From: Cyanidioschyzon merolae
Lineage: Eukaryota
Assembly: GCA_000091205.1 (NCBI GenBank)
Contig: AP006483.2
Reading direction: 5' to 3' (one strand)
Length of the DNA stretch: 64,000 bases
Part shown: piece by piece, positions 1 through 64,000 of the stretch
Layout of the letters: each line of letters begins with the position of its first letter
Numbering within the stretch: the first letter of the stretch is position 1
Notes under the pieces: generated by a model
Database searches by the model: none
Seen by the model: only the letters and a program-made list of their open reading frames with translations
What the model was told of the DNA's origin: nothing
Translations under genes and position numbers: made by a program

Positions 1-22
1 CCCCCCATTTCCCCCCATATCC
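1..22. repeat. Telomere-like motif: CCCCCCATT TCCCCCCAT ATCC (reverse complement AATGGGGGG-type)
   Basis: Read directly at window start. The motif matches the AATGGGGGG telomeric repeat I recall for Cyanidioschyzon-type red algae. Only about 2 units are present, followed by T-rich low-complexity DNA to about 1.1 kb. Confidence 0.4.
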
Positions 23-3000
23 TTCAACTCCTACAAGTCGCGATGCTTATTCTTGTCGGGAATTCTTTTAATGACCCATAATCTCGTTGGCGTTTCTTTT
101 TTTCATGGCTTTTTTTGTGGAATTTTTTTTACTAGGCGATTGCGGACTCTCGCTATCCAGTTATTTTGGAGCTGTGATCGATAGGCAACCGTGGTCACTT
201 GGAATCAACGCGAACTTTTGTTTGGATGCGACCCTAACTTTCGTAGCGATGCTGCAAACAAAACTCTAGCTTACTTGCACCTGTGCCCCTTACTATCAAC
301 CAAGTAATTATTTTTTGCAACTCCAGCATGTTTCAGTTCTTCACGATTACCACGCTCGAATTTGTTGGCTTACGTGTTTTTTTATCTCTTGGTTTTTTTT
401 CCTGGCCTCTCTTTGTCAACGACTGGTTATCTAGCCTTTCTTGTACTCCCGTTCGGGGATATGTCTTTGTGCTGATTTTCATCGAGGCGCTACGCATCCT
501 TACCCATGGGCTACGGCTCGTCACTAATTTTTTATCGATTAGGGTGCTGTGAAGCGATTGGTTTCGGTCTGTGTCTTTTTTCTTTTATTGTCATTGCCTG
601 GTGTGAGCCCTGTTTTTATTTCCGGGGCTGCAATGCCAAAGACAGCATTCGGCTTGGACGTTTTGGTTTATCTGTTGGCTTGCACCCAGCACGCTTTGGG
701 GCCCCGCCTGGAGAGCCCAGACTCCTCCGAGCACCCCCATGCTTTACGGGTTTGATGACTTTACCTTCCTATGACAATTCGTTATCTGGAACTGGCGATC
801 TCTTTGTTCGGTGCGTCCGTACACTTTTGTCGTTGCATGTTTTTGCGCCCAACATTTGGTGTTCGCAGCACTAAATATATGCATTTTTCTGTTGCAGATC
901 ATATCAAGCATGTCGTACGTTCCGCGGCGTATATTCAGTATAGAACGTCTTCTCATATTCATCATGGACTCCAACGCATTGCGCTCTCTTTAATGTTTCT
1001 GCGCAACAGTGTACGATTGCAGTGCTCTGCGGAACGATACTGCACTCGCGTGTACTACTTTGTTGTCCATTGGCTGCTATTGGAACTTTTACGTATGTCG
1101 CACTAGTGCAGGTATTGCATCGACTGCCATCGACTCACCGATGATCCATATTGCTTGTGTTCCGCTTTCCACATAATCTCCATCGTAGGCCTCTGGAATC
1201 TGCAAGAGGGACAAACTGTACCACCAGGTATCTTTTGCCTTTCGGGCTTCAGATGCCAATCTCTGGAATAGATATCGAATTCTTCGTGGGCTCCTACTCT
1301 ATTTGAGACTGTATATACTCAATAACATACTCTGTCACCCTTTTCATGGGCAAGATAACGCACACTACCATACCGCTTAGGAAAATGTGTGGCAGCAAAT
1401 ATGAGCGCCCAAATTCACAAATGAACATTCAGTACAGGCGTATACTTTCATTTGCTTGTCATGAAAGCCTTCATCACCATCGATGGATCTGCCTCCCTGG
1501 CCGCCGTTTCTCGAGAATCCGGAATCTTTGCTCTGATTCCGGTATCCTCTTCCAGAGATATCTCCATCTCTGCTGTCGAACTGGATCATCACCAGAACCT
1601 CCTTTACATCGCCAGACTGCAAGCTGCTATCCAAGTTTTTTCGTTTATGCTCGATGCCAGGCTGCTATCGCTGCACAAGATGCCTGATCATGCATTTTCA
1701 AGTGGCTACCGCTATCGATCCAACATCACCATTCCAACCATCATGAAGCAGACAGACAAGCTCTTTTGACCACTTTCAATATGCCAAGTCTATTGACTAT
1801 GACAAACTACTGCATTAGCGATCCATTCACCTCATCTGCAAGCACCTACTTCATGGCCGCCACGAATGAAGCGTAAATTTGCTGTTCCGCCCGTCCACGG
1901 CTGGTACTATCTTTCGGCTATCATCATGACACCCGCGGTATCCTTTCTGCCTAGGGTTGCATCTAAGTTCCGTCGCACCGGTGCTCGCAAGCGTGCCAGA
2001 GCCCAACGCACGCCATCCCTTGCGACGCATACTACCCGAAGAAATCAACTCTTGCACCGTCTACAACGAAGAGCCCCGATCACGCCGGCTATTCTTGCCT
2101 TCCGTCTACACTCAAAGCGATCCTGGTCGGCACTGCAGGGTCTCGCTAGTTCAGGTCAGCATCCAGGTTGGCGTCGCTTATTAAGATCATGTCTGCGAAA
2201 AGCACCTCAATCCTTTACACTATTAGTCGATAGCCCCCGCTAAGATATAGCTGCGATGTCCATCACATGACGAAGACTTCGGCAACTATGGAAATCGTGA
2301 AGCTTGAGATCTTTTTTATTCGTTACATCTTATTGTGCATCTCGGTTTTTTTCTTAACCGAAGGACAAGTGTCCATTCATCAGCAGTAGATTCAATCATA
2401 GGGTATCTCGCAACGAACTTGCACATAATCGATAGGTACGGTTACAGAAAGAAAGCTCTCAGGTTGCCTTCAATTCTAGTCGCCGTGCTGCGGTAACTTT
2501 CACTTTGGCTAGATTCGCCCCCTGGATCTCGCTGTGCGCTCTATCTTGCCTCTACGCTTTAGCACGCTTGCGGCATGTCCATGGTCTTACAGCGTACTTG
2601 CGCCCTCTGCTTGGAGTCATTTTCTCGACAACAAGCCCAAATCCGGGACTGCATCCCAACAGTGCGCTACAGTCGATTTTGTACACTTTTTGTCCAACAG
2701 ACAGCAGGTAAGAGTCTCAGAACTTCTGAGACGACCCTTCCGCATTTGGAGCAGGCAACATGCGCTTTCGATGCTAGAGCTGTACGTGCGCTGTGAGGCT
2801 GGTAGCTCTGCGACTTTCTTACTCAGCGACGCTGCTGCAGATGAAATGGATTCAGTGATATATACGCTTACCCTAGGAATACCGTATTCTGGTGAAATGT
2901 TCAGTTGCACGGATAGAATTGCACTTGCTCTGGAACTACTATTCGTGGGCAGAATCCATGCTAGTACACCAATCCTACAATGATTACATCCCTTTGCGTC

Positions 3001-3240
3001 GTCGCAGCAAAACTCACTAGTCGCTACCTGTGCACCGGGTTTCCAGGGCAACGAAGGCAAAGGTTTGCAACCCACCGACGTCGCCGTAAAAGCAATATTC
3101 ATAGGCACGCTCGTGCTCATAGGAAATCATTCCTCTACGTTCCGAGAGAGATTCCCAGTCCAGTCGTTCCATGTGTATCGCCTCTGAATCACGGCCCATG
3201 GGCAAGATTTCAGAGTGCTCTCCGCGCACATCTGTAGCCG

Positions 3241-3275
3241 CATTCATTCATTCGTTCGTTCGTTCATTCATTCGT
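3241..3275. repeat. (CATT/CGTT)n microsatellite
   Basis: cattcattcattcgttcgttcgttcattcattcg. Confidence 0.9.
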
Positions 3276-3374
3276 ATTCACCGATCTTGTGTACATGTCT
3301 GCAACATTGTCATAACAGAGGATCAGCATAGACATGATATAGACCTTAAACGACGTAAACGTCAACGCGCATAC

Positions 3375-6125
3375 TCAAGCAGAAACTGAAGCTGAACCCG
3401 AAACCGATGTTGACGCACTCGCAGACACCGCCGCAGAAGCTGTCGCAGACACCGTCGCAGAGGGTGTCGCTGTCGCAGCCACGGGACTCGGAGTCGGTGT
3501 TGAACTAATCACGACACACTGGTTGTTGATGCACTCCTCGTCAGCGCGGCAGCAACGCATCTTGTTCACAAGGTTATCCGAAGGGATCAGGTACGTCCCG
3601 CATTGCTTCGTAGGGTCCTTGCACACACAAAATGACGGCAGCAGCACCTGTTGTTGTTGCTGCTGTTGTTGCAATTGTTGCTGCTGTTGCAGGTTATTGT
3701 TGTTGCTGAACGGGATGTACGTGCAGTTCTGCGTCTCGGCGTCGCAGCACTCGGGGCCGCATACAGTATAGCTCGAGTTCGATACGTTGCTAGTGGTGCC
3801 GCTCAGCGAGTTCGACACAAACCCGTAGGTCTGGCACACGTACTCGGTAACCGGCTGGAAGCACTCGTTGCCGAGCCCCAGGCAGCAACCCGCCTCCAGA
3901 CACTGCTGCGGCGCGTAGCTCGTGCGCTGCGTCCCGTGCTGCTCTCCGTACAGGAGCGTGTTCAGCAGACGCACAAACTGGTTGTTGTTGATGTTATTGT
4001 TCAGCTGCTGGTTCTGATTCACCGCGTTCGTGCACGGCTGGCGCTCAAACTCACCCACCGCGCACGTCTTCTCGGGCTGGAAGCAGTACGGGTTCGACGC
4101 AAAGTCGCTCTGCTGCTTGCCGTTCTGCACCCACTGGTTCTGCGCCTGCGAGTCGTAGCAGCAGCCCTGGGCATAGCACGTAAACTGGTTGATACCCGCG
4201 TTACCACACGGCTGGCGCTGCGCTCCCGGTGATGGGCAGACGGGCACCGGTGCCTGCACCTCCTGCAGCGCTACAGAAGCCTGCGGTGCATGGTTGATGT
4301 CGTAGTAGCACCAGGGCGCGAGGATACCGTTCGCTGTGGGCTGCCAGCAGCATCCCGGTATCGCAGTGCACTCGTCAGGGTAGATATAGCTCCAGCCGCA
4401 GGGGACGCGCTGCGTCACTGGAACAGCGCTGCACGCCGCTGAGACGCTCTTCAGGGTGCACGCGTTGGTCTGGGCGTTGAAGCAGCACCCGACTTGCTCG
4501 CATGCGTCCTGGTTGATGTACTGTCCCGGGGAACCGCAGATCTCATTGGTGCACACCGGAGTAGATGTAGGCGTTGGCGTCAGTGTGAACGTCGAGGTCA
4601 CGGTTGCTGTTATCGTAGATGTAGCCGTAGATGAAGCGGTTACCGAGGATGTTGGGGTCGATGTCGGAGTTGGCGTTGATGTTGGCGTAGGCGTAGGGGT
4701 AGGCGTAAAGAACGTTTCACTCAGTGCGAAAACATCATTGAGATAGCCAATGCTAGTGTTTGAGTAACCCAATCCGCCAAATAGGATCGGATCTGTTCCA
4801 CTGGTGTTCCAGAAAGCTGGTCCTGCTCGACCGCCAGGTACAACACTCGAGCCGGACTCGTTCAAAACTCCATATACTGCTAAAGAATCAACCGCTGAGC
4901 TTCCATTGATCCACGCCCACTGACCAAGTGTGATATCAAATACCCAAAGATCGTTCAAAAAGCCAAAGGATGCGCTCGTATTGGCGACTCCCTCACCGCC
5001 AAACAGCTGTAGATTACCCAAAGGATCCACAAAACTCACGCCTGAGTCTCTTGCACTAGGGTAACTGGTTGGGGAGAAAGCACCGAGAGTTCCATATGAT
5101 CCTGGATTATTAATAGTGGTATTCCCTGTGATAAAAATCCATACGGATTGGCTTATATTGTAGACCCAGAGATCATTCAAGTCCCCTTGCCCTAGTGCTG
5201 TGCTGTTTCCGTAGCCATAGCCACCGAACAACCAGAGATTTCCTTCAAAATCTGTCCACGTATGCGAGAAGCCGCGCGCACCTGGAGCATTTGAGTTGCT
5301 CGCCACGCCAGGTGCACTATAGTTACCAGGCTGGTTAGCAAGTTGTGATCCGCCTCTGTATGCCCATTCGAATGTACCAGGGTTGAATGACCAGAGATCT
5401 GACAAATAATCCAGCTCATTATTTCTCTCACCACCAAACAACCAAAAAAGACCATCCGCGCCCCGCCAGAATGCCGCGCTATCTCGGCCTCCGGGATTGT
5501 AAGAGGGAAGGGAGACGTCTTTCGGCCCGTAAACGGGAGGAGCATCTGTTGTTTCGCTCCCGCTCACCCAGGTCCAGAATCCGCTCTCAGTATCGTATAG
5601 CCACATGTCGTTAAGCGCACCGAAGCTCGAATTCACATCGTAACCGTCGCCACCAAACAACCAGAAATGCTGCTCGTCCGCCTGCCAATATGCGCTTGCA
5701 TAACGACTGCCAGGTATATTGGCTGGGCTGCTTATGCCGAGTGTGCCATATACTCCTGGTTGGCCGGCTTCTGCGGAACCTCCTATCCACGTCCACTCGA
5801 GCGAGGTCAGGTTGAAGCTCCAAAAATCGTTGAGGTAGCTCTCTGATGTATTTCCAATCCCAAAGCCACCGAACATATACACCAAACTCGAACTTCCGAC
5901 CCAGGCTGCTGAAATTTGACGTCCACCAGGAACACTCTCTGGAGACGTCTGGTCCAACGATCCATACTTGCCAGAGTTATCTGTACCCGTCTCTCCACCT
6001 ATCCAGGTCCAGCTAACCGTACTCACAGGCGACAACGCAGCTACAAGCGACACGGAAAACGTCGCCGCCAACAATAGACAAACAGCTACTCCCAGGGCAC
6101 GTACCAGAGAGCGAGCACGAAACAT
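3375..6125 (-). CDS. Secreted Kelch-repeat (galactose-oxidase-type beta-propeller) / Thr-Pro linker / 4x Cys-rich trefoil-like module / polyQ mosaic protein
   Basis: 916-aa ORF. N-terminal hydrophobic signal (MFRARSLVRALGVAVCLLLAATFSVSLVAALS). At least 6 Kelch-like blades with recurring W(L/M)FGG...GxRxxxAxW motifs. A TPTPTPTPTSTPTPTSTPT linker. Four modules with C..C..GCC[FWY]..C spacing (e.g. PCGWSYIYPDECTAIPGCCWQP). A QQQQQLQQQQQQQQ / NNNINNN tract. A Ser/Ala/Thr-rich C-terminus. Confidence 0.7.
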   Translation of the reverse strand: MFRARSLVRALGVAVCLLLAATFSVSLVAALSPVSTVSWTWIGGETGTDNSGKYGSLDQTSPESVPGGRQISAAWVGSSSLVYMFGGFGIGNTSESYLNDFWSFNLTSLEWTWIGGSAEAGQPGVYGTLGISSPANIPGSRYASAYWQADEQHFWLFGGDGYDVNSSFGALNDMWLYDTESGFWTWVSGSETTDAPPVYGPKDVSLPSYNPGGRDSAAFWRGADGLFWLFGGERNNELDYLSDLWSFNPGTFEWAYRGGSQLANQPGNYSAPGVASNSNAPGARGFSHTWTDFEGNLWLFGGYGYGNSTALGQGDLNDLWVYNISQSVWIFITGNTTINNPGSYGTLGAFSPTSYPSARDSGVSFVDPLGNLQLFGGEGVANTSASFGFLNDLWVFDITLGQWAWINGSSAVDSLAVYGVLNESGSSVVPGGRAGPAFWNTSGTDPILFGGLGYSNTSIGYLNDVFALSETFFTPTPTPTPTSTPTPTSTPTSSVTASSTATSTITATVTSTFTLTPTPTSTPVCTNEICGSPGQYINQDACEQVGCCFNAQTNACTLKSVSAACSAVPVTQRVPCGWSYIYPDECTAIPGCCWQPTANGILAPWCYYDINHAPQASVALQEVQAPVPVCPSPGAQRQPCGNAGINQFTCYAQGCCYDSQAQNQWVQNGKQQSDFASNPYCFQPEKTCAVGEFERQPCTNAVNQNQQLNNNINNNQFVRLLNTLLYGEQHGTQRTSYAPQQCLEAGCCLGLGNECFQPVTEYVCQTYGFVSNSLSGTTSNVSNSSYTVCGPECCDAETQNCTYIPFSNNNNLQQQQQLQQQQQQQQVLLPSFCVCKDPTKQCGTYLIPSDNLVNKMRCCRADEECINNQCVVISSTPTPSPVAATATPSATVSATASAAVSASASTSVSGSASVSA
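3648..3715. repeat. (TGY)n / CAG-type coding microsatellite inside Kelch gene (polyQ)
   Basis: tgttgttgttgctgctgttgttgcaattgttgctgctgttgcagg. Confidence 0.9.
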
Positions 6126-8914
6126 CTCGTTCGACGCTCTCTCAGTCCAATAAATACGGATATTTGTTCTTTCTCGAGTGAATATATCTTCACTATTGTT
6201 TTTTCGTTATGGCCAACACGAACGTAACCGCCGTGTGTTGTGAAAGCCAGAACAACAACGCACAACGTGATAGCGCCAAAAACGCGAAACGCGCGCGCGC
6301 ACTGCAGAGGAATTTGAATTGGGGTCATCATGATGCGATGAAGAATTCACGTTGATGTCGAGACTGGAGCGTAACGGACGTAGGGAATTCGGGGTACATA
6401 GTCCGAAATATCCAAGTTGAAAGAGGTACTAAAAACTATATATGGGCTAGTGGGATTTCATTCGAATGAGTAACTCCCGAGTACTGCTCCTTCCAGGTGC
6501 GAGTCAGCAGGGTTCTGCAGGTCACGGCTCTGGGTAAGAAGGATAGCGAATAACGAACTATCGGTTGCTGAGGTTCGTCTTCCACCTGAAAGGCAGATGA
6601 ATCTCTAAGGCGTATTTTCTATTTTATATTTTAGGGAGACGATTGTAGTGGAAGTATTCGGTGTTAGATTTATTGTGTTGCAGTCCTGTTCTCGTGGTGA
6701 CAGCCAAGCTGAGTAGTTGGGAGGTTTATGTAGGTCTGTACCATTGGTATTTGTCTTAGATAAGAAACATTAACTAGTGAGCTCCAATATTTCTATTGCG
6801 AGGAATACTAAACAATATTGCTCGCGAGGAATGTGGTCTCTGATTCGGGACCCTCCCTCGTTGCTCGAAAACACCCGCACATGTCCGTACCCATGCTTCA
6901 GCTATCAACCCACGAAGTGGGAACTCGTAAGTCACTTTTTCATCTAACCTTATTCGGCGTAAGCTTTGAGCATGTATTTCAACTGCCGCTGGCAAGCCTT
7001 GCATCACCATGCATTTGCAGGGCTGGCGCAGACCAATGATCCGCGTAGAATACTTTCACAATCGGAGACTTCCTCACGTTTCACCCAATTTACCGAAAAA
7101 TCCTCCGTGGAGTGTATTTTTACATCCCCGCCCCGGAAAGAGAGCTCTGTTGCTGCAGATGACACTATCTACATGAATGTCGGCCTCGATCCGTAACCCG
7201 CCAAGGGCGTCATGACACCAATGAATATCCATGCTCGCATTTCGGAGTGGGAACTTGTTGAACTTTGAAAATGCTCTAGTCTGAATTGGTCTTTTGGCAG
7301 CAGCCAAGATAATGGTCCAACGTCTGGGGGCTCGAGAACTGAAATCAGATCATGTTTGCCTGCTTGATCAGAGTCGCTGAATGTGTAGCTGCTTTTTCAA
7401 GACGGTGCCTAGCATCATGAACAATTGTATTCCCAGAGGCGTCGTTCCGTAACTGTTTAGTTGAGTAGCGGGCAATTTATAAGTACCATATACACCTTTG
7501 GCGATCCGACAGTCTTCCCAGCAGGATCCACGAAAATCTCGGCATAGTTATCGAGCAAACAGCGAGAGTTGGCGACCAAGTCTACGGACAAATTCTGTCT
7601 CGAACTTCAACCGTGCTCAGGCAATGATGCCAGCACCTGTTTCGCAATGTGCTTTTCTTACAGCACATTGCCCAGTACATATCCTTTTTTCTTGAACGCT
7701 CTACCCAGACATATTGCCCTGGATTCCTTGTTCTCTTTTGTCCAATGATTCTCGGGAGGCACGATCACCGGCTCTGTCAGTGAGCGGAGCCATGATCCAT
7801 TCCTTGGGCCTCTCGCATTGTTCAGTGTTCGATGGCTCGCTGCTACGGCTTCATCGGAGTTTATTTGGATTTTCTCGCATGCGAAGGCGCGTTCTGGAGT
7901 TTAGAGCTTCTTCATGCTACGATCTAGCTTCTGAAATATTTTTCGCAATCTAACCTGCGGGCTGCTTGCGTGGTTCAGCTGCTTACCCTACAGTATCCAA
8001 AGAAAACAGAAAACAGAAGCTAAATACATGCTCGCAACTAGATATTCGCAATTTATCCCCCAGAGTAGAAGTTGAAAGCCGAAATCAACCTTCAATTTGA
8101 CGATTCGCCTTCTTGGCAGAATCTACCTCGAAAGGGTAAAATCTGTGGAGATGGTACATCCCGTTTCCTCGCCGTAGTGGCGGTGTTCAAACACGACCCA
8201 CGTTGCTCCTCTTCGGCACCGCTTTCCCAGTACACACGGGGAAGGCTGTGTTGGTCAGCACCGTGCCGTAGTAGTCTAGCTTCTTCTAGCCCGCCACTCG
8301 ATGGCTGTCGCTCGGCTGTCGCAGACTAATGACATGTCCTAGCGCACTGCCCGGAAGGTACGACCCACTAATATAACATGAGAGACCGCTCTGCAACTCG
8401 TAGAATCCATTCAAATTCGGAAGAGGGCACTCGTAGCATCCCCTGTACCCAGGCAGCTCCTAGGGACCAGGGAAATCCTGATTCCATGCATCTGTCTCAC
8501 GGCCGGAGCAAAAGAATCGGATGCATTTCATATTCACTACCAGGTCCCACGATGAGATTCAACAATAAATGTCCCTAATTCTGAACGCTTTCGCGTACAC
8601 TCCAGAGCGGATACGCTATATGCAGTGGCCGCACATATGCTCTACACTCACGGACGACCGATTTTAGCATACTCTGGCGCATTCGATGCGAAGTAGGTCA
8701 TAGCTATAGCTACATTAATCACTATTGCAGTACGCTTCATGACTCGCGGAGCGATTTTGGTTCACCACGTCAGGAGGAGTGCCCTCTCACCCGATCACTA
8801 TCCGAGTATGACTGTGGCATGCCGTCTCATCCGTACGCTGTTGCTCCCACATCCGCCCTTGACGCAGCGCTCTGCGCTCCGAAGCCCGCATCTCATTTTC
8901 ATCACTAACAAACC

Positions 8915-9973
8915 TTAGACAGGGGCCAAGTAATTCGACTTGAGGCTTCGCCGCCGCAACGCCTGGTCGATCAGATCAAGACTCAGTTCGTAAAGCTGAT
9001 CTGCCTTGTCGATTTCGTATGTTGGTTCAATAACCTGCGGTTTCGTCTTCTCTCGACCTTCCGTATACTTGCCACGCCACTGATAATACGAGCCCGAGTC
9101 CGAGAACTGTCCCTGGGTCGCCACTTCGGCTACGCGGCGGCCGGCCTCATCATTCGGAACGTATTGCCGAGTGATGTACTTCTGAAGAATCGGGAAGAAT
9201 ACGTAGCGGAACCAGCCACGCTTTTCGCGGAAGAGGTTGCTGTCGGCGACACATCCCGGAAAAATCGCCACAGAGGTCACCCCGTCGCGGCCGTATCGAT
9301 CACTAAGCGCCTTCATTGTCAACACGTTCGCGGCTTTGGCGTCTTTGTAGGCTTTTGTGGGCTCAAACGGGCCACTGTCCACCATGCCCGTCGTCTGCGG
9401 ACCAAGCCCCGCGGCTAGACCAGACAAATCACCGAGACGAGCCTGCGGGGGGATCTTTCCCGGCAACGAATTCGGCGAATGGGTCTGAGTCGTCAGAAAC
9501 ACAATGCGCCCGCGCGATATTTTCAGCTTCGGCAACAGCTCCCGACATAGAAGCAAATGGCTCAGATGGCATACCTGCATGGTTTTCTCGATGCCGTCCA
9601 CCGTGAAACGCGGTTTCTTGTCCCGCGGATGCCATATTGCGGCATTGCAGATCAGGGCATCCAGGTGATCGACGCGCGCCACACTCGATAGCGCTCTCAC
9701 AAACTTCAACACAGAGGCGAAATCAGCCAGATCACAATGCAGCACTGTATAGGCGTCCTTTGGAAGGTTTACGCTGTTTGCTGCGCGCTCCGCCCGGTCG
9801 ACGTCACGACATGCCATGACGATGTGCCAGTTGCCCTTGTTGATCAGAGCGCGAGCTGCATACAGACCAACTCCAGAGCACGCGCCTGTGATCACGGCGA
9901 TCTGCGACTGTTTCGGGCCCATACGAAGATGCAGCATACGATGCCGGCGCGCTACAGGCGAACGCTGCACCAC
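8915..9973 (-). CDS. Light-dependent protochlorophyllide oxidoreductase-like short-chain dehydrogenase (POR family)
   Basis: 352 aa. VITGACSGVGLYAARAL (Rossmann TGxxxGxG). NKGNWHIVMACRDVDRAERAANSV...KDAYTVLHCDLADFASV closely parallels the POR consensus GKWHVIMACRD...KDSYTVMHLDLASLDSV. YKDAKAANVLTMKAL (catalytic YxxxK). The C-terminal FPGCVADSNLFREKRGWFRYVFFPILQKYITRQYVPNDEAGRRVAEV block also matches the POR consensus. Confidence 0.8.
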   Translation of the reverse strand: MVQRSPVARRHRMLHLRMGPKQSQIAVITGACSGVGLYAARALINKGNWHIVMACRDVDRAERAANSVNLPKDAYTVLHCDLADFASVLKFVRALSSVARVDHLDALICNAAIWHPRDKKPRFTVDGIEKTMQVCHLSHLLLCRELLPKLKISRGRIVFLTTQTHSPNSLPGKIPPQARLGDLSGLAAGLGPQTTGMVDSGPFEPTKAYKDAKAANVLTMKALSDRYGRDGVTSVAIFPGCVADSNLFREKRGWFRYVFFPILQKYITRQYVPNDEAGRRVAEVATQGQFSDSGSYYQWRGKYTEGREKTKPQVIEPTYEIDKADQLYELSLDLIDQALRRRSLKSNYLAPV

Positions 9974-11299
9974 CTAGGGCAGCGGATGCTGACAGTGGTG
10001 ACGGTATCGAGCTGCGAAGCACCCGTCACGTGCGGTACGCCGCGGGAACCGTGCACGAGTTGCAGCGCGCGCGCGCGAAAAATGTGTCTTTCCTAGTACA
10101 GCGGAACAGAAACGAAAAGAGCTTGCATTTTCTTGGGATAGATTCTCTCCGATGCGGAAGCTGTCGATCGTTTCAACAACAAGAAACGTTCGCTTAAGTA
10201 TGCGTATCCAGTCAAAAACCTCTTTTGCGTAGCGGCACGAGTGATCGCCCGTCAATTGCCCAGAGTCCGAGCTAAATCTCCCGTAGATTGTCTAGCGTTC
10301 AGCGCAACTAGCACAAGCGCTCAATGCCTTTTCAGAAACTAGGCAGAACTCCGACCATTTCGAACAACAACTTCACCAGTACGTAGTGCCAAGGGTTCCG
10401 CAGTGCGGCGCTCAGAGATCACAACGATCGTAAATGGACTTCACCACAGCTCTCCGACGAATACCGTAGAGGAGGCATAAGGAAATTTCCTACGGTGCTC
10501 TGTATTTTTTGCAAACGTCTGCACGTCAGTTGGAGACTTCATGTCTAGGGCAGGTCATTCGGCATTATTGTACACCGCGGGCGGCAGCGTTTTTTTCAAA
10601 GGCATTCGTTGTTCGCTTTGTCGCTTCCGGGCTCGATGTTCGGGTTAGGCTCTTGAAACTAATCTTATAGAGTAGATCAGAATACAGTATGTGCTTTTGG
10701 CGGATGCCTCGGTCAAACGGAATGCTAAGTATAGACACTCTATGTATGCGATGCCTCTACCAAGATCACCGGATCCGGGAGAGTAGCAAGCACCATAACT
10801 TGGACAATGACGATAGCATGCAAATGGCTTGAACTGCCATCAGTACCAGCCTATGACGCAGGATCGAAGCACAATTCAGGTCAGTTCCTCATTGCAGCGT
10901 CCGTGCGGCATGCATAACAAGCATCACGAACAAACGTATATACGAGTTCAGGAACACTAACGTACCTTGTGTGGTTACGATCAATAAAACGAACGAAATC
11001 CCTAACGAGAAGATTGATGCATACCTCATCCAGACAACCGTAAGCCGCAGAGAACGCTACGCTTTTGATAGAAGCGTCGAGGGGTTTCGTGCCAGGCCCA
11101 ACAGCTCCATGTATGTCAGGGCGGTGCTGCGATGGGCAGTTGCGTCGGCACCAGCGACATAACCTCTAGCAAGAGACTGCTCTACGTGAGTTTCCGATCT
11201 ACGACACTTGACTTCCGCTGCAGCGCGATGCGAACACGCATGTGCCAAGGCGGTGCGTGGGACACGTGTCTTTCATCAATCGGGGAGGCGTCTCGCGCG

Positions 11300-14000
11300 G
11301 TGCACGCATCGCGCCGGTGAGCGCACCTGGGAGATCGGGCAGGCATGAGACACGACGTGTATGTCGCCGTTGATGGGAAACGTGATCTCGTTCAGAAGCG
11401 TGTTGTTCAGCTGTAAAAAGCTTTATTTGCGTTGGGGTCATAGCCAAGTGTAGTTTTCAGTCCATTTGTGTTTCAAACTTCAAACAAGTCTAGTCAAGTG
11501 TTTTTTCCCAGCATATACCACAAGCGTCCAAAGAGCGTTCTTTTTCAAAAAAAATAGGAAAGCTATGAAAAAGCAAGTCCACGATCCTGGAGGTCCAGTG
11601 TCGCCGGCTGCCAGAAAAAACAAAAACAATACCGAGCCCAGAAGATAAAGTAGAGAAAAAGAAGCAAATGGGGGAGGCCCCACGTCGAAGGCGGCAAGAA
11701 AGACAACTGGACAACGAGATGGTGGTTAAAGGCTGTCTTCTTAAAAATATCAAAGATTCCTAGAGGGAAAAGTTGGTAGACGCTATCAAAACACGTGTCG
11801 ACTCGTACTCCAAGAGCATTTTCAAGGCGTCGTCAGGACCGATGCATTTGGCGGGGGAGATGTATCGCGACGTGACGCACATCGAAACGGTCGAGATTCC
11901 AGACGAGTTTTTCGACGTGACCTTTATTCGTCACCTGATGCTTGGTACAGAGGAAGCGCGGATGGAAAATGAGCGGGTGCACGCCCTCCACGAAAAATAT
12001 CCCTCTTACAGCTTCGCGGGTACTCGAAACAAGGGGGACTGGAGTATTTACGACTATGGGGCGATGAAGTACCTCACGAATCTGAAGCAACATTTGACAA
12101 CGAACCTCGAATGTTTCATGATACGCGCCGTGGTTGCACTCTACCCGGACATCTCTCGCAAAGGAAAATCGGCGATTATCAATGGCATCAAGAACGATCG
12201 CAAGCATGAAGATGAGATCGAATTCGTCGGAGAGAAGGCGACAAACGAGAGCACAAAAGAAGCTTCTGTGATCCGTAAGGCTAGAGAAGAGCACCGAGCA
12301 CTCTTGGGTTGGCGAATCCAACAGAAAAGATATCAGAGTTGAAAAAAGATAAGGAAAGATACTATCGCCTCGTCCTGCGCTATTTCGTGTTTTTGGATCG
12401 TGAACTCAAACGCAAGGCGGAGATGAAGCTGAGTGGGGAAAAAATGAAGAGTGCGAGAGACGGACGGCTCTCCTAATGGGGAAGCGCTTCAAACAGTGGT
12501 TCCGTTGTGGAACATCAAGTCACATTTTGTGACTATCGATTCCAGAATCCTTCACGGCATCATGAAGTAGAACCGTCCGGATTTCAGTGTCAGCAGAGAC
12601 GATTTCTCCGGTGAAAATCGGGAAACGTACTGGAAGAATATCTTCGTTTCCGAACGTCTCAAAGTGAGCAAACAAAAGGTATTTATTGGGATGATCGAAA
12701 CCTATGGAGTAGCCATGTGTGTACACGATCGGCGCTTGAAGACAGATCGGACAGTTTCGTCCTCGGCTTCGCCCGCGACGAAGGATGAAGATGAGAAGAA
12801 GGCGGATCTTGCGACGCAGAAAGTGCACGAGAACAACATTGTCGTTGGTGCGGACCCCGGAAACACAAATATCATAAATATCGCAGCACCCAAGGGTGCG
12901 GAAGATCGCAATGACGGCAACTTTCGTCGGAAACACATGCGCCTTTTGAGGTTCTCGAGAGCGAGACACTATCTAGAATCCGGTATAATGAAGGCAAGGA
13001 AGAGGATTGACACGTGGAATGCAGGAGTGAAGGATCAGTTGGAAGCTTTGAACAAGGTGACGAGCTGAGGAGCGGACTTTGAAGTTTTTTGAAATTCATG
13101 GAAGCTCACGTTGCTCATTGGGAGACACTGTGGAAAAAGTATACCAAGCCCCGATGGGCCCGTCTGCGCACGAGTCTATAATGCGTGAAGCAGCGTGCAT
13201 TTGACAACTTTTCCAATTATTTGAACGCCCTAAAAGAGGATGAGGGTCAGAAGCTCGTTGTAGCGTACGGAGCAGGGCGCTGGATGACCCAAAAAGCGAC
13301 TGCGCCAGCTCCGTCAGCATGAAAGAACAAGGTGTGCGCAAGGCGTTTTGTTCCGAAACCGATAGATGAGTTTCGAACACCGTATACACACCATGAACTA
13401 GGCTGTACACTTCAAAGGGTCGTGATGGAAAAGTGCCTGCGGAGCCCTGAGGGTACAAAAAGTACGGAGCGTTGACGGAACAGCAAATGGAAAGCGGGCG
13501 AAAGTTCGAGGAATGCTTGCACTAGTGAGTACCGTAAATAGCAAGGAACGTGTGGAGTTTGTGAACCGAGACTTTAACTCTGCCATCAATATCAGACGGT
13601 GTGCAGTGATGTGGAAGAAACTTCCAAAGTTGACAAGAGAGAATTTTGTTGGGCAAACTCTCAAACTCGGACTATATGAGAAAAGAATGGAACCAGTAGT
13701 AGGAGGCCGGCCGAGAGCCTGGGAGGCTTCTGCACGTCAGTTGGGAACGTCTTGTCCAGAACGGATTCCTCGCCACTACTGTACACCGCGGGCGTCGTTC
13801 GACTTTTGGAAAGTGTTCGGTGTCAGGGGTGCCCACTCTAGACAACAACGATCGCGTGAACAGTTCATGTCCGTTGTGCAAGCATGGAGTCGCTTCAAGA
13901 GCTGGGCGCTGGGCCCGACTGGCCTGAAAACAACGCACGCTTGGGGGCCTATCTCGAACGCTGGTTTACCTTTGGCAGGTTTCGCAGACATTACGAAACC
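11300..14000 (+). mobile_element. TnpB/Fanzor-like element, copy 1 (degenerate); boundaries approximate
   Basis: Nucleotide homology to the 51.8-54.4 kb copy begins upstream of the ORF (about 11.3-11.5 kb) and fades past the C-terminal coding region (about 13.8-14.0 kb). Flanks differ between copies. Confidence 0.6.
11773..13830 (+). pseudogene. TnpB/Fanzor-like RuvC nuclease, interrupted (ORF pieces 11773-12342, about 12350-12640 in another frame, 12664-13068, 13513-13830)
   Basis: RuvC-I-like [17 protein letters not shown] (about 12848-12895). RuvC-III-like [15 protein letters not shown] (about 13555-13600). 60-70% aa identity to copy 2 across the N-terminal (IPDEFFD.TFIRHL.LGT), middle and C-terminal segments. 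Frame breaks fall at different places than in copy 2. Confidence 0.65.
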
Positions 14001-14625
14001 CCCCGAGAGTATCAGCGAAAACATGACGGCCGCTATGTGCATCTATTCGCTTCTTTTCATGCGGTTCGCGTGGCGAGTACAGCCGCGGAACTATCTACTC
14101 TTCGCCGTTCACTTCAGCAACGAGCTGATTCAGGCTTACCACTTGCAACGTATTTTGGGAGGATACGACTTTTACGCCGGAAAGTACGCCACTGCAGAAC
14201 GGGCCAAGTCTGAGGCTGTTCCGTCACCGTCGTCGTAGAACTCCCTGCAGATCCCCCGGAAGCATTCCGTTGGTTACCGTCATAAGCGGACGTGTTGTTG
14301 CCATATGGGAGCGAGACGCGGTGTCGTAAGCCTTGACTTGAATCCGAAACTTCTTCGACTCTTGATAGCGCACGAAGGTATGGAGCACTGCTGAGTCGAG
14401 GCCGAGCACCGATGCGAAACCAGCTTTGCGTTCGATAACGCAGGGTCCGCGCATTGCGCTTCTATCCGAATAGGATCATTTCTTAAATTTTCCGGATACT
14501 TCTGCAGATGATGCAAAGCACCTGACAGGGACGCTCTCTTGCACGGCTAACGTACAATATCAGGATCGCAAAACGTTAGCAGCGTCATGCAGCATTCAGC
14601 CTTGCCCCGCGATCATTCAGCAGTC

Positions 14626-15894
14626 TTATGAGCTATCTGCAGCCCACTCGCCCAGATCAATAACTTGGGCATCTGGTGGAGCAGTTCCGCCGGATTCGAG
14701 GAATCGGTACCACCACAGCTGCAGTAATTCATAGGCCAAAAGTGTAATACCAAACTGCGGAGCTGATCTCGCCATACGGGGGCCAAATCCCTTCCAAAAT
14801 GCCGTGCCACCTTCTTCTGCGTAAATATGTCGCACACAGTCCCACATGCCCCGGTAAACCTGAGACTGTGTGCCCCGATGCGCTTGCATCGTCGTCTTGA
14901 CCACGTCAAATGGAGTTGTAACACCAGCAGCGATAGATCCGGCAATGATTCCAGCCAACAAACTGTTCTGCAGATGAAGGCTACTCCCTGGCAAGGGACC
15001 TGCATCCTTCGACGGCACAGCAGCTGCCCGCTCGAGCTCTGATGCTGCTTTCGACTCGAGCGAACCCAGATCAGCGCCCTGTCCGGACGGATTCTTCGAA
15101 TGCCCATCGGACGAGCGCGTAAGACCAGCTGGTAATCGATCCCTCAATCTATAGTATAATGGAAAAAATATCGCCGCAAAGATGCTATCTCGAGCAAGGC
15201 ACGGCACACTGCCGGTGTAGAGGCCGCGAATACCCAGCTCACGAACGACATCCAATAGGCCTTTCGGTTGCACCGAGGTAGCACCCATTGAGGAAGCGAT
15301 TTCGCGCTGGAGGGCCAGTCGCACCATCAAAATTTCGCCAACATTCGTGAAAATAACTTGGGAGGCGCCTCCGCATGCACCGGCGCATACGTCTACTAGT
15401 AACTGCGCTGTGCTTGGCGAGAGGCCAGGACGAGCTTCTGCCAGCGCGGTTCTGTGTTCTATATCGCGTACCAGCGGCGACAGCGATGCCCGAATCGCGT
15501 CATTTACAGCAAGTTTAATGGCTTTCTCGGGCGCGACGCCGAGAATCTGCGGCACGACTCCTTGGAAAAGCCCCTGTACTCCGCGCGAATGAACAACTTT
15601 TCGGACGCAGTCCCATGCTCCCGTATACGACGTGCTGCCGACGCCAGGGGATCCACGGGCTCCCACAGTCCTCTTCTGGTACTGTAACTGCATCTTCACA
15701 AAGTTGATGGGATATGTGAAATAGGCGCCCACAGCACCGGCCACACCGCCGAGAAAAAAGTTTCGCAGCGACTCACCGAGCCACGGCGCTGGGAAGCCCC
15801 GCGCCAGCGTCTTCTCCGAGGTCGGTGCCAGGCCGATCACAGAGCTGTTGGCAGTCATTGCACAAAACCGACGCACGGTTACAGCAAGAGCCAC
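14626..15894 (-). CDS. Mitochondrial carrier family (solute carrier 25) protein
   Basis: 422 aa with three repeats. They carry the P-x-[DE]-x-x-[KR] signatures PINFVKMQLQ, PFDVVKTTMQ and a GLYTGSVPCLARD-type third repeat. There are six predicted TM helices. Confidence 0.8.
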   Translation of the reverse strand: MALAVTVRRFCAMTANSSVIGLAPTSEKTLARGFPAPWLGESLRNFFLGGVAGAVGAYFTYPINFVKMQLQYQKRTVGARGSPGVGSTSYTGAWDCVRKVVHSRGVQGLFQGVVPQILGVAPEKAIKLAVNDAIRASLSPLVRDIEHRTALAEARPGLSPSTAQLLVDVCAGACGGASQVIFTNVGEILMVRLALQREIASSMGATSVQPKGLLDVVRELGIRGLYTGSVPCLARDSIFAAIFFPLYYRLRDRLPAGLTRSSDGHSKNPSGQGADLGSLESKAASELERAAAVPSKDAGPLPGSSLHLQNSLLAGIIAGSIAAGVTTPFDVVKTTMQAHRGTQSQVYRGMWDCVRHIYAEEGGTAFWKGFGPRMARSAPQFGITLLAYELLQLWWYRFLESGGTAPPDAQVIDLGEWAADSS

Positions 15895-16506
15895 TCAGCA
15901 GCCCTATAAGTGATGTCGCGTACAAGCCTGGGCAAGTGCCCGCCCGCCACAACTCCTGGCGTGCGGGAAGCGCGCTCTCCGGGGACGCCCGTTGAGCCGC
16001 AGCTGGCCCCCGAGTGCTTGCCGTTACCGCGTGTGGACTTGTTCGCTCGGCGGACGGACACTGCTCCAGTTGCTTTAAGGTTCCGTACCCTCCGTGCCCT
16101 GGACTAGGAGAGCGCGACCTCTGAAACCCCGTACGCTCAGTACACAAACTTGACAGCGCGACTGCGCTTTTTGTGTTGCTATACGTAACGTCCTAGACGC
16201 GTTGGCGTTGCGGCCAGCGCGAGGTACCGCTGGCGTCCAGGTGTCGCGGAATTGTGTACAGCGTCTATGAACATTCATGTAAGAATAAACTGGAAAGCTC
16301 AAGTTAACGATCTCATTCGTCGAGAAAAAAGGTTCAGTTCTTGTTCTATTGTTATCGAAACCTCTGTTCGCGAGCTCTTTTCGTGACTGGTTTCTTTTCT
16401 TCTGTTTATCTCTGGCTTCCCATACGCCGGTGTCTCTTCTCCGTTCAAGTCCAAGATGAACGGTTGAAAGACGCAGATGACAGCATCAATGAAAGGTTTC
16501 AGATAC

Positions 16507-16540
16507 TTGTTGTTGTTGTTGTTTTTGTTGCTGCTGTTGT
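16507..16540. repeat. (GTT/GCT)n microsatellite
   Basis: gttgttgttgttgtttttgttgctgctgttgtc. Confidence 0.85.
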
Positions 16541-16549
16541 CGACGCATT

Positions 16550-17110
16550 TCATGTGCATGCGGAAGCTGCGATCCACGCTCCACTTTCCATTTTCATCTT
16601 CTTCGCATAGTGCCTCGATGCGCTCTTTGCAGCGATCACACTAGAATATGATAACAGATTCCAGTATGTCGACAGCGGTCTACCTACGACCGCTGTCGGA
16701 TAGCTCGTGAACACTTGCCGCATCCCTCGGTACATGCCGCTGACGGATACAGAACGCTGGCCTCGGCAACCGCCTCCGTTTCGGCACCCGGTCGCATACC
16801 CTCTAATCAAAGACTGTGCTGCGCGAATCCATTGGCTTGTGCACGCTCTTCTGTACACGCTAGCACATACTGTTGCATTCAAGAGAGGATTTGCGCTAAG
16901 CAACGTCGTCCACGGTGAAGTATGTATCGGAATGAAAATCCACGCTAAAGAACAGATCGAGAAATTTCGATCCGTCTTGGCTGCTGTCGAGCAAAGTGGT
17001 GACGCATTCTCCATTGAAAGCGATCACTGCAAGAGCTCAACGCCGAGTCCATGACTCTTTCCCGTGCAAACAGAAGAGACGGGAGCCTTATAGAGCATAC
17101 TCCCTGACAA
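16550..17110. repeat. Diverged paralogous segment A (pairs with 24430-25080)
   Basis: About 65% nt identity over about 500 bp with segment B, ending in the perfect 17-mer caaacagaagagacggg (17050-17066 vs 25020-25036). ORFs are conserved on both strands (MNTCRIPRYMPLTDTE vs MNTCFIARNVPLTITE; SVSGMYRGMRQVFTSYPTAVVG vs IVKGTFRAMKQVFMRYRTVLGD). Confidence 0.6.
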
Positions 17111-18551
17111 GTCTCTTTTTGCTAAAGAATGCGGCTTCGTCTGTGCCAATGTGGAAATGAGGATTTGTATTTCGAGGGGGGCTAGCTCCGGTTTCTGACA
17201 TGTCCAGTGATTTTTCGAGATGAGCTCTTGATCAGGTCGTCAACGAAGAACCTCGAGTAGCGTTTGCATGTCCATCTGATGGCGCCAAGTAATGTGCCAA
17301 AGAGATGCCCGGAAACAGCAAGACTGAATAATTGAAAAATATCTGAATCGAGCATACAACATACACGTATGGAGAGCAGAAGAAAGGAGGCTTATACGCA
17401 TGGATTGCCAAAAATGATTTGATCTAGTTCACGGACCTCTGCTGAAGGGCATTGCGAATCATCTTGATTCCAGTGACATACCGAATGCAAGCGGCAGAGC
17501 GTCGAAAGAGCCACACCCAAACACGATCGTGCATCCGAAACCCACGTATGAATCGGTAATTCTTTATCGCTGCACTTTAGATATCAATGCTGTTGGTATG
17601 AAACAAGTTCGGGAGGAAAAGTCCAGATCTATGAACAGAGCGACTCGTCCCACGTTCCATTTGCATCCCACCCGGGTGGAGCGCTTCATCGTCGATTTCC
17701 CAGGGCGCGTCACAAACTCAGCCATTATAGAATTTTGTGCAAATTTATGAAGATAAAACCCTCACGCAAGTGTGGCGAGCGCGCGTCCAGCATGCCATAC
17801 CAGTAAGCGCATCCGTTTGCCTGCTCGCGCCGATACCTTCATACATGGGTTCAGTCGACTTACCCAGAAAGAGACCCGGTCGCCACGTTCCCGTCGGTAT
17901 GCGTCCAAGTTGTGCAGCCCGAACGCCAACCGCGACACGTCATTCGCATGCGTACTCAGACAAATATCGATGCCAAGCGCCCAGCTGCATATGCGCGTGA
18001 CCGGCTGGACGCAGCGCACCCCTAGGCTTCTTCTCGCGTACCCAAGGCCGGTCCGTAATCGAGATTCGCATGTTCGTGCCTATCCCCGTTCACATAACGT
18101 ACCGAAACGAAGAAACGCTTGATCCATGAACAAGGTGCCGGTCCGCGGAACGGTGACGGTCCGAGCGAACGCGCGGGTCGCGAACCGGTTTGCCTTGCAC
18201 TTAGTCCGGTACCAATTAATGGACATGAATTTCGCTTGCAAAAAATCCACCTCGATGCATGATAAAAGCCCTTAACTTCTCTTCTGAACGACGACACATG
18301 CCACGGCTGTGGCGCTCCATATCTGCGAATGCAGGCTCTGCGTGCGATCACTCCGCAACCACAGCACACCGCGTATAACAGTCTCAGTCGCTAACGGTGA
18401 ACAGTGCGAATAGCGACTGCGCCTGTCCAACGCTGCCGTGTACATCGCACCGCCCATAGAGGCGTTCGCGACCGATCGCCCCTTCATAGCGGAGACGTTT
18501 CGAATTGCTGCATGATCCGTTCGCATCAAGTCGTAGCATCCACGCTAGACT

Positions 18552-19760
18552 TCAGATCGCATCGCCCAGATACCAATCCGTGGAACTATTCGAGTCCTCC
18601 GCATGCTGCCGAGCTCGATTAGTACTGTGAACGCGCGCTGCAGTCGCTGCACGCTGGTCCATTTCAAAGGCGGGATAGACGCCTTTGGGGTACGATAGTT
18701 TGCCGACCTCTCGAGCAGGGACCCCGCTGACAATCGTGTACGGCGGCACGTCCTTGAGTACCACCGAACTGGCCGTGATTTGAGCTCCATCGCCGATGCG
18801 AATATTCCCTAGAACCGTCGCACCAGCACCCAAAAGCACGCCACGGCCGACTTTAGGATGACGATCGCCAGCCTCTTTGCCGGTTCCACCAAGCGTGACG
18901 TTGTGCAGCATCGACACATCATTGCCCACAACAGCGGTTTCGCCAATAACAATGCCTGTCGCGTGGTCGATCATAACACCACTTCCGATCCGCGCTGCGG
19001 GGTGAATATCGACCGCGAAACACTTTGAGATCTCGCTCTGAAGAAAGAGTGCCAGAACTTTGCGATCCTGGCGCCAGAGCAGGTGTGCCAGTCGATAGGC
19101 CTGCAACGCAGCATAGCCCTTGCTATACATGAGCACCGCTACACAGTGTTTCATAGCGGGATCGCGGCGCACAACAGCGAGAAGATCCGCACGTATCGCC
19201 TCCCTATACGACTTGTCTTGATAAAGTGCGTCACGAAAAAGCTTCACGTATTGGGTTGCCTGAAAGAACGGTGAAGCAAGCTCATTCGCCAGATGAAAAG
19301 CCAGCGTATCCTCCAAGCATCGGTGGTTAAGTACCGTTGCGTATAGCGAGCTCGCAAGCTGCGGCTCGTTTGCAGCCCCTATCTCTGCCTCTCGTCGAAC
19401 GAGTTCCCAAACCGGGTCGCTCGAGTAGGTAAGCGTTCGAACCATATCGTCAACGGAAATCACAGGACCGAAACCTCCACCGATCTGCGGTGGTGACCCC
19501 AGCGGCCAGACAACTCTAGCCCCAACTGCAGCGCTGCGCGACGTTTCAGAACGTGTATCCGTTATGTGCTCGATGGCGGAATCGCGTGCCTCGGAAACGC
19601 CATCGTTGCTGGAACGGCCATGGCCCCGAACGTGCTGCAGGCGAGCGCTGCGCAGCGGACACTGCCCCCTGGAACGCACCCGTTTCCGAACAGACTGCAG
19701 CGCTCTGTGCGAAGGGTGCACACGCAGCGTTTGATACAATCTACCTGTTGTTGCGAACAT
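18552..19760 (-). CDS. cysE: Serine O-acetyltransferase (CysE family, left-handed beta-helix hexapeptide repeats) with N-terminal extension (putative organellar targeting)
   Basis: 402 aa. FAVDIHPAARIGSGVMIDHATGIVIGETAVVGNDVSMLHNVTLGGTG...HPKVGRGVLLGAGATVLGNIRIGDGAQITASSVV is a canonical SAT core. Upstream is the SATase N-terminal helical domain (YREAIRADLLAVVRRDPA). Confidence 0.85.
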   Translation of the reverse strand: MFATTGRLYQTLRVHPSHRALQSVRKRVRSRGQCPLRSARLQHVRGHGRSSNDGVSEARDSAIEHITDTRSETSRSAAVGARVVWPLGSPPQIGGGFGPVISVDDMVRTLTYSSDPVWELVRREAEIGAANEPQLASSLYATVLNHRCLEDTLAFHLANELASPFFQATQYVKLFRDALYQDKSYREAIRADLLAVVRRDPAMKHCVAVLMYSKGYAALQAYRLAHLLWRQDRKVLALFLQSEISKCFAVDIHPAARIGSGVMIDHATGIVIGETAVVGNDVSMLHNVTLGGTGKEAGDRHPKVGRGVLLGAGATVLGNIRIGDGAQITASSVVLKDVPPYTIVSGVPAREVGKLSYPKGVYPAFEMDQRAATAARVHSTNRARQHAEDSNSSTDWYLGDAI

Positions 19761-19849
19761 GTGCCACAGCGCAGTAGACGACTACGGACTCAGTGCTCCG
19801 ACTCCATAGATCGAGTAACACAAGCACTGGGCACCTTTCCGCGCCTCCG

Positions 19850-20870
19850 CGCTATCCAGGGACACGGCATCGATGCGTGCTGCGCATTGATGTCCAATAC
19901 ATACATGAATATACATATTCCTCCCATGTAGTTCGGAGGCTAGACGGCTGTCGCTATCCAGGGATACGGCATCGATGCGTGCTGCGCATTGATGTCCAAT
20001 ACATACATGAATATACATATTCCTCCCATGTATTTCGGAGGCTAGACGGCTGTCGCTATCCAGGGATACGGCATCGATGCGTGCTGCGCATTGATGTCCA
20101 ATACATACATGAATATACATATTCCTCCCATGTATTTCGGAGGCTAGACGGCTGTCGCTATCCAGGGATACGGCATCGATGGGTGCTGCGCATTGATGTC
20201 CAATACATACATGCATATACATATTCCTCCCATGTATTTCGGAGGCTAGACGGCTGTCGCTATCCAGGGACACGGCATCGATGCGTGCTGCGCATTGATG
20301 TCCAATACATACATGAATATACATATTCCTCCCATGTAGTTCGGAGGCTAGACGGCTGTCGCTATCCAGGGATACGGCATCGATGCGTGCTGCGCATTGA
20401 TGTCCAATACATACATGAATATACATATTCCTCCCATGTATTTCGGAGGCTAGACGGCTGTCGCAATCCAGGGATACGGCATCGATGCGTGCTGCGCATT
20501 GATGTCCAATACATACATGAATATACATATTCCTCCCATGTAGTTCGGAGGCTAGACGGCTGTCGCTATCCAGGGATACGGCATCGATGCGTGCTGCGCA
20601 TTGATGTCCAATACATACATGAATATACATATTCCTCCCATGTATTTCGGAGGCTAGACGGCTGTCGCTATCCAGGGATACGGCATCGATGGGTGCTGCG
20701 CATTGATGTCCAATACATACATGAATATACATATTCCTCCCATGTAGTTCGGAGGCTAGACGGCTGTCGCTATCCAGGGATACGGCATCGATGCGTGCTG
20801 CGCATTGATGTCCAATACATACATGAATATACATATTCCTCCCATGTATTTCGGAGGCTAAACGGCCTGT
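19850..20870. repeat. 102-bp minisatellite, about 10 tandem units with two alternating variants
   Basis: Unit cgctatccaggga[c/t]acggcatcgatg[c/g]gtgctgcgcattgatgtccaatacatacatgaatatacatattcctcccatgta[g/t]ttcggaggctagacggctgt. Period 102 counted from 19850, 19952, 20054 and onwards. It lies immediately 5' of the cysE-like start codon (19760). Confidence 0.9.
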
Positions 20871-22110
20871 GCTGGCAGCGCTACGCGGCGACTGTGTCGC
20901 ACAGCCGATGTACGGGCAGCAGGATTCCAGGGACGTGTCAGCAATTGGTTTGGCTGGGCGATGGACCTCAGCGCTTTCACAGAAAAGACCGGGTATAGCG
21001 TCAGCATCATCGTAAACGGCTGGCGATGACGGAGTTTGGCATGTGGTGCGCTCGTGCCGCCTGCGTTGCCCGTGCGGTTCATATTCGCGGGTAGTGCACG
21101 CGGTGGATGGAAGCGCTAGGTTGCTAGGTGCCCAGCCTCTGCAACAAGCTGCAACGTGTCCCAAGTACGGTCTCGTTTCGGGACAAGCGTCTGGGAGATA
21201 GCCAATGGAATCAATACGTGAGGCACCATGTCGCGCTTTGCTCTCGAAATGAACGAGCTCGGAGCGATAGCGGAGAGAGGGCCTAAGAACCCGATGCTGG
21301 CTTCGCGGCCGAAGTAGTAGAAAATGCGAAAGCGCATTGTCTTGGTCGGTTCACGCGATCTAGATTTGGTCTTTCGGCAAGTGCATGATGCCAAGATGCG
21401 GTACACTCGGACCGTGAGCATATGTCGACGAACCACAAGAATGAGCGGTGAATTTCGTGAGCGCTTCCCCATCGGCAATATCAAGCGCTAGCGAGTTGCT
21501 GGCTCTTGTGCATCTCTCAGTTTAAGCTGCATCCTGCGGACATGCATCCAATCGCTGTTGTTCAGAGAGGCGGCGCTCTGCCCGTAGACGCGGCATCTGT
21601 GCAGTGTGATACATCTGTGGCCACCTAGCAGACGCATGGACGACAGCGTCGCGTCGTCTACCCGGTGCTTGCGGGTCCAGGGCGCTGCGGCGAAGGCATC
21701 GTAGGTGTCCAAAAAGCCGCTGCCGGGGCAAGGCGGAGATCACCCTGACTACCGCCAGGATCCGACTTGACGGCACCCGCAGGACTTTCGCTGCTTTCGA
21801 TTCCCGGTTTCAGACTACGTGAGCGATGCTAGCCGAAACCGTATCCTGTGACGAAAAAGATGATCGCGCTCAGATCTGTTTTACACATCAGATCTATGTA
21901 TCCTTAAGAAGGGCGCTTTGCTCCGCATTCATTCGTGGGATGACATTGCGTTACAGATTCGACAATGAACCGCACGGCCTAACCTACATGGATCTTAACG
22001 TCCTAAAAATATCACCGAGACGTATGAGGAAGACCCAGGAGACCCGTTGCAACCAGGGACCAACGAAAACTTGGGGATACCCTCGGCCGTTGCAGTGAAG
22101 TGCACAAACG

Positions 22111-23334
22111 CTACTCTGGGATCGTCAGCATGACTTTCACTGCACCATTCGCGGCAGTGCGAGCTGTTTCAAATGCAGCTTCGAGGCTGGACTCCTCCAG
22201 GCCCATAAAACGATGTGTTATGAGCGGTTTCACATTCACCCGGCCCGAGGCTAGCAAAGCGATACACGTCGGATAAGTGTTGCTGTACCGGAAGACGCCG
22301 AAGATGTCAATCTCTCGACTCGAAGCATCAACAAGCGGGACATGCATCGCACTAGACCCCATGCCAACCAGACAAATACGTCCACCAGGCCGAACGACGT
22401 GCATCGCCAGTCGCATGGTCGACTCGAGCCCCGCGCAGTCTAAAGCGATGTCCGCTTGAGCGCCATCTAATGCTTGTTGCACAACCAGGGCAGCGTCGTG
22501 CTCGTCGAGATCACGGGTATTGATGACGGCATCGGCACCGGCATGCGTTTCAGCGAATGCCAACCGGCGATCATCAATATCGGTGACAACGATGATAGAG
22601 GCACCAAACGCTTTGGCAACCATGCAGTTTAGTAAACCGATCGGTCCAGCACCCAAAACAAGCACTAGGGAGCCTATCGTCGTTCCTGCACGTCGGTTTG
22701 CGTGTACTGCAACGCTCAGTGGCTCGCACATTGCACCCTCTTCGAGTGATACGGACTCGGGTAGGCGGTAGCACCAGGCGGCGGGATGGCAGACGTAGCG
22801 CGCCAGCGAGCCGTCTACAGGCGGTGTTGCAAAAAACTTAATGTTCGGACAGAGGTTGTAGCGACCCTCGCGACAGCGTTGACACTGTAAACAGGGAACG
22901 CCAGGTTCGAGCGCGACGCGGTCACCAACTTGGAGGCTCGTAACGCCCGCACCAAGCGCCTCAACGACGCCCGCCGACTCGTGGCCGATGATCATCGGAT
23001 CGTGGAGACGAAACGGGCCACAACTTCCGTGCCACCAGTAGTGCACGTCCGAACCACAGATACCTACGCAACGCATCTGGAGGCGTACCTCTCCAGGTGC
23101 TGGCGCTGGCACGCTCCGGAGCATGACGCGAAGCTCGCGCGGTCGCACCAGTACTCCACACGGGTTCGCCTTCTCGTTGAGAACCGAACCCGCATCCGAC
23201 TCTTCTAATTCGGTCTCCATTTCACTCATCACACCTAAGCAACACCTGATTTCGCCGGGAAACCTACCAGGCGGGTACCTGGTTCTCAAGAGACCAGCGA
23301 ACAACGACGAAACGTTTCGTTTGAACCTCCTCAC
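22111..23334 (-). CDS. Zinc-dependent medium-chain dehydrogenase, sorbitol/xylitol dehydrogenase type
   Basis: 407 aa. GHESAGVVEALGAGV (zinc-ADH signature), CLQCQRCREGRYNLC (structural Zn), KFFATPPVDGSLARY (SDH-specific), VLGAGPIGLL (NAD). The roughly 60-aa N-terminal extension may not be translated; internal Mets are at MSEMETE.. / MLRSVPAP... Confidence 0.8.
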   Translation of the reverse strand: MRRFKRNVSSLFAGLLRTRYPPGRFPGEIRCCLGVMSEMETELEESDAGSVLNEKANPCGVLVRPRELRVMLRSVPAPAPGEVRLQMRCVGICGSDVHYWWHGSCGPFRLHDPMIIGHESAGVVEALGAGVTSLQVGDRVALEPGVPCLQCQRCREGRYNLCPNIKFFATPPVDGSLARYVCHPAAWCYRLPESVSLEEGAMCEPLSVAVHANRRAGTTIGSLVLVLGAGPIGLLNCMVAKAFGASIIVVTDIDDRRLAFAETHAGADAVINTRDLDEHDAALVVQQALDGAQADIALDCAGLESTMRLAMHVVRPGGRICLVGMGSSAMHVPLVDASSREIDIFGVFRYSNTYPTCIALLASGRVNVKPLITHRFMGLEESSLEAAFETARTAANGAVKVMLTIPE

Positions 23335-24429
23335 GCTACAGACGCATCGCAGCGTGACGTCACTGCGGACGTGCTTTTTGCGTAGCGACTCGCGCGGCTA
23401 CCCGTAGTAGGTGTCTTCTGGTGCGATATTCTCAGGATGCGACGTCTATACCATTAAACGTATTCCGTCATATGAGATTACAGAAAAAAATAAATGAAAA
23501 GATGCTTCTCTGGTGTTGCGGCAGCGCCCTGGGGATAGCACTGGCCTCGCCTACCATGCTTTGCACGCTTGCTCATGAGCAGAAGCGCGAATAGGTCGTA
23601 GTCTCCAGGTGACACCGCAGCAATACGCACACTGAGCGTTGCAACGCTGATCACACACGAGTTGCTACGGCTGATGCCTGCTATCATCGCCAGCCTGTTT
23701 CTGGAATCAAAGTGGCTCTTGTCGACTCAATCGGCAGAAACGGTGTCAAAATCGTTCATGTCGGTAAAGCGCCCTGGGATTTCATCGAGACTGAACGCGG
23801 AGCAGCAGCCCAGCGACGGCACTTTGTATGATGTGAGTGCCAGGGTCTAGGATACTTGAGTCTCTGTGGGCTCGTGATTCGAGCGACATTCACCACTGTG
23901 ATATGTCGTGTGCTGAGCGGAGCTCGTGGAGCAGCACGCTTGCAGGTCCAGCTGTGTGCATGTGCGATGCAGTGAGACGTGCCGCTGGAGCCGAAACTGC
24001 TCAGCGCTGCTTGGGGATCGGATCCTATTTTCTGGACAGGTACGATAAATTTCGCTGGGCATGCTCAGAGATGCACGAGTGCGACATGTGCGCAATGAAG
24101 AGACCATTGAATCCCTTTCGAGGCTTCCTCTTTTCATACGGTAAGGACTAGTCCGCCTGATGCGCGATAGAGCTCGATCGATCCAGGAACAGAGGGTGCG
24201 GTGAACGCCCGCAGCTTACGGCTGCCGCTTGTTACGGTGCTTCACCCCTTTCAGAATAAAATGGAACAGGTCTTCGAGCATCCGTGCATGCAGTATAGTT
24301 TGGGTCTCTTGCTAAGGCCAAGACCACGAGCCTTTGCAGGCCTTTTCCGTGACTGGTGCCTTTTCCTGTCCCGCATCTACGGCTTCACACAGGCCGGTCT
24401 CTCGTTTCCCTTCAGCTCTGCTATCTGTG

Positions 24430-25080
24430 ATCAAGTGGTGTTGTTCGCGACGTTTAAGCCCGGATTTCGTTGTGCCTGGTAGTTGCCGACGCATCTGATG
24501 CAAACATGATATTCGTGATATGCGCGTCGCTTGCCACTTTTATCTACGTTGTACCCAGTCTCTGTGTACCTTAGGCAGCGGTGACAATCGTTCCGTAGAT
24601 AGCTGTTTTCCTGTGTCCACAGCATCTTCTCAGTCACCGAGGACCGTCCTGTAGCGCATGAACACTTGTTTCATCGCTCGGAACGTGCCCTTGACGATTA
24701 CAGAAGCATCCTCTCCGTGCCATTCTCTGTTTCCGTTCTCGGTGGCATGCCCTACGATCACGGTCTTCTTCTGGGCGTTCTCACTGGTGAGTACGTTGAT
24801 CAACGCCCGCTCGAGCACGAGATGTTCCAATCGACCTCGAATTACTTGAGCGCGACTTTATCCACACTGAAACACTGCCAGAATTCGAGTTCTGGCCGCA
24901 GTACAAGTCAGGAACTTTTGATCCGTTTACGCTAGCTTTGTGAAAAGCGGAATCGAACTCGACACTGGAAGCGATTAATGCGATGCATCATGCTGGAGAC
25001 TTATACCCTTTTCGATGCAAACAGAAGAGACGGGTAGTCTCTAGCAGCATATCCACCGAAGAGTATCATGCGGGGGTCGA
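24430..25080. repeat. Diverged paralogous segment B (pairs with 16550-17110)
   Basis: See segment A. Confidence 0.6.
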
Positions 25081-26136
25081 ATATAGCTTTGTCGATTCCA
25101 ATAAAAAAGAAGAGATTTGTCTCCCGAATGAAAACTATCGTTGGATGCGACAAGTTCAGCCAATAGCGGTCACGAGCTAGTGAATAAACCGTGGAGGGAT
25201 GATGTCGAGTAGTTTGCTCGTAAATCCAGCAGTACCATTCTCTTCAAGTTTGTTTTCGCTTGGGGCATGACGATCGAAAACCTGATGCATACGTGATTCG
25301 ACAATATTGTACGAAAGAAAAGGAGAAGCGTGGACGCTTGCATGTATGAACTGGAAAATCTTATCTGGTATTTTATGAGGTCCCGCTCGAGTGCCTGTTG
25401 AATCAGCATGATGGCGGTGGCATGACCTCCATTCCCGTGGCAGATACCCTCATTAGTATCAGTCGGAAAACACAACCGAAAATCGTTAAACAACCTACGA
25501 CGCAGTTATTTCGTACCACTGCACTCCCAGCATCAACACCGTTCATCTAAAAATGTTCCGAAGAATACAAAAAAAAACAAGAACAGAATATATCATTCAG
25601 AGTTCCTGACATGGGTGTGGATACGCCGCTGCCGCCACACTCGTTGTTCACAGGTAGGGCGGCTTCATGGTGCTTGCGCAAGTAGCTTATAGGGACGTGA
25701 ACTTTTTGACACAAGCAGCGGTTGCGTTTGCGCAACCAGGCACTTAAGCCACGTGGTTTGCTTGCCCCAGAGGCGCCCGTTGGCCTGGTGTTTTATGAAC
25801 AAGGCACCAGTCGCTGGCAGGGGAAACGAGCTTTATCACGTGGTACGCGTGTGCTGTTTGGATGTGTTTCCACGTTTGTGTCGCACGACTACACAACCGA
25901 AGCCTTTGACTTTACCAGTTTGCGTAGTACCTTCTGGGTATACCGCTCCGCGCAGCGAGAGCACGCTTTCGGGAGCTTCACGCCTTGAACGGCACCCGTA
26001 TGGCAAGACGAACACTACACGTCAGAAAACCCGCGAGCTAGAAGCAAGTGCACCGTGCCGTGTTCGTTGTAGGTTGAGGTGAACGCACAGAAGCGAGCCC
26101 GGTGATTGCTCCAGAGCCCCGCTTCAAGCAATTATC

Positions 26137-29079
26137 GTGTCGCAGAGCGCTGCAGGTCGCATACACGTGGGTCTCGTCAATAGCTCCGGGCTCGACGCTG
26201 CCGCAACATCTGCTTTTGCTCAGAGTGCCTGTCGGGTATACCTGCAACGCTCAACGTCTGTCTCCATGGATGCGGCTCTAGGCGCACTGCCACCCGGTCG
26301 CACGGGTCGCGTGCTGCTCTTGGACCCCGCCGCAACCGACACTTTCTCACTCTACGCCGAAACGATACCAGCCTGGCCCGCGGCATGGCACGTTTCGTAC
26401 TGTGCAGTGTTGGGAAAACGCCCCAGCAGCTGGAGCGTCCCCACAGATTACCACGCTAATCGCAACGGTTTGCAGATTGCAGCACTTCTGCATGCGAGCA
26501 ACGCCCGTGCAGTGACCTGGCTGCTCGAGTGGCTGGAAGATATTGGTGCGAAGGCAGCAGCACCACCGCTGCTGAGTCACAAACCCGCTGCACACCATCA
26601 AAGAGAAGCGGCATATGGGCAGATGCCAGCGGCAGCGCAAACTGCGCAGCCACAACATCGAGTCGTGTTCACTCCATGGATCTCGGAGAGCGCATTGCGT
26701 CGTCTCGCCAAAGCTGGATGGTTGAAAAACTGCTCCATTGGACTGCTGGAACCGCGATTCCATCGAGTGAGCCCAACATTGCTGACCCTAGGCTGGGTAT
26801 CGCTAACGTCACTATCGCACGCGTTTACCTACCAGTGCGATTATGCACAGGCGCTTGTGCGCGCACTTGGCTCTCTCGGGTATGCGTGGGAAGAGATACG
26901 AGCCCTGGGATCATTCTCTGAGAAGGTCGCCGAACAACTAGCCAGTGAATATGTCGATCAGCACCACACAGAGCGGCCACTTGAAGCGCGTAGCGCTCCG
27001 GAGACGTGTACTGAATCGGAAGCGGCAACAGCAACAGCAACAGCGGGTACAGATGCTGCGACAATCACTTGCACTGCCCACGTTGCCGATACCTCTCCCA
27101 CTGACAGTACGCCTGATTCAATGCGAGATGTTTCGCGTGTCTCGGCCACGGCTTGGCAACATCCTCGCGTAACGCGCTCAACACTTCACTCTTACACAGC
27201 GGCATCAAATGAGGTTGCACCTGATCACCCGTACCGTTCAGTGCGTTCATCACTGAGACATGACATCGGAGACTTGCTGACGCCCCGGGATGGGGTCCTG
27301 GAGCCGTGGCAACTGCTCGGTCACGGGTCGCTAGCAGACACCACCGGGCACCACAGTGCCCATGGACAAGATGCAGTCGACGCCAGCACGAAGCGCACGG
27401 CGGCTTGTTTCCGCCTCCCGGACCCGGCGCTACGCCACAACGGTACTGCCACTGCATGCGAACAGCAGCCACGAGGCCGCCTCGTTCTCCTCGATCGATG
27501 GTTAGATCCTATTACCCCGCTGCTCACGCCGATCACCGTGGAAGGCCTGGCGTACGAAATCTACAGGGAGCCGTTTTGGAAGCGCTGGCAATCGACAGAG
27601 CTCCAGTCCGGCACTGCGTTTCAACAGCAGCTCCAGGAACATGCGAAACGCATTCGTAGTGACCTGCATGCGGCTGCTCTAGCCGAAGCGAGCACTCCTG
27701 CTGCAACGGAGACCACTTCGTTTCGTCAGCGAGTGCAAACGATCTGTCGAGCGCCGTTTTTCGAGGCTACCGCTAAAATTGGCGAATGGGCTCGTCAGCT
27801 GAAGCGTTTTTCAGAGACGCGTCCCGATCCCAAGGAAGCCTCTATGGACGAAATGACCGCCTATGTTCGAGCGTTGCGCCACAACCAAGCAGAGCAGGCC
27901 GTGGTGTCTGCGCTCTTGCACATCGTCGAGCGTTTGAGTGCCGAAACCTTCGATCAGGCCTATTTTCGGGAGCTGCTCTCCCTAGAGCGCGATCTCCTGA
28001 CTGGCGAAGCGGAACGCCGCAGCGCTTCAGAGTCCGTTGCTGCACGCCTGGAGCGCCTACTGGCGGCGGTAGCTGCAGCTCCAGCTGACAGCTGGCTCGC
28101 TGACACTGCAGTCTTCTGGCGGCTCGTCCTGCTGCACGGTCTCTGCACCGGTTCTGATGAACTGCTTGATCGCTATCCGAGTCTGCTGCATACTGCTGTA
28201 TGTTGCTATGGACTCCAGCAATTGCGTTTGGACTGGCAGGCGCTCTGCGAATCTGACCTTTTAGCGCCCCTGACGCGTCGCCTCCAAGGTTTGCGGCACG
28301 GGGCTGGTTTTCTAGCCGCCAGCAACTTTGACTGGCCGCTCCTTCGAGAGGTGCTGGAGCTCACGGCAGTCGAACCGAGCGTGATGGACGCATACGCGGG
28401 GTATTTGCCGCTCAGTGCCGCCTTAGCTGTAGTCGCTTGCGATGGGAAGCGCTCGAGCCGCCATTCTGCAATGTCGCCGGCTCGAGAGCCGCGCAGCAAA
28501 CCTCCCGGCCAAAGTGCAGACGTCATGGAGCGGCATGACGAAGACAGCAATCCCCACGTTAAAAGCGTTGAGCACCAGCTGAGCGACATGAACGCTACTT
28601 CCCGGATGGATGCGAGTCTGGGGCGATCTTCCCGTTCAGAGAATGAGGCCTCCATGCGTCACGAGCTGCAGACCCTAGAGGCGGATCGCTCTCTGCTCAT
28701 TCTGCGTCAGACGCCTAATATCTTGCGCCCGGTACGTCCACGCGGATGGCATCACAGCGCTTTCGCCGAGCTTTGCCAGAGGGCGCTTCGATGCCGGAGT
28801 CGCCCGCTGCAGAGGCGGATTCCGCAGACGCCAAGGCAGCGGGCATCACGCTCGCCTCCGAGCACACAAAGCCCAACACCAGCCACCACGGAATGCATTG
28901 TCGTACTGGGTGGTTGTTCGCCAGTCGAAGCGCATTGCATAGCATCAACAGTGGCGCGCTGCAGGGGTAACGCGTGTGCTGTCCAGGTTCTGAGTACTGG
29001 TCTGTTTTCGAGTCGTGAGTGGCTCATCGCGGCCATCCACGACCACGATCGTCCGTCTTGGATGCATCCAGAGCCCTGA
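26137..29079 (+). CDS. Sec1/Munc18-like (SM family) protein with long C-terminal extension (tentative)
   Basis: 980 aa. RVLLLDPAATDTFSLYAE near the N-terminus and LVLLDRWLDPITPLLTPITVEGLAYEIY resemble SM-family domain-1/2 motifs (KVLVLD..., LLILDRxxDxxxPLLHxxTYQAL). The rest is low-complexity and unrecognised. Confidence 0.4.
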   Translation: MSQSAAGRIHVGLVNSSGLDAAATSAFAQSACRVYLQRSTSVSMDAALGALPPGRTGRVLLLDPAATDTFSLYAETIPAWPAAWHVSYCAVLGKRPSSWSVPTDYHANRNGLQIAALLHASNARAVTWLLEWLEDIGAKAAAPPLLSHKPAAHHQREAAYGQMPAAAQTAQPQHRVVFTPWISESALRRLAKAGWLKNCSIGLLEPRFHRVSPTLLTLGWVSLTSLSHAFTYQCDYAQALVRALGSLGYAWEEIRALGSFSEKVAEQLASEYVDQHHTERPLEARSAPETCTESEAATATATAGTDAATITCTAHVADTSPTDSTPDSMRDVSRVSATAWQHPRVTRSTLHSYTAASNEVAPDHPYRSVRSSLRHDIGDLLTPRDGVLEPWQLLGHGSLADTTGHHSAHGQDAVDASTKRTAACFRLPDPALRHNGTATACEQQPRGRLVLLDRWLDPITPLLTPITVEGLAYEIYREPFWKRWQSTELQSGTAFQQQLQEHAKRIRSDLHAAALAEASTPAATETTSFRQRVQTICRAPFFEATAKIGEWARQLKRFSETRPDPKEASMDEMTAYVRALRHNQAEQAVVSALLHIVERLSAETFDQAYFRELLSLERDLLTGEAERRSASESVAARLERLLAAVAAAPADSWLADTAVFWRLVLLHGLCTGSDELLDRYPSLLHTAVCCYGLQQLRLDWQALCESDLLAPLTRRLQGLRHGAGFLAASNFDWPLLREVLELTAVEPSVMDAYAGYLPLSAALAVVACDGKRSSRHSAMSPAREPRSKPPGQSADVMERHDEDSNPHVKSVEHQLSDMNATSRMDASLGRSSRSENEASMRHELQTLEADRSLLILRQTPNILRPVRPRGWHHSAFAELCQRALRCRSRPLQRRIPQTPRQRASRSPPSTQSPTPATTECIVVLGGCSPVEAHCIASTVARCRGNACAVQVLSTGLFSSREWLIAAIHDHDRPSWMHPEP

Positions 29080-31449
29080 AGTGCCTCGATGCACCAGCCA
29101 TTCTCGACGTGAACGTCGTGCTCATCATTGGGGTCTTCGGCGTCGTACACGCCACCGTTGCTGCAACAATGAATGGCAACTCTACAGCGATCTAACGTTG
29201 AGGTTGCGCGTTCAAGTCTCGGCCTGGTGCAGAGCCCTGCAGACTCCCCCTGGAGGACTCTGTTTTTGGAGGCGTACATACAGGCAGGTTCACGCTCGTC
29301 GAGCATCCGGCACATTGCGCTTGGCACCCAGAGGGTACTGTTCGGTGGGGATCGGAAGCCTCACGGGCTATGTGGTGATCAGTGCGACAACGACGCCCTC
29401 GATGATGCCTGTAGCCAATGTCGCAGTGGCAGCAACAACAGTGGTACGCGTGATCCAGGAACAACGACGCGTTGCGGTAATTTTTAGAGTTCCCTCGGTA
29501 ACGTTTGCGCGGTATTGTGTTGGGAACTTCGCCCCGTTATCTGTGTTGAATTAGGCAGGCAGATTCCATGAGGCGACTCAAAGACCAAATGAGATTCCTG
29601 TTACATATATGTAGACGTTCTATGCGACCGAGGACGTGTGATCGTCACGGGTAGCGGACTCGGGGTGCTCTCGACATCATGCAGTGCCTGCCGAGATACT
29701 GCACTTCAGATAGGAGTCGTGGAACGTCTACCACAACCTCAGTCATATTCGAACACCATTCGCTATGCTATATGCGCTGTCCATACCATAGCTACCGAGA
29801 AAGCTCCTTGGTATCTGCAGGAGCTAGAGCCTCAACCCTAACAAAAAGTCCTACTGGATCGCCCGAAGATGACTGCGTAGTGCAGGAACACGTTTTCTTG
29901 TGCCGCTGGAGTGCGATAGCCCTAGATAGGCGGAACGTCGCCGTTTTGCTAGCTGTAAGTTCTGGTTACGCCGCTGGACCTAAATTTTTCGGGGAAATCG
30001 ACTGCTTCAAACTTCGTAACGATACGTTCTCGAGGTCCATGTTTACCAATCTGATCCATGCGTCCTTAAATGGCGTCAAAACGTGCCGTCTCTCGCAACG
30101 CGTCACCTGGATCCGTTTCGGAGACTTTAAGTGAACGTTTGCCTTGTCATAAACGGCTCTCCCCCAGTGCTCCATTCACCACTTGTTTCCCTCTAGGCAC
30201 TTGACACTGTCCGGCTGGGCAGGTACGTCGCACAACACCGACATGCTTGCAGGCCACGTACAGCAATTCGAGATAATTTTTATTCACCCCTGCTCTCTGG
30301 AATAGAAAGCTATTTCGCAGTGTTCAGCAGGTGATCGAAATCACGATACGATGCACTGCACTGATCGAAGACGAATTGTCTGTAGAGTATTTTATTTACT
30401 AAACATTGCAATCAGGACAACATTCCTGCTTCAAATCACCCATATCACAGTATTCAGATGGTTGTGGAACATTGAAAGCAAGAAGTATATGCGCTCCGTA
30501 ACAAGAACCAATATTCTTGAGTACTCTTTGCGGTCAATGGTAGAGAACGACCCGTTGATCACCCTAGGGAAAGCACGAGCGACGATGGTAGCCGGCATGG
30601 GCGTCTCAGTTTTCCAGCAGCTTGTTTGCGTGGTCCTGAAAACGCTGGGGTATAGTCGCAAAAAATGAGTCCTAGTTCAATGACGGCCACTGTCTACCGA
30701 AATCACATCTACAGCAAAGTTCCTGGAATCTCACTATCGGTCTGATGTACAGGGATGTCATTGTTTTCTACAGTCGATGAGACTTGCTTCGAATGAAACG
30801 GTCAGAGCTTATGTGGATATTTGCGGAGCAGGGAGCCCGTTGTTTGTACGATCGATTTCGAAGAGAGCGATCATATCGTTATTTGGTCAAGCTGCAGTGG
30901 ATTCAAGTGACGGCCTCAGTTTGGCTCGCAGAGGAGGCTCATACAGGAACACCATCCACTTTGTCGAATGGTTGAAGACTATCGCTTGGTGTCTGGCGAC
31001 GTGTTTCTATTGATCAGAGTGAGATTTCAGCATCCCCGTCGCGTTCGAGCCTTTGCGGATTGTATCGGGGTAGAGCTGCTTTTCATTCTTCCGTACACTC
31101 TATGATTCAACCGCATTGAAAGAGTGATTTTAACCTTGAAACGCAAATGTTCCACCACTGGGCGGATCTCGCGAAGCGATCAGCACACGGTGACATACCA
31201 GGGACACATATCGCCTTTCTTCTGATAGTGCGTCTCCCCGCGGGAAGTCTCTTCCCGAAGGCCGTAAATGAGAGCGTCCATTTGAGGAAATAAAAAATCC
31301 GAGGCAAGGTATGGACATGGAAGTCGAGGATCCCCGAGGGCCGTCAACGCCGGCTGCCCGACAAGAACAAATGAAAAAAAACAACATCTTCTCGCTGACC
31401 GTCGAGCGAAGGAGAGCAAGTGACTGAGGCGAATAAGAAGTAGAGGGCA

Positions 31450-31760
31450 GATAGGCGAGAAAATGTATTTGCCCAGCGGGACGATGACGAGACGCTGGTG
31501 GCACAGAGGCCATGAGTTCGAAGAATCCTTGCTTGCACTGGTGCTTCATCCAGAGGCAATAAACCTATGGTTTTCGTGAATCGTGACTTCAGAGCTGCCC
31601 TCAAACTGAGACGGTGTGCGGTACAGAGTACGAGACCCGATGAGCTGACGCGATCCAACTTCCTGGGGCAGCCTCTCAGGCTCGGAGTCTACGTGGAAAA
31701 ACTCAAATCGATAGCAGGAGGCAGGTCAAACAAGGCTGGAAGGCGTCTGGACACAGACAC
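31450..31760 (+). pseudogene. Fragment of a third TnpB/Fanzor-like copy (C-terminal RuvC-III region only, degenerate)
   Basis: MVFVNRDFRAALKLRRCAV...SNFLGQPLRLGVYVEKLKSIAGGRS parallels copy1 [18 protein letters not shown]...[25 protein letters not shown]. The preceding frame gives ESLLALV, matching RGLLALVST in copy 2. The NAAxNI motif has decayed to RAALKL. Confidence 0.6.
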
Positions 31761-31935
31761 AACTACACACACACATGTGTATATCCATATCCGCTCGGTC
31801 ATTATAGAACGTTTTCGTGGCATTGGATATCCATGCATCGCTGGTCGACGCTAGTTCAGGGTGCGGCGTTCCGCGAGCCGCTCGCAACCGGAAAAGTGTT
31901 TGCGTTCTCTGGTGCCAGCACGCTAACGATAGCAT

Positions 31936-33372
31936 ATGGGAAACGCTACAGCTCTATTCTACCTGGTATTTCTGGCCTGGATCCTGCTGCTTCATTTGCC
32001 GCTGTGGCTGCGCTTGTCACCACGTGAGGCGTCAGTATCAAGGGGGAACCTGACTGCGGAAGCGATCGAAACCCTCCAGTCGTACCTGCGCATCGACACT
32101 GCCCAGCCACAACCTCAGTACCGTAAGGCAGTTCGCTTCATCAAGCAGGCCTGCAAACGAGCTGGTCTTGAAGGTTTCCACCAGTTCTCGTTTCAGCGTG
32201 GTCGACTCGGGGCGGTCTGTAGTGTCCAGGGACGCGAGCCGCACCTTGGAGCGGTGGTGCTGAACTCGCACATTGACGTCGTGCCGGCCGAGTCGTCCGC
32301 CTGGCGCCTGGCGCCTCCTTTCTCAGCAGCTATTGTCGACGGAAACGTGGTCGCTAGGGGCTCACAAGATATGAAGACGCAAGGAGTGCAGTACCTGGAG
32401 GCGCTGCGTCGGCTACGCGCACAGGCCGGCGACAAGTGGCCTATGCGGCGAACGGTCCACGTGCTCTTTGTGCCGGATGAGGAGGTCGGTGGTCGCACGG
32501 GGATGGCTTCGCTGGTGAACTCCAGTCTATGGCGTGATACATTGCGCCCGGCAGTGCTGATCGACGAGTGTCTTCCCGAGACTCGCCTCGGTGTCTACAA
32601 AGTATGCTATGGCGAGAGACAGCCCTGGTGGATGACCATTCGAACGAGCCATCACACTGCGCATGGCGGAACGCTCCCCGCAGATACGGCGATTCAACGT
32701 CTTTTTGCGCTGTTAGACAACGTACTTGCGTATCGAGAGCAACAGCGCCTTGCTGTAGAGAGCCAGAGGAAAGCGCTGGGCGAGGTGCTTGGCGTCAATG
32801 TGGTCCACTGGGCCAGCAGCGGCAACGGGAACGCCACCAATGTCATCCCGAGTGATGCAGAAATCCGACTGGATATGCGCGTCCCGCCACATATGTCTGA
32901 ACTGGAGGTACTTGCGCTGTTAGAGGAGTGGACACGAGGCTCGTGCAACTGGCACTCGCACAACGGCGAACTTTTGTGTGCGAATGCTACGTACCGTATC
33001 CAGTTCATTGATCGAGTCATTGCACCGTATCGCGAAGTGGTTGACGAGGCCGAGTCTATGCTCTATCGGGCGATTGCCATCGCAGGAAGAGCACGAAACA
33101 TCAGTCTCGAACCGTTTGTGTTCCCCATGAGTACGGACTCGCGGTATGTGCGTCAGGCGGGTGTCCCAGCGTATGGTATCATGGCGCTGGACGGGGTCCT
33201 GCAGGGAGCGCAGTTACATCAGCCTGATGAGTCTGTGCCACTGACTGCGTTCGAGCGAGGTATTTCGTTTTACATGGAATTGGTGCGTCAACTCGCCGAG
33301 GAAGCGCACTGGGAAGCAACCGCAGACGTTGCGAACGTAACTGCCCGTCGGCATACTTCGGATGAACTGTAG
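31936..33372 (+). CDS. M20-family metallopeptidase, aminoacylase-1 type, with N-terminal signal/anchor
   Basis: 478 aa. VLNSHIDVVPA, ARGSQDMK, HVLFVPDEEVGG parallel the ACY1 consensus LLNSHTDVVP / ARGAQDMK / PDEEVGG. The hydrophobic N-terminus is MGNATALFYLVFLAWILLLHLPLWL. Confidence 0.8.
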   Translation: MGNATALFYLVFLAWILLLHLPLWLRLSPREASVSRGNLTAEAIETLQSYLRIDTAQPQPQYRKAVRFIKQACKRAGLEGFHQFSFQRGRLGAVCSVQGREPHLGAVVLNSHIDVVPAESSAWRLAPPFSAAIVDGNVVARGSQDMKTQGVQYLEALRRLRAQAGDKWPMRRTVHVLFVPDEEVGGRTGMASLVNSSLWRDTLRPAVLIDECLPETRLGVYKVCYGERQPWWMTIRTSHHTAHGGTLPADTAIQRLFALLDNVLAYREQQRLAVESQRKALGEVLGVNVVHWASSGNGNATNVIPSDAEIRLDMRVPPHMSELEVLALLEEWTRGSCNWHSHNGELLCANATYRIQFIDRVIAPYREVVDEAESMLYRAIAIAGRARNISLEPFVFPMSTDSRYVRQAGVPAYGIMALDGVLQGAQLHQPDESVPLTAFERGISFYMELVRQLAEEAHWEATADVANVTARRHTSDEL

Positions 33373-33446
33373 CAGTGGTGCGGCATCGACGTCGTCGGTC
33401 GCATTATGGTGCGGATGTCCCGAATATGATCTTGAGTACCGCATTC

Positions 33447-34497
33447 GCGGTAGTAGCGAATCGCGGAATATCAGTATCGTTCCTGCAACCATTGCCCAGC
33501 AAATCCTTCCCAGTGTACCAGTACGGCGCTGTCGCCTTGGTGCAATGCTGAACACCACCGTACCCGTGCCAGGCTCCAGGCGGGAATCCAATGCCGTCTA
33601 TCCCGGGGTACGGATTCATTGGCATCGAAAGCCTTGCACATCCCAGCACAATGCCAATAACGTGTACCAAACAATCACCTTAGACGCCCGCTCGAGACAC
33701 AGCCGCTGGACGCCCCGAATGCCCCAGACTCTTCTTCCGAATGGTGATCGAGGTGTCCAGGTCTCGGTTCAGAGCGAAAACACTGGCCGGCACGGCGGCT
33801 ACTGGCATCACACCCTAGCAAGCATCTCACCAGGTCGAGTCCGTCGGTACATGACACTCGATCAGCTTACCGTACACCACAGAGTGTACCGGGCTCCGTT
33901 CTATCCGCATCTTGTCAGCCTGATTCAACGAGAACTCATGCTCGTAATGCAGGTATGTCGCCCTGGAGGCATCCACGGGTGTCTAACAAGAATCAGTCGC
34001 TGCACTTATCGTCCGGTCTCGTCCACGAGACGCGAATGGAGGCCACGCGCACTGCAACCCGTGCACCGTCACAGGCTACGACTCACAGAGGCGTCTTGCT
34101 AGTCACTTGGCTTCGTGCCGCTCACGGAATAAGTTCGTGAATGCACGCTCCTCGCTGCCGTACACGAGACGCAGTCTAGGACTCCAGCACTCTATCATGT
34201 ACGCCTGTCCAGGGATCGTCCGCAGGAGCCTGCGGGACGCTGAGGCACGCGCTGAAGCGCGGAATCCCTCGCATCAGTCTTCGTGTTTTTCGGTGGCATT
34301 CCGGTGAGCGGACAGCGCCTACATCAGGCGCGCTCCACACGGACTCGGTTACTCTTCTGGGTTTCGACTCTCGTTAGAAACGCTTTGGAGCTTGCCTCGA
34401 GTGTGCTGCAATCATTAGCATCGCTACTCGACGCGCCACTGTATTCGGGATCAGCTGGGCAACGTCGTTCGACGTGTTGCCAGCGTACTGCATCTCC
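33447..34497. repeat. Direct repeat copy 1 (about 1.05 kb, about 99% identical to 39274-40327)
   Basis: Starts right after the aminoacylase stop codon. Identity begins at ...cgcgg[t/g]a[g/a]tagcgaatcgcggaatatcag and ends at ...gttgccagcgtactgcatc. Embedded ORF translations differ at about 7 of 210 codons. Confidence 0.85.
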
Positions 34498-36499
34498 TGT
34501 CGTGAACGTTGGCTGCAGGGTCGCAACAGATCTCGATCAAAGTATTCCAGATACATGTGAGCAGCTGGTAGCTCTGGTCCTTCAATTCCGAAAAGCAATT
34601 GCGTGATAGAGGGCGGCATGCCAAGAGAAGCTGGGCAAGCCATCCTCGAATGACAATTTCCACGATTCCCAATGACGTGCGGAATCTCACGTTTTGGAGT
34701 ATCATCCCGGTTCATGTATCGAAGCATGGAGTTCTTGACAACGATTTGAGACTGGTGCTTGCGCACCCGCATGTCGCCGTTAGCGTCATTCCCCGTTGTT
34801 TTTTCGAGATCAGCCTTGTCTCCGTTGTGCGATGGTTTTCTGCTCTTTTCTCGTCTCCGCCTGCTCCTCACTTACTTGGCCAGGCAGCGTGGATGTGGTC
34901 GCTGGACTCTACACCCGACCTGGTTCCTCGCGATTCAGGTAGGCTCGATGGACAGCTGGGCTGATGCGTGCCCTCTGTATATACGTATGAATCTACTATT
35001 CATCAAATACCTTTTTGTCACCGTCTCCGTCGCGAGCAAGCCCAAAGACAGATGCGCATCATGCCGCTTCCCCGCAAGCCCGAGCAGCGGAGCGAGCAAG
35101 CGAGCGAGCGGTCCAAGACTGATCAAGGCAGAGGTCGGCTTGTCGGAGAACGGCTTCCCCATGGGTTTCGTTCCCACGAATGCGAACGACTGGTCCATTG
35201 ATCAGTGAACGTCAAAATGGCGTCACATAACAGCGGAGATGCTATCGACTTGATTGAAACAGGGATAACACGCTGGCTCGAAAAGCAGCTCATCACGAAT
35301 CTCAGCGATGTACTCCACGAGCGCGTTTGTGTGATGAACAGCGACACTGTCTTACAGCGGGACTCAGACGTATAGCGAGCAGCCGCCCCAGAATGTGCAT
35401 CGATGAGCGATGTGGTGTTGAGCGACTCTATCTGTCCAGGGATGTATAGACGAAGACGCGATTGACTCGCTGCTCGGGGATGCTGATGTCGATGCGCTCA
35501 CCTGCCCCTTCTCCACGAACCGTTGTGTGCTCAGTTTTGAGTACACGGATACAGGTCTCATCTCTCTCTGAAATGGACGTCCATCGAGTGAGACGAACAC
35601 CGGCCGTCGACTGGAAAACGCATGCGCGTTTCACTACGAACTCACTCACGTGATGCTCAACAAACGACAGTCTCTCAGGGAAGCACGTCCTTCTCTTTCC
35701 GCAAACGTGTCCCTCTATCACACGTTTGAACGAACGATACGGAAACGTTCATACGCTGGCTCCTTTGGAATTATTTCATGGATAACGGATGGAGTGAAAT
35801 TGATTTACGACAGGACAGTCACGCGTATACAGTTTGGTGCGTTCTGTTTGCGATGCCCGACATTCAACCCAGGGAGTTCGAGACGGGCGCTTCATCCACC
35901 ACCTGCTGACCGTAGAATGACTAACTTGCATCCGCAAGACAATTTTTAGCATCAGCAGCAGTGACAGCATAGAGTTTTTTCTGGCCTTTCCCCAATTCAC
36001 AGGATCCATTAGTTGCGTAGCATACCGTCGAGGAAAAAACAATAACGTCATATAGGGTGTACCGGTATCCACGGACCAGCATTCACTGCTCTGAACATAA
36101 CGCTTTGGACGGGCAGCATTCGTCATGCTAGCGTCCGTCTCACCTTAGATTCCAGCGATAAGCTTTGGCGTTCGTTCCGCGGACTGGAGCCGCTTTCTTC
36201 ACCATGACACCTTTCGGTAAACGCGAACTATTCGACGGGGCCAGTTACTCCGTTCCGCTGCGATATCAGAAAAAAGCAACACGCTCTACAGCGCGCAGGA
36301 TAGTACCTGGCGTCGACAAATCAAGACCTCGAAGCACGCGCACTCGCCACGAAGAGCCAGCAACCTTGATTTATATGGACTGAACAGTACAACGGCACAG
36401 CAAAGCGTGAACGTACCTCGAGCTGTACCCGATGAAGACTACTGCCTAACCGTACGAACCTCTGTAGTTTTTCCGTCGCCGCGCTGCGCTCTAACGAAA

Positions 36500-37060
36500 G
36501 CACCTGTGGACGCGTTTACACTCATTCAGCGTATGAGGTTCCAGAAGCACCGAACACAAACCCCAAATAAGCACCCCTGGCTAGCTCCGCATACTTCTGC
36601 GCTATTCCCGTGCGTACACTGCGCTTTGGGAAGCACCGGTGGACGCGTTTACACTCATCCAGCGTATGGGGTTCCAGAAGCACCGCACTCAAAACCAAAA
36701 ATAAGCACCCCTGGCTAGCTCCGCATCCTTCTGCGCTATTCCCGTGCGTACACTGCGTTTAGAGAAGCACCGGTGGACGCGTTTACACTCATCCAGCGTA
36801 TGGGGTTCCAGAAGCACCGAACACAAAACCAAAAATAAGCACCCCTGCCTAGCTCCGCATACTTCTGCGCTATTCTCGTATGTATACTGCGCTTTGGGAA
36901 GCACCGGTGGACGCGTTTACACTCATCCAGCGTATGGGGTTCCAGAAGCACCGAACACAAAACCAAAAATAAGCAACCCTGGCTAGCTCCGCATCCTTCT
37001 GCGCTATTCCCGTGCGTACACTGCGTTTAGAGAAGCACCGGTGGACGCGTTTACACTCAT
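36500..37060. repeat. 134-bp tandem repeat, about 4.2 units
   Basis: The core gcaccggtggacgcgtttacactcatccagcgtatggggttccagaagcaccgaacacaaaaccaaaaataagcacccctggctagctccgcat[a/c]cttctgcgctattcccgtgcgtacactgcg recurs at about 36508, 36641, 36775, 36909, 37043. It gives repeat-derived shadow ORFs on both strands. Confidence 0.9.
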
Positions 37061-37207
37061 GATCGTGCCCGACCCCAGCGACGACGACGGCAGCGGGTAC
37101 GCGCTGGGGGCGCACAGCGAGTCGACAGCGCCGCACCGCAGCACTCTGTAGCAGACGCGCTACCGTCTCGAGCAGCGTAACGTCGTCGCACGAGTGCCCC
37201 AACCGGT

Positions 37208-38230
37208 GTGCAGTGTTTTGTGGACGACAACCCGTCTTATACCCTTCGCCGTAACTGGGCTCATGAACTCATGTTTATTGGTCCTATAGGTGCACTAGGT
37301 TCAAACCGGGGCTCGCCTAGAGCAGCAAGCACCCGTCCTAAGCCGTCTGCAGCTGCAGGAAGCCGCTGTCGTTACTGCCGGCACCTGAGGACGGCGAGTG
37401 CCAACCAGCGCTTTTGGCAACAAGAGTACTCGGGGACCGGTCCGGGGGTGACAAGACGCTCGTCTGCTGCGCTACGACGCAGGTGTCGTGGAACACGCTG
37501 GACGCTTGCAGCACCGACGCCTGCACGACGGCCTGGTGAGCGGTTTGGACGTCTCCACTTTCTGGGGCGACAAGCGTTGCTGGGGACGTGTCGGCCTCTA
37601 ATAGAGGCACCTGCTCATAACTGTCGACGAATTGCTGCTGCAGTGCAGATTAGTGCACCGATTGCTGTTCTATGGAAGGTACTGACAGACTATAATCACT
37701 TGGCGGAGTTTATTCCGAACCTTGCTGTGTCCCGTACGTGCCCGCATCCGAGCGGCGGAATTCGGCTGCAGCAGGAAGGTATCCAGAACGTTTTTGGGTT
37801 CCGTTTTCGCGCCGCAGTGCTCATGGACATGAGTGAGGTGGTAGGCAACCCAGACGAGGTGCCGCAGCGACGGAGTATCTATTTTGACATGGTTCAAAGT
37901 CGGGACTTTAGTCGCTTCGAGGGTGAATGGTATCTCGAGGAAATAAGAGAAACCGCAGACGATGCTGGGAGCGTATCACCAGCAGAGGAGGATCGTGCAG
38001 CTGCCGAGGGCGGTGACGCTACACATCCTGTACCCAGTACGATCCTAGGCTACGTGGTTGAGATCGTACCCCGTCATATGGTTCCCGTGCGATTGGTAGA
38101 ATGGCGCATTCGGGAGGATCTCGTACCGAATCTACTCGCTGTGAAGCGCGAAGCTGAAAGAAGATATCTTGAAGCGTACCGATCGGAAGCGATGCTGCAA
38201 GCGCAGCGAGAATCACCACCTTCGGGCTGA
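37208..38230 (+). CDS. SRPBCC superfamily 'polyketide cyclase/dehydrase'-like protein (plant/algal plastid type) with Arg/Ser-rich N-terminus
   Basis: 340 aa. The central region ISAPIAVLWKVLTDYNHLAEFIPNLAVSRTCPHPSGGIRLQQEG...FRAAVLMDM...RDFSRFEGEWYLEEI has the Bet v1-like/Polyketide_cyc pattern (VW.VLTDYE.L..FIP.L..S). The N-terminal 120 aa is low complexity and the start is uncertain. Confidence 0.5.
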   Translation: MQCFVDDNPSYTLRRNWAHELMFIGPIGALGSNRGSPRAASTRPKPSAAAGSRCRYCRHLRTASANQRFWQQEYSGTGPGVTRRSSAALRRRCRGTRWTLAAPTPARRPGERFGRLHFLGRQALLGTCRPLIEAPAHNCRRIAAAVQISAPIAVLWKVLTDYNHLAEFIPNLAVSRTCPHPSGGIRLQQEGIQNVFGFRFRAAVLMDMSEVVGNPDEVPQRRSIYFDMVQSRDFSRFEGEWYLEEIRETADDAGSVSPAEEDRAAAEGGDATHPVPSTILGYVVEIVPRHMVPVRLVEWRIREDLVPNLLAVKREAERRYLEAYRSEAMLQAQRESPPSG

Positions 38231-39273
38231 ACGACTGCGGTTTTTGTCGGGCGTGGGTGCATACTGAGCTAGTGCGCAGGACAGCGTGCCGGCATGACGC
38301 TGCTTCCAAACTCGACGCTTGTCTCGTATAGTCGAAGATGCTGATCCGAACACTGGGCGTCCTATGGCTCCAATACGGGAACCAGATCGATTCGAATGCA
38401 CACGAAGGTGCTGCTGTGTGCACCAGAAGTTTCCCTCCTGCCAGCATGGGAAACGAGGATATGCTATTTAGCCTGATCATCGCGCAGAAGACATGCAGGG
38501 AGCATCACGCTCGACCGCAGATACCCAACTCCTACAGACAGACCGAACCAGGAAACAGTATGTGATTGCTGCTTCTTGGCACATGCAAGCGACGATGAGC
38601 ACGATAGCGCGACACGGGTCTTGGATTCTTTGGCACAGTGTGTGTCTCGCCAAGCTGTGTATCAGGCATTGGCAAAGCAGCAGTCACGCCAAAACCTGTG
38701 TCCCGAGTCACACTCTTGCGGCAGGTCGTGCTCGCGTAAACGGTTTCAGCTCTAACACGTTTCCGAAGTTGGAATCGTGGCAGATACGCATACTTGCAAA
38801 AACTTTCATCCATTGCGTCGCGCCTTGGTAAAGTAACGTAGCGTTGCTTTCGGTCCGAAAAAGCGCCGAGACGATGCCGTCGTCAAGACTCATACATCAT
38901 TCCAGAATATGATGCAGCGAGCGTGACTTGCCTCATTGCGCTGTGGATGGGTCATCAGTTAGCGCTGATCCACGTTCGGATGGAACCTAGAGAGGGCGCG
39001 TCGCGAGCGCAGCGCAGCCTGGGCGCCAGAGCCGCTGTCCAACACAAGGAGCGTGCAGCCTCGCTTGTATTGTCTCCTGAGAGATCTGCGATATGCGCAG
39101 CTCGCACGGCTCAACGATACAAGGCGCAAATATTAAGAGGAAAGAGCGAGCAGGTACAAAGCCCGTATCCGACAGCTACGGATTGTAGAGCGAAAAGATG
39201 GGATTCAAAAGGAAATTAAAAAAGAGAGATGTGTCGTTATAGAAAATATTCCGCAACCACGCCTCCATGCCTA

Positions 39274-40327
39274 TACGCGGGAATAGCGAATCGCGGAATA
39301 TCAGTATCGTTCCTGCAACCATTGCCCAGCAAATCCTTCCCAGTGTACCAGTACGGCGCTGTCGCCTTGGTGCAATGCTGAACACCACCGTACCCGTGCC
39401 AGGCTCCAGGCGGAAATCCAATGCCGTCTATCCCGGGGTACGGATTCATTGGCATCGAAAGCCTTGCGCATCCCAGCACAATGCCAATAACGTGTACCAA
39501 ACAATCACTTTAGACGCCCGCTCGAGACACAGCCGCTGGACGCCCCGAATGCCCCAGACTCTTCTTCCGAATGGTGATCGAGGTGTCCAGGTCTCGGTTC
39601 AGAGCGAAAACACTGGCCGGCACGGCGGCTACTGGCATCACACCCTAGCAAGCATCTCACCAGGTCGAGTCCGTCGGTACATGACACTCGATCAGCTTAC
39701 CGTACACCACAGAGTGTACCGGGCTCCGTTCTATCCGCATCTTGTCAGCCTGATTCAACGAGCACTCATGCTCGTAATGCAGGTATGTCGCCCTGGAGGC
39801 ATCCACGGGGGTCTAACAAGAATCAGTCGCTGCACTTATCGTCCGTTCTCGTCCACGGGACGCGAATGGAGGCCACGCGCACTGCAACCCGTGCACCGTC
39901 ACAGGCTACCACTCACAGAGGCGTCTTGCTAGTCATTTGGCTTCGTGCCGCTCACGGAATAAGTTCGTGAATGCACGCTCCTCGCTGCCGTACACGAGAC
40001 GCAGTCTAGGACTCCAGCACTCTATCATGTACGCCTGTCCAGGGATCGTCCGCAGGAGCCTGCGGGACGCTGACGCACGCGCTGAAGCGCGGAATCCCTC
40101 GCATCAGTCTTCGTGTTTTTCGGTGGCATTCCGGTGAGCGGACAGCGCCTACATCAGGCGCGCTCCACACGGACTCGGTTACTCTTCTGGGTTTCGACTC
40201 TCGTTAGAAACGCTTTGGAGCTTGCCTCGAGTGTGCTGCAATCATTAGCATCGCAACTCGACGCGCCACTGTATTCGGGATCAGCTGGGCAACGTCGTTC
40301 GACGTGTTGCCAGCGTACTGCATCGCT
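39274..40327. repeat. Direct repeat copy 2 (about 1.05 kb)
   Basis: See copy 1. There is a purine-rich stretch (aaaaggaaattaaaaaagagagatg) about 50 bp upstream. Confidence 0.85.
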
Positions 40328-41550
40328 GTTGGAGGCGTTATTCGGTCAGCATTGACCGAAGCACTCGAGTATCGTTTCAATTCAGTCCACGCCTGTGTCG
40401 GGATAGAAAGGAGCGCTTCCTCGAACATGAGCAGGCGCTCTGAATATTGCGTCGTTTTCTAATGTCATCAATACCTGGCTCTGAGTTTTTTGACTGCGAC
40501 TGCATCCTTTTCATCAACCGCGGTTGCCAGCAAGCGAGCGATACTACTGGCACTGTTATAGACGCGATTCGCTGCTTCCGGTTTTTCCCAACACATGCCA
40601 TGCACAGACAGATGATTCGATACGTGTGCTGCCTTTTATATCTATTTTGTTGTGCGTTTACACCCTCAGTGCCGCCTTCGCAGCGGTGACACATGACTAT
40701 GGGAATGCGTCCCTTGTGTCCGTCATACTATCTCCTTCGAGAACTGAACTGCGGCGCGTGAAGGCATGCTGTATTGTTCAGCACATGCTCGTGACGGCTA
40801 TCGAAATCGCTCCTGAGCGCTGTCCACGGTTTGCGCACCCTGTGCCGTACGCCATGATCACGACTTGCTCTGAGCGATGCGTCGTCAACGAGTCTGCTCA
40901 CTGCATCAACAAGCGCACTGCATCGCATTGGATAGAGCGTTTAGGGTATGCGACGTGCTCCACGATGAAATACGTACCGAAAGGAACAACCAGGCCGGAG
41001 CGACTCGAGAATTTTCGATCCATAGGCATGAGACTGGGAACCTCTCATCCACGGACGACGTCAACTAGAATGCCTCGTCGATTCAAAAAGTTCGATTTCC
41101 TGTGCCAACGAATTGCCTCGAAGCACAACATCGAAAATCTGAAAAATGCTGCATTCCAATATGCTGCACGCGAGAAGAGGTGAACACGCACGGGAGGCTT
41201 GTATGGATGCGCTTCTTCACAGTATCGGATTTTTTTCCAACGCTTGTTCCAGGGGGGTGCGAATCCTCTTGACGCTGGTGACGACACGAATTCCAGTGCA
41301 AGAACATCGAAACAGCCACTCCCAAGAGACAACCGAGCATCCCAAAACGATCGTTGAGTCCATAGGCCGGTAGTGCTGCACGTCGAATGTCGAGACTGTC
41401 CATCTAAAACACAACTGTAAACTTATGAACAAGATAGCACAGACCGCGTCATTCAGTGTCGCACTCGAATCCGACGTGTACGCAGTGGAGCAACGGACGC
41501 CATGCTACCGGTCGAGTCGATATCGAGACTCCGCACGTCCACGATGCACA

Positions 41551-44298
41551 TCATTCCAGAGGTGTTGCTCGTGGATCTCCAGTTTCATCAAGCTCCTCGG
41601 CACTGGTCCCAGGAACCCAGCGCGGAAACACTCGCTTGTACAAGCTCATGCAAACCGTATCACTGTGCAGGATCATTCCATCAAACGAGGCTTTCAGCGC
41701 TCCATGCGTACCGAGCGATTCCTCGATGCGTCCCAGACGACCGTGTTTTGTCCACAACGGTACGTGCCGGTAGTATTTCACATCTTCGGGATTAAAGAAC
41801 ATGTAGCGCACTGTTGCACGATTCTTGTGGGCGCGGTACGGTACCCCTGTGAGCACGATCCGTTTCAGCACAATCCGTTCGGGATTCGCACCCAGCACAG
41901 AGCCCCGAGCAACCAAGGCCGGCAGAACTGGAGTAGTGGCGGCAGTGCCTGCTGGACCAGTGCCGTGTGATGGGCGCGTCACCAGCACTGGTGCTGGCGG
42001 GAACGTCACCGGTGCGTAGAGCGAGGCTACGCTCCAGCGACCGGGCAATAGATAGCGTTCATAGCGATGCTTGTCGCATTTGGAATCAGCCTCGGAGAAT
42101 ATAGGACGAGCGAGAAGTCGGCGAAAGCCAATGTGGAAGCAAAGCAGCTGTCCAGCATGCACGAGTCCATTGTCTGGACAGGCCAACGCCGGGCTTTCGT
42201 TGTCTTCGGTGCTGGTCAAGTTGGTCATGACGTGATAGCGCTGTACCAGGCACTGCAGCACCGTGGGACGTTCTTCGTACGAAAGCAGGCACGACGCAAC
42301 CAGAGGGCCAGGCCAGCTCTCTAAGCGGCGCGCCTTCGGCTCGGCAATAGCATCCAGTACGAACGCGACAAAGCAGTGTGATTGCACGACTCCGTGGCAG
42401 GTTGCGTCCCGCGCTCGCTGGAACGCCTCGCGCGTCGCTCGTTGGAAGTGCTCGAACTGCACAATGCGTGCATACGCTGGCGGTAGACCAACGCTCGGAT
42501 CCCAGGGTGTTTTCCGAAACGAAGGCAACGGTCGATAGTTTGCGTACCGTTCCCGAACAGGGCAATCGGTGGGTGTATCGACCTCATCCGGAAAGAGGAG
42601 CTCGTCGCGTTCGACCTGCTGGGTATCGATCGCATCGAGCGAAGGTGTCTCCTCTGAAGACGTTTCCGCCTTTTCGGATGCAAGAGGCTCACGAGTCGCG
42701 CGTTGCCTGGAATGCGGAGCACTCGACGCATCGCTTGCAGTCCCTATGTCTGAAGCGTCATCGGATACCGAGTCGTCGTCGTCGTCGTCGTCATCGCTCG
42801 CAAGAGATGCGCTCCTGCTACCTGAGCCCATGCACGAATCCTCTGCTGCTTCCATTGGGGGTTTATCGTGCACCACAGCGACATTCTTTGTTGACGGTTC
42901 CAGAGGTACACCAGCCGCCGGTACACGGCCGTTCTGAGAAGGCATCTGGGAACGCTCGCTGGTTTCGAGCCATGCCGACTCGCACCTAAACGTTCCGGTT
43001 ATCGTTTCTACACGATTTTGGATATGAATGGCGCATCTTACCCGTGGGGGTTCGGTCTGCGACACGCTCCCTTGCCGGCACTGCATACCGGATAGAACGG
43101 CCGCCTCCATGGGGGATGACGATCCAAATGCCAGGCGCTCTGGAGCGTCATCTCCAAACGCAGGGAGTCCAGCAGCATCGGTTCCATCGGGAATGCGGAC
43201 TACAGGGTCCAAGCCTCCATTCCCAGCTGTTGGAAACGCAAATTTCGCACCATCAGATATGTCCATGGACGCGGGGTGATCAGTATACCCCCTGGGTGCC
43301 ATGTGTCGCGCATATGGCGCCTCGGCCCGCTCTAGACCCGCTACCACAAACGTGCCTACCCCAGTGATATGCAGTTGTTGGTGGACGCTGGCAGCGGCAC
43401 CCCGCAGCCATCCATAGAGCCGCACTCGACGACACGGTGCAGTCGGTGCCCGCTCACTGACGACACGTTCCACCAGGAGATACGAACGACTCGCTCGCCA
43501 GCGAATGGCTCGACGTTTGCCATATTCGAGCTGTCGTCGCGAATGCTCGACCTCGTCTGGATGACTTAGTACTCGAATGCGCACAGGTTCCTCTTTGGCA
43601 TCCAGAATCGACAGAGCGGCGAGACGTTGGTGACACTCGGCTAACCAGGTGGAGCTATCGGCAGCATGGGCAGAGCTCGCGTGCGCTCGGCCCCTGAATG
43701 GATGCTCGGAAACACCGGGGTGCTCTGCATCACATCGGTCAGCGTCCATCAGAGACTCGAGGGTGTTGGTGGCTCGTGGAAGCGCCACAGCGACGAAACT
43801 CAGGAGGCCTTGCGCTTGGATCGCCGCCAACCAGGAGTCGGCGACATCGTGCAGTCCCTCACCCTCGCCGTACACCAAGAGACCCAGATCAGCAACCTTG
43901 GCGGCGTCAAGCACCGCTTCAAGAGGAGCTTCAGCATCAAGGCATATCCACTGATGTACTAGACTGACTTGACGGGCGCGTCTGCGGGCCACTGTGTACC
44001 GCAGTCGATACCAGGGCGCAGTAGCGGGTTCGCCGCACTCCGTTGCCGTTGCCAGTGCCGTTGACTCCAACTGTTCGCCGGTCCGGCCACAGATTTCGGT
44101 ATATCCCCATTGCTTAAAGCAGTACGTCAGTGCCGGTGCGAGGCGTTGTGAAGAAGTGAGGCCCAAGACCACGATCAAAGTGGGGCTCGCGCCACTCGCC
44201 TCAGGACTTGTTGATACAGGTCGCTTGTTCGCACGCCGCTGTTTCCGTGCCAGGACCCTTTGGTGGACAACTGATCGCTGTCTTTTCCTCCCGGCCAT
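41551..44298 (-). CDS. TSR1: Ribosome biogenesis protein Tsr1 (Bms1/Tsr1 family, no P-loop)
   Basis: 915 aa. The C-terminal block VRYMFFNPEDVKYYRHVPLWTKHGRLGRIEESLGTHGALKASFDGMILHSDTVCMSLYKRVFPRWV matches the Bms1/Tsr1 C-terminal domain. The N-terminal GTPase-like fold lacks GKS/T (TLIVVLGLTSSQRL), which is typical of Tsr1. There is a basic N-terminus and an acidic DDDDDDDDS stretch. Confidence 0.7.
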   Translation of the reverse strand: MAGRKRQRSVVHQRVLARKQRRANKRPVSTSPEASGASPTLIVVLGLTSSQRLAPALTYCFKQWGYTEICGRTGEQLESTALATATECGEPATAPWYRLRYTVARRRARQVSLVHQWICLDAEAPLEAVLDAAKVADLGLLVYGEGEGLHDVADSWLAAIQAQGLLSFVAVALPRATNTLESLMDADRCDAEHPGVSEHPFRGRAHASSAHAADSSTWLAECHQRLAALSILDAKEEPVRIRVLSHPDEVEHSRRQLEYGKRRAIRWRASRSYLLVERVVSERAPTAPCRRVRLYGWLRGAAASVHQQLHITGVGTFVVAGLERAEAPYARHMAPRGYTDHPASMDISDGAKFAFPTAGNGGLDPVVRIPDGTDAAGLPAFGDDAPERLAFGSSSPMEAAVLSGMQCRQGSVSQTEPPRVRCAIHIQNRVETITGTFRCESAWLETSERSQMPSQNGRVPAAGVPLEPSTKNVAVVHDKPPMEAAEDSCMGSGSRSASLASDDDDDDDDSVSDDASDIGTASDASSAPHSRQRATREPLASEKAETSSEETPSLDAIDTQQVERDELLFPDEVDTPTDCPVRERYANYRPLPSFRKTPWDPSVGLPPAYARIVQFEHFQRATREAFQRARDATCHGVVQSHCFVAFVLDAIAEPKARRLESWPGPLVASCLLSYEERPTVLQCLVQRYHVMTNLTSTEDNESPALACPDNGLVHAGQLLCFHIGFRRLLARPIFSEADSKCDKHRYERYLLPGRWSVASLYAPVTFPPAPVLVTRPSHGTGPAGTAATTPVLPALVARGSVLGANPERIVLKRIVLTGVPYRAHKNRATVRYMFFNPEDVKYYRHVPLWTKHGRLGRIEESLGTHGALKASFDGMILHSDTVCMSLYKRVFPRWVPGTSAEELDETGDPRATPLE

Positions 44299-44497
44299 GA
44301 ACTTAGTAAACTGCTATGATGCAGGCACTCAAAGCGTTCTAGGAACAAAGCGGTTGCGACAAACGTCTGAGCACGAGAGTCGACGTCCGCGTCGCAGTAC
44401 GCGCCGCAGACTGCTCCGCAGCGGCGACGTCCTCTGACTGCTTTTGTTACGCTGTTGACTGGAGTGCTGCTCGCGCTCGGTGTGAAGCACCTGAACG

Positions 44498-44610
44498 GAC
44501 GGACAGACAGACAGATAGATAGAGAGGCAGAGAGGCAGACAGACAGACAGACAGAGAGGCAGAGAGGCAGACAGACAGACAGAGAGATAGATAGAGAGGC
44601 AGAGAGAGGT
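44498..44610. repeat. (CAGA)n/(GAGAGGCA)n compound microsatellite
   Basis: gacagacagacagatagatagagaggcagagaggcagacagacagacagacagagaggcagagaggcagacagacagacagagagatagatagagaggcagagagagg. Confidence 0.9.
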
Positions 44611-45355
44611 TTGGTGTTCGCTTTCGTCGCAGAACAAGGGGTTACTGGAGAAGCTGGTGGATGCAGAAGGAGTAGCGCACACGCCTGAGCAGCGACTGGT
44701 GTAGAGAGCGTCCACGGTACGATCGCGCTAGTGCAAGCGAGTTGCAGAGCGACAGAACAGTAGAGAAGCAGTGCACGGGGTTTCGTTCCACACTTGTGTG
44801 AGTCACTGCTGAGATCGCGTTTCAGTTATATATAAGTCGTTGTAGGAACATCACCGGAAGTTTCAACGGTCTCCGAGCGGACTGCAGACGTTTCGCCGTA
44901 CACACGGCAGCGGCTGAGCGCTGTTCCCGAGCAGTGCGCGCTCGAGGTGCTCTCCTTGTGCTCGCGAAGGACGCTGATCTACTTCAGCTGCCACTGGGAA
45001 CACTCGGAAGGTCGTTCGGTACTCGAGGCGGGAAACGTTGTGACTCGTGAGCATCGAACGGAGTCTGGTCGGCGTCGTTGCAGCGAGCCTTCAGCACACG
45101 ACTCTTGTACGTAGGTAGCGGACGGGAGTTTCTCGGGGTGCGTTCATCCTCTCGGACACGCTGCCAACTGGCCTCCCAAGACTCATCTTTGGTTTGTTGG
45201 CGCTTCCGGGACCTAGCAGCAATTAGGAACGGCTTGTTCTTTGCTGCTGTCGCCGTTGTCGTTGCGCTCCTGGGGAAGACGCCGCTGAACGGTGTACTGT
45301 GCCGGCCCGCAAGACAACTTGCTGCTGCGTGAACACAATCCTTCTATAATAAATT

Positions 45356-45952
45356 ATGAACGGAACGGAACTACGAGAGACACTGGAGGATCTGATCAAA
45401 GAGGTGGTGCAAGCATCGCGGGAAGCGTTGGATACCCAGGGAGAGCTGAATGAGCGCAATGAAGCAGCCTTGCGCACGCTAGAGGCGCAGTGGAGGCAGC
45501 GCCTCATCGAAGAGCTGCACGAACAAGGCTCCTTACGAGTGGTACTCTGCAGGACGGATCTACTGGTACCGGGTTCTGGAGCAACTGGCACGACTACCAC
45601 GAATAGAACGGATCCGCTTCGTTACGTGTATGAAACTTTACGTCAAAGGGATCCCCGTGAGCGTCGACGGAGCTTACCGCCCGAACGTTCATCCCAGTCT
45701 TCAGAACTTGAGGATACCGGTACAGACTCAGGGGAAGCGCTTTCCTCTGGTGACGATGATGACGAGATATCCCAAGTTGCCGGCCAGCCAGAACCGGAAA
45801 CTGCGAATTACGTGCTTTCTCAGTACGAACGGGTTTTGGCACCTTCTACAAACAAGCAACGAATCTGGCGAGTCTTCCTTCGTGACGCTATGGTACACAT
45901 CAATGGCCAAGACCTTCTACTGAACCAACTTCAGTGTCAGTTCGACTGGTAG
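45356..45952 (+). CDS. Hypothetical acidic/Ser-rich protein (no recognisable domain)
   Basis: 198-aa ORF in an otherwise gene-free stretch. Coiled-coil-like N-terminus and a DDDDE tract. Called only from ORF length and codon usage. Confidence 0.2.
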   Translation: MNGTELRETLEDLIKEVVQASREALDTQGELNERNEAALRTLEAQWRQRLIEELHEQGSLRVVLCRTDLLVPGSGATGTTTTNRTDPLRYVYETLRQRDPRERRRSLPPERSSQSSELEDTGTDSGEALSSGDDDDEISQVAGQPEPETANYVLSQYERVLAPSTNKQRIWRVFLRDAMVHINGQDLLLNQLQCQFDW

Positions 45953-48900
45953 CGGTTTCGACGGCTGGAAACGCACCTCTCATGCATTCATGGAGATGCT
46001 GCTGGTGACACGTGTATCGCCTCTCGAACGTGGGTGCTTCAGGCACTCATTTGAACTCTAGAACATCGACACGAAGAGTGATCCTGGTAGCAGAAGTCGT
46101 ATTCATGCACGCAGGAATGAGCGAACGGGTCTCACGGGTGGATCAGCGTGTTCGACGCACCAGCGCGTCCTCGCGGCTGCAAGTGACGTCCCCAAAATGA
46201 ATTGGATCATGAGCAACCTCGTATTCATGGACGCTGGAACACGAGGAATGCGTCGACGAGTGCATCAGTGTGGATGGCGTACCGCTGACTTGGCCCCGCT
46301 GGAAACTCCTCTAGAGCTGCCGCTTGAGGCAATCAGGTATCCGCGCGGAACGTCTTGAACGCGCAGTGCATACCACTTTGAGTTTCAACACCGAGTGTGC
46401 GGGTAGGCTCATGATCGCTTGTAGCATTTTGCTTAGAAAATATTCGGACTTGACCAAGTATTGTTTTTTCTTGCGTCATATTCGAGACTCCTGGCCCAGA
46501 GTTTTGAGGTAAGTGGTGTCGCAAACGCGTGCACGACGCGGGGTATGTGCGACGTGCCTGGCCTCGGCGGCCCTGTTTGGCAATCAGACCCGCTCGCGAC
46601 TACGCCCTTTGCATACCGTCGTCTGGAGTTCTGAAATATGACCTAGAAGCTCCGCATCTCGTTGAGATAATCGTAAAACGGAAAATGATCGCGAGGTGCC
46701 CATGTCGCTCTGCACGCCAGTGTGCATGCTTTATACCCGTATGCGAAACTAACGCAGCAGGGTCCGCGTACTCGGGCGTACAACGTAGATCTTTGGTCTG
46801 TGGGTTCTGTCGTCAGTGCCAGCCTTTGCGGGATTTCTGGACTGCAGTTCCTCTTCCTATCTGTTATCTTCGGCCGGAGGTAAGCCGGTTTCTGCTTTCC
46901 CTGCCAGCTCGATTGTCAGCAGTTGAGGGATGTCGATGGCAGCGTTCACGTCCCGATGTCACCGCTTTCTGCCCTGAGCGACGTATCCCATACGTAGGCA
47001 AAAGGTGCGAGCGATGATTTGCTTGATGAGTTTCGATACGTATAGTCCATGTTCGCGCTTCGCAGCGGAGACCCATTATTGTATGTACGTACTCCATTGT
47101 GTACACGAGCGCGACTCTGCAAAGAGCCGCCTTATGGCCTCGTAACGCTTGATCCATTGATTGGTACAAGTGATCAATGGGTACTGAGTGCTCCGCTTGG
47201 TGCCTTGCTCCGTTTCCGTGCACAGTACCGTGCTCAAAAATCATGGGTTTCATTCGGACAATCCCCTGGGCGAGTGCGCTGTCCGCTGTATACCAAAGCG
47301 CACACTATTCAATTCGATAACTCGTTACCAGCTTCCGAGCACGCTCGTCGTATGCTGTGTACGCTCCCCGCGAAACGTGTCCACGCGCATCAAGGGCATC
47401 AAGGCATGCCTCCAATTCGTGGGCAAAATGTGCACATGGCAGAGCGACTTGCGAGAATGCGTCCCAGACTTGTGAGACTCTTTTCGGTTTCGTTCGCACG
47501 CTCGTCGTTCTGTTCTTTTTATGTGCCTCCATCCGGTGAAACCAAGATGAGAGACGCGCGAGTACCACATAACGACAGTGGGTGCATTTTGGTGAATTTG
47601 GCAATCATGGCTATGAAGCGTCGCCGGTGTCAACAAGTCGTGTTCTTGTTGTTGGTGGCTTTTTTGTGTTTCAGGCTCCGCTTTGGGTCTAACGGAGGCG
47701 CAGGTGTAGAGATTCGCGCTACTGCGGCCTGCACCGATGCTCACCGCACTGCAGACCAACTTCTCGAGGCAAACGCATCTGCTTGGACATGGGAACTCCA
47801 CGTATTTCCTTATCTGAGCTTGGGGAGCGTTTCCGCTCCGAGACGGATCGTAAAGTGTCCGCGACACTCGCGTTGACGACCATGCATACTGGTATACACA
47901 GCACCGGTCTCGATAGCGGGCAGCAGGCCTCGTTGCCGACGTGCGAGCATCTCGCTGGTCCACATTTCCTCGCCTTTCGCATCTTTCTCTGTGCTCCGCC
48001 GATCTCGTTTCACCAATGGTTCACGAATTGCTTCGAATTTTTGTACAAAAAATTTACAGTCCACTTTATGAACGTGATAGCGCTGCTCAGCTCCTATTTG
48101 CTCGCCTCGAGTCTCTTGGTCTCCATCAAACGATGTTGTACCGACTATGCACAAGCGATTCCCTCTACAACGAAACGAAAAATGCACGAATCGAGGTGCT
48201 GGTGCAAGCGACCTGGAGACGCATTCGGAGCTGCATAAAAAGTCTATACTCATCAGGGGCGCTCTGAAAAAGCATACCAGACCCAGAAGCACAACGTCCT
48301 GCCTAGGTGGACTACACGCCAGCGGCAGCTGCATGTTCTCCTGAGTATCTTCGAGTCTGGGGAGTCTTCGATGACGTTTTCTCGTGTTCTCCATATGCGC
48401 CGAGTCGATGCTCTTCGGGATAGCGCCGGTTCTGAAGAGGTTCCTCATGCCGTCCCAGTCTAGTGACAGAATCGTCGCTCGTTTGCCAGCGCTGCATCGT
48501 ATCCATCACTGGCCGATGGCAGTGAGCACCCAGGTTATTCAGGACCGCAGTGCGTACTTTTCGGTCTTCGTGCTTGTCTGGAGAAAGCAGACCCCAGAGA
48601 ATTCGATGTGTCTCCTCGCTGTTCTTGCGTCGTGATGAAGGACTCTTCACAGTCATCGATCACTGCTGCCCAATGCCATATCGTCGATGGCAACAAATAG
48701 AGGAGCATGTGCCTCTCGAACGGAGTCGATTCTTTGACGTGACACGTTCATTGAGCTTTCGGTATGATCCTATGGACGAATCTTCACGAGATGACGTCAT
48801 GTTTGCTCTCCGTGTCAGTCCCGAAGCGCGAAGAACTGCACCCATTCGTTGCCATGGAACAGAGAGATCGAAACCTTGAGGAATGCGTGATATGAGTGTG

Positions 48901-49957
48901 CTGAACGTAGGAAAAAAAGAGAAGCGCAGAGGGTTGTACGTATGCCTTGAAAAATAATACAATTCGTTATCTTACGAACACTTGTTTGACGGCGTACTGA
49001 ATCACTTTGACAAAGGTGAGGTCACGAACTTCAGCGGTAAAGCATCGAGAGCGCCTCCCCGGAAACACAACCGAGAATCCAGAAACTGCATGTGCGTCCA
49101 TGAATCCTTTCTATTGCGGCACTTGGCATGTCGATACTGTACATCTAGCCAAACCTCCGAAAACCTGCAAATCACGCACAATTCGAGTGAATTTGTGTCC
49201 CACGTAAATCGAACACCGGTGCAGCCTCGAGCGCGACTCCCTACGAAGCCTCCAGGGCTAGGGGTCCGGAAATCTGCACGCGCGTCTCCCTGCTCCTGGT
49301 CGTTGAACGGGTACAGTGCCTATGGATCCAAATCATTTCAGCTGCTGGCATATAGGCACCATCCACACGACGAGAGAACGACCCTGGCGCCCGGCTTTGA
49401 CTAGTTGTGCGCCCTCGAGCGCATTTCGGGTACCAGGCATCGCGTGATCGATCGGCTATCGCCTTCTATGCACAAAAGGGTGTCGTTCGAGAAACCGTCC
49501 AGGGCCCCGAGCGGCTGGGAATTCCCCGGTACAAGCGGCGACGACCACGGCTTCAACGCAATCCAGTGGTTGCGTCTTAGGCTGCTTTGATCTTTTAGGG
49601 TCAATACATGCATCCCGAAATCTGTACTGAGACAGCAGATGGAGAAGGATCCATAGAAGCAGCAGCGCACTGCTTGGAAACGGACGAACAACTAATGAAC
49701 ATACATACTGTGTGTGTGCGCGTTCGCGTGTGCATGTACACCTGCCACAAACGCAGGCACCCCACACGAGCGACAAATGCGGTGTTGCGCAGTGCACTCC
49801 AAGTCTGCACTGAGCGCGACATCATAGGCGACCAGGATACGAACACACCCGGATGAAACTGCGAAAAGCAGCATACAGACAGGTCGGACGTACCGTGCTC
49901 GCGTTGAAACACGAGCCTAGTGCGAGAGCTGTGCACCGCATCACCAGGCACTGGAGA

Positions 49958-51628
49958 TTAGAAGCGAGCCGTCTTGGGTCGATGGTTGCGCAAATCATCC
50001 GACGGGGTGCCGTCGATGTCCGTCTCGGACTTGGCACCGCGCGGGACTCGTTCCAGGGTAGCGACCAATGCCTGCGCGACTTTCTCTTGCCGTGCACGAA
50101 CGTACTTATCGCTGACCTGCATCCGTTTGTAATAGCCATCGATTTCAACGGACTTGAGGCCTGCCGCAGAACAGATCGCTCGCTTCACTCGAGCTGCAAA
50201 CTCGGCGGCCGATTCATTCGGTTGTTGTTTCATGGGCTCCAGGAAGTAGACGTCAGCAACTAACGCCCAACTCGTCCAGATACGAAAGAGATGCCAAAGA
50301 AACGACTCCTCCATGGAGTTCCAGAACGCGTCCGCGAAAAGCTTGTTGTACTTGATTGCAACCGGGTAAATGACGGCATCCTTCATCTCGAAGGCGCCCT
50401 TCTTAAACATTAAGCAGTATTCATTGTTCACACAGGTACCCTCGGGAAAAATGAGCAGTGGTGGAACATTCGGCTTCTGAAGGTGTTCTTCGATCCGTTT
50501 CCGTACAAGCTGTCGATCCTGGAGGTCGTCGCGCGAGAACCAGATGCATCCAAGACACTCGAGGACGTGCTTTTGGAGCAAGCCCACGATACCACCGTGT
50601 GCCTGGCCAACGGTCGCAAACGGACACAGTTGCTGGAGCACAATCAAATCGATCAGCGACGAGTGATTCGCAACGTAAATCGCATGCGGTCGCATTCGTG
50701 GACGAGTTCCATGATACGCGATAACGCCGCTCATAGACATGATCCAGCACGCTGAGTACAAGACAATAAGCTTTCTTTCCAGCTCGTGACGACGTTCTGG
50801 ATTTCTTCGATAGAGCCATTTGGTTATGGAGAACGCGAGCGCGAAAAGCACGCTCCCACTCACGAGGCAGAGTACGCGCAAAGGCAGTAGGATGCCGTAT
50901 CGGATAACGACACCGAATACCCATGGTAAGAAAAGGTACACGTTCCAGTTCCACGCAGGGACAGGGGTCCGTTTGAAGCACCGCGAAAACTCATCTTCAA
51001 CCACATCCTCCATAGCTTCCGTCGCGAATGTCAGCGGAGCAAAGAGAAGCGGTAACCCGCTGACAGGCATTGCCTCTGTCCCGAGCACCTCCATGAGCGC
51101 CCGCTCGAAGCGCTCTTGCACGCGTTCGCGATCAGAGGAGGCATCCAGGTCACCACGTACCATTCCAGCAAGGTCGGCCCAGGATTCGCTTGCTCTCTGG
51201 AGCGCCAGTTTCGTGCGAGTCTGTCCTCGGGTAAGCAGACCCTCGCGCGGACCCTGGCTCCTTGCCGACGGCGACGCCTGCGCAGCATTCATCAAGACCG
51301 TAGATAACTCCTGGGTCACGGCCAGCGGCGAAGCGCGCTCCACTTGTTTTCCTTGACCTCGCATTGTCTGGGTGATGTCGTAGGCAGCGGGCCGCTCTTG
51401 AGGCGCCTCGATCAGAGGGGTTGGAGGTCTCTCCCTACTCAGTGGCGGTGCCGTTGCAGGTGACGTGTTCCGATCTCCGTCATCGAACACCTTATCTTGC
51501 GCTTTCGCGAAAGAACCAGTTCTCTTTTCAGCGTCGAGGTACTGGGCCACACGCGCGTCCACCGGAACGGGCTCTTCCCCAGGGTTCTCGCCCAGAGGCG
51601 GCTGTGCTTTGGCGGTGGTCGCTGCCAT
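49958..51628 (-). CDS. Glycerol-3-phosphate acyltransferase, GPAT9 / GPAT3-4 (AGPAT6) type
   Basis: 556 aa. VANHSSLIDLIVL (HxxxxD acyltransferase motif I), GGIVGLLQKHVLECLGCIWFSR, LLIFPEGTCVNNEYCLMFKKGAFE (motif III-IV), AIKYNKLFADAFWNS. Strong resemblance to the GPAT9 consensus NHTSMIDFI.L...GWVGLLQ...GCIWF.R / FPEGTCVNN. Confidence 0.8.
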   Translation of the reverse strand: MAATTAKAQPPLGENPGEEPVPVDARVAQYLDAEKRTGSFAKAQDKVFDDGDRNTSPATAPPLSRERPPTPLIEAPQERPAAYDITQTMRGQGKQVERASPLAVTQELSTVLMNAAQASPSARSQGPREGLLTRGQTRTKLALQRASESWADLAGMVRGDLDASSDRERVQERFERALMEVLGTEAMPVSGLPLLFAPLTFATEAMEDVVEDEFSRCFKRTPVPAWNWNVYLFLPWVFGVVIRYGILLPLRVLCLVSGSVLFALAFSITKWLYRRNPERRHELERKLIVLYSACWIMSMSGVIAYHGTRPRMRPHAIYVANHSSLIDLIVLQQLCPFATVGQAHGGIVGLLQKHVLECLGCIWFSRDDLQDRQLVRKRIEEHLQKPNVPPLLIFPEGTCVNNEYCLMFKKGAFEMKDAVIYPVAIKYNKLFADAFWNSMEESFLWHLFRIWTSWALVADVYFLEPMKQQPNESAAEFAARVKRAICSAAGLKSVEIDGYYKRMQVSDKYVRARQEKVAQALVATLERVPRGAKSETDIDGTPSDDLRNHRPKTARF

Positions 51629-51759
51629 GCCTCACCGACACCGTTCAGAACCAGGCGGAAGCTGCAGAAGCTGGATTCGCCACCGAAAACCCGACGGACG
51701 AAAGACTTGAGTCACGTCGGACCCGTCTCTGGAATAGAGAAAAAAGGTTTTGGCCAGTT

Positions 51760-54420
51760 TATCGTGACGTTGTCGAGCAGGCGTGCGCTGCGCCTCAGGG
51801 CGTGTGCTCCAGAGGCAACGCCAGTGCCGATTGGTGCCGGCGCACCGTATACCGCACTCAACTGAAGCGTGTTCCACACAAAGGTGTGTGGAAGTCGATG
51901 CTTTTTTCGTTGTATGTAGCAGACGCTATCGCAGGTCGTTCATTAGACGTGATAAAAAAATCTAAGGGAATGGTATGGGGGTGCTATGCGGAAATCCCGG
52001 AAGGCTTTCATTGCCGGGTTGAACAAAACTGGAAAGCCGTGCCGAGCATAGAGGAACGGGAAAGGACGATGCAGCAGAAGCAATCGCGCGAGGCCGGACG
52101 TTGAAAAGGATCTCGAAAGACGACAGTACGACGGGATGGTGGTGAAAGCCTCTTTTCTTGGCCATAGCTAGTATCCCTACAAAAAAAAGTTACGAGAAAC
52201 GATCAGAAACCTTGTCGAGTCGTATTCAATGAGTATTATTGAGGCTTCTTCGGGACTGGTGCATATGGCGAAGGAGATGTACGACAATGTGACGGACATT
52301 CGAAGAGTCAAGATTCCGGACGAGTTTTTCGACAAGACCTTTATTCGTCACCTTGTGCTTGGTACAGGGGATGCGCGGGGTGAAAATGAGCGGGTGCACG
52401 TCCTCCACGAAAACTTTGCAGAATTCCGCTTCGAGGGTAATCGATACAGGGGTGACGCGGATGCTTACATATACGGGGCGATGAAGTATCTCACGAATCT
52501 GAAGAACCATTTGACAATGAACGTCGAACGTTTCATGATACGCCCCGTGTTTGCACTTTACGCGGGCATCTCTCGCAAAGGAATATGGGCAATTATCAAT
52601 GGCTTTACAAACAATCCCCAGCATGAAGATGAGGTTGAATTCGTCGACAAGAAGGCGTCACACAGGAGAAGGAATGAAGCTTCTGTAATCCGTGCGCCTA
52701 CTAAAGAGCACCGCGCAGAATTGGGACTGGCGAATCCAGCAGAAAAGATATCAGAGTTGAAAACAGATACGGAAAGATACTAATATCTCATCCTGCGGTA
52801 TTTCGTGTTTTTGGACCGCGAGCTCGAACGCAAGGCGGAGATGATGCTAAGTGAGGAAAAAATGAAGTGCGGGAGAGACGGAAGGCTTTCCGAATGGGGG
52901 AGCGCTCCAACATCGTTCCGTTGTGCAACATCAAGTCACATTTTGTGCGTATTGATTCCGGCGTCCTTTACGGCATCATGAAGGGGATCTGTCCGGGGTT
53001 CGATGTAAGGAAGACAGAGTTCTCCGGTGAAACCCAGGAGACGTACTGGAAGAATATCTTCGATATCAAACGTCTCAAAGTGAGCAAGAAAAAGAAATTC
53101 ACTGGGATGATAGAAACTGATGGACTAGCCATATGTGTACACTATCGGCGGTTCAAGACAGATCGGCATGTTCCGTCTTCGGCTTTGCCCGAGACGAAGC
53201 ATGAAGATGAGAAGGAGGAGGATCCTGCGATGCAGAACGTGCAGAAGAACGACTTTTTCGTTGGCGCGGACCCCGGGAACACGAACATCGTAACCATCGC
53301 AGTACGCAGGCGTGCGGAAGATGGTACTGATGGTACCTTGCGTCGGAAAGAAATGCGTCTATTGAGATTCTCTAGAGCGAGATACGATCGAGAATGGGGA
53401 ATCATGAATGCGAGGAGGAAAATCGAGACTTGGAATGCAGGAGTGAAAGAGCACCTGGAAGCTATGAGCGAAGTGACGAGCCGCGAAGCAGACTTGAAAG
53501 CTTTTCGGGAGTCCATGGAAGTTCGCGTTGCGCATTGGGAGGCGCTGTGGGCGGCGGAGTATACAAAGCCCCGGTGGGCTCGTTTGCGAATGAATTTGTA
53601 TTTTGGGAAACAGCGTGCATTCGCGAATTTTTTTTCAATGAGTTGAGCGCCTTGAAGGAGGATGAAAGTCAGAGGCTCCTAGTAGCATACGGAGCAGGGC
53701 GATGGAAGATCCAAAAAGAAACTATGCCAGCTCCAACGACGAGAACATTCAAAGAGTGCGCAAGGCGCTTCGTTACGATACCTGTAGATGAGTTCCGAAT
53801 GTCCTACACACACCATGAACTGGGATGTACACTTCAGAACGTCGAGATGGAAAAGTGCCAGCGGAGCCCTGAGGAGGATATAGCAAAATATGGACCGCTG
53901 GCGGAAGAGCAAATGGAAAGGAGAGCGAAAGCTCGAGGACTACTTGCATTAGTAAGTACAACCAACGATGGCAAGAAACGGATGGAGTTTGTGAATCGAG
54001 ACTTGAACGCCGCGATCAATATACGGGGATGGGCGGTGATGGAGCATAAACCTCCAGACAGGACAAGAGTGAACTTTATCGGACAATCACTTCAAGTCGA
54101 ACTATATGAGAAAAAGTTGAAACCAGTAGTCGTTGGCCGGTCCAAAAAACTGGGAGGCGTCTGCACGTCACTTGGAGACTTCTTGTCTAGGGCAGGCTTC
54201 TCGCCACTATTGTACCACTGGCAGCAGCGTTTGTCTTTTGAAAGGCGTTTGTTGTTGGAGGTGGGCGTGAACGAAGGCCACTGTGAAAAGTCTGCGTCAA
54301 GTCGCTTTTTCTTTCGTACTCCCAGGCCTTCTGCAGCTGAGCAAACTACTGAACCGAGCGCTTAGGGCGACTCGGGTTTCTGTGAGAGGCAGCCCGCGGT
54401 TGGTATCATGGTGCGGCACA
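51760..54420 (+). mobile_element. TnpB/Fanzor-like element, copy 2 (more intact); boundaries approximate
   Basis: Homology with copy 1 starts in the GPAT9 5' flank (about 51.78-51.9 kb: ctgaagcgtgttccacac vs cagaagcgtgttgttcag). It runs past the end of the coding frame to about 54.3-54.4 kb (e.g. ctgggaggc[g/t]tctgcacgtca[c/g]ttgg...ctcgccacta[t/c]tgtac). Confidence 0.6.
52229..54365 (+). pseudogene. TnpB/Fanzor-like RuvC-family nuclease (IS605 OrfB/TnpB superfamily), about 700 codons across three frames; either disabled or intron-containing
   Basis: ORF pieces are 52229-52783, 52867-53646 and 53394-54365. RuvC-I-like [17 protein letters not shown] (about 53255-53305). A helical Arg-rich segment [16 protein letters not shown] Zn-finger-like PVDEFRMSYTHHELGCTLQNVEMEKCQRS. 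RuvC-III MEFVNRDLNAAINIRGWAV (about 53982-54038), i.e. the D-x-N-A-A-x-N-I hallmark. A TAA stop follows ...KTDTERY at 52781 (copy 1 reads ERYYRLVLRY through). Frame switches occur near 52905 and 53640. Confidence 0.65.
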
Positions 54421-56816
54421 CGCCTCGGCGAGGTTCGGGTGTGGGCACTGCAGCCCCAGCGGTTGCGTCCACATCCAGAGCAAAGCACGGACCTGTTGCT
54501 GCAACAGCGGTGCCACAGCAGGCATCCACACCCCCGTGCGATGTCTCTGGAGAGGACCATGCGTCCCAGCCAGGCGCCTCAGCGGAGACGCTTGAGGTGC
54601 CCAGCGACTTTGGGTGCGACGACTTGCGCCCTGCAGCAAGCGCAACCCGGGATTCGGGCAAGCACCTGGAGCCGGACGCCGAACGGTTTGGCTCTTTGGA
54701 ACAGGTGCGTCAGGAAGCCGAAGCAGGAACGGAACTGACGCGCTCTGCACTGGGTCCTCGCCAAGTGCGGAAGCGAGTGGTGCAGCGTCGGTCCGCGACA
54801 GGCGCTGCAGAGCGAGCCCCAGTGAGTACGCACCCGCCGTCTGATGCGGCTCCAAGGAGCGGCACCTCTGTCGGAGGAACCAACACAGGACAGAGCGGGC
54901 AGGATGCTTGGCACCCAGCGGGTGCTTCTGGACCGGATGCCCCGGAAACCCCAGCTGCGTTCATCACCAGTGCTGCTGTTCCCGAAAGCACCGGTGCTGA
55001 TCTTCGTTGGACGCCTGCTCCCTCATCGGAGCATCTCACCAGAGGCGCTGTCGTCATGCGTTCGCCACAGGTCGACGGACCGGCCACAGCCGTCATCAAG
55101 CGCTGTCCGAACTGCGGGGGTGATGATCTCGAGTTTGGTAGCAGTTCGGGCCAAACAGCGTGCATGCTCTGCGGACATGTCGTTGAGGAGAACACCGTAG
55201 TCAATGAGCTCCAGTTCGTAGAGGGTGCTGGCGGTCACAGTGCCGTCGTAGGTCAGTTCGTACGCACCGGCAGCAGCGGAGCAGCGTCGCTGGGCGCAGC
55301 CGCTGCAGCCACCGCAGCCGGTGCGTCGCTGCTCTATAACGCATCCACGGCCGGTGTGACGCGTCTCACCATAGGGCATCGGGAGTCGCGGGAACTCACG
55401 TACGCAGCCGGACGCCGGAGAATCGCCACCATCGCTTCGCAGTTACACCTGCCGCCGCGGTTTGTGGATGCAGCGCATCGTTTGTTCACGCTGGCTGTCC
55501 AGCACAATTTCGTGCAGGGCAGGCGTACCCAGACGGTGGCGGCTGCAGCGCTCTACATTGTCTGTCGACGGGAGAAGACGCCGCATCTGCTCATTGACTT
55601 TAGCGATACGCTGCGTATCAATGTGTACGTCCTGGGTCATACTTATCTGAAATTGTGCCGCGTTCTGCATTTGGCATTGCCGATCATTGATCCTTCGTTT
55701 TACATTCACCGGTTTGCAAGTCGGTTAGATCTGGGCGAGAAGCAGAATGCAGTAGCGCAAACCGCACTGCGTCTGATCAGTCGAATGAAGAGGGACTGGA
55801 TCCATACTGGGCGGCGTCCGGCTGGTCTCTGTGGGGCAGCACTGCTCATTGCAGCTCGTATGCACGGCTTCCGTCGCTCGCAGCGTGAAATAGGTGCCGT
55901 CGTTCGTGTCGGTGATATGACCATTCGCCAGCGACTCTGTGAGATCGAAGAGACGCCCACTGGAACGCTCACTGGTCGAGAGCTTGCCGCCGAGTCGGGC
56001 TTGATCGAATCCGTTGCCGAGGAAGACACCACCGAGGCGCCTCTGGCGGCAACCGCGGATACCTCCGCAAACGCAGTGTCACCTGAGGCAGTTGACACAC
56101 TCGACGGCTGCGACCCGCCAGCGTTCCGGCGCCGGCACGCGTTGTCGTCGTCGTCGTCATTGGAGTGGCTCGAGCAGCAACACCACGTCCTGGAACAGAG
56201 CAAGGCAGCTGAACAGGACATTGTCGCGGATACCTCGCTTACCGAGCAGGAGCGAGCTTTTCTGGAAGCCTCCGCCACTGCCGAGGGCGAGCGCGTACCC
56301 GTAACGGTACTGGTGGCACCGGCAACGTCCCACGGTGCAGTCTCGAACTACGTCGGCTCGGTGAGGCGCGAGGCCTCGGGACCCCTGGCCCCGCTTGGCG
56401 CTGCAGCGGATGAGCGTGCCGCAAACCCGGTGACAACGGGCGTTATCGCTGGTACATCTGGTCTGTCGACGCGATCCGGCCCCGAGGGCGGAGCGAATTA
56501 TCGCTGGCTAAGCGACCGAGTCGAAGAGCTCAGCGACCTCGACTCCGAGGAGGAGGCTATGTTCGTGTGCACGCCCGAGGAAACTGCCTTTCGGGAGAAA
56601 ATATGGACGGCGATGAACCAGGAATGGATCGAGCGTGAGGCTGAAATCGCTCGTTGGGAACGCGACGATCCCGAGCGGTACCAGCGTCTCATGCGCAAAC
56701 GAGAGTACATGCGTGGTTTCTACAAATCCAACGCCAGCAACAGCGCCGCTGCTGAAGCGCCCTGGAGTCACAGCGCCACAGCAACAGCAGCAGCAGCAGC
56801 AGTTGCAACAACAACG

Positions 56817-56861
<45 letters not shown>

Positions 56862-57269
56862 CCTGGTGGCGAGCGTCCCAGTACAGTTGCACCTGCCGCA
56901 GTCGAGGCGGTCGTGCGCTCCGTACGCGACGCTGTGCGCAGCGCAGTGACGCACTCGAAGCGTACGAGCAAGAAAATCAACTATGATGCCCTAGAACAGT
57001 ACGACCTTGGCGGCCGTGGCGACTCGATTCCAACAAACGATGCCGAAACAGTCGCAGTCGCAGATGCTGCCGGGCGTCCATCGCAGCCAGCACCGAGTCT
57101 GTTTGACTTTGGTGATCAACCTGCACCCGAGAGACGACCACCGGTTGCGCAGTCGTCGATACCAGCACCAACGCGCGTAGCGAAACGCGTTGTTCGGCAG
57201 CAGCAGCACCATCAACAACAACAACAACGCGCCGCCTCCGCTACCCCTCAACCGACGCACCAGACATGA
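54408..57269 (+). CDS. BRF1: Transcription factor IIIB subunit Brf1 (TFIIB-related factor)
   Basis: 953-aa ORF. The TFIIB zinc ribbon is KRCPNCGGDDLEFGSSSGQTACMLCGHVVEEN. Two cyclin-fold repeats (RRIATIASQLHLPPRFVDAAHRLFTLAV...QGRRTQTVAAAALYIVCRREKTPHLLIDFSDTL...; ...ALRLISRMKRDWIHTGRRPAGLCGAALLIAARMHGFRRSQREIG). Brf1-specific C-terminal extension with polyA/polyQ. The first about 216 codons are Ala/Ser-rich and overlap the Fanzor-like element tail, so the true start may be the Met at about 55056 (MRSPQVDG...). Confidence 0.85.
56778..56860. repeat. (CAG)n coding microsatellite in Brf1 (polyQ/polyA depending on frame)
   Basis: cagcaacagcagcagcagcagcagttgcaacaacaacgacagcagcagcagcagcagcagcagcagcagcagcagcagc. 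Confidence 0.9.
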
Positions 57270-57705
57270 CGGAGCTAGGCGACGGAGCGTGCAGCAATCC
57301 AGGACGTTTCGTAATACATGGTGTTTAGGTACGGATCCGAGCGCATGACGGATACAAGGCTTACGCGTGTGCTGCTTCCGTTTCCCCGTATGCGCCTCGG
57401 ATGACTTGCGCAATAGACGGGACATATCCAGCTGCTTGGTGTAAACTCTGCTCGATGCTGCGTAGCGCCTGTGGACGTGAACCAGGCAAAGGCACGTGCA
57501 GGTCGGAACCTACCAACACCATCATCCTTGGATGCGAGGCTGGTGTTCGTGACCCTGAAGGTGGCGCGCGGGCCGGTGGATCACGGATGTCGCGTGCCTT
57601 CCTCCAGCGCGCAGCGCGAACGCAACGTATGACAGTAGCTAGCGGTGGTAGAGGCGAGTTGTTTCTGAACGCCTCGCGCGATACACGAGTCGAATGCGGG
57701 AGCGT

Positions 57706-60126
57706 TCAGTGATCCAGTGAGAAACTGCGGGAGAGCTCGCGAGAGCTTGCATCTGTCACCATGGAGATACGAGGCAAATCCGACGATGATTGCCTCGCGC
57801 GTGTCTTCTCCTGATGGCATCGAGGGCAGGCTTTCCATTCGGGCGGCAACCTTCGGACTTTTTCTGCGGTGACAATTTCTTCGACGCAAGCAGCTGCGTC
57901 TTCATCGCTTTCGTCGCCGGTGGTGTTCTCGGCATCGTCATGGTCATCATCATCATCATCATCGTCATCATCGTCGTCGTTATCATCGATCGCAGACGGT
58001 GTATACGACGACATGGCTCGTTGATTGGCCGTGTTCGACGTTAGTGTCGGTATATCGTCCATGGAATCGTCGAACGAGTGTCGTGCTTCATCTATCGTTC
58101 GAACCGATTCGATACTTGTCCGGTTCGTCTCGCCAAGCTGTGCGCTTTCCGAGCGCTCCATCCCTCGAGTTTTGCACATATCATTCTCACTACTTATGGT
58201 CGCCAGCACTGCCAGGAGCTGTTCTTTCGCGGGTCCGCGGATGACACCGTCACGTGGCCATTCTACATCGAATTCAATAAAAAGATCTCCATAGTCGAGC
58301 GGTGTACTTGCATATCTTCGCCGTTTTGGCATGCCCTTGTGCGGGATCCGTTTCACCGTGCCGGGGCGTGTCACGCTGCCGTCACGACTCTGCACCATGA
58401 TGGTGCGTCCGTCCAGAAGTTTCAGCGTAAACGAGAACCCGCACAACGCCTCTGCCAGTGTGAGCTTCTTGCGCATTCGCAAATCATCGCCTACACGGGT
58501 GAAGCGCGGATGCGGCTTCTCTCGCAGAACGAAGATGACAGCGCCGGCTTCCGCCCCTGGATACGCGGCGTTTCCGCATCCGGGGAATTCCACCCGATCG
58601 CCATCGCGCATGCCAGGTTCCACCCGGATCGTGAGCGCGCACTCCTCGCGGCAAGGTCGTCCGTCTAACCCAAAGCCCGATCTCTCAATCGCAACGCGTA
58701 TCGCCCGACCCCGGTAAAAGTCTGCCAGATCAAAAGCGAGCTCGTGCACGATGTTGTGCACAGCTGTTGCGTTGCTCGTCGATTTCGTGGCCCGCTGGCC
58801 ATCACCACGATCCGTGCCCTCGGTGCCAGTGCTCGCGCTCGAAGACAGGCTGTGCCCAGACCACAAGCTGAGCTTTTCAGGTTGCGAGGCAGAATCTGAC
58901 ACAGTATCACAGGGCATCTTGTGGAGGCACCGATCGAGACCTTGACGTTCCGCTATCGACGCGCTGCATCCGTTATCCCACCAGCCGTATGCGGGACCCC
59001 CAGCGCCAGTGAAACCGTACGGAGTCGTGGTCGCTGCATTAGCCGTCCCCTGATCAGTGCTAGCGTGATCGCCAGCGTTCGGTCCACTGCGATTCCGTGA
59101 GGCACGGAGCACCCGCTCCCGAAGCTGCCGAGTTTTCAAACTGCGACATCGAATGAAATCGCTCAGTTGCAGAATCATGTTCAAGAGACGCCGATCCCGC
59201 ACGCAGCGGTAACCAAACGTATCGTAGACGCGACGGCGCTCGGGGTCACTGATCGTCTCAAAGGCAAGTTGAATCTCTTGCGTTCGATCCACATACGCCT
59301 TTCGAATGTTCTCCAAACGTTCCAAGCCCTGCTCCGTCGTCTCTCTGCTGCAGTGAGCATGTTCACTACATCGTCGGTACGCGTTCATTAAGGCCGTTAT
59401 GCGATCTGGATGGTACTTGCATATCTCTCGAAGATACGCGTTCCGAATCTGACGCAAATTATGCATATCCCGCGGTATCCCAAGGACCTGATACAACCGG
59501 TCACGCTCCTCGGTCAGCGGCGGGGGCATTTGCAGCTGCTCGATCGAGTTCAGCACGGACGTGAGCCGTTGGGGTGCCTCTAGGTTGGCGCCTGAGTGCC
59601 CGTCCAGACAAGAAGCAGTTGCCTCCATCGATGCATGCTGCTCCGTTGAGGAATCGGAGTTTTGCGAGGACCGCAAACCGTTGGTCGCGCCATGCTCCAG
59701 CAAGTTACGCACACCAACGCCGAAAGGCGCCTGTGCCCTCGCCACGTTCGTTGTGCCTTGCGGTGCTTGCTCGCCGCCGGTCGGCCCATACAAGGACCCA
59801 AGGTCCTGCTGCCGCAAGGCGATATCCGGGAACGCGTTCACAGCGATGGCGGGACTCTCGGATATCGCACGTACAGCAGACGCCACCGGTCTCCCGAGCG
59901 TCTTGAACTGGGGCGTCCCCGACGGACGCATAGCGCGACGGACCGCACGCGCAGGGCTCCCGTCATGACCGAGCCGTTCATCGCTCCCGGAGTTTATCAT
60001 CCTGGTCTGTCCAGAAGCGTGAACAGAAGCCGCAGGTAACCTAGCGCTACCCGTCAAGTGGTGTGAAGCTCCGTCGCCCCCCAGCTCCATTCTGTTTCCC
60101 CCAAACCGTTCACCAGTGGGCAACAT
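57706..60126 (-). CDS. DnaJ/Hsp40-family protein with J domain and DnaJ C-terminal substrate-binding domain; long low-complexity N-terminus and polyD tail
   Basis: 806-aa ORF. J-domain LYQVLGIPRDMHNLRQIRNAYLREICKYHPDR (HPD present). DnaJ_C-like DLADFYRGRAIRVAIERS...CALTIRVEPGMRDGDRVEFPGCGNAAYPGAEAGAVIFVLREKPHPRFTRVGDDLRMRKKLTLAEALCGFSFTLKLLDGRTIMV. C-terminal DDNDDDDDDDDDDDDHDD. Confidence 0.75.
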   Translation of the reverse strand: MLPTGERFGGNRMELGGDGASHHLTGSARLPAASVHASGQTRMINSGSDERLGHDGSPARAVRRAMRPSGTPQFKTLGRPVASAVRAISESPAIAVNAFPDIALRQQDLGSLYGPTGGEQAPQGTTNVARAQAPFGVGVRNLLEHGATNGLRSSQNSDSSTEQHASMEATASCLDGHSGANLEAPQRLTSVLNSIEQLQMPPPLTEERDRLYQVLGIPRDMHNLRQIRNAYLREICKYHPDRITALMNAYRRCSEHAHCSRETTEQGLERLENIRKAYVDRTQEIQLAFETISDPERRRVYDTFGYRCVRDRRLLNMILQLSDFIRCRSLKTRQLRERVLRASRNRSGPNAGDHASTDQGTANAATTTPYGFTGAGGPAYGWWDNGCSASIAERQGLDRCLHKMPCDTVSDSASQPEKLSLWSGHSLSSSASTGTEGTDRGDGQRATKSTSNATAVHNIVHELAFDLADFYRGRAIRVAIERSGFGLDGRPCREECALTIRVEPGMRDGDRVEFPGCGNAAYPGAEAGAVIFVLREKPHPRFTRVGDDLRMRKKLTLAEALCGFSFTLKLLDGRTIMVQSRDGSVTRPGTVKRIPHKGMPKRRRYASTPLDYGDLFIEFDVEWPRDGVIRGPAKEQLLAVLATISSENDMCKTRGMERSESAQLGETNRTSIESVRTIDEARHSFDDSMDDIPTLTSNTANQRAMSSYTPSAIDDNDDDDDDDDDDDDHDDAENTTGDESDEDAAACVEEIVTAEKVRRLPPEWKACPRCHQEKTRARQSSSDLPRISMVTDASSRELSRSFSLDH

Positions 60127-60294
60127 TCAAACGCCAGCTCTGCCCTAGCCGCAATACATTCAAACCCTCGTTAATCCAATCACAAAAGCAGAAGAACAAT
60201 CCTCTAAACCGAGAAGCGCACACAAAACAAAAGCAAAGCACCTGCTCTAGACGACAGGGAAGCGCGCAGAGACGCACGCACCGACGTGTTCGTT

Positions 60295-60325
60295 ATGCGT
60301 GCGTGCGTGCGTGCGTGCGTGCATC
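60295..60325. repeat. (GCGT)n microsatellite
   Basis: gcgtgcgtgcgtgcgtgcgtgcgtgc within a GC-rich low-complexity 60.2-60.7 kb region that generates spurious ORFs on both strands. Confidence 0.9.
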
Positions 60326-62004
60326 TGCGCGTCCATGCGTGCAAATCGATCCGCGCCAGCCACGGAACTGGAGACGACGGCGTCTGGAAGGCATCCAAAG
60401 TGCGTCTCGATCGCGCGCGCGCGCACGCAGGCGTGGGCCCCCAGAGCGCGATGCGCGCGAGCAACAGCAGCAGCGGCGGCGAGCGCGCGCGCGACGCATC
60501 ATCACGCCTTCGATCGCCGCCAGTGCATCGTGCAGGCAGGCGCTGAGATTGCGAGCGCGCTCCTACGACGCTCATGCGGATCGAAGCGGCACTGCTGCGT
60601 GAACGTGCGCTGGCGCGACGATTTGCAGCTGCGTGCCCCTGCGATCTCATCTGTCATCGAGAGACGCATCACGCATCACCGCAGGGACACGTGTCGCGCT
60701 CCGAGTGTTTTATTGCAGGCAGTAGGCTGCGAGGCGTACCTCGATTCGGACGGGCAGCTCGGTGGATATCTGCAGCACCACGTACGTTACTGCTTGGACC
60801 TGCTAGTATTTCTGGGTTGCTGGATAGTGCTCGTGCATGCCTATTTTCACGAGGCTGCTTCGGAAGCGCTCTCCACGCAATGTAGCCGCTGTTGGTAAGC
60901 GGTGTGGATAGCGAAATATGTGCGGCTGCGCTGCTGTCTGCTGCTTGGTTGAGTTTCACGATGAGCAAGAAAAGATGATTTTTCACCTGTTGCTTTACTG
61001 ATGCCTTGCTTGGTATTGGAATGCATCGCGCAAGCAAGGTCAAGTTGGGACATCCAGTACGACGCACTGCTGCATTGCTTGCGGCTTGCGCATGACGTAT
61101 GGGTGCGCGCTGCCGCATGCCCTGCTAGGCGCGATAGAGCACGCGGTCCACGACACCGGAGCTCGCGCAGTCACACCGGCACCGCTGCACTGCAAACAAT
61201 GGAAGCGTTGCTTGCAACATGGAAGAAATCGGATACGTCTGCTAGAAGAGTGCATCGCCCAAAAGCGCTATGATAGAGGTGTCCTGCTCGGTCGCGCACA
61301 GGCACCAGTCGCTGCACCTAGCAGCCTCCAATGGCAAATCAAACCAACCTAAAGCATTTATTAGCCTCTTTGATCCAAGCGTTCGACATACGCCCCACAG
61401 AGTACTTGGATATAGCTGTTCAAGGTGGTGCGTCGACGAGGCTTGCCGCTCCTGTCGTCCAGTCCCGTACGACGTGATATCGAGACTGAGCACCAATGAG
61501 CCCGATTCGTGAGGACGCTGAACTTTTGGATTGAGTCCAGAATCACCCGGGCTACCGAAAGACTTTCCAATGTACGTTTTACACACTTTGTGCAATGCAC
61601 TGACCTCGACGAAGCGTATGCTCCCCGACTCGGCCGCGGAAGAGCGAGCGGGCGCCTGCCGCCCAGCCGCCGGTCATGCCGCCGCGCACACCGCTGCACC
61701 CCAGCGCAGGCGCTGGTTTCGCGGCGGCTGCAACGCCTGCCAGCAAACACGATAGCGAGACGGCTGAAGCGCTGGCGAGCTTGCAGACAAGAACGCGTGC
61801 GTTGAGCTGTTTCGCCTCAGCACGTCGTTCTGTGCTTTCAGTTACGTCAGAGTGGGATTGCGTGCGGTGGCCAATTGTGCTGACGTGGAACGATCTCGTT
61901 GGCTTTGTCGTACACGAAAGCCATTCAAGTAGGTTAGGCGTTGGAGGTAGAGGTGCGCGAAGGGCGTTGGACTCGCAGCTGCTTGTCAGCGTTCATACAA
62001 TAGT

Positions 62005-63936
62005 ATGAGTTTGCTGTTTTCGTCCGCAGCTGCCTACAGCTCTGCCCGCGGACAGCGGCAGGCACTGGCGAGGGTTTCTTGCTGCCACGGTAGCTGGCGT
62101 TCGGAGCGAGCCCCACACCTGCCGTCAGCCGCCACCAGCAGGGTGCAGCCGCGCGCAGCTCGTCTGCCTTGGCGCATGGGAACGGACGCGCCTCCGCGGT
62201 CTGCTGAACCGGCTCCCGACTGGGATGGGCACCAAACTTTGCCCCGGTCTCATAAGAGTCCCTCTTTCCCACCGGACGGTCCGGAGAGTACCAGCGATGA
62301 GCGCACACGAGTTCTGGCGTTGGCGAACGAAAACGAACCTGAGCGAGCGCTTGCGCTCTGCACCACGCTCTATCAGCGCGGCGTTGCTGTGGATACACAT
62401 GCGTACACGTCTATTCTGAACGCCTACCGCCACAGAGGTGACGCTGACGGAGTGGTGCACGTGCTAGGAGTGATGGCGGCGCGCGGCGTGCCTGCGAGCG
62501 ACGTTACCGCACTGCTCGCTTTTCGAGCACTTCGAGATGCCCGCCGAGCAGACGCAGTGGTGCGCGCTGTGCAGCTCATTGAGAGTTCAGGTGGCACCAT
62601 TGGCCTTCGAGGATGGAGTAACGCGCTCTCCTGCCTTGCCGAAAGGATCCGCTCGTTACCCGCCTCACATCCGGACCTGGACACCTATACCAAAGCGGGC
62701 TGGACGGTACTAGCGCGCATGCAGCGCATGCGACAGCATCGGAAGCCGAATGCATATGTATTCAACTCGTGGATGGCAATGTACGCGTCTCGAGGCGACT
62801 GGGACGGCGCAATGGCAGTGTTCGGAGCTATGGTTGCCGGTGCTCGGGTATGTCCCGATGTTGTCAGCTACAACATCCTCTTTGAATGCCTTGCGCGCCG
62901 CTTTGCACGAACAAGGGTTCCGGCAGAGCGCGATGCCTGTCGAAAACTTGAAGCAGCGCTGGTGGAGTCCATGCGCTTGCACGGTATTGAACCAGATGCG
63001 CGGACGCTGTCGGCTCAGTTACGACTTGTTGAGCATGACCTCCACGCCGTACGCGCGATCGAGAGACGTGCCCTCTGGTACGGCGTCCGACTTGATTCTT
63101 TCTACGTGAACGCTTTAATTGATGCCTACGCTCGTATTGGTGAGCCAGCCGTAGCAGCAACCGTGCTGGAACGCCTCGCCGTCCACCATGATCAATGTCA
63201 AGCGGCAGCAGCGCAGGGACGATTCTCAGCGGAAACCGCCGCCTGTCCAACGGCGCTGCCGCCGATCACTGCCTACGCTCTGAACGGCGTGCTGAAAGCG
63301 TGTGCGCGAACCGGTGACGCTGAGCGTGCCTGGAAACTCGTACAAGGGATGGAGGAACGTTTCGGCATTCAACCAGATGCCATCTCGTTTACCTGTGCCA
63401 TAACAGCAGCGGGCAAGGCGTACGCGACGACGCTTGCACGCCATCTCTACGAACAGGCACGCGAACGCCTTTCCGACAAGGCGAACGTACGCTTGGCGAC
63501 TGCTGCGATCTTGGCAGAGCACGAAGATCCGGAGCCTGCCATTCGAGTATTCGAGCGGTTGCTACGCGATGCCGAGAAACTTCCATCAGCAGGCGCGTCT
63601 CTGTCTGGGTCATCCGCATCCGGCTCCATGGACCTCAGGGTACCTGTGCAGGCGCTTGTGCGCGTGTGTGGTCGAGCCCGTGCTCCTGCGCGAGCCAGAG
63701 AGATAATTTTAGCTGTCAAGCGGAGGCGCCTCTGTTTTATTGACTTGACCTATTACCAGTCGTTCATGAAAGGTGTTCAGGAATCGCAGGAACGTCGTCG
63801 CAAGCAGGGCATACGCGATCTGACGCCCCTGTCACCGCTCTCTGCACCATCACTCTACCTCTTGAAACTAGAGTGCACTGCACTCGGAGACACCCCGAAG
63901 ATTGGTAACTATGGTTCATCGTGGACGATTCGGTAA
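62005..63936 (+). CDS. Pentatricopeptide-repeat (PPR) protein, probably organelle-targeted
   Basis: 643 aa with at least 8 degenerate 35-aa helical repeats of PPR type (THAYTSILNAYRHRGDADGVVHVLGVMAARGVPAS; VVSYNILFECLARR; FYVNALIDAYARIGEPAVAATVLERL; YALNGVLKACARTGDAERAWKLVQGMEERFGIQPDAISFTCAITAA). Arg/Ser-rich N-terminus. Confidence 0.7.
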   Translation: MSLLFSSAAAYSSARGQRQALARVSCCHGSWRSERAPHLPSAATSRVQPRAARLPWRMGTDAPPRSAEPAPDWDGHQTLPRSHKSPSFPPDGPESTSDERTRVLALANENEPERALALCTTLYQRGVAVDTHAYTSILNAYRHRGDADGVVHVLGVMAARGVPASDVTALLAFRALRDARRADAVVRAVQLIESSGGTIGLRGWSNALSCLAERIRSLPASHPDLDTYTKAGWTVLARMQRMRQHRKPNAYVFNSWMAMYASRGDWDGAMAVFGAMVAGARVCPDVVSYNILFECLARRFARTRVPAERDACRKLEAALVESMRLHGIEPDARTLSAQLRLVEHDLHAVRAIERRALWYGVRLDSFYVNALIDAYARIGEPAVAATVLERLAVHHDQCQAAAAQGRFSAETAACPTALPPITAYALNGVLKACARTGDAERAWKLVQGMEERFGIQPDAISFTCAITAAGKAYATTLARHLYEQARERLSDKANVRLATAAILAEHEDPEPAIRVFERLLRDAEKLPSAGASLSGSSASGSMDLRVPVQALVRVCGRARAPARAREIILAVKRRRLCFIDLTYYQSFMKGVQESQERRRKQGIRDLTPLSPLSAPSLYLLKLECTALGDTPKIGNYGSSWTIR

Positions 63937-64000
63937 TGCCGTCCGACGCGAGGCTGTCGTCGATCCGTGGTGCCGCTACGGCTCTAGTCTAGAGGTTGCG

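Follow-up and report, generated by a model that had tools for sequence, protein, structure and literature searches.

A 5'-truncated Fanzor1 pseudogene matching the mobile element CMe-1A in an intergenic spacer of Cyanidioschyzon merolae

CMe-1A copies in the window

The window analysed here, a stretch of 64,000 nucleotides of C. merolae nuclear DNA, contains a long match to the mobile element CMe-1A. The match lies between an acyltransferase gene and the Brf1 gene, which are transcribed divergently, and its intergenic position leaves both of them undisrupted; the acyltransferase ORF is exactly XP_005535025.1 (C. merolae 10D). In a blastn comparison with the published 3,169-bp consensus, consensus positions 955–3169 aligned with 52021–54247 of the window at 85.4% identity over 2,233 columns. 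This match is termed copy 2, and its parts are listed in Table 1 together with the other CMe-1A-related sequences. Copy 1 and copy 2 were 77.5% identical to each other. Projection onto the consensus gave 6 stops and 72% protein identity for copy 1, compared with 4 stops and 76% amino-acid identity for copy 2, in agreement with the earlier note on this DNA, which had called copy 2 the most intact. The diverged sequence starting at 31288 consists of consensus 888–966 followed by the C-terminal ~87 codons.

Table 1 CMe-1A-related features of the window and the evidence for each
Feature	Position	Strand	Evidence
CMe-1A Fanzor1 element, copy 2, 5'-truncated	52021..54256	+	blastn to consensus, global and local alignments, right-end comparison
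Copy 2, N-terminal (REC/WED-like) coding remnant, CMe-1 residues 46–294, mod 2 frame	52115..52861	+	tblastn 75.5%
Copy 2, middle coding remnant, CMe-1 residues 294–552, mod 1 frame	52858..53637	+	tblastn 77.7%; hhalign
Copy 2, C-terminal coding remnant, CMe-1 residues 550–723, mod 0 frame	53631..54149	+	tblastn 82.3%; hhalign
Copy 2, last 15 codons and family stop TAG 54188–54190, mod 2 frame	54143..54190	+	tblastn (residues 720–734), indels, projection
Copy 2, conserved 3' terminal ~220 nt (ORF end and ~60–70 nt non-coding tail)	54033..54256	+	copies in the window and 50 metagenome loci
Copy 1 of CMe-1A, 5'-truncated at consensus ~660	11321..13815	+	blastn 83.5% over consensus 660–3145
Isolated CMe-1A right-end fragment, consensus 3078–3168	10516..10603	+	blastn 81%
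Internally deleted, diverged CMe-1A-related copy	31288..31752	+	blastn, tblastn, alignment

CMe-1A was described with a 3,169-bp consensus, an encoded protein of 734 aa, a single-exon gene and no TIRs; ~150 copies with ~80% identity to the consensus were reported in the C. merolae genome, some of which still encode intact proteins, the encoded protein was given the name Fanzor1, and C. merolae is among the listed Fanzor1 hosts (Bao & Jurka 2013, Mobile DNA 4:12; PMC3627910). Copy 2 shares gene order and 3' end with the published element and lies in the same host genome; it differs from the published element in its 5' truncation, stops and frameshifts. The family call made for copy 2 is thus correct but not new. 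The earlier note had considered the family most notable if the lineage was not known to carry Fanzor; C. merolae being an already published host, this proviso fails and most of the claimed interest is gone. As a discovery the locus carries little weight, since the family, host, copy number and Fanzor1 identity were all out in 2013; Fanzor1 proteins were demonstrated to be RNA-guided nucleases in 2023, and red algae are not mentioned in Yoon et al. 2023.

Clear homology of copy 2 starts at codon 17 (consensus 955). Local alignment revealed weak similarity further upstream, down to ~51900–51972, with the consensus ATG at ~51972, and consensus 1–836 had no match in or near copy 2 by blastn or local alignment. 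The first ~840–950 bp of the element, including the promoter-proximal part and the first codons, is missing; copy 2 is not a complete element, since it lacks the 5' 635 bp common to CMe-1A and TE-N2_CMe. Full-length CMe-1A copies were found at metagenome loci. The recognisable coding sequence begins ~250 bp upstream of 52229, the start given previously.

The right end of copy 2 lies at 54247 according to the published consensus, or at ~54256 according to the comparison with 30+ other copies, and it coincides in alignment with the 3' ends of copy 1 and of the fragment at 10516. This many-copy comparison suggests that the true CMe-1A right end is ~9–10 nt beyond the published consensus end. The earlier note had extended the ORF to 54365 and let its tail overlap Brf1. 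This extension is read-through caused by a 1-nt deletion at ~54149, past the family stop; the longest Brf1 ORF has its ATG at 54408, preceded by a stop at 54363–54365, and the element ends ~150 bp short of that ATG, without any overlap.

Lesions in the reading frame of copy 2

Comparison of copy 2 with the family consensus revealed at least two clear premature stops, TAG at 52169–52171 and TAA at 52781–52783, both of which break the N-terminal remnant in the consensus projection, and two further stops (52020 and 52381) whose recognition depends on the alignment. The two clear stops are base substitutions, as the consensus and homologues have sense codons at these positions. Besides the stops, copy 2 contains ~10 frameshifting indels relative to the consensus, including the deletion at ~54149. 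The frame change at ~52857 is a 1-nt deletion, and the change at 53628–53629, through which the C-terminal remnant is reached, is a 2-nt TT insertion within a T run. Three breaks had been reported before: the TAA at 52781 is real and the two frame switches exist, but not at 52905 and 53640 as proposed, and the number of lesions is larger than three, with the TAG and the further indels.

Copy 2 is a pseudogene and not an intron-containing gene. It has no intact ORF, given its stops, frameshifts and missing 5' end, and its catalytic codons are split across different reading frames; owing to the 5' loss, the stops at 52169 and 52781 and this distribution of catalytic residues, it cannot make the protein. 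Stops are not peculiar to copy 2, as most other sampled copies contain them too (almost all long protein matches among 50 sampled loci). Substitutions relative to the consensus amounted to 0.128, 0.115 and 0.183 at the first, second and third codon positions of copy 2, respectively, and this third-position enrichment indicates that part of the divergence arose under selection before the copy died, and also that the consensus is not exactly the parent of copy 2.

Relationship to Fanzor1 proteins

The RuvC motifs of copy 2 were found where the earlier note had placed them, with GADPGNTN at ~53.27 kb and RuvC-III at ~54.0 kb. GADPGNTN occupies 53263–53286 in the middle remnant (mod 1 frame; Asp codon 53269–53271), PVDEFRMSYTHHELGCTL begins at 53781 (mod 0 frame) and contains the relocated Glu codon (53790–53792, in VDEFRMS), and FVNRDLNAAINIRGW spans 53988–54032 with the RuvC-III Asp codon at 54000–54002 in NRDLNAAINI. 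Judged by sequence alignment, these codons of copy 2 specify the RuvC triad of Asp, relocated Glu and Asp; they align with D383 (IDPN), E541 and D606 of SpuFz1, whose active-site residues are D383, N385, E541 and D606 (PMC10432273). VAYGAGR is the RuvC-II strand of copy 2, in which Gly replaces the canonical Glu; loss of the canonical RuvC-II Glu along with a relocated Glu is described for Fanzors in PMC10530073.

The CCCC zinc ribbon of SpuFz1 and PpFz1 belongs to the NUC/TNB domain and lies between the [TS][TS] motif and RD. In a HMMER alignment, its first three ligand positions correspond to His, Leu and Leu in both CMe-1 and copy 2, the fourth lacks a counterpart there, and the wider clade retains the His and one Cys at most. 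The segment previously called Zn-finger-like lacks the four canonical Cys, and the Cys residues singled out in the note show no conservation across homologues; a true zinc finger was rejected, since the ligands are not conserved. PF07282 gave no significant match. In the [TS][TS] motif of Bao & Jurka, Thr is changed to Met in copy 2. The four Cys ligands are also absent in the CMe-1 consensus, yet intact copies are reported (Bao & Jurka 2013), and this observation is the basis for the idea of ribbon-free working taken up below. Neither the loss of zinc ligands nor the right end lying ~9–10 nt further out is mentioned in the cited Fanzor papers.

Profile comparisons were performed with a family profile (A4) of 30 sequences drawn from a 1.8-billion-protein search. 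By hhalign, the fragments 52861–53637 and 53631–54149 matched it with E 5.3e-52 and 7.5e-30, respectively, a similarity well above what chance would give, and the profile in turn matched the solved Fanzor1 chains of PpFz1 (E 2.9e-24), SpuFz1 (2.6e-19) and GtFz1 (5.7e-14); its match to ISDra2 TnpB was weak (E 0.08 over 24 residues, at the RD..NAA motif). For the fold, which in Fanzor1 has a WED/REC/RuvC/NUC architecture, an AF2 model (pLDDT 79, pTM 0.68) of P0042, an intact homologue 40% identical to the repaired copy 2, was compared in place of the broken sequence of the window. The top Foldseek PDB matches of this model were seven Fanzor1 chains (E 6e-15 to 2e-13, TM 0.50–0.70), followed far behind by Cas12f. 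The predicted protein of copy 2 is thereby shown to belong to Fanzor1 by sequence and, through the model of its homologue, by fold.

Other searches gave little. No Pfam family was matched by any of the three ORF fragments, by the 711-aa repaired protein or by six homologues, apart from a single sub-threshold PF07282 match (E 0.23) on homologue P0001; the models OrfB_IS605 and OrfB_Zn_ribbon, which would mark a prokaryotic TnpB, were likewise without a match at E <= 10. Against the PDB, the repaired protein yielded only a spurious ribosomal match by phmmer (E 0.57) and an 11-sequence profile yielded none, so that the Fanzor1 link needed the broader 30-sequence profile and the structure model. 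PF26935 (DUF8286), a domain of unknown function for which no TnpB/Fanzor relationship is named, is a precomputed label on the middle ORF fragment of copy 2 and on many homologues, and was absent from the local Pfam scan results.

In the earlier note, copy 2 was taken for a RuvC nuclease gene of the TnpB/Fanzor superfamily within eukaryotic nuclear DNA, with HMM searches and structure prediction proposed as checks. The profile and fold matches to Fanzor1 bear this out; of the HMM checks, the comparison with Fanzor1 chains through profile A4 was positive and the Pfam TnpB/OrfB models were silent, and the structure check succeeded, with Fanzor1 structures on top for the P0042 model and the D-E-D codons aligning with SpuFz1. 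A TnpB-superfamily gene was thus recognisable by motifs alone, despite empty Pfam and single-sequence PDB searches.

Spizellomyces punctatus SpuFz1 (PDB 8GKH, 9CEU-9CEZ), Parasitella PpFz1 and Guillardia GtFz1 share with CMe-1 the same predicted overall fold (TM 0.5–0.7, ~680 aligned columns), the Asp, relocated Glu and Asp of the RuvC site and a long REC-like N-terminal half, whereas sequence identity is only 12–16%. SpuFz1 elements have 30-nt inverted repeats (PMC10432273), in contrast to CMe-1A, which was reported to have none (PMC3627910). ISDra2 TnpB (PDB 8BF8, 8H1J) and Cas12f have the RuvC core and the RuvC-III RD..NAA..N motif in common with CMe-1, but their matches to it were very weak (E 0.08; TM ~0.2–0.3); the canonical RuvC-II Glu, CCCC ribbon, ~400-aa length and TnpA partner of TnpB are all lacking in copy 2 and CMe-1.

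The conserved 3' end and alternative readings

Fanzor1 forms the eukaryotic arm of the TnpB/Cas12 superfamily. Where members have been characterised (SpuFz1 and others), the 3' end of the element is transcribed into an omega-RNA, which the element's own protein binds; the 3' extension of this RNA is the guide, and DNA is cut by a single RuvC site of Asp, relocated Glu and Asp. By analogy with the family, in which RNA-guided cleavage was demonstrated for SpuFz1, the intact ancestor of CMe-1A would have been an RNA-guided nuclease, and its conserved 3' ~220 nt would have encoded its omega-RNA. These ~220 nt are strongly conserved across >30 copies and include a 24-nt near-invariant core; copy 2 retains them and the right end (~86% identity), and only a single base of its core is changed. 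From the arrangement of characterised Fanzor1 loci we infer that they are a candidate omega-RNA scaffold and right end, in which case the flank starting at ~54257 would have provided the guide.

The consensus MFE fold of the right end gave z = -2.5, and hand-drawn helices (a terminal hairpin, a long-range helix and a GGCG/CGCC hairpin) were 82% paired, with covariation not above that of shuffled controls. RNAalifold on 23 right-end sequences revealed a weak consensus and no compensatory pairs, and Rfam had no match at E <= 1 over 51600–54500. A conserved RNA structure is not claimed for the right end, as its covariation equals that of the shuffled controls.

Copy 2 is almost certainly a CMe-1A copy that is dead and truncated at its 5' end; CMe-1A itself is a multi-copy nuclear mobile element of C. 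merolae with a single Fanzor1 gene. Introns are very few in C. merolae. The earlier note had left open whether copy 2 is a decaying copy or an intron-containing gene, and a live Fanzor gene whose frame breaks are spliced out would fit the three long ORF pieces lying in order on one strand, as well as the acquisition of introns by Fanzor genes in other eukaryotes reported in PMC10530073. However, the frame changes are 1–2-nt indels relative to the family consensus with no inserted block, the two clear stops (52169 and 52781) arose by substitution in otherwise sense codons, the 5' ~840–950 bp of the element including the ORF start is missing, and CMe-1 was published as a single-exon gene (PMC3627910), which makes this reading highly improbable. 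Introns were therefore rejected as the cause of the breaks, each being a 1–2-nt indel or a point stop, and the decaying copy stands. We give next to no probability to a prokaryotic IS200/IS605-type TnpB brought in by contamination or recent horizontal transfer: the weak ISDra2 TnpB match at RD..NAA and the presence of Cas12f among the fold matches point that way, but eukaryotic Fanzor1 was best in sequence and fold by 10–20 orders of magnitude, no Pfam OrfB_IS605 or OrfB_Zn_ribbon match was obtained, the protein, at ~730 aa and with a long REC-like part at its N-terminus, is unlike the ~400-aa TnpB, and Gly occupies the canonical RuvC-II Glu position. Moreover, the genes on either side of copy 2 are housekeeping genes of C. 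merolae, and the contig is chromosome-sized. Bacterial TnpB and contamination were rejected on the far better Fanzor1 matches and these flanking genes.

With the protein gene dead, the 3' end of copy 2 might still be a source of omega-RNA for an intact CMe-1 protein made elsewhere, resembling the ORF-less "ghost" elements reported for SpuFz1 in Spizellomyces (PMC10432273). The retained 3' ~220 nt with its near-intact core is consistent with such a role, as are the CMe-1A copies that encode intact proteins (Bao & Jurka 2013; PMC3627910). Against it, there was neither significant covariation for a conserved RNA fold nor an Rfam match, and the stops in nearly all sampled long protein matches of the 50 loci make the supply of active CMe-1 protein uncertain; we consider this role quite improbable.

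CMe-1A copies, including the dead copy 2, have a constant 3' end and varied 5' starts (consensus 2, 333, 494, 648, 660, ~955, 2122, 2236, 2833 and 3078). One tentative idea, which we hold to be improbable, is that the CMe-1 clade is a Fanzor1 lineage working without the canonical zinc ribbon and that its constant-3'/variable-5' copies come from right-end-initiated copying; variable 5' starts might, for instance, be left by abortive repair synthesis set off by the nuclease. Alternatively, these starts would result from random deletions after ordinary cut-and-paste transposition. C. merolae is an alga of ~42 C and pH 2, and if the former idea were true, an intact CMe-1 member would be an unusual heat-tolerant RNA-guided nuclease.

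The coordinates and lesions of copy 2 allow the intergenic spacer to be annotated as a transposon remnant and not as a gene. Environmental strains that are 99.3% identical to the window carry this insertion in the same broken form.

Copies of CMe-1A in the window

The region between 51.9 and 54.4 kb contained three long plus-strand ORF pieces in three different frames, and the motifs listed for it by the earlier note were present in these pieces: GADPGNTN (53263–53286), PVDEFRMSYTHHELGCTL (beginning at 53781 and preceded by VAYGAGRW) and FVNRDLNAAINIRGW (53988–54032). Comparison with the transposon CMe-1A (3,169-bp consensus) and its protein CMe-1 (734 aa), both from the supplements of PMC3627910, revealed matches by blastn (see the table) and by tblastn, the latter covering CMe-1 residues 46–734 at 73–82% identity over three frames; thus, on sequence comparison, this element (copy 2) belongs to CMe-1A. 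Its family had been published before: although the earlier note allowed that the lineage might not be known to carry Fanzor, the 2013 paper that named Fanzor (Bao & Jurka 2013, Mobile DNA 4:12, PMC3627910) attributed one Fanzor1 family to the rhodophyte C. merolae, and Jiang et al. 2023 (PMC10530073) likewise count rhodophyta among the Fanzor hosts. According to PMC3627910, CMe-1A has about 150 copies that share ~80% identity each with a consensus of ~3 kb; it lacks terminal inverted repeats and has its 5' 635 bp in common with a second repeat, TE-N2_CMe.

Copies of CMe-1A in the window, matched to the published consensus
Feature	Consensus	Window	Identity
Copy 2	955–3169	52021–54247	85.4% (blastn)
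Copy 1	660–3145	11321–13794	83.5% (blastn)
Right-end fragment	3078–3168	10516–10603	81% (blastn)
Internally deleted copy	888–966, then C-terminal ~87 codons	31288–31752	diverged

Copy 1 (about 11.3–13.8 kb) lies on the same strand as copy 2 and is 77.5% identical to it; both have a GC content of ~0.49 with positive GC and AT skew, and contrast with their GC-rich surroundings. The adjoining 556-aa acyltransferase ORF (49961–51628, minus strand) matches XP_005535025.1 / BAM78739.1 of C. merolae strain 10D exactly, which identifies the window as nuclear DNA of this red alga. On metagenome contigs 99.2–99.5% identical to the window, the same broken insertion separates Brf1 from the acyltransferase. 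The solitary right-end fragment is located ~700 bp upstream of copy 1, an arrangement that recurs in metagenome locus L013. Two 1,052-bp direct repeats (33443–34494 and 39273–40324; 98.7% identical, coding sense on the minus strand) each align with the last ~170 residues of P0042 and P0044, two Fanzor1-like proteins, at no more than 26–30% identity. They appear to represent a second Fanzor-like family of far greater divergence that underwent duplication or homogenisation recently.

Inactivation of copy 2

Copy 2 had been proposed to be either a decaying copy or an intron-containing gene. Global alignment to the consensus and projection onto its codons revealed that consensus 1 to about 840–950 is missing, so that the 5' part of the element and the first codons are gone, and only weak similarity is left around the ATG equivalent (~51972). 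Clear premature stops were found at TAG 52169–71 and TAA 52781–83 (further stops at 52020 and 52381 depend on the local alignment), and the frameshifting indels include −1 at ~52857, +2 (TT) at 53628–9 and −1 at ~54149, as well as several in 51984–52112 and at 52376/52383. Since every break consists of a 1–2-nt change or a substituted base, with no block inserted, and the gene as published has just one exon (PMC3627910), introns are rejected as the cause; the stops, indels and 5' loss bear out the decaying copy, and copy 2 is, judged from these sequence lesions, a pseudogene. Relative to the consensus, third codon positions showed a modest excess of substitutions (0.183, against 0.128 at first and 0.115 at second positions), indicating that part of the 15% divergence is older than the death of copy 2. 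Because of the −1 shift at 54149, the mod 0 frame passes the family stop (TAG 54188–90) and runs to 54365; the 3' limit previously placed at 54365 thus reflects read-through.

Fanzor1 homology and the RuvC active site

Neither a Pfam scan of the copy 2 ORF pieces and the 711-aa repaired protein nor phmmer against PDB with the copy 2 protein gave a meaningful match. A homology search revealed 57 relatives, most from JGI metagenomes, including ~700-aa proteins that appear intact and share 40% identity (P0042, P0044–46), and a profile run against 1.8 billion representatives returned 4,569 clusters at E ≤ 0.001, hence a large family. The family profile A4 (30 sequences) matched three solved Fanzor1 proteins, from Parasitella (E 2.9e-24), Spizellomyces (E 2.6e-19) and Guillardia (E 5.7e-14), whereas its match to ISDra2 TnpB reached just E 0.08; the translated copy 2 fragments 52861–53637 and 53631–54149 matched A4 at E 5.3e-52 and 7.5e-30. 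The best Foldseek PDB matches of an AlphaFold2 model of the homologue P0042 (pLDDT 79, pTM 0.68) were seven Fanzor1 chains (E 6e-15 to 2e-13; TM-scores as high as 0.70 across ~680 columns), and Cas12f ranked next (E ~1e-4). The observation of copy 2 is confirmed and its interpretation as TnpB/Fanzor-like supported. The middle ORF fragment (52867–53646; locus L051, Ga0078972_1007105) carried a precomputed Pfam label, PF26935 (DUF8286), a domain of unknown function without link to TnpB/Fanzor, which a local Pfam scan of the fragment did not return.

In HMMER alignments, the Asp of the family DPG, the Glu of VDEF and the RD of NRD, all invariant within the family, align with IDPN, LDEY and NRD of Spizellomyces punctatus Fanzor1 (SpuFz1), in which E541, D383, N385 and D606 coordinate two magnesium ions (Saito et al. 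2023, PMC10432273). The three catalytic codons (Asp, Glu, Asp) survive in copy 2 (53269–71, 53790–92 and 54000–02), although the RuvC-I Asp is read in one frame, the Glu and the second Asp in another, and the N-terminal third of the protein in yet another. Whereas TnpB has the RuvC-II Glu, the CMe-1 family has Gly there, in the strand VAYGAGR, in agreement with the "rearranged catalytic site" of Fanzors and its conserved alternative Glu downstream, as described in PMC10530073; the alternative Glu of P0042 is 33 residues downstream.

The earlier reading of one segment as Zn-finger-like was not borne out. Where SpuFz1 and Parasitella Fanzor1 carry the four Cys of their CCCC ribbon, CMe-1 and copy 2 show His, Leu and Leu and lack any equivalent of the fourth, departing from both the superfamily motif of Bao & Jurka (PMC3627910) and SpuFz1 (PMC10432273); the wider clade retains at most the His and one Cys (in an LWC motif), the Cys of ELGC and EKC are not conserved among homologues, and the conserved [TS][TS] motif has a Thr-to-Met change in copy 2. 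Loss of zinc ligands probably explains the silence of PF07282, and in the CMe-1 clade it is a lead of residual interest.

The right end and a candidate omega-RNA

The published consensus places the end of copy 2 at 54247; however, sequence common to 30+ copies goes on ~9–10 nt past the consensus end (..GAAMGGCG|TTYGGTG), to about 54256, and the true CMe-1A right end is probably slightly 3' of the published one. The extension TTYGKTGTY was located at 54248–54256, 13816–13824 and 10605–10613 (columns 232–240 of the right-end alignment A5). The longest Brf1 ORF starts at 54408, beyond the element end and preceded by a stop at 54363–65, so the overlap of the copy 2 tail with Brf1 suggested earlier does not exist. 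This ORF (54408–57269) encodes 953 aa from ATG 54408; its exact sequence was absent from the protein collection, Brf1 of a 99.3%-identical environmental strain was called as 950 aa, and the annotation of Brf1 may deviate a little from this longest ORF in its start or sequence.

Conservation is strong over the last ~220 nt of the element, where a near-invariant core of 24 nt, used as query, retrieved 50 metagenome loci; folding of the 3' consensus is also better than that of shuffled sequences (z = −2.5). By analogy with characterised Fanzor1 systems (PMC10432273 and PMC10530073), the intact CMe-1A ancestor would have bound an omega-RNA transcribed from the element 3' end and cleaved DNA complementary to a guide located after the right end. 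Because RNAalifold revealed no compensatory pairs at the 3' end, covariation in the candidate helices (82% paired) was no better than in shuffled controls and Rfam gave no match, the omega-RNA is still a candidate, inferred from this analogy.

The CMe-1A copies (window 11321, 52021, 10516 and 31288; L001–L050) agree in their 3' end (consensus ~3137–3169), carry no poly(A) tail, and start at variable 5' positions (consensus 2, 333, 494, 648, 660, 702, ~955, 2122, 2236, 2833 and 3078); this constant-3'/variable-5' structure is likewise a residual lead. Immediately 5' of the GADPG codons, a unit of ~80 bp (consensus 2117–2196) forms 2–4 tandem repeats in the environmental copies L024, L033, L039 and L045, and the 752-aa ORF of the homologue P0001 contains repeated ~25-residue blocks from this unit.

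Follow-up and report, generated by a model that had tools for sequence, protein, structure and literature searches.

The right end of a decayed CMe-1A Fanzor1 copy near Brf1 in Cyanidioschyzon merolae: a probable guide-RNA scaffold

Within the 64,000-nucleotide stretch of Cyanidioschyzon merolae DNA analyzed here (contig AP006483.2, assembly GCA_000091205.1; hereafter the window), two copies of a TnpB/Fanzor-like sequence share a conserved tail downstream of their RuvC-III region, and the second copy lies directly upstream of the Brf1 ORF. The locus raises the question of what this tail is, where it ends, and whether it bears on the translation start of Brf1. A first-pass annotation of the sequence had proposed a non-coding guide-RNA (ωRNA) scaffold at the right end of the element, extending into the 5′ region of Brf1. 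The features on which the following argument rests are collected in Table 1.

Table 1. Features of the window discussed in the text
Feature	Position	Strand	Basis or remarks
Tail copy without a Fanzor ORF, decayed	10509–10620	+	nhmmer E=9e-19; upstream sequence unrelated to the ORF
CMe-1A copy 1	11321–13832	+	Pseudogene; consensus positions 660–3145 plus end
Copy 1 tail	13719–13832	+	TAG mutated to CAG (13757–13759); stem-loop 1 lost, terminal hairpin weakened
Mitochondrial pyruvate carrier (MPC) CDS	13867–14238	+	Pfam MPC E=4.6e-28; ATG read directly
Third CMe-1A remnant, internally deleted	31288–31752	+	Consensus positions 888–966 and 2889–3086; blastn
CMe-1A Fanzor1 copy 2	52021–54263	+	5′-truncated pseudogene, starting at consensus position 955 inside the ORF; blastn, three-frame translation
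RuvC-III motif (NRDLNAAINI) in the broken Fanzor ORF	53994–54023	+	Direct reading; matches the "RD" part of the Bao and Jurka motif (PMC3627910)
First part of copy 2 tail	54150–54190	+	Coding in the 56-copy consensus (…TGRRLHVSWRRFV, then TAG 54188–54190)
Stem-loop 1 (UAGGGCAGG CUUC UCGCC A CUA), containing the stop codon	54188–54209	+	MFE fold of 54188–54263
Linker motif CUAUUGUA (family consensus CUACUGUA)	54207–54214	+	Columns at least 90% conserved in alignment A2
Long terminal hairpin, B variant, closing at the exact right end	54213–54263	+	RNA fold, family-wide variants, covariation counts
Flank directly 3′ of the right end	54264–54283	+	Putative guide segment, should the tail encode an ωRNA (from its position, by analogy with SpuFz1)
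Spacer between element and Brf1 ORF, 144 nt	54264–54407	+	Unlike the copy 1 flank and the tail profile
Brf1 ORF, 953 aa	54408–57269	+	216-aa N-terminal extension, zinc ribbon (aa 232–271), TFIIB repeats, BRF1 domain; Pfam

Identity of the element and position of its right end

On the evidence of nucleotide identity, the copies in the window are decayed members of CMe-1A, a published Fanzor1 family of C. merolae (Bao and Jurka, 2013, Mob DNA 4:12; PMC3627910). Compared by blastn with the 3169-bp CMe-1A consensus (Additional file 2 of PMC3627910), copy 2 is 85.4% identical over 2233 nt (positions 955–3169), copy 1 is 83.6% identical over 2491 nt, and the ORF-less tail copy is 81% identical to positions 3078–3168. 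They also resemble the published family in their copy-to-consensus identity of about 80%, in their modular 5′ parts, and in the protein end ...HVSWRRFV*; the 5′ module of copy 1, which reaches upstream to approximately 10713, is unlike the TE-N2-like module of the consensus. The catalytic motifs D (GADPGNTN), E/TS (VDEFRxSYTHHELGC) and RD (NRDxNAAINI) are legible in both copies, and GADPGNTN, VDEFR(T/M)SYTHHELGC...C and NRD(F/L)NAAINI can be read in these and in the consensus. CMe-1A conforms to the motif of Bao and Jurka, D-X(125,275)-[TS][TS]-X-X-[zinc finger]-X(5,50)-RD (PMC3627910), with H-H-C-C at the metal-binding positions instead of four cysteines.

Sequence HMMs are nearly blind to this family: a family sequence profile found no match among PDB chains at E≤1, and Pfam gave no match for the ORF fragments and relatives and only a faint PF07282 match (E=0.51), at the position of RuvC-III, for the consensus protein. 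Membership is therefore shown by the fold together with the identity to the published consensus. The fold was modeled with AlphaFold for an intact relative, P0046, instead of the broken ORFs of the window, using a 49-member family alignment that includes CMe-1-like copies; P0046 is 39% identical to a stitched copy 2, and its model is of moderate confidence (pLDDT 62.8). A Foldseek search of the PDB returned Fanzor1 structures as all of its top seven matches (E 2.5e-12 to 3e-9, TM approximately 0.5–0.6, roughly full length), the best being SpuFz (9cez, E=2.5e-12), with further matches to 8gkh, GtFz and PpFz, followed by weak matches to Cas12i and Cas12f (E≥0.012). Through this relative, the protein is predicted to have the bilobed TnpB/Fanzor fold with a RuvC nuclease.

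The window contains no intact, potentially active Fanzor ORF. Copy 2 is missing the first ~50 nt of the ORF together with all sequence upstream of it; what remains passes through three different reading frames and is interrupted by one or more in-frame stops. Copy 1 is broken by several stops and shifts of frame. Both ORFs being broken, their tails are relics, which could at best be used in trans by the protein of intact copies elsewhere in the genome. The ORF-less tail, comparable to a "ghost" ωRNA locus, is also present at the homologous place in two related loci (L049 and L070). These loci were considered as simple orthologues of the copy 1 locus and rejected, since their downstream flanks are unlike the window and unlike each other, indicating a more complex history. 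The third remnant stops where a tail would start.

The similarity between the two copies that had been noted from the sequence is real: positions 11660–13831 match 52076–54263 with 77.5% identity over 2191 nt, unbroken through RuvC-III (blastn), and the tails alone (13720–13831 and 54150–54263) are 74% identical, with a local score of 53 against 9.3 ± 1.6 for shuffles. This similarity ends sharply at 13831/54263. The weaker blocks reported to continue to 13.97/54.38 kb are attributable to chance, as 13832–13990 and 54264–54420 give a local score of 10 against a shuffle mean of 9.9, with 52% of shuffles scoring equally well, and a search of 54264–54700 with the tail profile gave no match; one of the cited blocks, acgcacgcttggggg, sits within the MPC coding sequence, which begins 34 nt past the right end of copy 1.

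The same boundary is found throughout the family. A set of 93 tails from 80 related loci represents 60 independent sites, of which 56 were usable; across these, column conservation is 80–99% up to ...GGCGTTxG and then falls to background, and the flanks 3′ of this point differ at every site. The tail thus lies, as had been proposed, at the right end of the element. It corresponds to the last 95 nt of the published consensus, which stops at ...GAAAGGCG, within the terminal hairpin described below, whereas the copies have 10–17 nt more in common. An inverted copy of the tail, as expected for TIRs, was not found with the tail profile, either in the window or across 635 kb of loci. A tRNA search of the window was likewise negative, and Rfam 15 had no match at gathering score anywhere in it and none with E≤1 within 53900–54500.

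The description of the tail as non-coding holds for only part of it. In the family consensus and in the published 734-aa CMe-1 protein, the ORF continues ...GRSKKTGRRLHVSWRRFV* to the TAG at 54188–54190, so that the truly non-coding part is only ~73 nt long; copy 2 lost the frame by a 1-nt deletion in an A-run at approximately 54144–54149, and 54150–54190 is thus out of frame in this copy.

The translation start of Brf1

The Pfam matches of the ORF downstream of copy 2 (Zn_Ribbon_TF 3.8e-08 at aa 232–271, TFIIB 1.2e-47, BRF1 8.1e-09) identify it as Brf1. The tail had been thought to reach its first codons, from which it was argued that translation more likely begins at approximately 55056 and that the element may supply the promoter or 5′ UTR. 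The element, however, ends 145 nt before the ATG at 54408, and without an overlap the argument for the later start has no basis. The intervening 216 codons look like coding sequence: only 0.3% of shuffles keep the frame open, frame 0 has the best codon log-odds, and there are only two differences, both synonymous, from the 99.2%-identical contig of another strain (L091). The density of these differences, 3.1 per kb, is close to that of an acyltransferase CDS (3.0) in the same comparison and lower than those of intergenic DNA (15.3) and the pseudogene body (9.4). The annotated Cyanidium Brf1 also begins with an N-terminal extension, of 135 aa, containing a similar basic motif, although this likeness is only suggestive, the two extensions matching at a non-significant E=16 by BLASTP. 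The exact 953-aa product is not on record, and the L091 contig carries a 950-aa Brf1 call. That the element lies in the same orientation so close upstream, that copy 1 is similarly placed before the MPC ATG, and that in most other organisms the Brf1 homologues show no alignment ahead of the zinc ribbon (approximately aa 225) speak for a start at 55056 with regulatory input from the element; given where the similarity ends and the coding character of the extension, we give this reading very little credence. For annotation, 52021–54263 should be masked as a CMe-1A pseudogene, and the Brf1 and MPC gene models beside the copies need no change on account of the element.

Architecture of the last 75 nucleotides

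The copy 2 segment from the TAG to the end of the element (54188–54263) folds as two stem-loops and a linker (−25.7 kcal/mol, MFE). Most copies form stem-loop 1, whose base (GGCG/CGCC) is conserved while its apex varies; the 39%-identical P0046 family has a similar stem with UUACUGUA after it, and ACTGTA also follows stem 1 in loci L002–L005. The linker overlaps the 3′ base of stem-loop 1 (54207–54209) and the first two nucleotides of the predicted terminal hairpin. This second hairpin can be closed in 45 of the 56 copies, 32 of which fold as exactly two hairpins (median length 77 nt), and is absent in 8. It occurs in several variants, each pairing over 15–19 bp, with A (CGTCGTTCGA/TCGAACGGCG) and B (AACGTTTTTC/GAAAGGCGTT) among them and with outer stems CACCG/TGGTG, CACGCC/GGTGTG and CGCCGC/GTGGCG. 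In the window, the copy 2 tail still folds well, whereas those of copy 1 and the ORF-less copy do not; the copy 1 tail folds as a single hairpin (−20.4 kcal/mol), the z-score for copy 1 is −0.17, and the RNA model places its terminal hairpin at 13779–13832 (E=4.5e-07).

The structure is biased towards the sense strand. The 55 nt after CUAUUGUA in copy 2 fold as RNA with −22.0 kcal/mol on the + strand (z = −3.4) and −4.8 kcal/mol on the − strand, and the + strand is the more stable in 51 of the 56 copies (mean −19.6 vs −13.7 kcal/mol; Wilcoxon p=5e-9). The mean z-score is −1.8, compared with −0.05 for the flank and +0.8 for the ORF, and in the stem G·U cells number 186 and A·C cells 41.

Pairing is kept in the different variants, and formal covariation is modest. 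In an alignment fitted to the model, and among copies that are related repeats and not independent lineages, both sides of a pair have changed in 11 pairs against 7.1 expected (3 of 500 shuffles) and in 37 cells against 26.5 (1 of 500); 73% of cells in this alignment are paired, compared with 32–47% in slid controls. In a MAFFT alignment unfitted to the model, the corresponding shuffle counts were 23 and 44 of 500, which is not significant. RNAalifold predicted no structure from the untrimmed 328-column alignment and gave folds only from trimmed alignments. A long-range helix (CAGUAGU..GGUGG/CCACUACUG) and the internal helices P2 and P3 obtained from the latter show no compensatory changes and were rejected as evidence, since all of their variation is one-sided or pair-breaking and looks neutral.

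Two further observations concern the tails as genomic repeats. The possibility that the hairpin was a pre-existing repeat serving as an insertion target was rejected because the hairpin model found no free-standing copies in 635 kb, every strong match abutting a tail. In addition, same-site tails differ across samples by 2.08%, more than the ORF 3′ end (1.27%) or the flanks (0.38%), which indicates that inserted tails are without constraint in situ.

A candidate guide RNA and its alternatives

The Fanzor ωRNA, or fRNA, is encoded at the 3′ end of the ORF and abuts the right end of the element (PMC10530073). In CMe-1A, stem-loop 1 contains the stop codon, the right end is where the terminal hairpin closes, and a conserved sequence is followed by locus-specific DNA at 56 independent sites. 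This position, together with the two-stem layout of a Fanzor1 scaffold and the sense-strand structure indicated by strand asymmetry, G·U excess, pairing in different variants and modest covariation, makes it most likely, with a probability of roughly 0.6, that the last ~75 nt (54188–54263 in copy 2) encode the CMe-1A ωRNA scaffold, largely as first proposed. The scaffold would comprise stem-loop 1 across the stop codon, the CUACUGUA linker, and the long G·U-rich hairpin at the element end. By analogy with known systems, the sense strand would be transcribed with read-through into ~15–20 nt of flanking DNA, and the RNA, once processed, would associate with the Fanzor1 protein and direct its RuvC nuclease to targets that match the flank. 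No description of a C. merolae ωRNA was found in the literature searched, and the 2013 paper, which predates ωRNAs, gives the 3′ end no role (PMC3627910).

A close parallel is the ωRNA of SpuFz1 (8GKH, 9CEZ), which consists of a 75-nt scaffold and a 14–15-nt variable extension (Saito et al., 2023, Nature 620:660; PMC10432273). It likewise belongs to a Fanzor1, sits at the ORF 3′ end, reaches the transposon end with variable sequence just beyond, and has ORF-less "ghost" copies, and its two-stem scaffold resembles the CMe-1A tail in layout. The two RNAs have no detectable sequence similarity, however, and the proteins share only the fold (~14% identity for the modeled relative P0046). Moreover, the element that carries SpuFz1 is of the Tc1/mariner type, with 33-bp TIRs, TA duplications and an ωRNA that runs across the inverted repeat, none of which applies to CMe-1A. 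Expression, binding and cleavage have been demonstrated for SpuFz1, whereas CMe-1 is known here from sequence and predicted folds. The fRNAs of ApmFNuc, CrFNuc and other Fanzors (Jiang et al., 2023, Sci Adv 9:eadk0171; PMC10530073) also show non-coding conservation past the ORF to the right end, a stable predicted fold and co-folding with the ORF 3′ end, and the Chlamydomonas Fanzor also has extra ORF-less copies; these fRNAs were detected by small-RNA sequencing or co-purification, whereas the CMe-1A tail was recognized from sequence, and they differ in their host elements (IS607 and Helitron2) and in their longer conserved 3′ regions (~200 nt).

The position of the terminal hairpin at the very end of the element would also suit a cis-acting single-stranded DNA signal on the top strand, used in transposition by a trans-acting enzyme as at the ends of IS200/IS605 elements or the 3′ ends of Helitrons. 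CMe-1A is described as being without TIRs and with TSDs that could not be determined, TIRs, TSDs and a transposase all being counted as absent (PMC3627910), which fits this reading, and well-preserved hairpins are stable as + strand single-stranded DNA (z = −4.5 and −3.5). Furthermore, ~20 independent left ends lie directly next to a T-rich tract, [G/C]AT-T4-8-YTC. Insertion 3′ of a short motif, in the manner of IS605, would leave such an arrangement, although in the absence of empty sites the tract may simply be part of the element. The stems, however, lean heavily on G·U pairs, and positions 54213–54263 of copy 2 give only −3.9 kcal/mol as single-stranded DNA (z = +0.25), against −22.0 as RNA. 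No HUH or RepHel gene was seen beside any copy in an unsystematic look, nor was TnpA, and the only transposase-domain genes among called neighbors (DDE_3) lie beside the distant relatives P0046 and P0051. A Helitron affiliation is further opposed by the consensus, which starts CGATGAC and has neither the 5′-TC nor the CTRR-3′ terminus, and by the ends of the copies, ...GGTG(YG) or ...GTTGTY, right at which the hairpin closes, whereas a Helitron has its hairpin 10–12 nt before the 3′ end and a RepHel gene. The TIRs, TA duplication and DDE transposase of Tc1/mariner-borne Fanzor1 elements (SPu-1, P0046 family) were not found in CMe-1A; an inverted-repeat search also found no TIR pair in P0046-family loci, probably because the contigs end inside the elements. 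A function as a DNA signal in place of a guide RNA is thus rather unlikely. The two roles need not be exclusive, given that in bacterial IS200/IS605 elements the ωRNA overlaps the hairpin at the right end.

It is improbable that the tail is no more than a 3′ UTR of the Fanzor mRNA, with a hairpin for 3′-end formation or transcript stability and no part in guiding: the tail directly follows the stop codon in sense orientation and is structured on the sense strand only, as a 3′ UTR could be, whereas its structure ends exactly at the element boundary instead of upstream of a processing site, and its layout is that of a Fanzor1 scaffold. Stem-loop 1 and ACUGUA are, in addition, common to a family with 39%-identical protein whose 3′ region is otherwise unalignable, which is better explained by co-evolution with the protein than by a generic terminator. 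More improbable still is the reading that the tail has no function and that its fold is a by-product of the consensus sequence in two decayed repeats of common descent. Both window copies are indeed pseudogenes, the tails lack in situ constraint, the upstream helices do not covary, and the unfitted covariation test is not significant; against this, distinct variants retain long hairpins, the strand asymmetry and negative z-scores are absent from flank and ORF controls, and both-side pair changes exceed the shuffles.

If the tail is an ωRNA scaffold, CMe-1A would share with the TnpB-encoding IS200/IS605 elements a right-end-derived RNA, the lack of TIRs and TSDs, a right-end hairpin and perhaps a short motif beside the left end; it differs in its eukaryotic host, in its Fanzor1 protein and in that no TnpA was seen. 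IS200/IS605 elements are further characterized by subterminal hairpins on both sides, by insertion 3′ of a short motif doubling as the TAM, and by a Y1 TnpA. CMe-1A may even be a eukaryotic counterpart of TnpB-only IS200/IS605 elements, in which the T-rich motif would act as target and TAM, the right-end hairpin would belong to the ωRNA, and Fanzor-ωRNA cutting followed by homology-directed copying would have driven the spread to ~150 copies, with or without an enzyme encoded elsewhere; we consider this extended scenario doubtful, at odds comparable to those of the 3′ UTR reading. Different 5′ modules occur on one constant 3′ body, same-strand tandem copies are present at 7 of 60 sites, and three related loci have sequence in common that stops at a copy's right end. 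Such patterns would fit spread driven by Fanzor and its ωRNA, and ordinary ectopic recombination among repeats also explains them.

The finding is unsurprising in kind, as the element was described in 2013 and the location of Fanzor guide RNAs in 2023; it places the exact right end of CMe-1A 10–17 nt past the published consensus. CMe-1A is well suited to studying how Fanzor elements multiply without TIRs, TSDs or a transposase. If the ωRNA reading is true, the tail would provide a concrete ~75-nt scaffold for a Fanzor1 from a thermoacidophilic red alga, which could interest those searching for compact or heat-tolerant RNA-guided nucleases.

Element identity, right end and coding extent of the tail

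The window is eukaryotic and carries genes for TFIIIB Brf1, a mitochondrial pyruvate carrier (MPC), a mitochondrial carrier and a protochlorophyllide-reductase-like protein, each as one long ORF. Copies 1 and 2 are pseudogenes with frameshifts and stops of CMe-1A, a Fanzor1 family of Cyanidioschyzon merolae described as having ~150 copies of ~3 kb, roughly 80% identical to their consensus, without terminal inverted repeats (TIRs), with target-site duplications (TSDs) not determinable, and unclassified (Bao and Jurka, 2013; PMC3627910). The identity of the element has been known since that report, and this class of RNA since 2023. Identities were measured against the 3169-bp CMe-1A consensus in the supplement of PMC3627910. 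A third remnant (31288–31752) is internally deleted and breaks off just where the tail would begin. Two tandem arrays (19850–20866, ~10 units of 102 bp, 97–99% identical; 36498–37060, period ~133 bp) and a direct duplication of 1052 bp (33443–34494 and 39273–40324, 98.7% identity) are unrelated to the Fanzor tail.

Features of CMe-1A copies and tails in the window
Feature	Position	Strand	Identity	Consensus position	Basis
Copy 2	52021–54247	+	85.4%	955–3169	CMe-1A consensus
Copy 1	11321–13794	+	83.6%	660–3145	CMe-1A consensus
ORF-less tail	10516–10603		81%	3078–3168	CMe-1A consensus
Same ORF-less tail (third tail copy)	~10509–10620	+ (as copies 1, 2)			self-comparison
Deleted remnant	31288–31371 + 31555–31752		75% + 68%	888–966 + 2889–3086	CMe-1A consensus
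Stem-loop 1, holding stop codon	54188–54209				predicted fold of copy 2
Motif CUAUUGUA (family consensus CUACUGUA)	between stem-loop 1 and terminal hairpin
Long terminal hairpin, closing at last base of element	54213–54263				predicted fold of copy 2

The stitched ORF of copy 2 has 54 relatives in metagenome protein sets, and a scan of metagenome contigs with its C-terminal 168 residues provided 80 loci, taken from at least 367 confirmed matches. One contig from a source metagenome (L091) matches 17 kb of the window at 99.2% identity; therefore, at least some of these loci probably derive from the same species or a very close strain, and the collection also holds more diverged relatives (L049/L070). 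Pfam returned only a faint PF07282 match for the family and a profile search of PDB sequences found nothing. The AlphaFold model of P0046, an intact distant relative (pLDDT 62.8), matched Fanzor1 in all of its top structures (SpuFz 9cez, E = 2.5e-12, followed by 8gkh, GtFz and PpFz).

Self-comparison of the window gave a single long match (11660–13831 and 52076–54263; 77.5% over 2191 nt), which runs unbroken through the RuvC-III motif NRDLNAAINI (53994–54023) and ends at 13831/54263. The first-pass annotation had let this similarity continue past the coding part and then, in weaker blocks, further downstream. The continuation is real up to 13831/54263, the tail alone (13720–13831 and 54150–54263) being 74% identical with a local score of 53 against 9.3 ± 1.6 in shuffles. 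The weaker blocks are chance matches: 13832–13990 and 54264–54420 score 10, where shuffles average 9.9, a tail profile found no match in 54264–54700, and the block cited at 13.94 kb is part of the MPC gene, whose coding sequence begins with the ATG at 13867.

A total of 93 tails were extracted, and those with a common downstream flank were collapsed to 60 independent sites, 56 of which were long enough. Across these 56, column conservation is 80–99% up to ...GGCGTTxG and then falls to the background level; this sharp, family-wide drop confirms the tail as the right end of the element, at 54263 in copy 2 and 13832 in copy 1. The published consensus breaks off at ...GAAAGGCG, within the terminal hairpin, and the copies have a further 10–17 nt in common. 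According to the 56-copy consensus as well as the published CMe-1 protein (734 aa), the ORF ends with ...VELYEKKLEAVVGGRSKKTGRRLHVSWRRFV, followed by TAG, which is mutated to CAG in copy 1 and lies at 54188–54190 in copy 2, where a 1-nt deletion in an A-run just upstream shifts the frame. Therefore, the first ~40 nt of what had been called a non-coding tail are ancestral coding sequence, and only ~54191–54263 is truly non-coding.

Predicted RNA structure of the tail

From the TAG to its end, copy 2 is predicted to fold into two stem-loops joined by a short linker (−25.7 kcal/mol); of the 45 copies whose terminal hairpin can be closed, 32 form two hairpins exactly (median length, 77 nt). The inner stem of the terminal hairpin occurs as variant A (CGTCGTTCGA/TCGAACGGCG) or B (AACGTTTTTC/GAAAGGCGTT) and the outer stem as CACCG/TGGTG, CACGCC/GGTGTG, CACCGC/GCGGTG or CGCCGC/GTGGCG, every combination forming 15–19 bp; the hairpin is missing in 8 of the 56 copies. 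A search of 635 kb with the hairpin model found no free-standing hairpin copies.

Several observations speak for a role of the structure on the sense strand. In 51 of 56 copies, the + strand folds more stably than the − strand over the last 55 nt (mean −19.6 versus −13.7 kcal/mol, p = 5e-9), with a mean z of −1.8 relative to dinucleotide shuffles (flank −0.05, ORF +0.8), and G·U outnumbers A·C in the stem cells by 186 to 41. Folded as ssDNA, the hairpin of copy 2 is not stable (z = +0.25), and well-preserved copies are stable. In a MAFFT alignment of 24 A-type copies, 77% of cells are paired versus 36–48% in slid controls, and covariation does not exceed that of shuffles. The model-fitted alignment of 56 distinct rows contains 11 pairs changed on both sides versus 7.1 expected (3/500 shuffles) and 37 both-side cells versus 26.5 expected (1/500 shuffles); these formal covariation counts are modest. 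RNAalifold predicted no structure from the untrimmed alignment. Candidate upstream helices inside the ORF end showed no compensatory changes and were rejected.

The Brf1 start

The tail had been thought to overlap the start of Brf1, for which a start at ~55056 was accordingly proposed as more likely. The element ends 145 nt upstream of the ATG at 54408 and therefore does not overlap Brf1. The element had also been suggested as a possible source of the Brf1 promoter or 5′ UTR; the one notable observation in this respect is that copy 1 sits likewise, 34 nt upstream of the MPC ATG. The last piece of the Fanzor ORF (53394–54365) and the Brf1 ORF (54408–57269) are in the same frame with a single TAG between them (54363–54365), and this shared frame may be the reason why the tail seemed to run into Brf1.

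Brf1 homologues elsewhere align only from ~residue 225, which, taken alone, might suggest a later start. The evidence beyond this alignment points to the N-terminal extension being real, and the start at ~55056 is unsupported: the 216 codons of the extension are open in only 0.3% of shuffles, their reading frame has the best codon log-odds over the extension as a whole and in the majority of sliding windows, and the extension differs from L091 at two sites, both synonymous third positions. The resulting 3.1 differences per kb resemble the adjacent acyltransferase CDS (3.0) rather than intergenic sequence (15.3) or the pseudogene body (9.4). The Brf1 of Cyanidium caldarium has an annotated 135-aa extension with GPRATRRRVVRRS, close to GPRQVRKRVVQRRS in the Brf1 of the window; a BLAST comparison of the two extensions was not significant.

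The tail as a probable guide-RNA scaffold, and the mobility of CMe-1A

The ωRNA of SpuFz1 is encoded at the 3′ end and extends to the transposon end, and it also has "ghost" copies that lack a Fanzor gene (PMC10432273); for other Fanzor fRNAs, too, the source is 3′ non-coding sequence next to the right end (PMC10530073). In position, size and layout, the CMe-1A tail matches what would be expected of a Fanzor1 ωRNA scaffold; the tail without ORF at 10.5 kb is similar to the ghost copies. Of the two roles first proposed for the tail, that of right end is established and that of ωRNA scaffold is probable (about 0.6). A literature search for a Cyanidioschyzon ωRNA found no paper describing one. 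In the P0046 family, whose protein is only 39% identical and lies in DDE_3 (Tc1-like) elements, a common stem and UUACUGUA are followed by ~125 nt of unrelated sequence before the family's own end; this difference from CMe-1A fits Fanzor1 structures, in which the region from the first stem-loop to the guide varies between species (PMC11423790).

Individual tails are not maintained in place. Same-site copies from different samples differ by 2.08% in the tail, 1.27% in the ORF 3′ end and 0.38% in the flank; since the tails differ the most, the structural signal reflects the history of active source elements and not selection on each insertion. The tail of copy 2, still well folded, shows no differences from L091 where only ~1 is expected, and the copy 1 and ORF-less tails are degraded. 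Between L013/L014 and L015/L017, and between L062 and L072, differences are clustered in the tail only (e.g., 11 within ~30 nt) and flanks are nearly identical, which suggests gene conversion between copies or chimeric repeat assembly.

At the left end, a T-rich tract, usually of the form [G/C]AT-T(4–8)-YTC, lies immediately before the published 5′ start of CMe-1A/TE-N2 (CGATGACAAAACGTTTAC) at ~20 independent sites (L008, L010, L011, L026, L031, L034–L038, L044, L049, L052, L057, L061, L062, L074 and others), with unrelated sequence upstream; the right end is not followed by a tract of this kind. The tract is either a target/TAM-like motif or part of the element, whose true left end would then be ~10 nt outside the published consensus. 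Reverse-complemented, the extended B-type right end ...GGCGTTTGTTGTC reads GACAACAAACG and resembles the left-end sequence GACAAAACG; the two could form a short imperfect TIR that escaped notice owing to the 3′ truncation of the published consensus.

The same Fanzor body is preceded by at least four different 5′ modules, with the junction at ~consensus 640–660 (window 11306–11335), and the module of copy 1 (10713–11320) differs from the TE-N2-like module of the published consensus. L049 and L070 have in common with 9277–13830 the reductase gene (97% and 90% aa identity), the ORF-less tail and copy 1 at ~83% nt identity; the sequence past the right end differs in all three, and the element is less conserved over its 3′ kilobase (77%) than elsewhere, the simple reading being ectopic recombination or gene conversion among copies. 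Same-strand tandem Fanzor pairs 3.1–4.9 kb apart occur at 7 of 60 independent sites (L025, L033, L034–L037, L046, L056, L057, L076), a higher frequency than random insertion into a compact genome would be expected to give.

The genes for P0046 and P0051, a second intact distant relative (L002–L005, L089), lie downstream of a same-strand DDE_3 (Tc1/mariner-type) transposase gene in elements ending ...GGTGTTCCACAAT...GAGTATA; therefore, the same Fanzor1 clade is found in elements of the classical TIR type as well as in CMe-1A, which has no TIRs. A more unusual possibility, only weakly suggested, is that CMe-1A, a Fanzor-only element with neither TIRs nor TSDs, possesses IS605-like ends and is spread by its own Fanzor–ωRNA pair.
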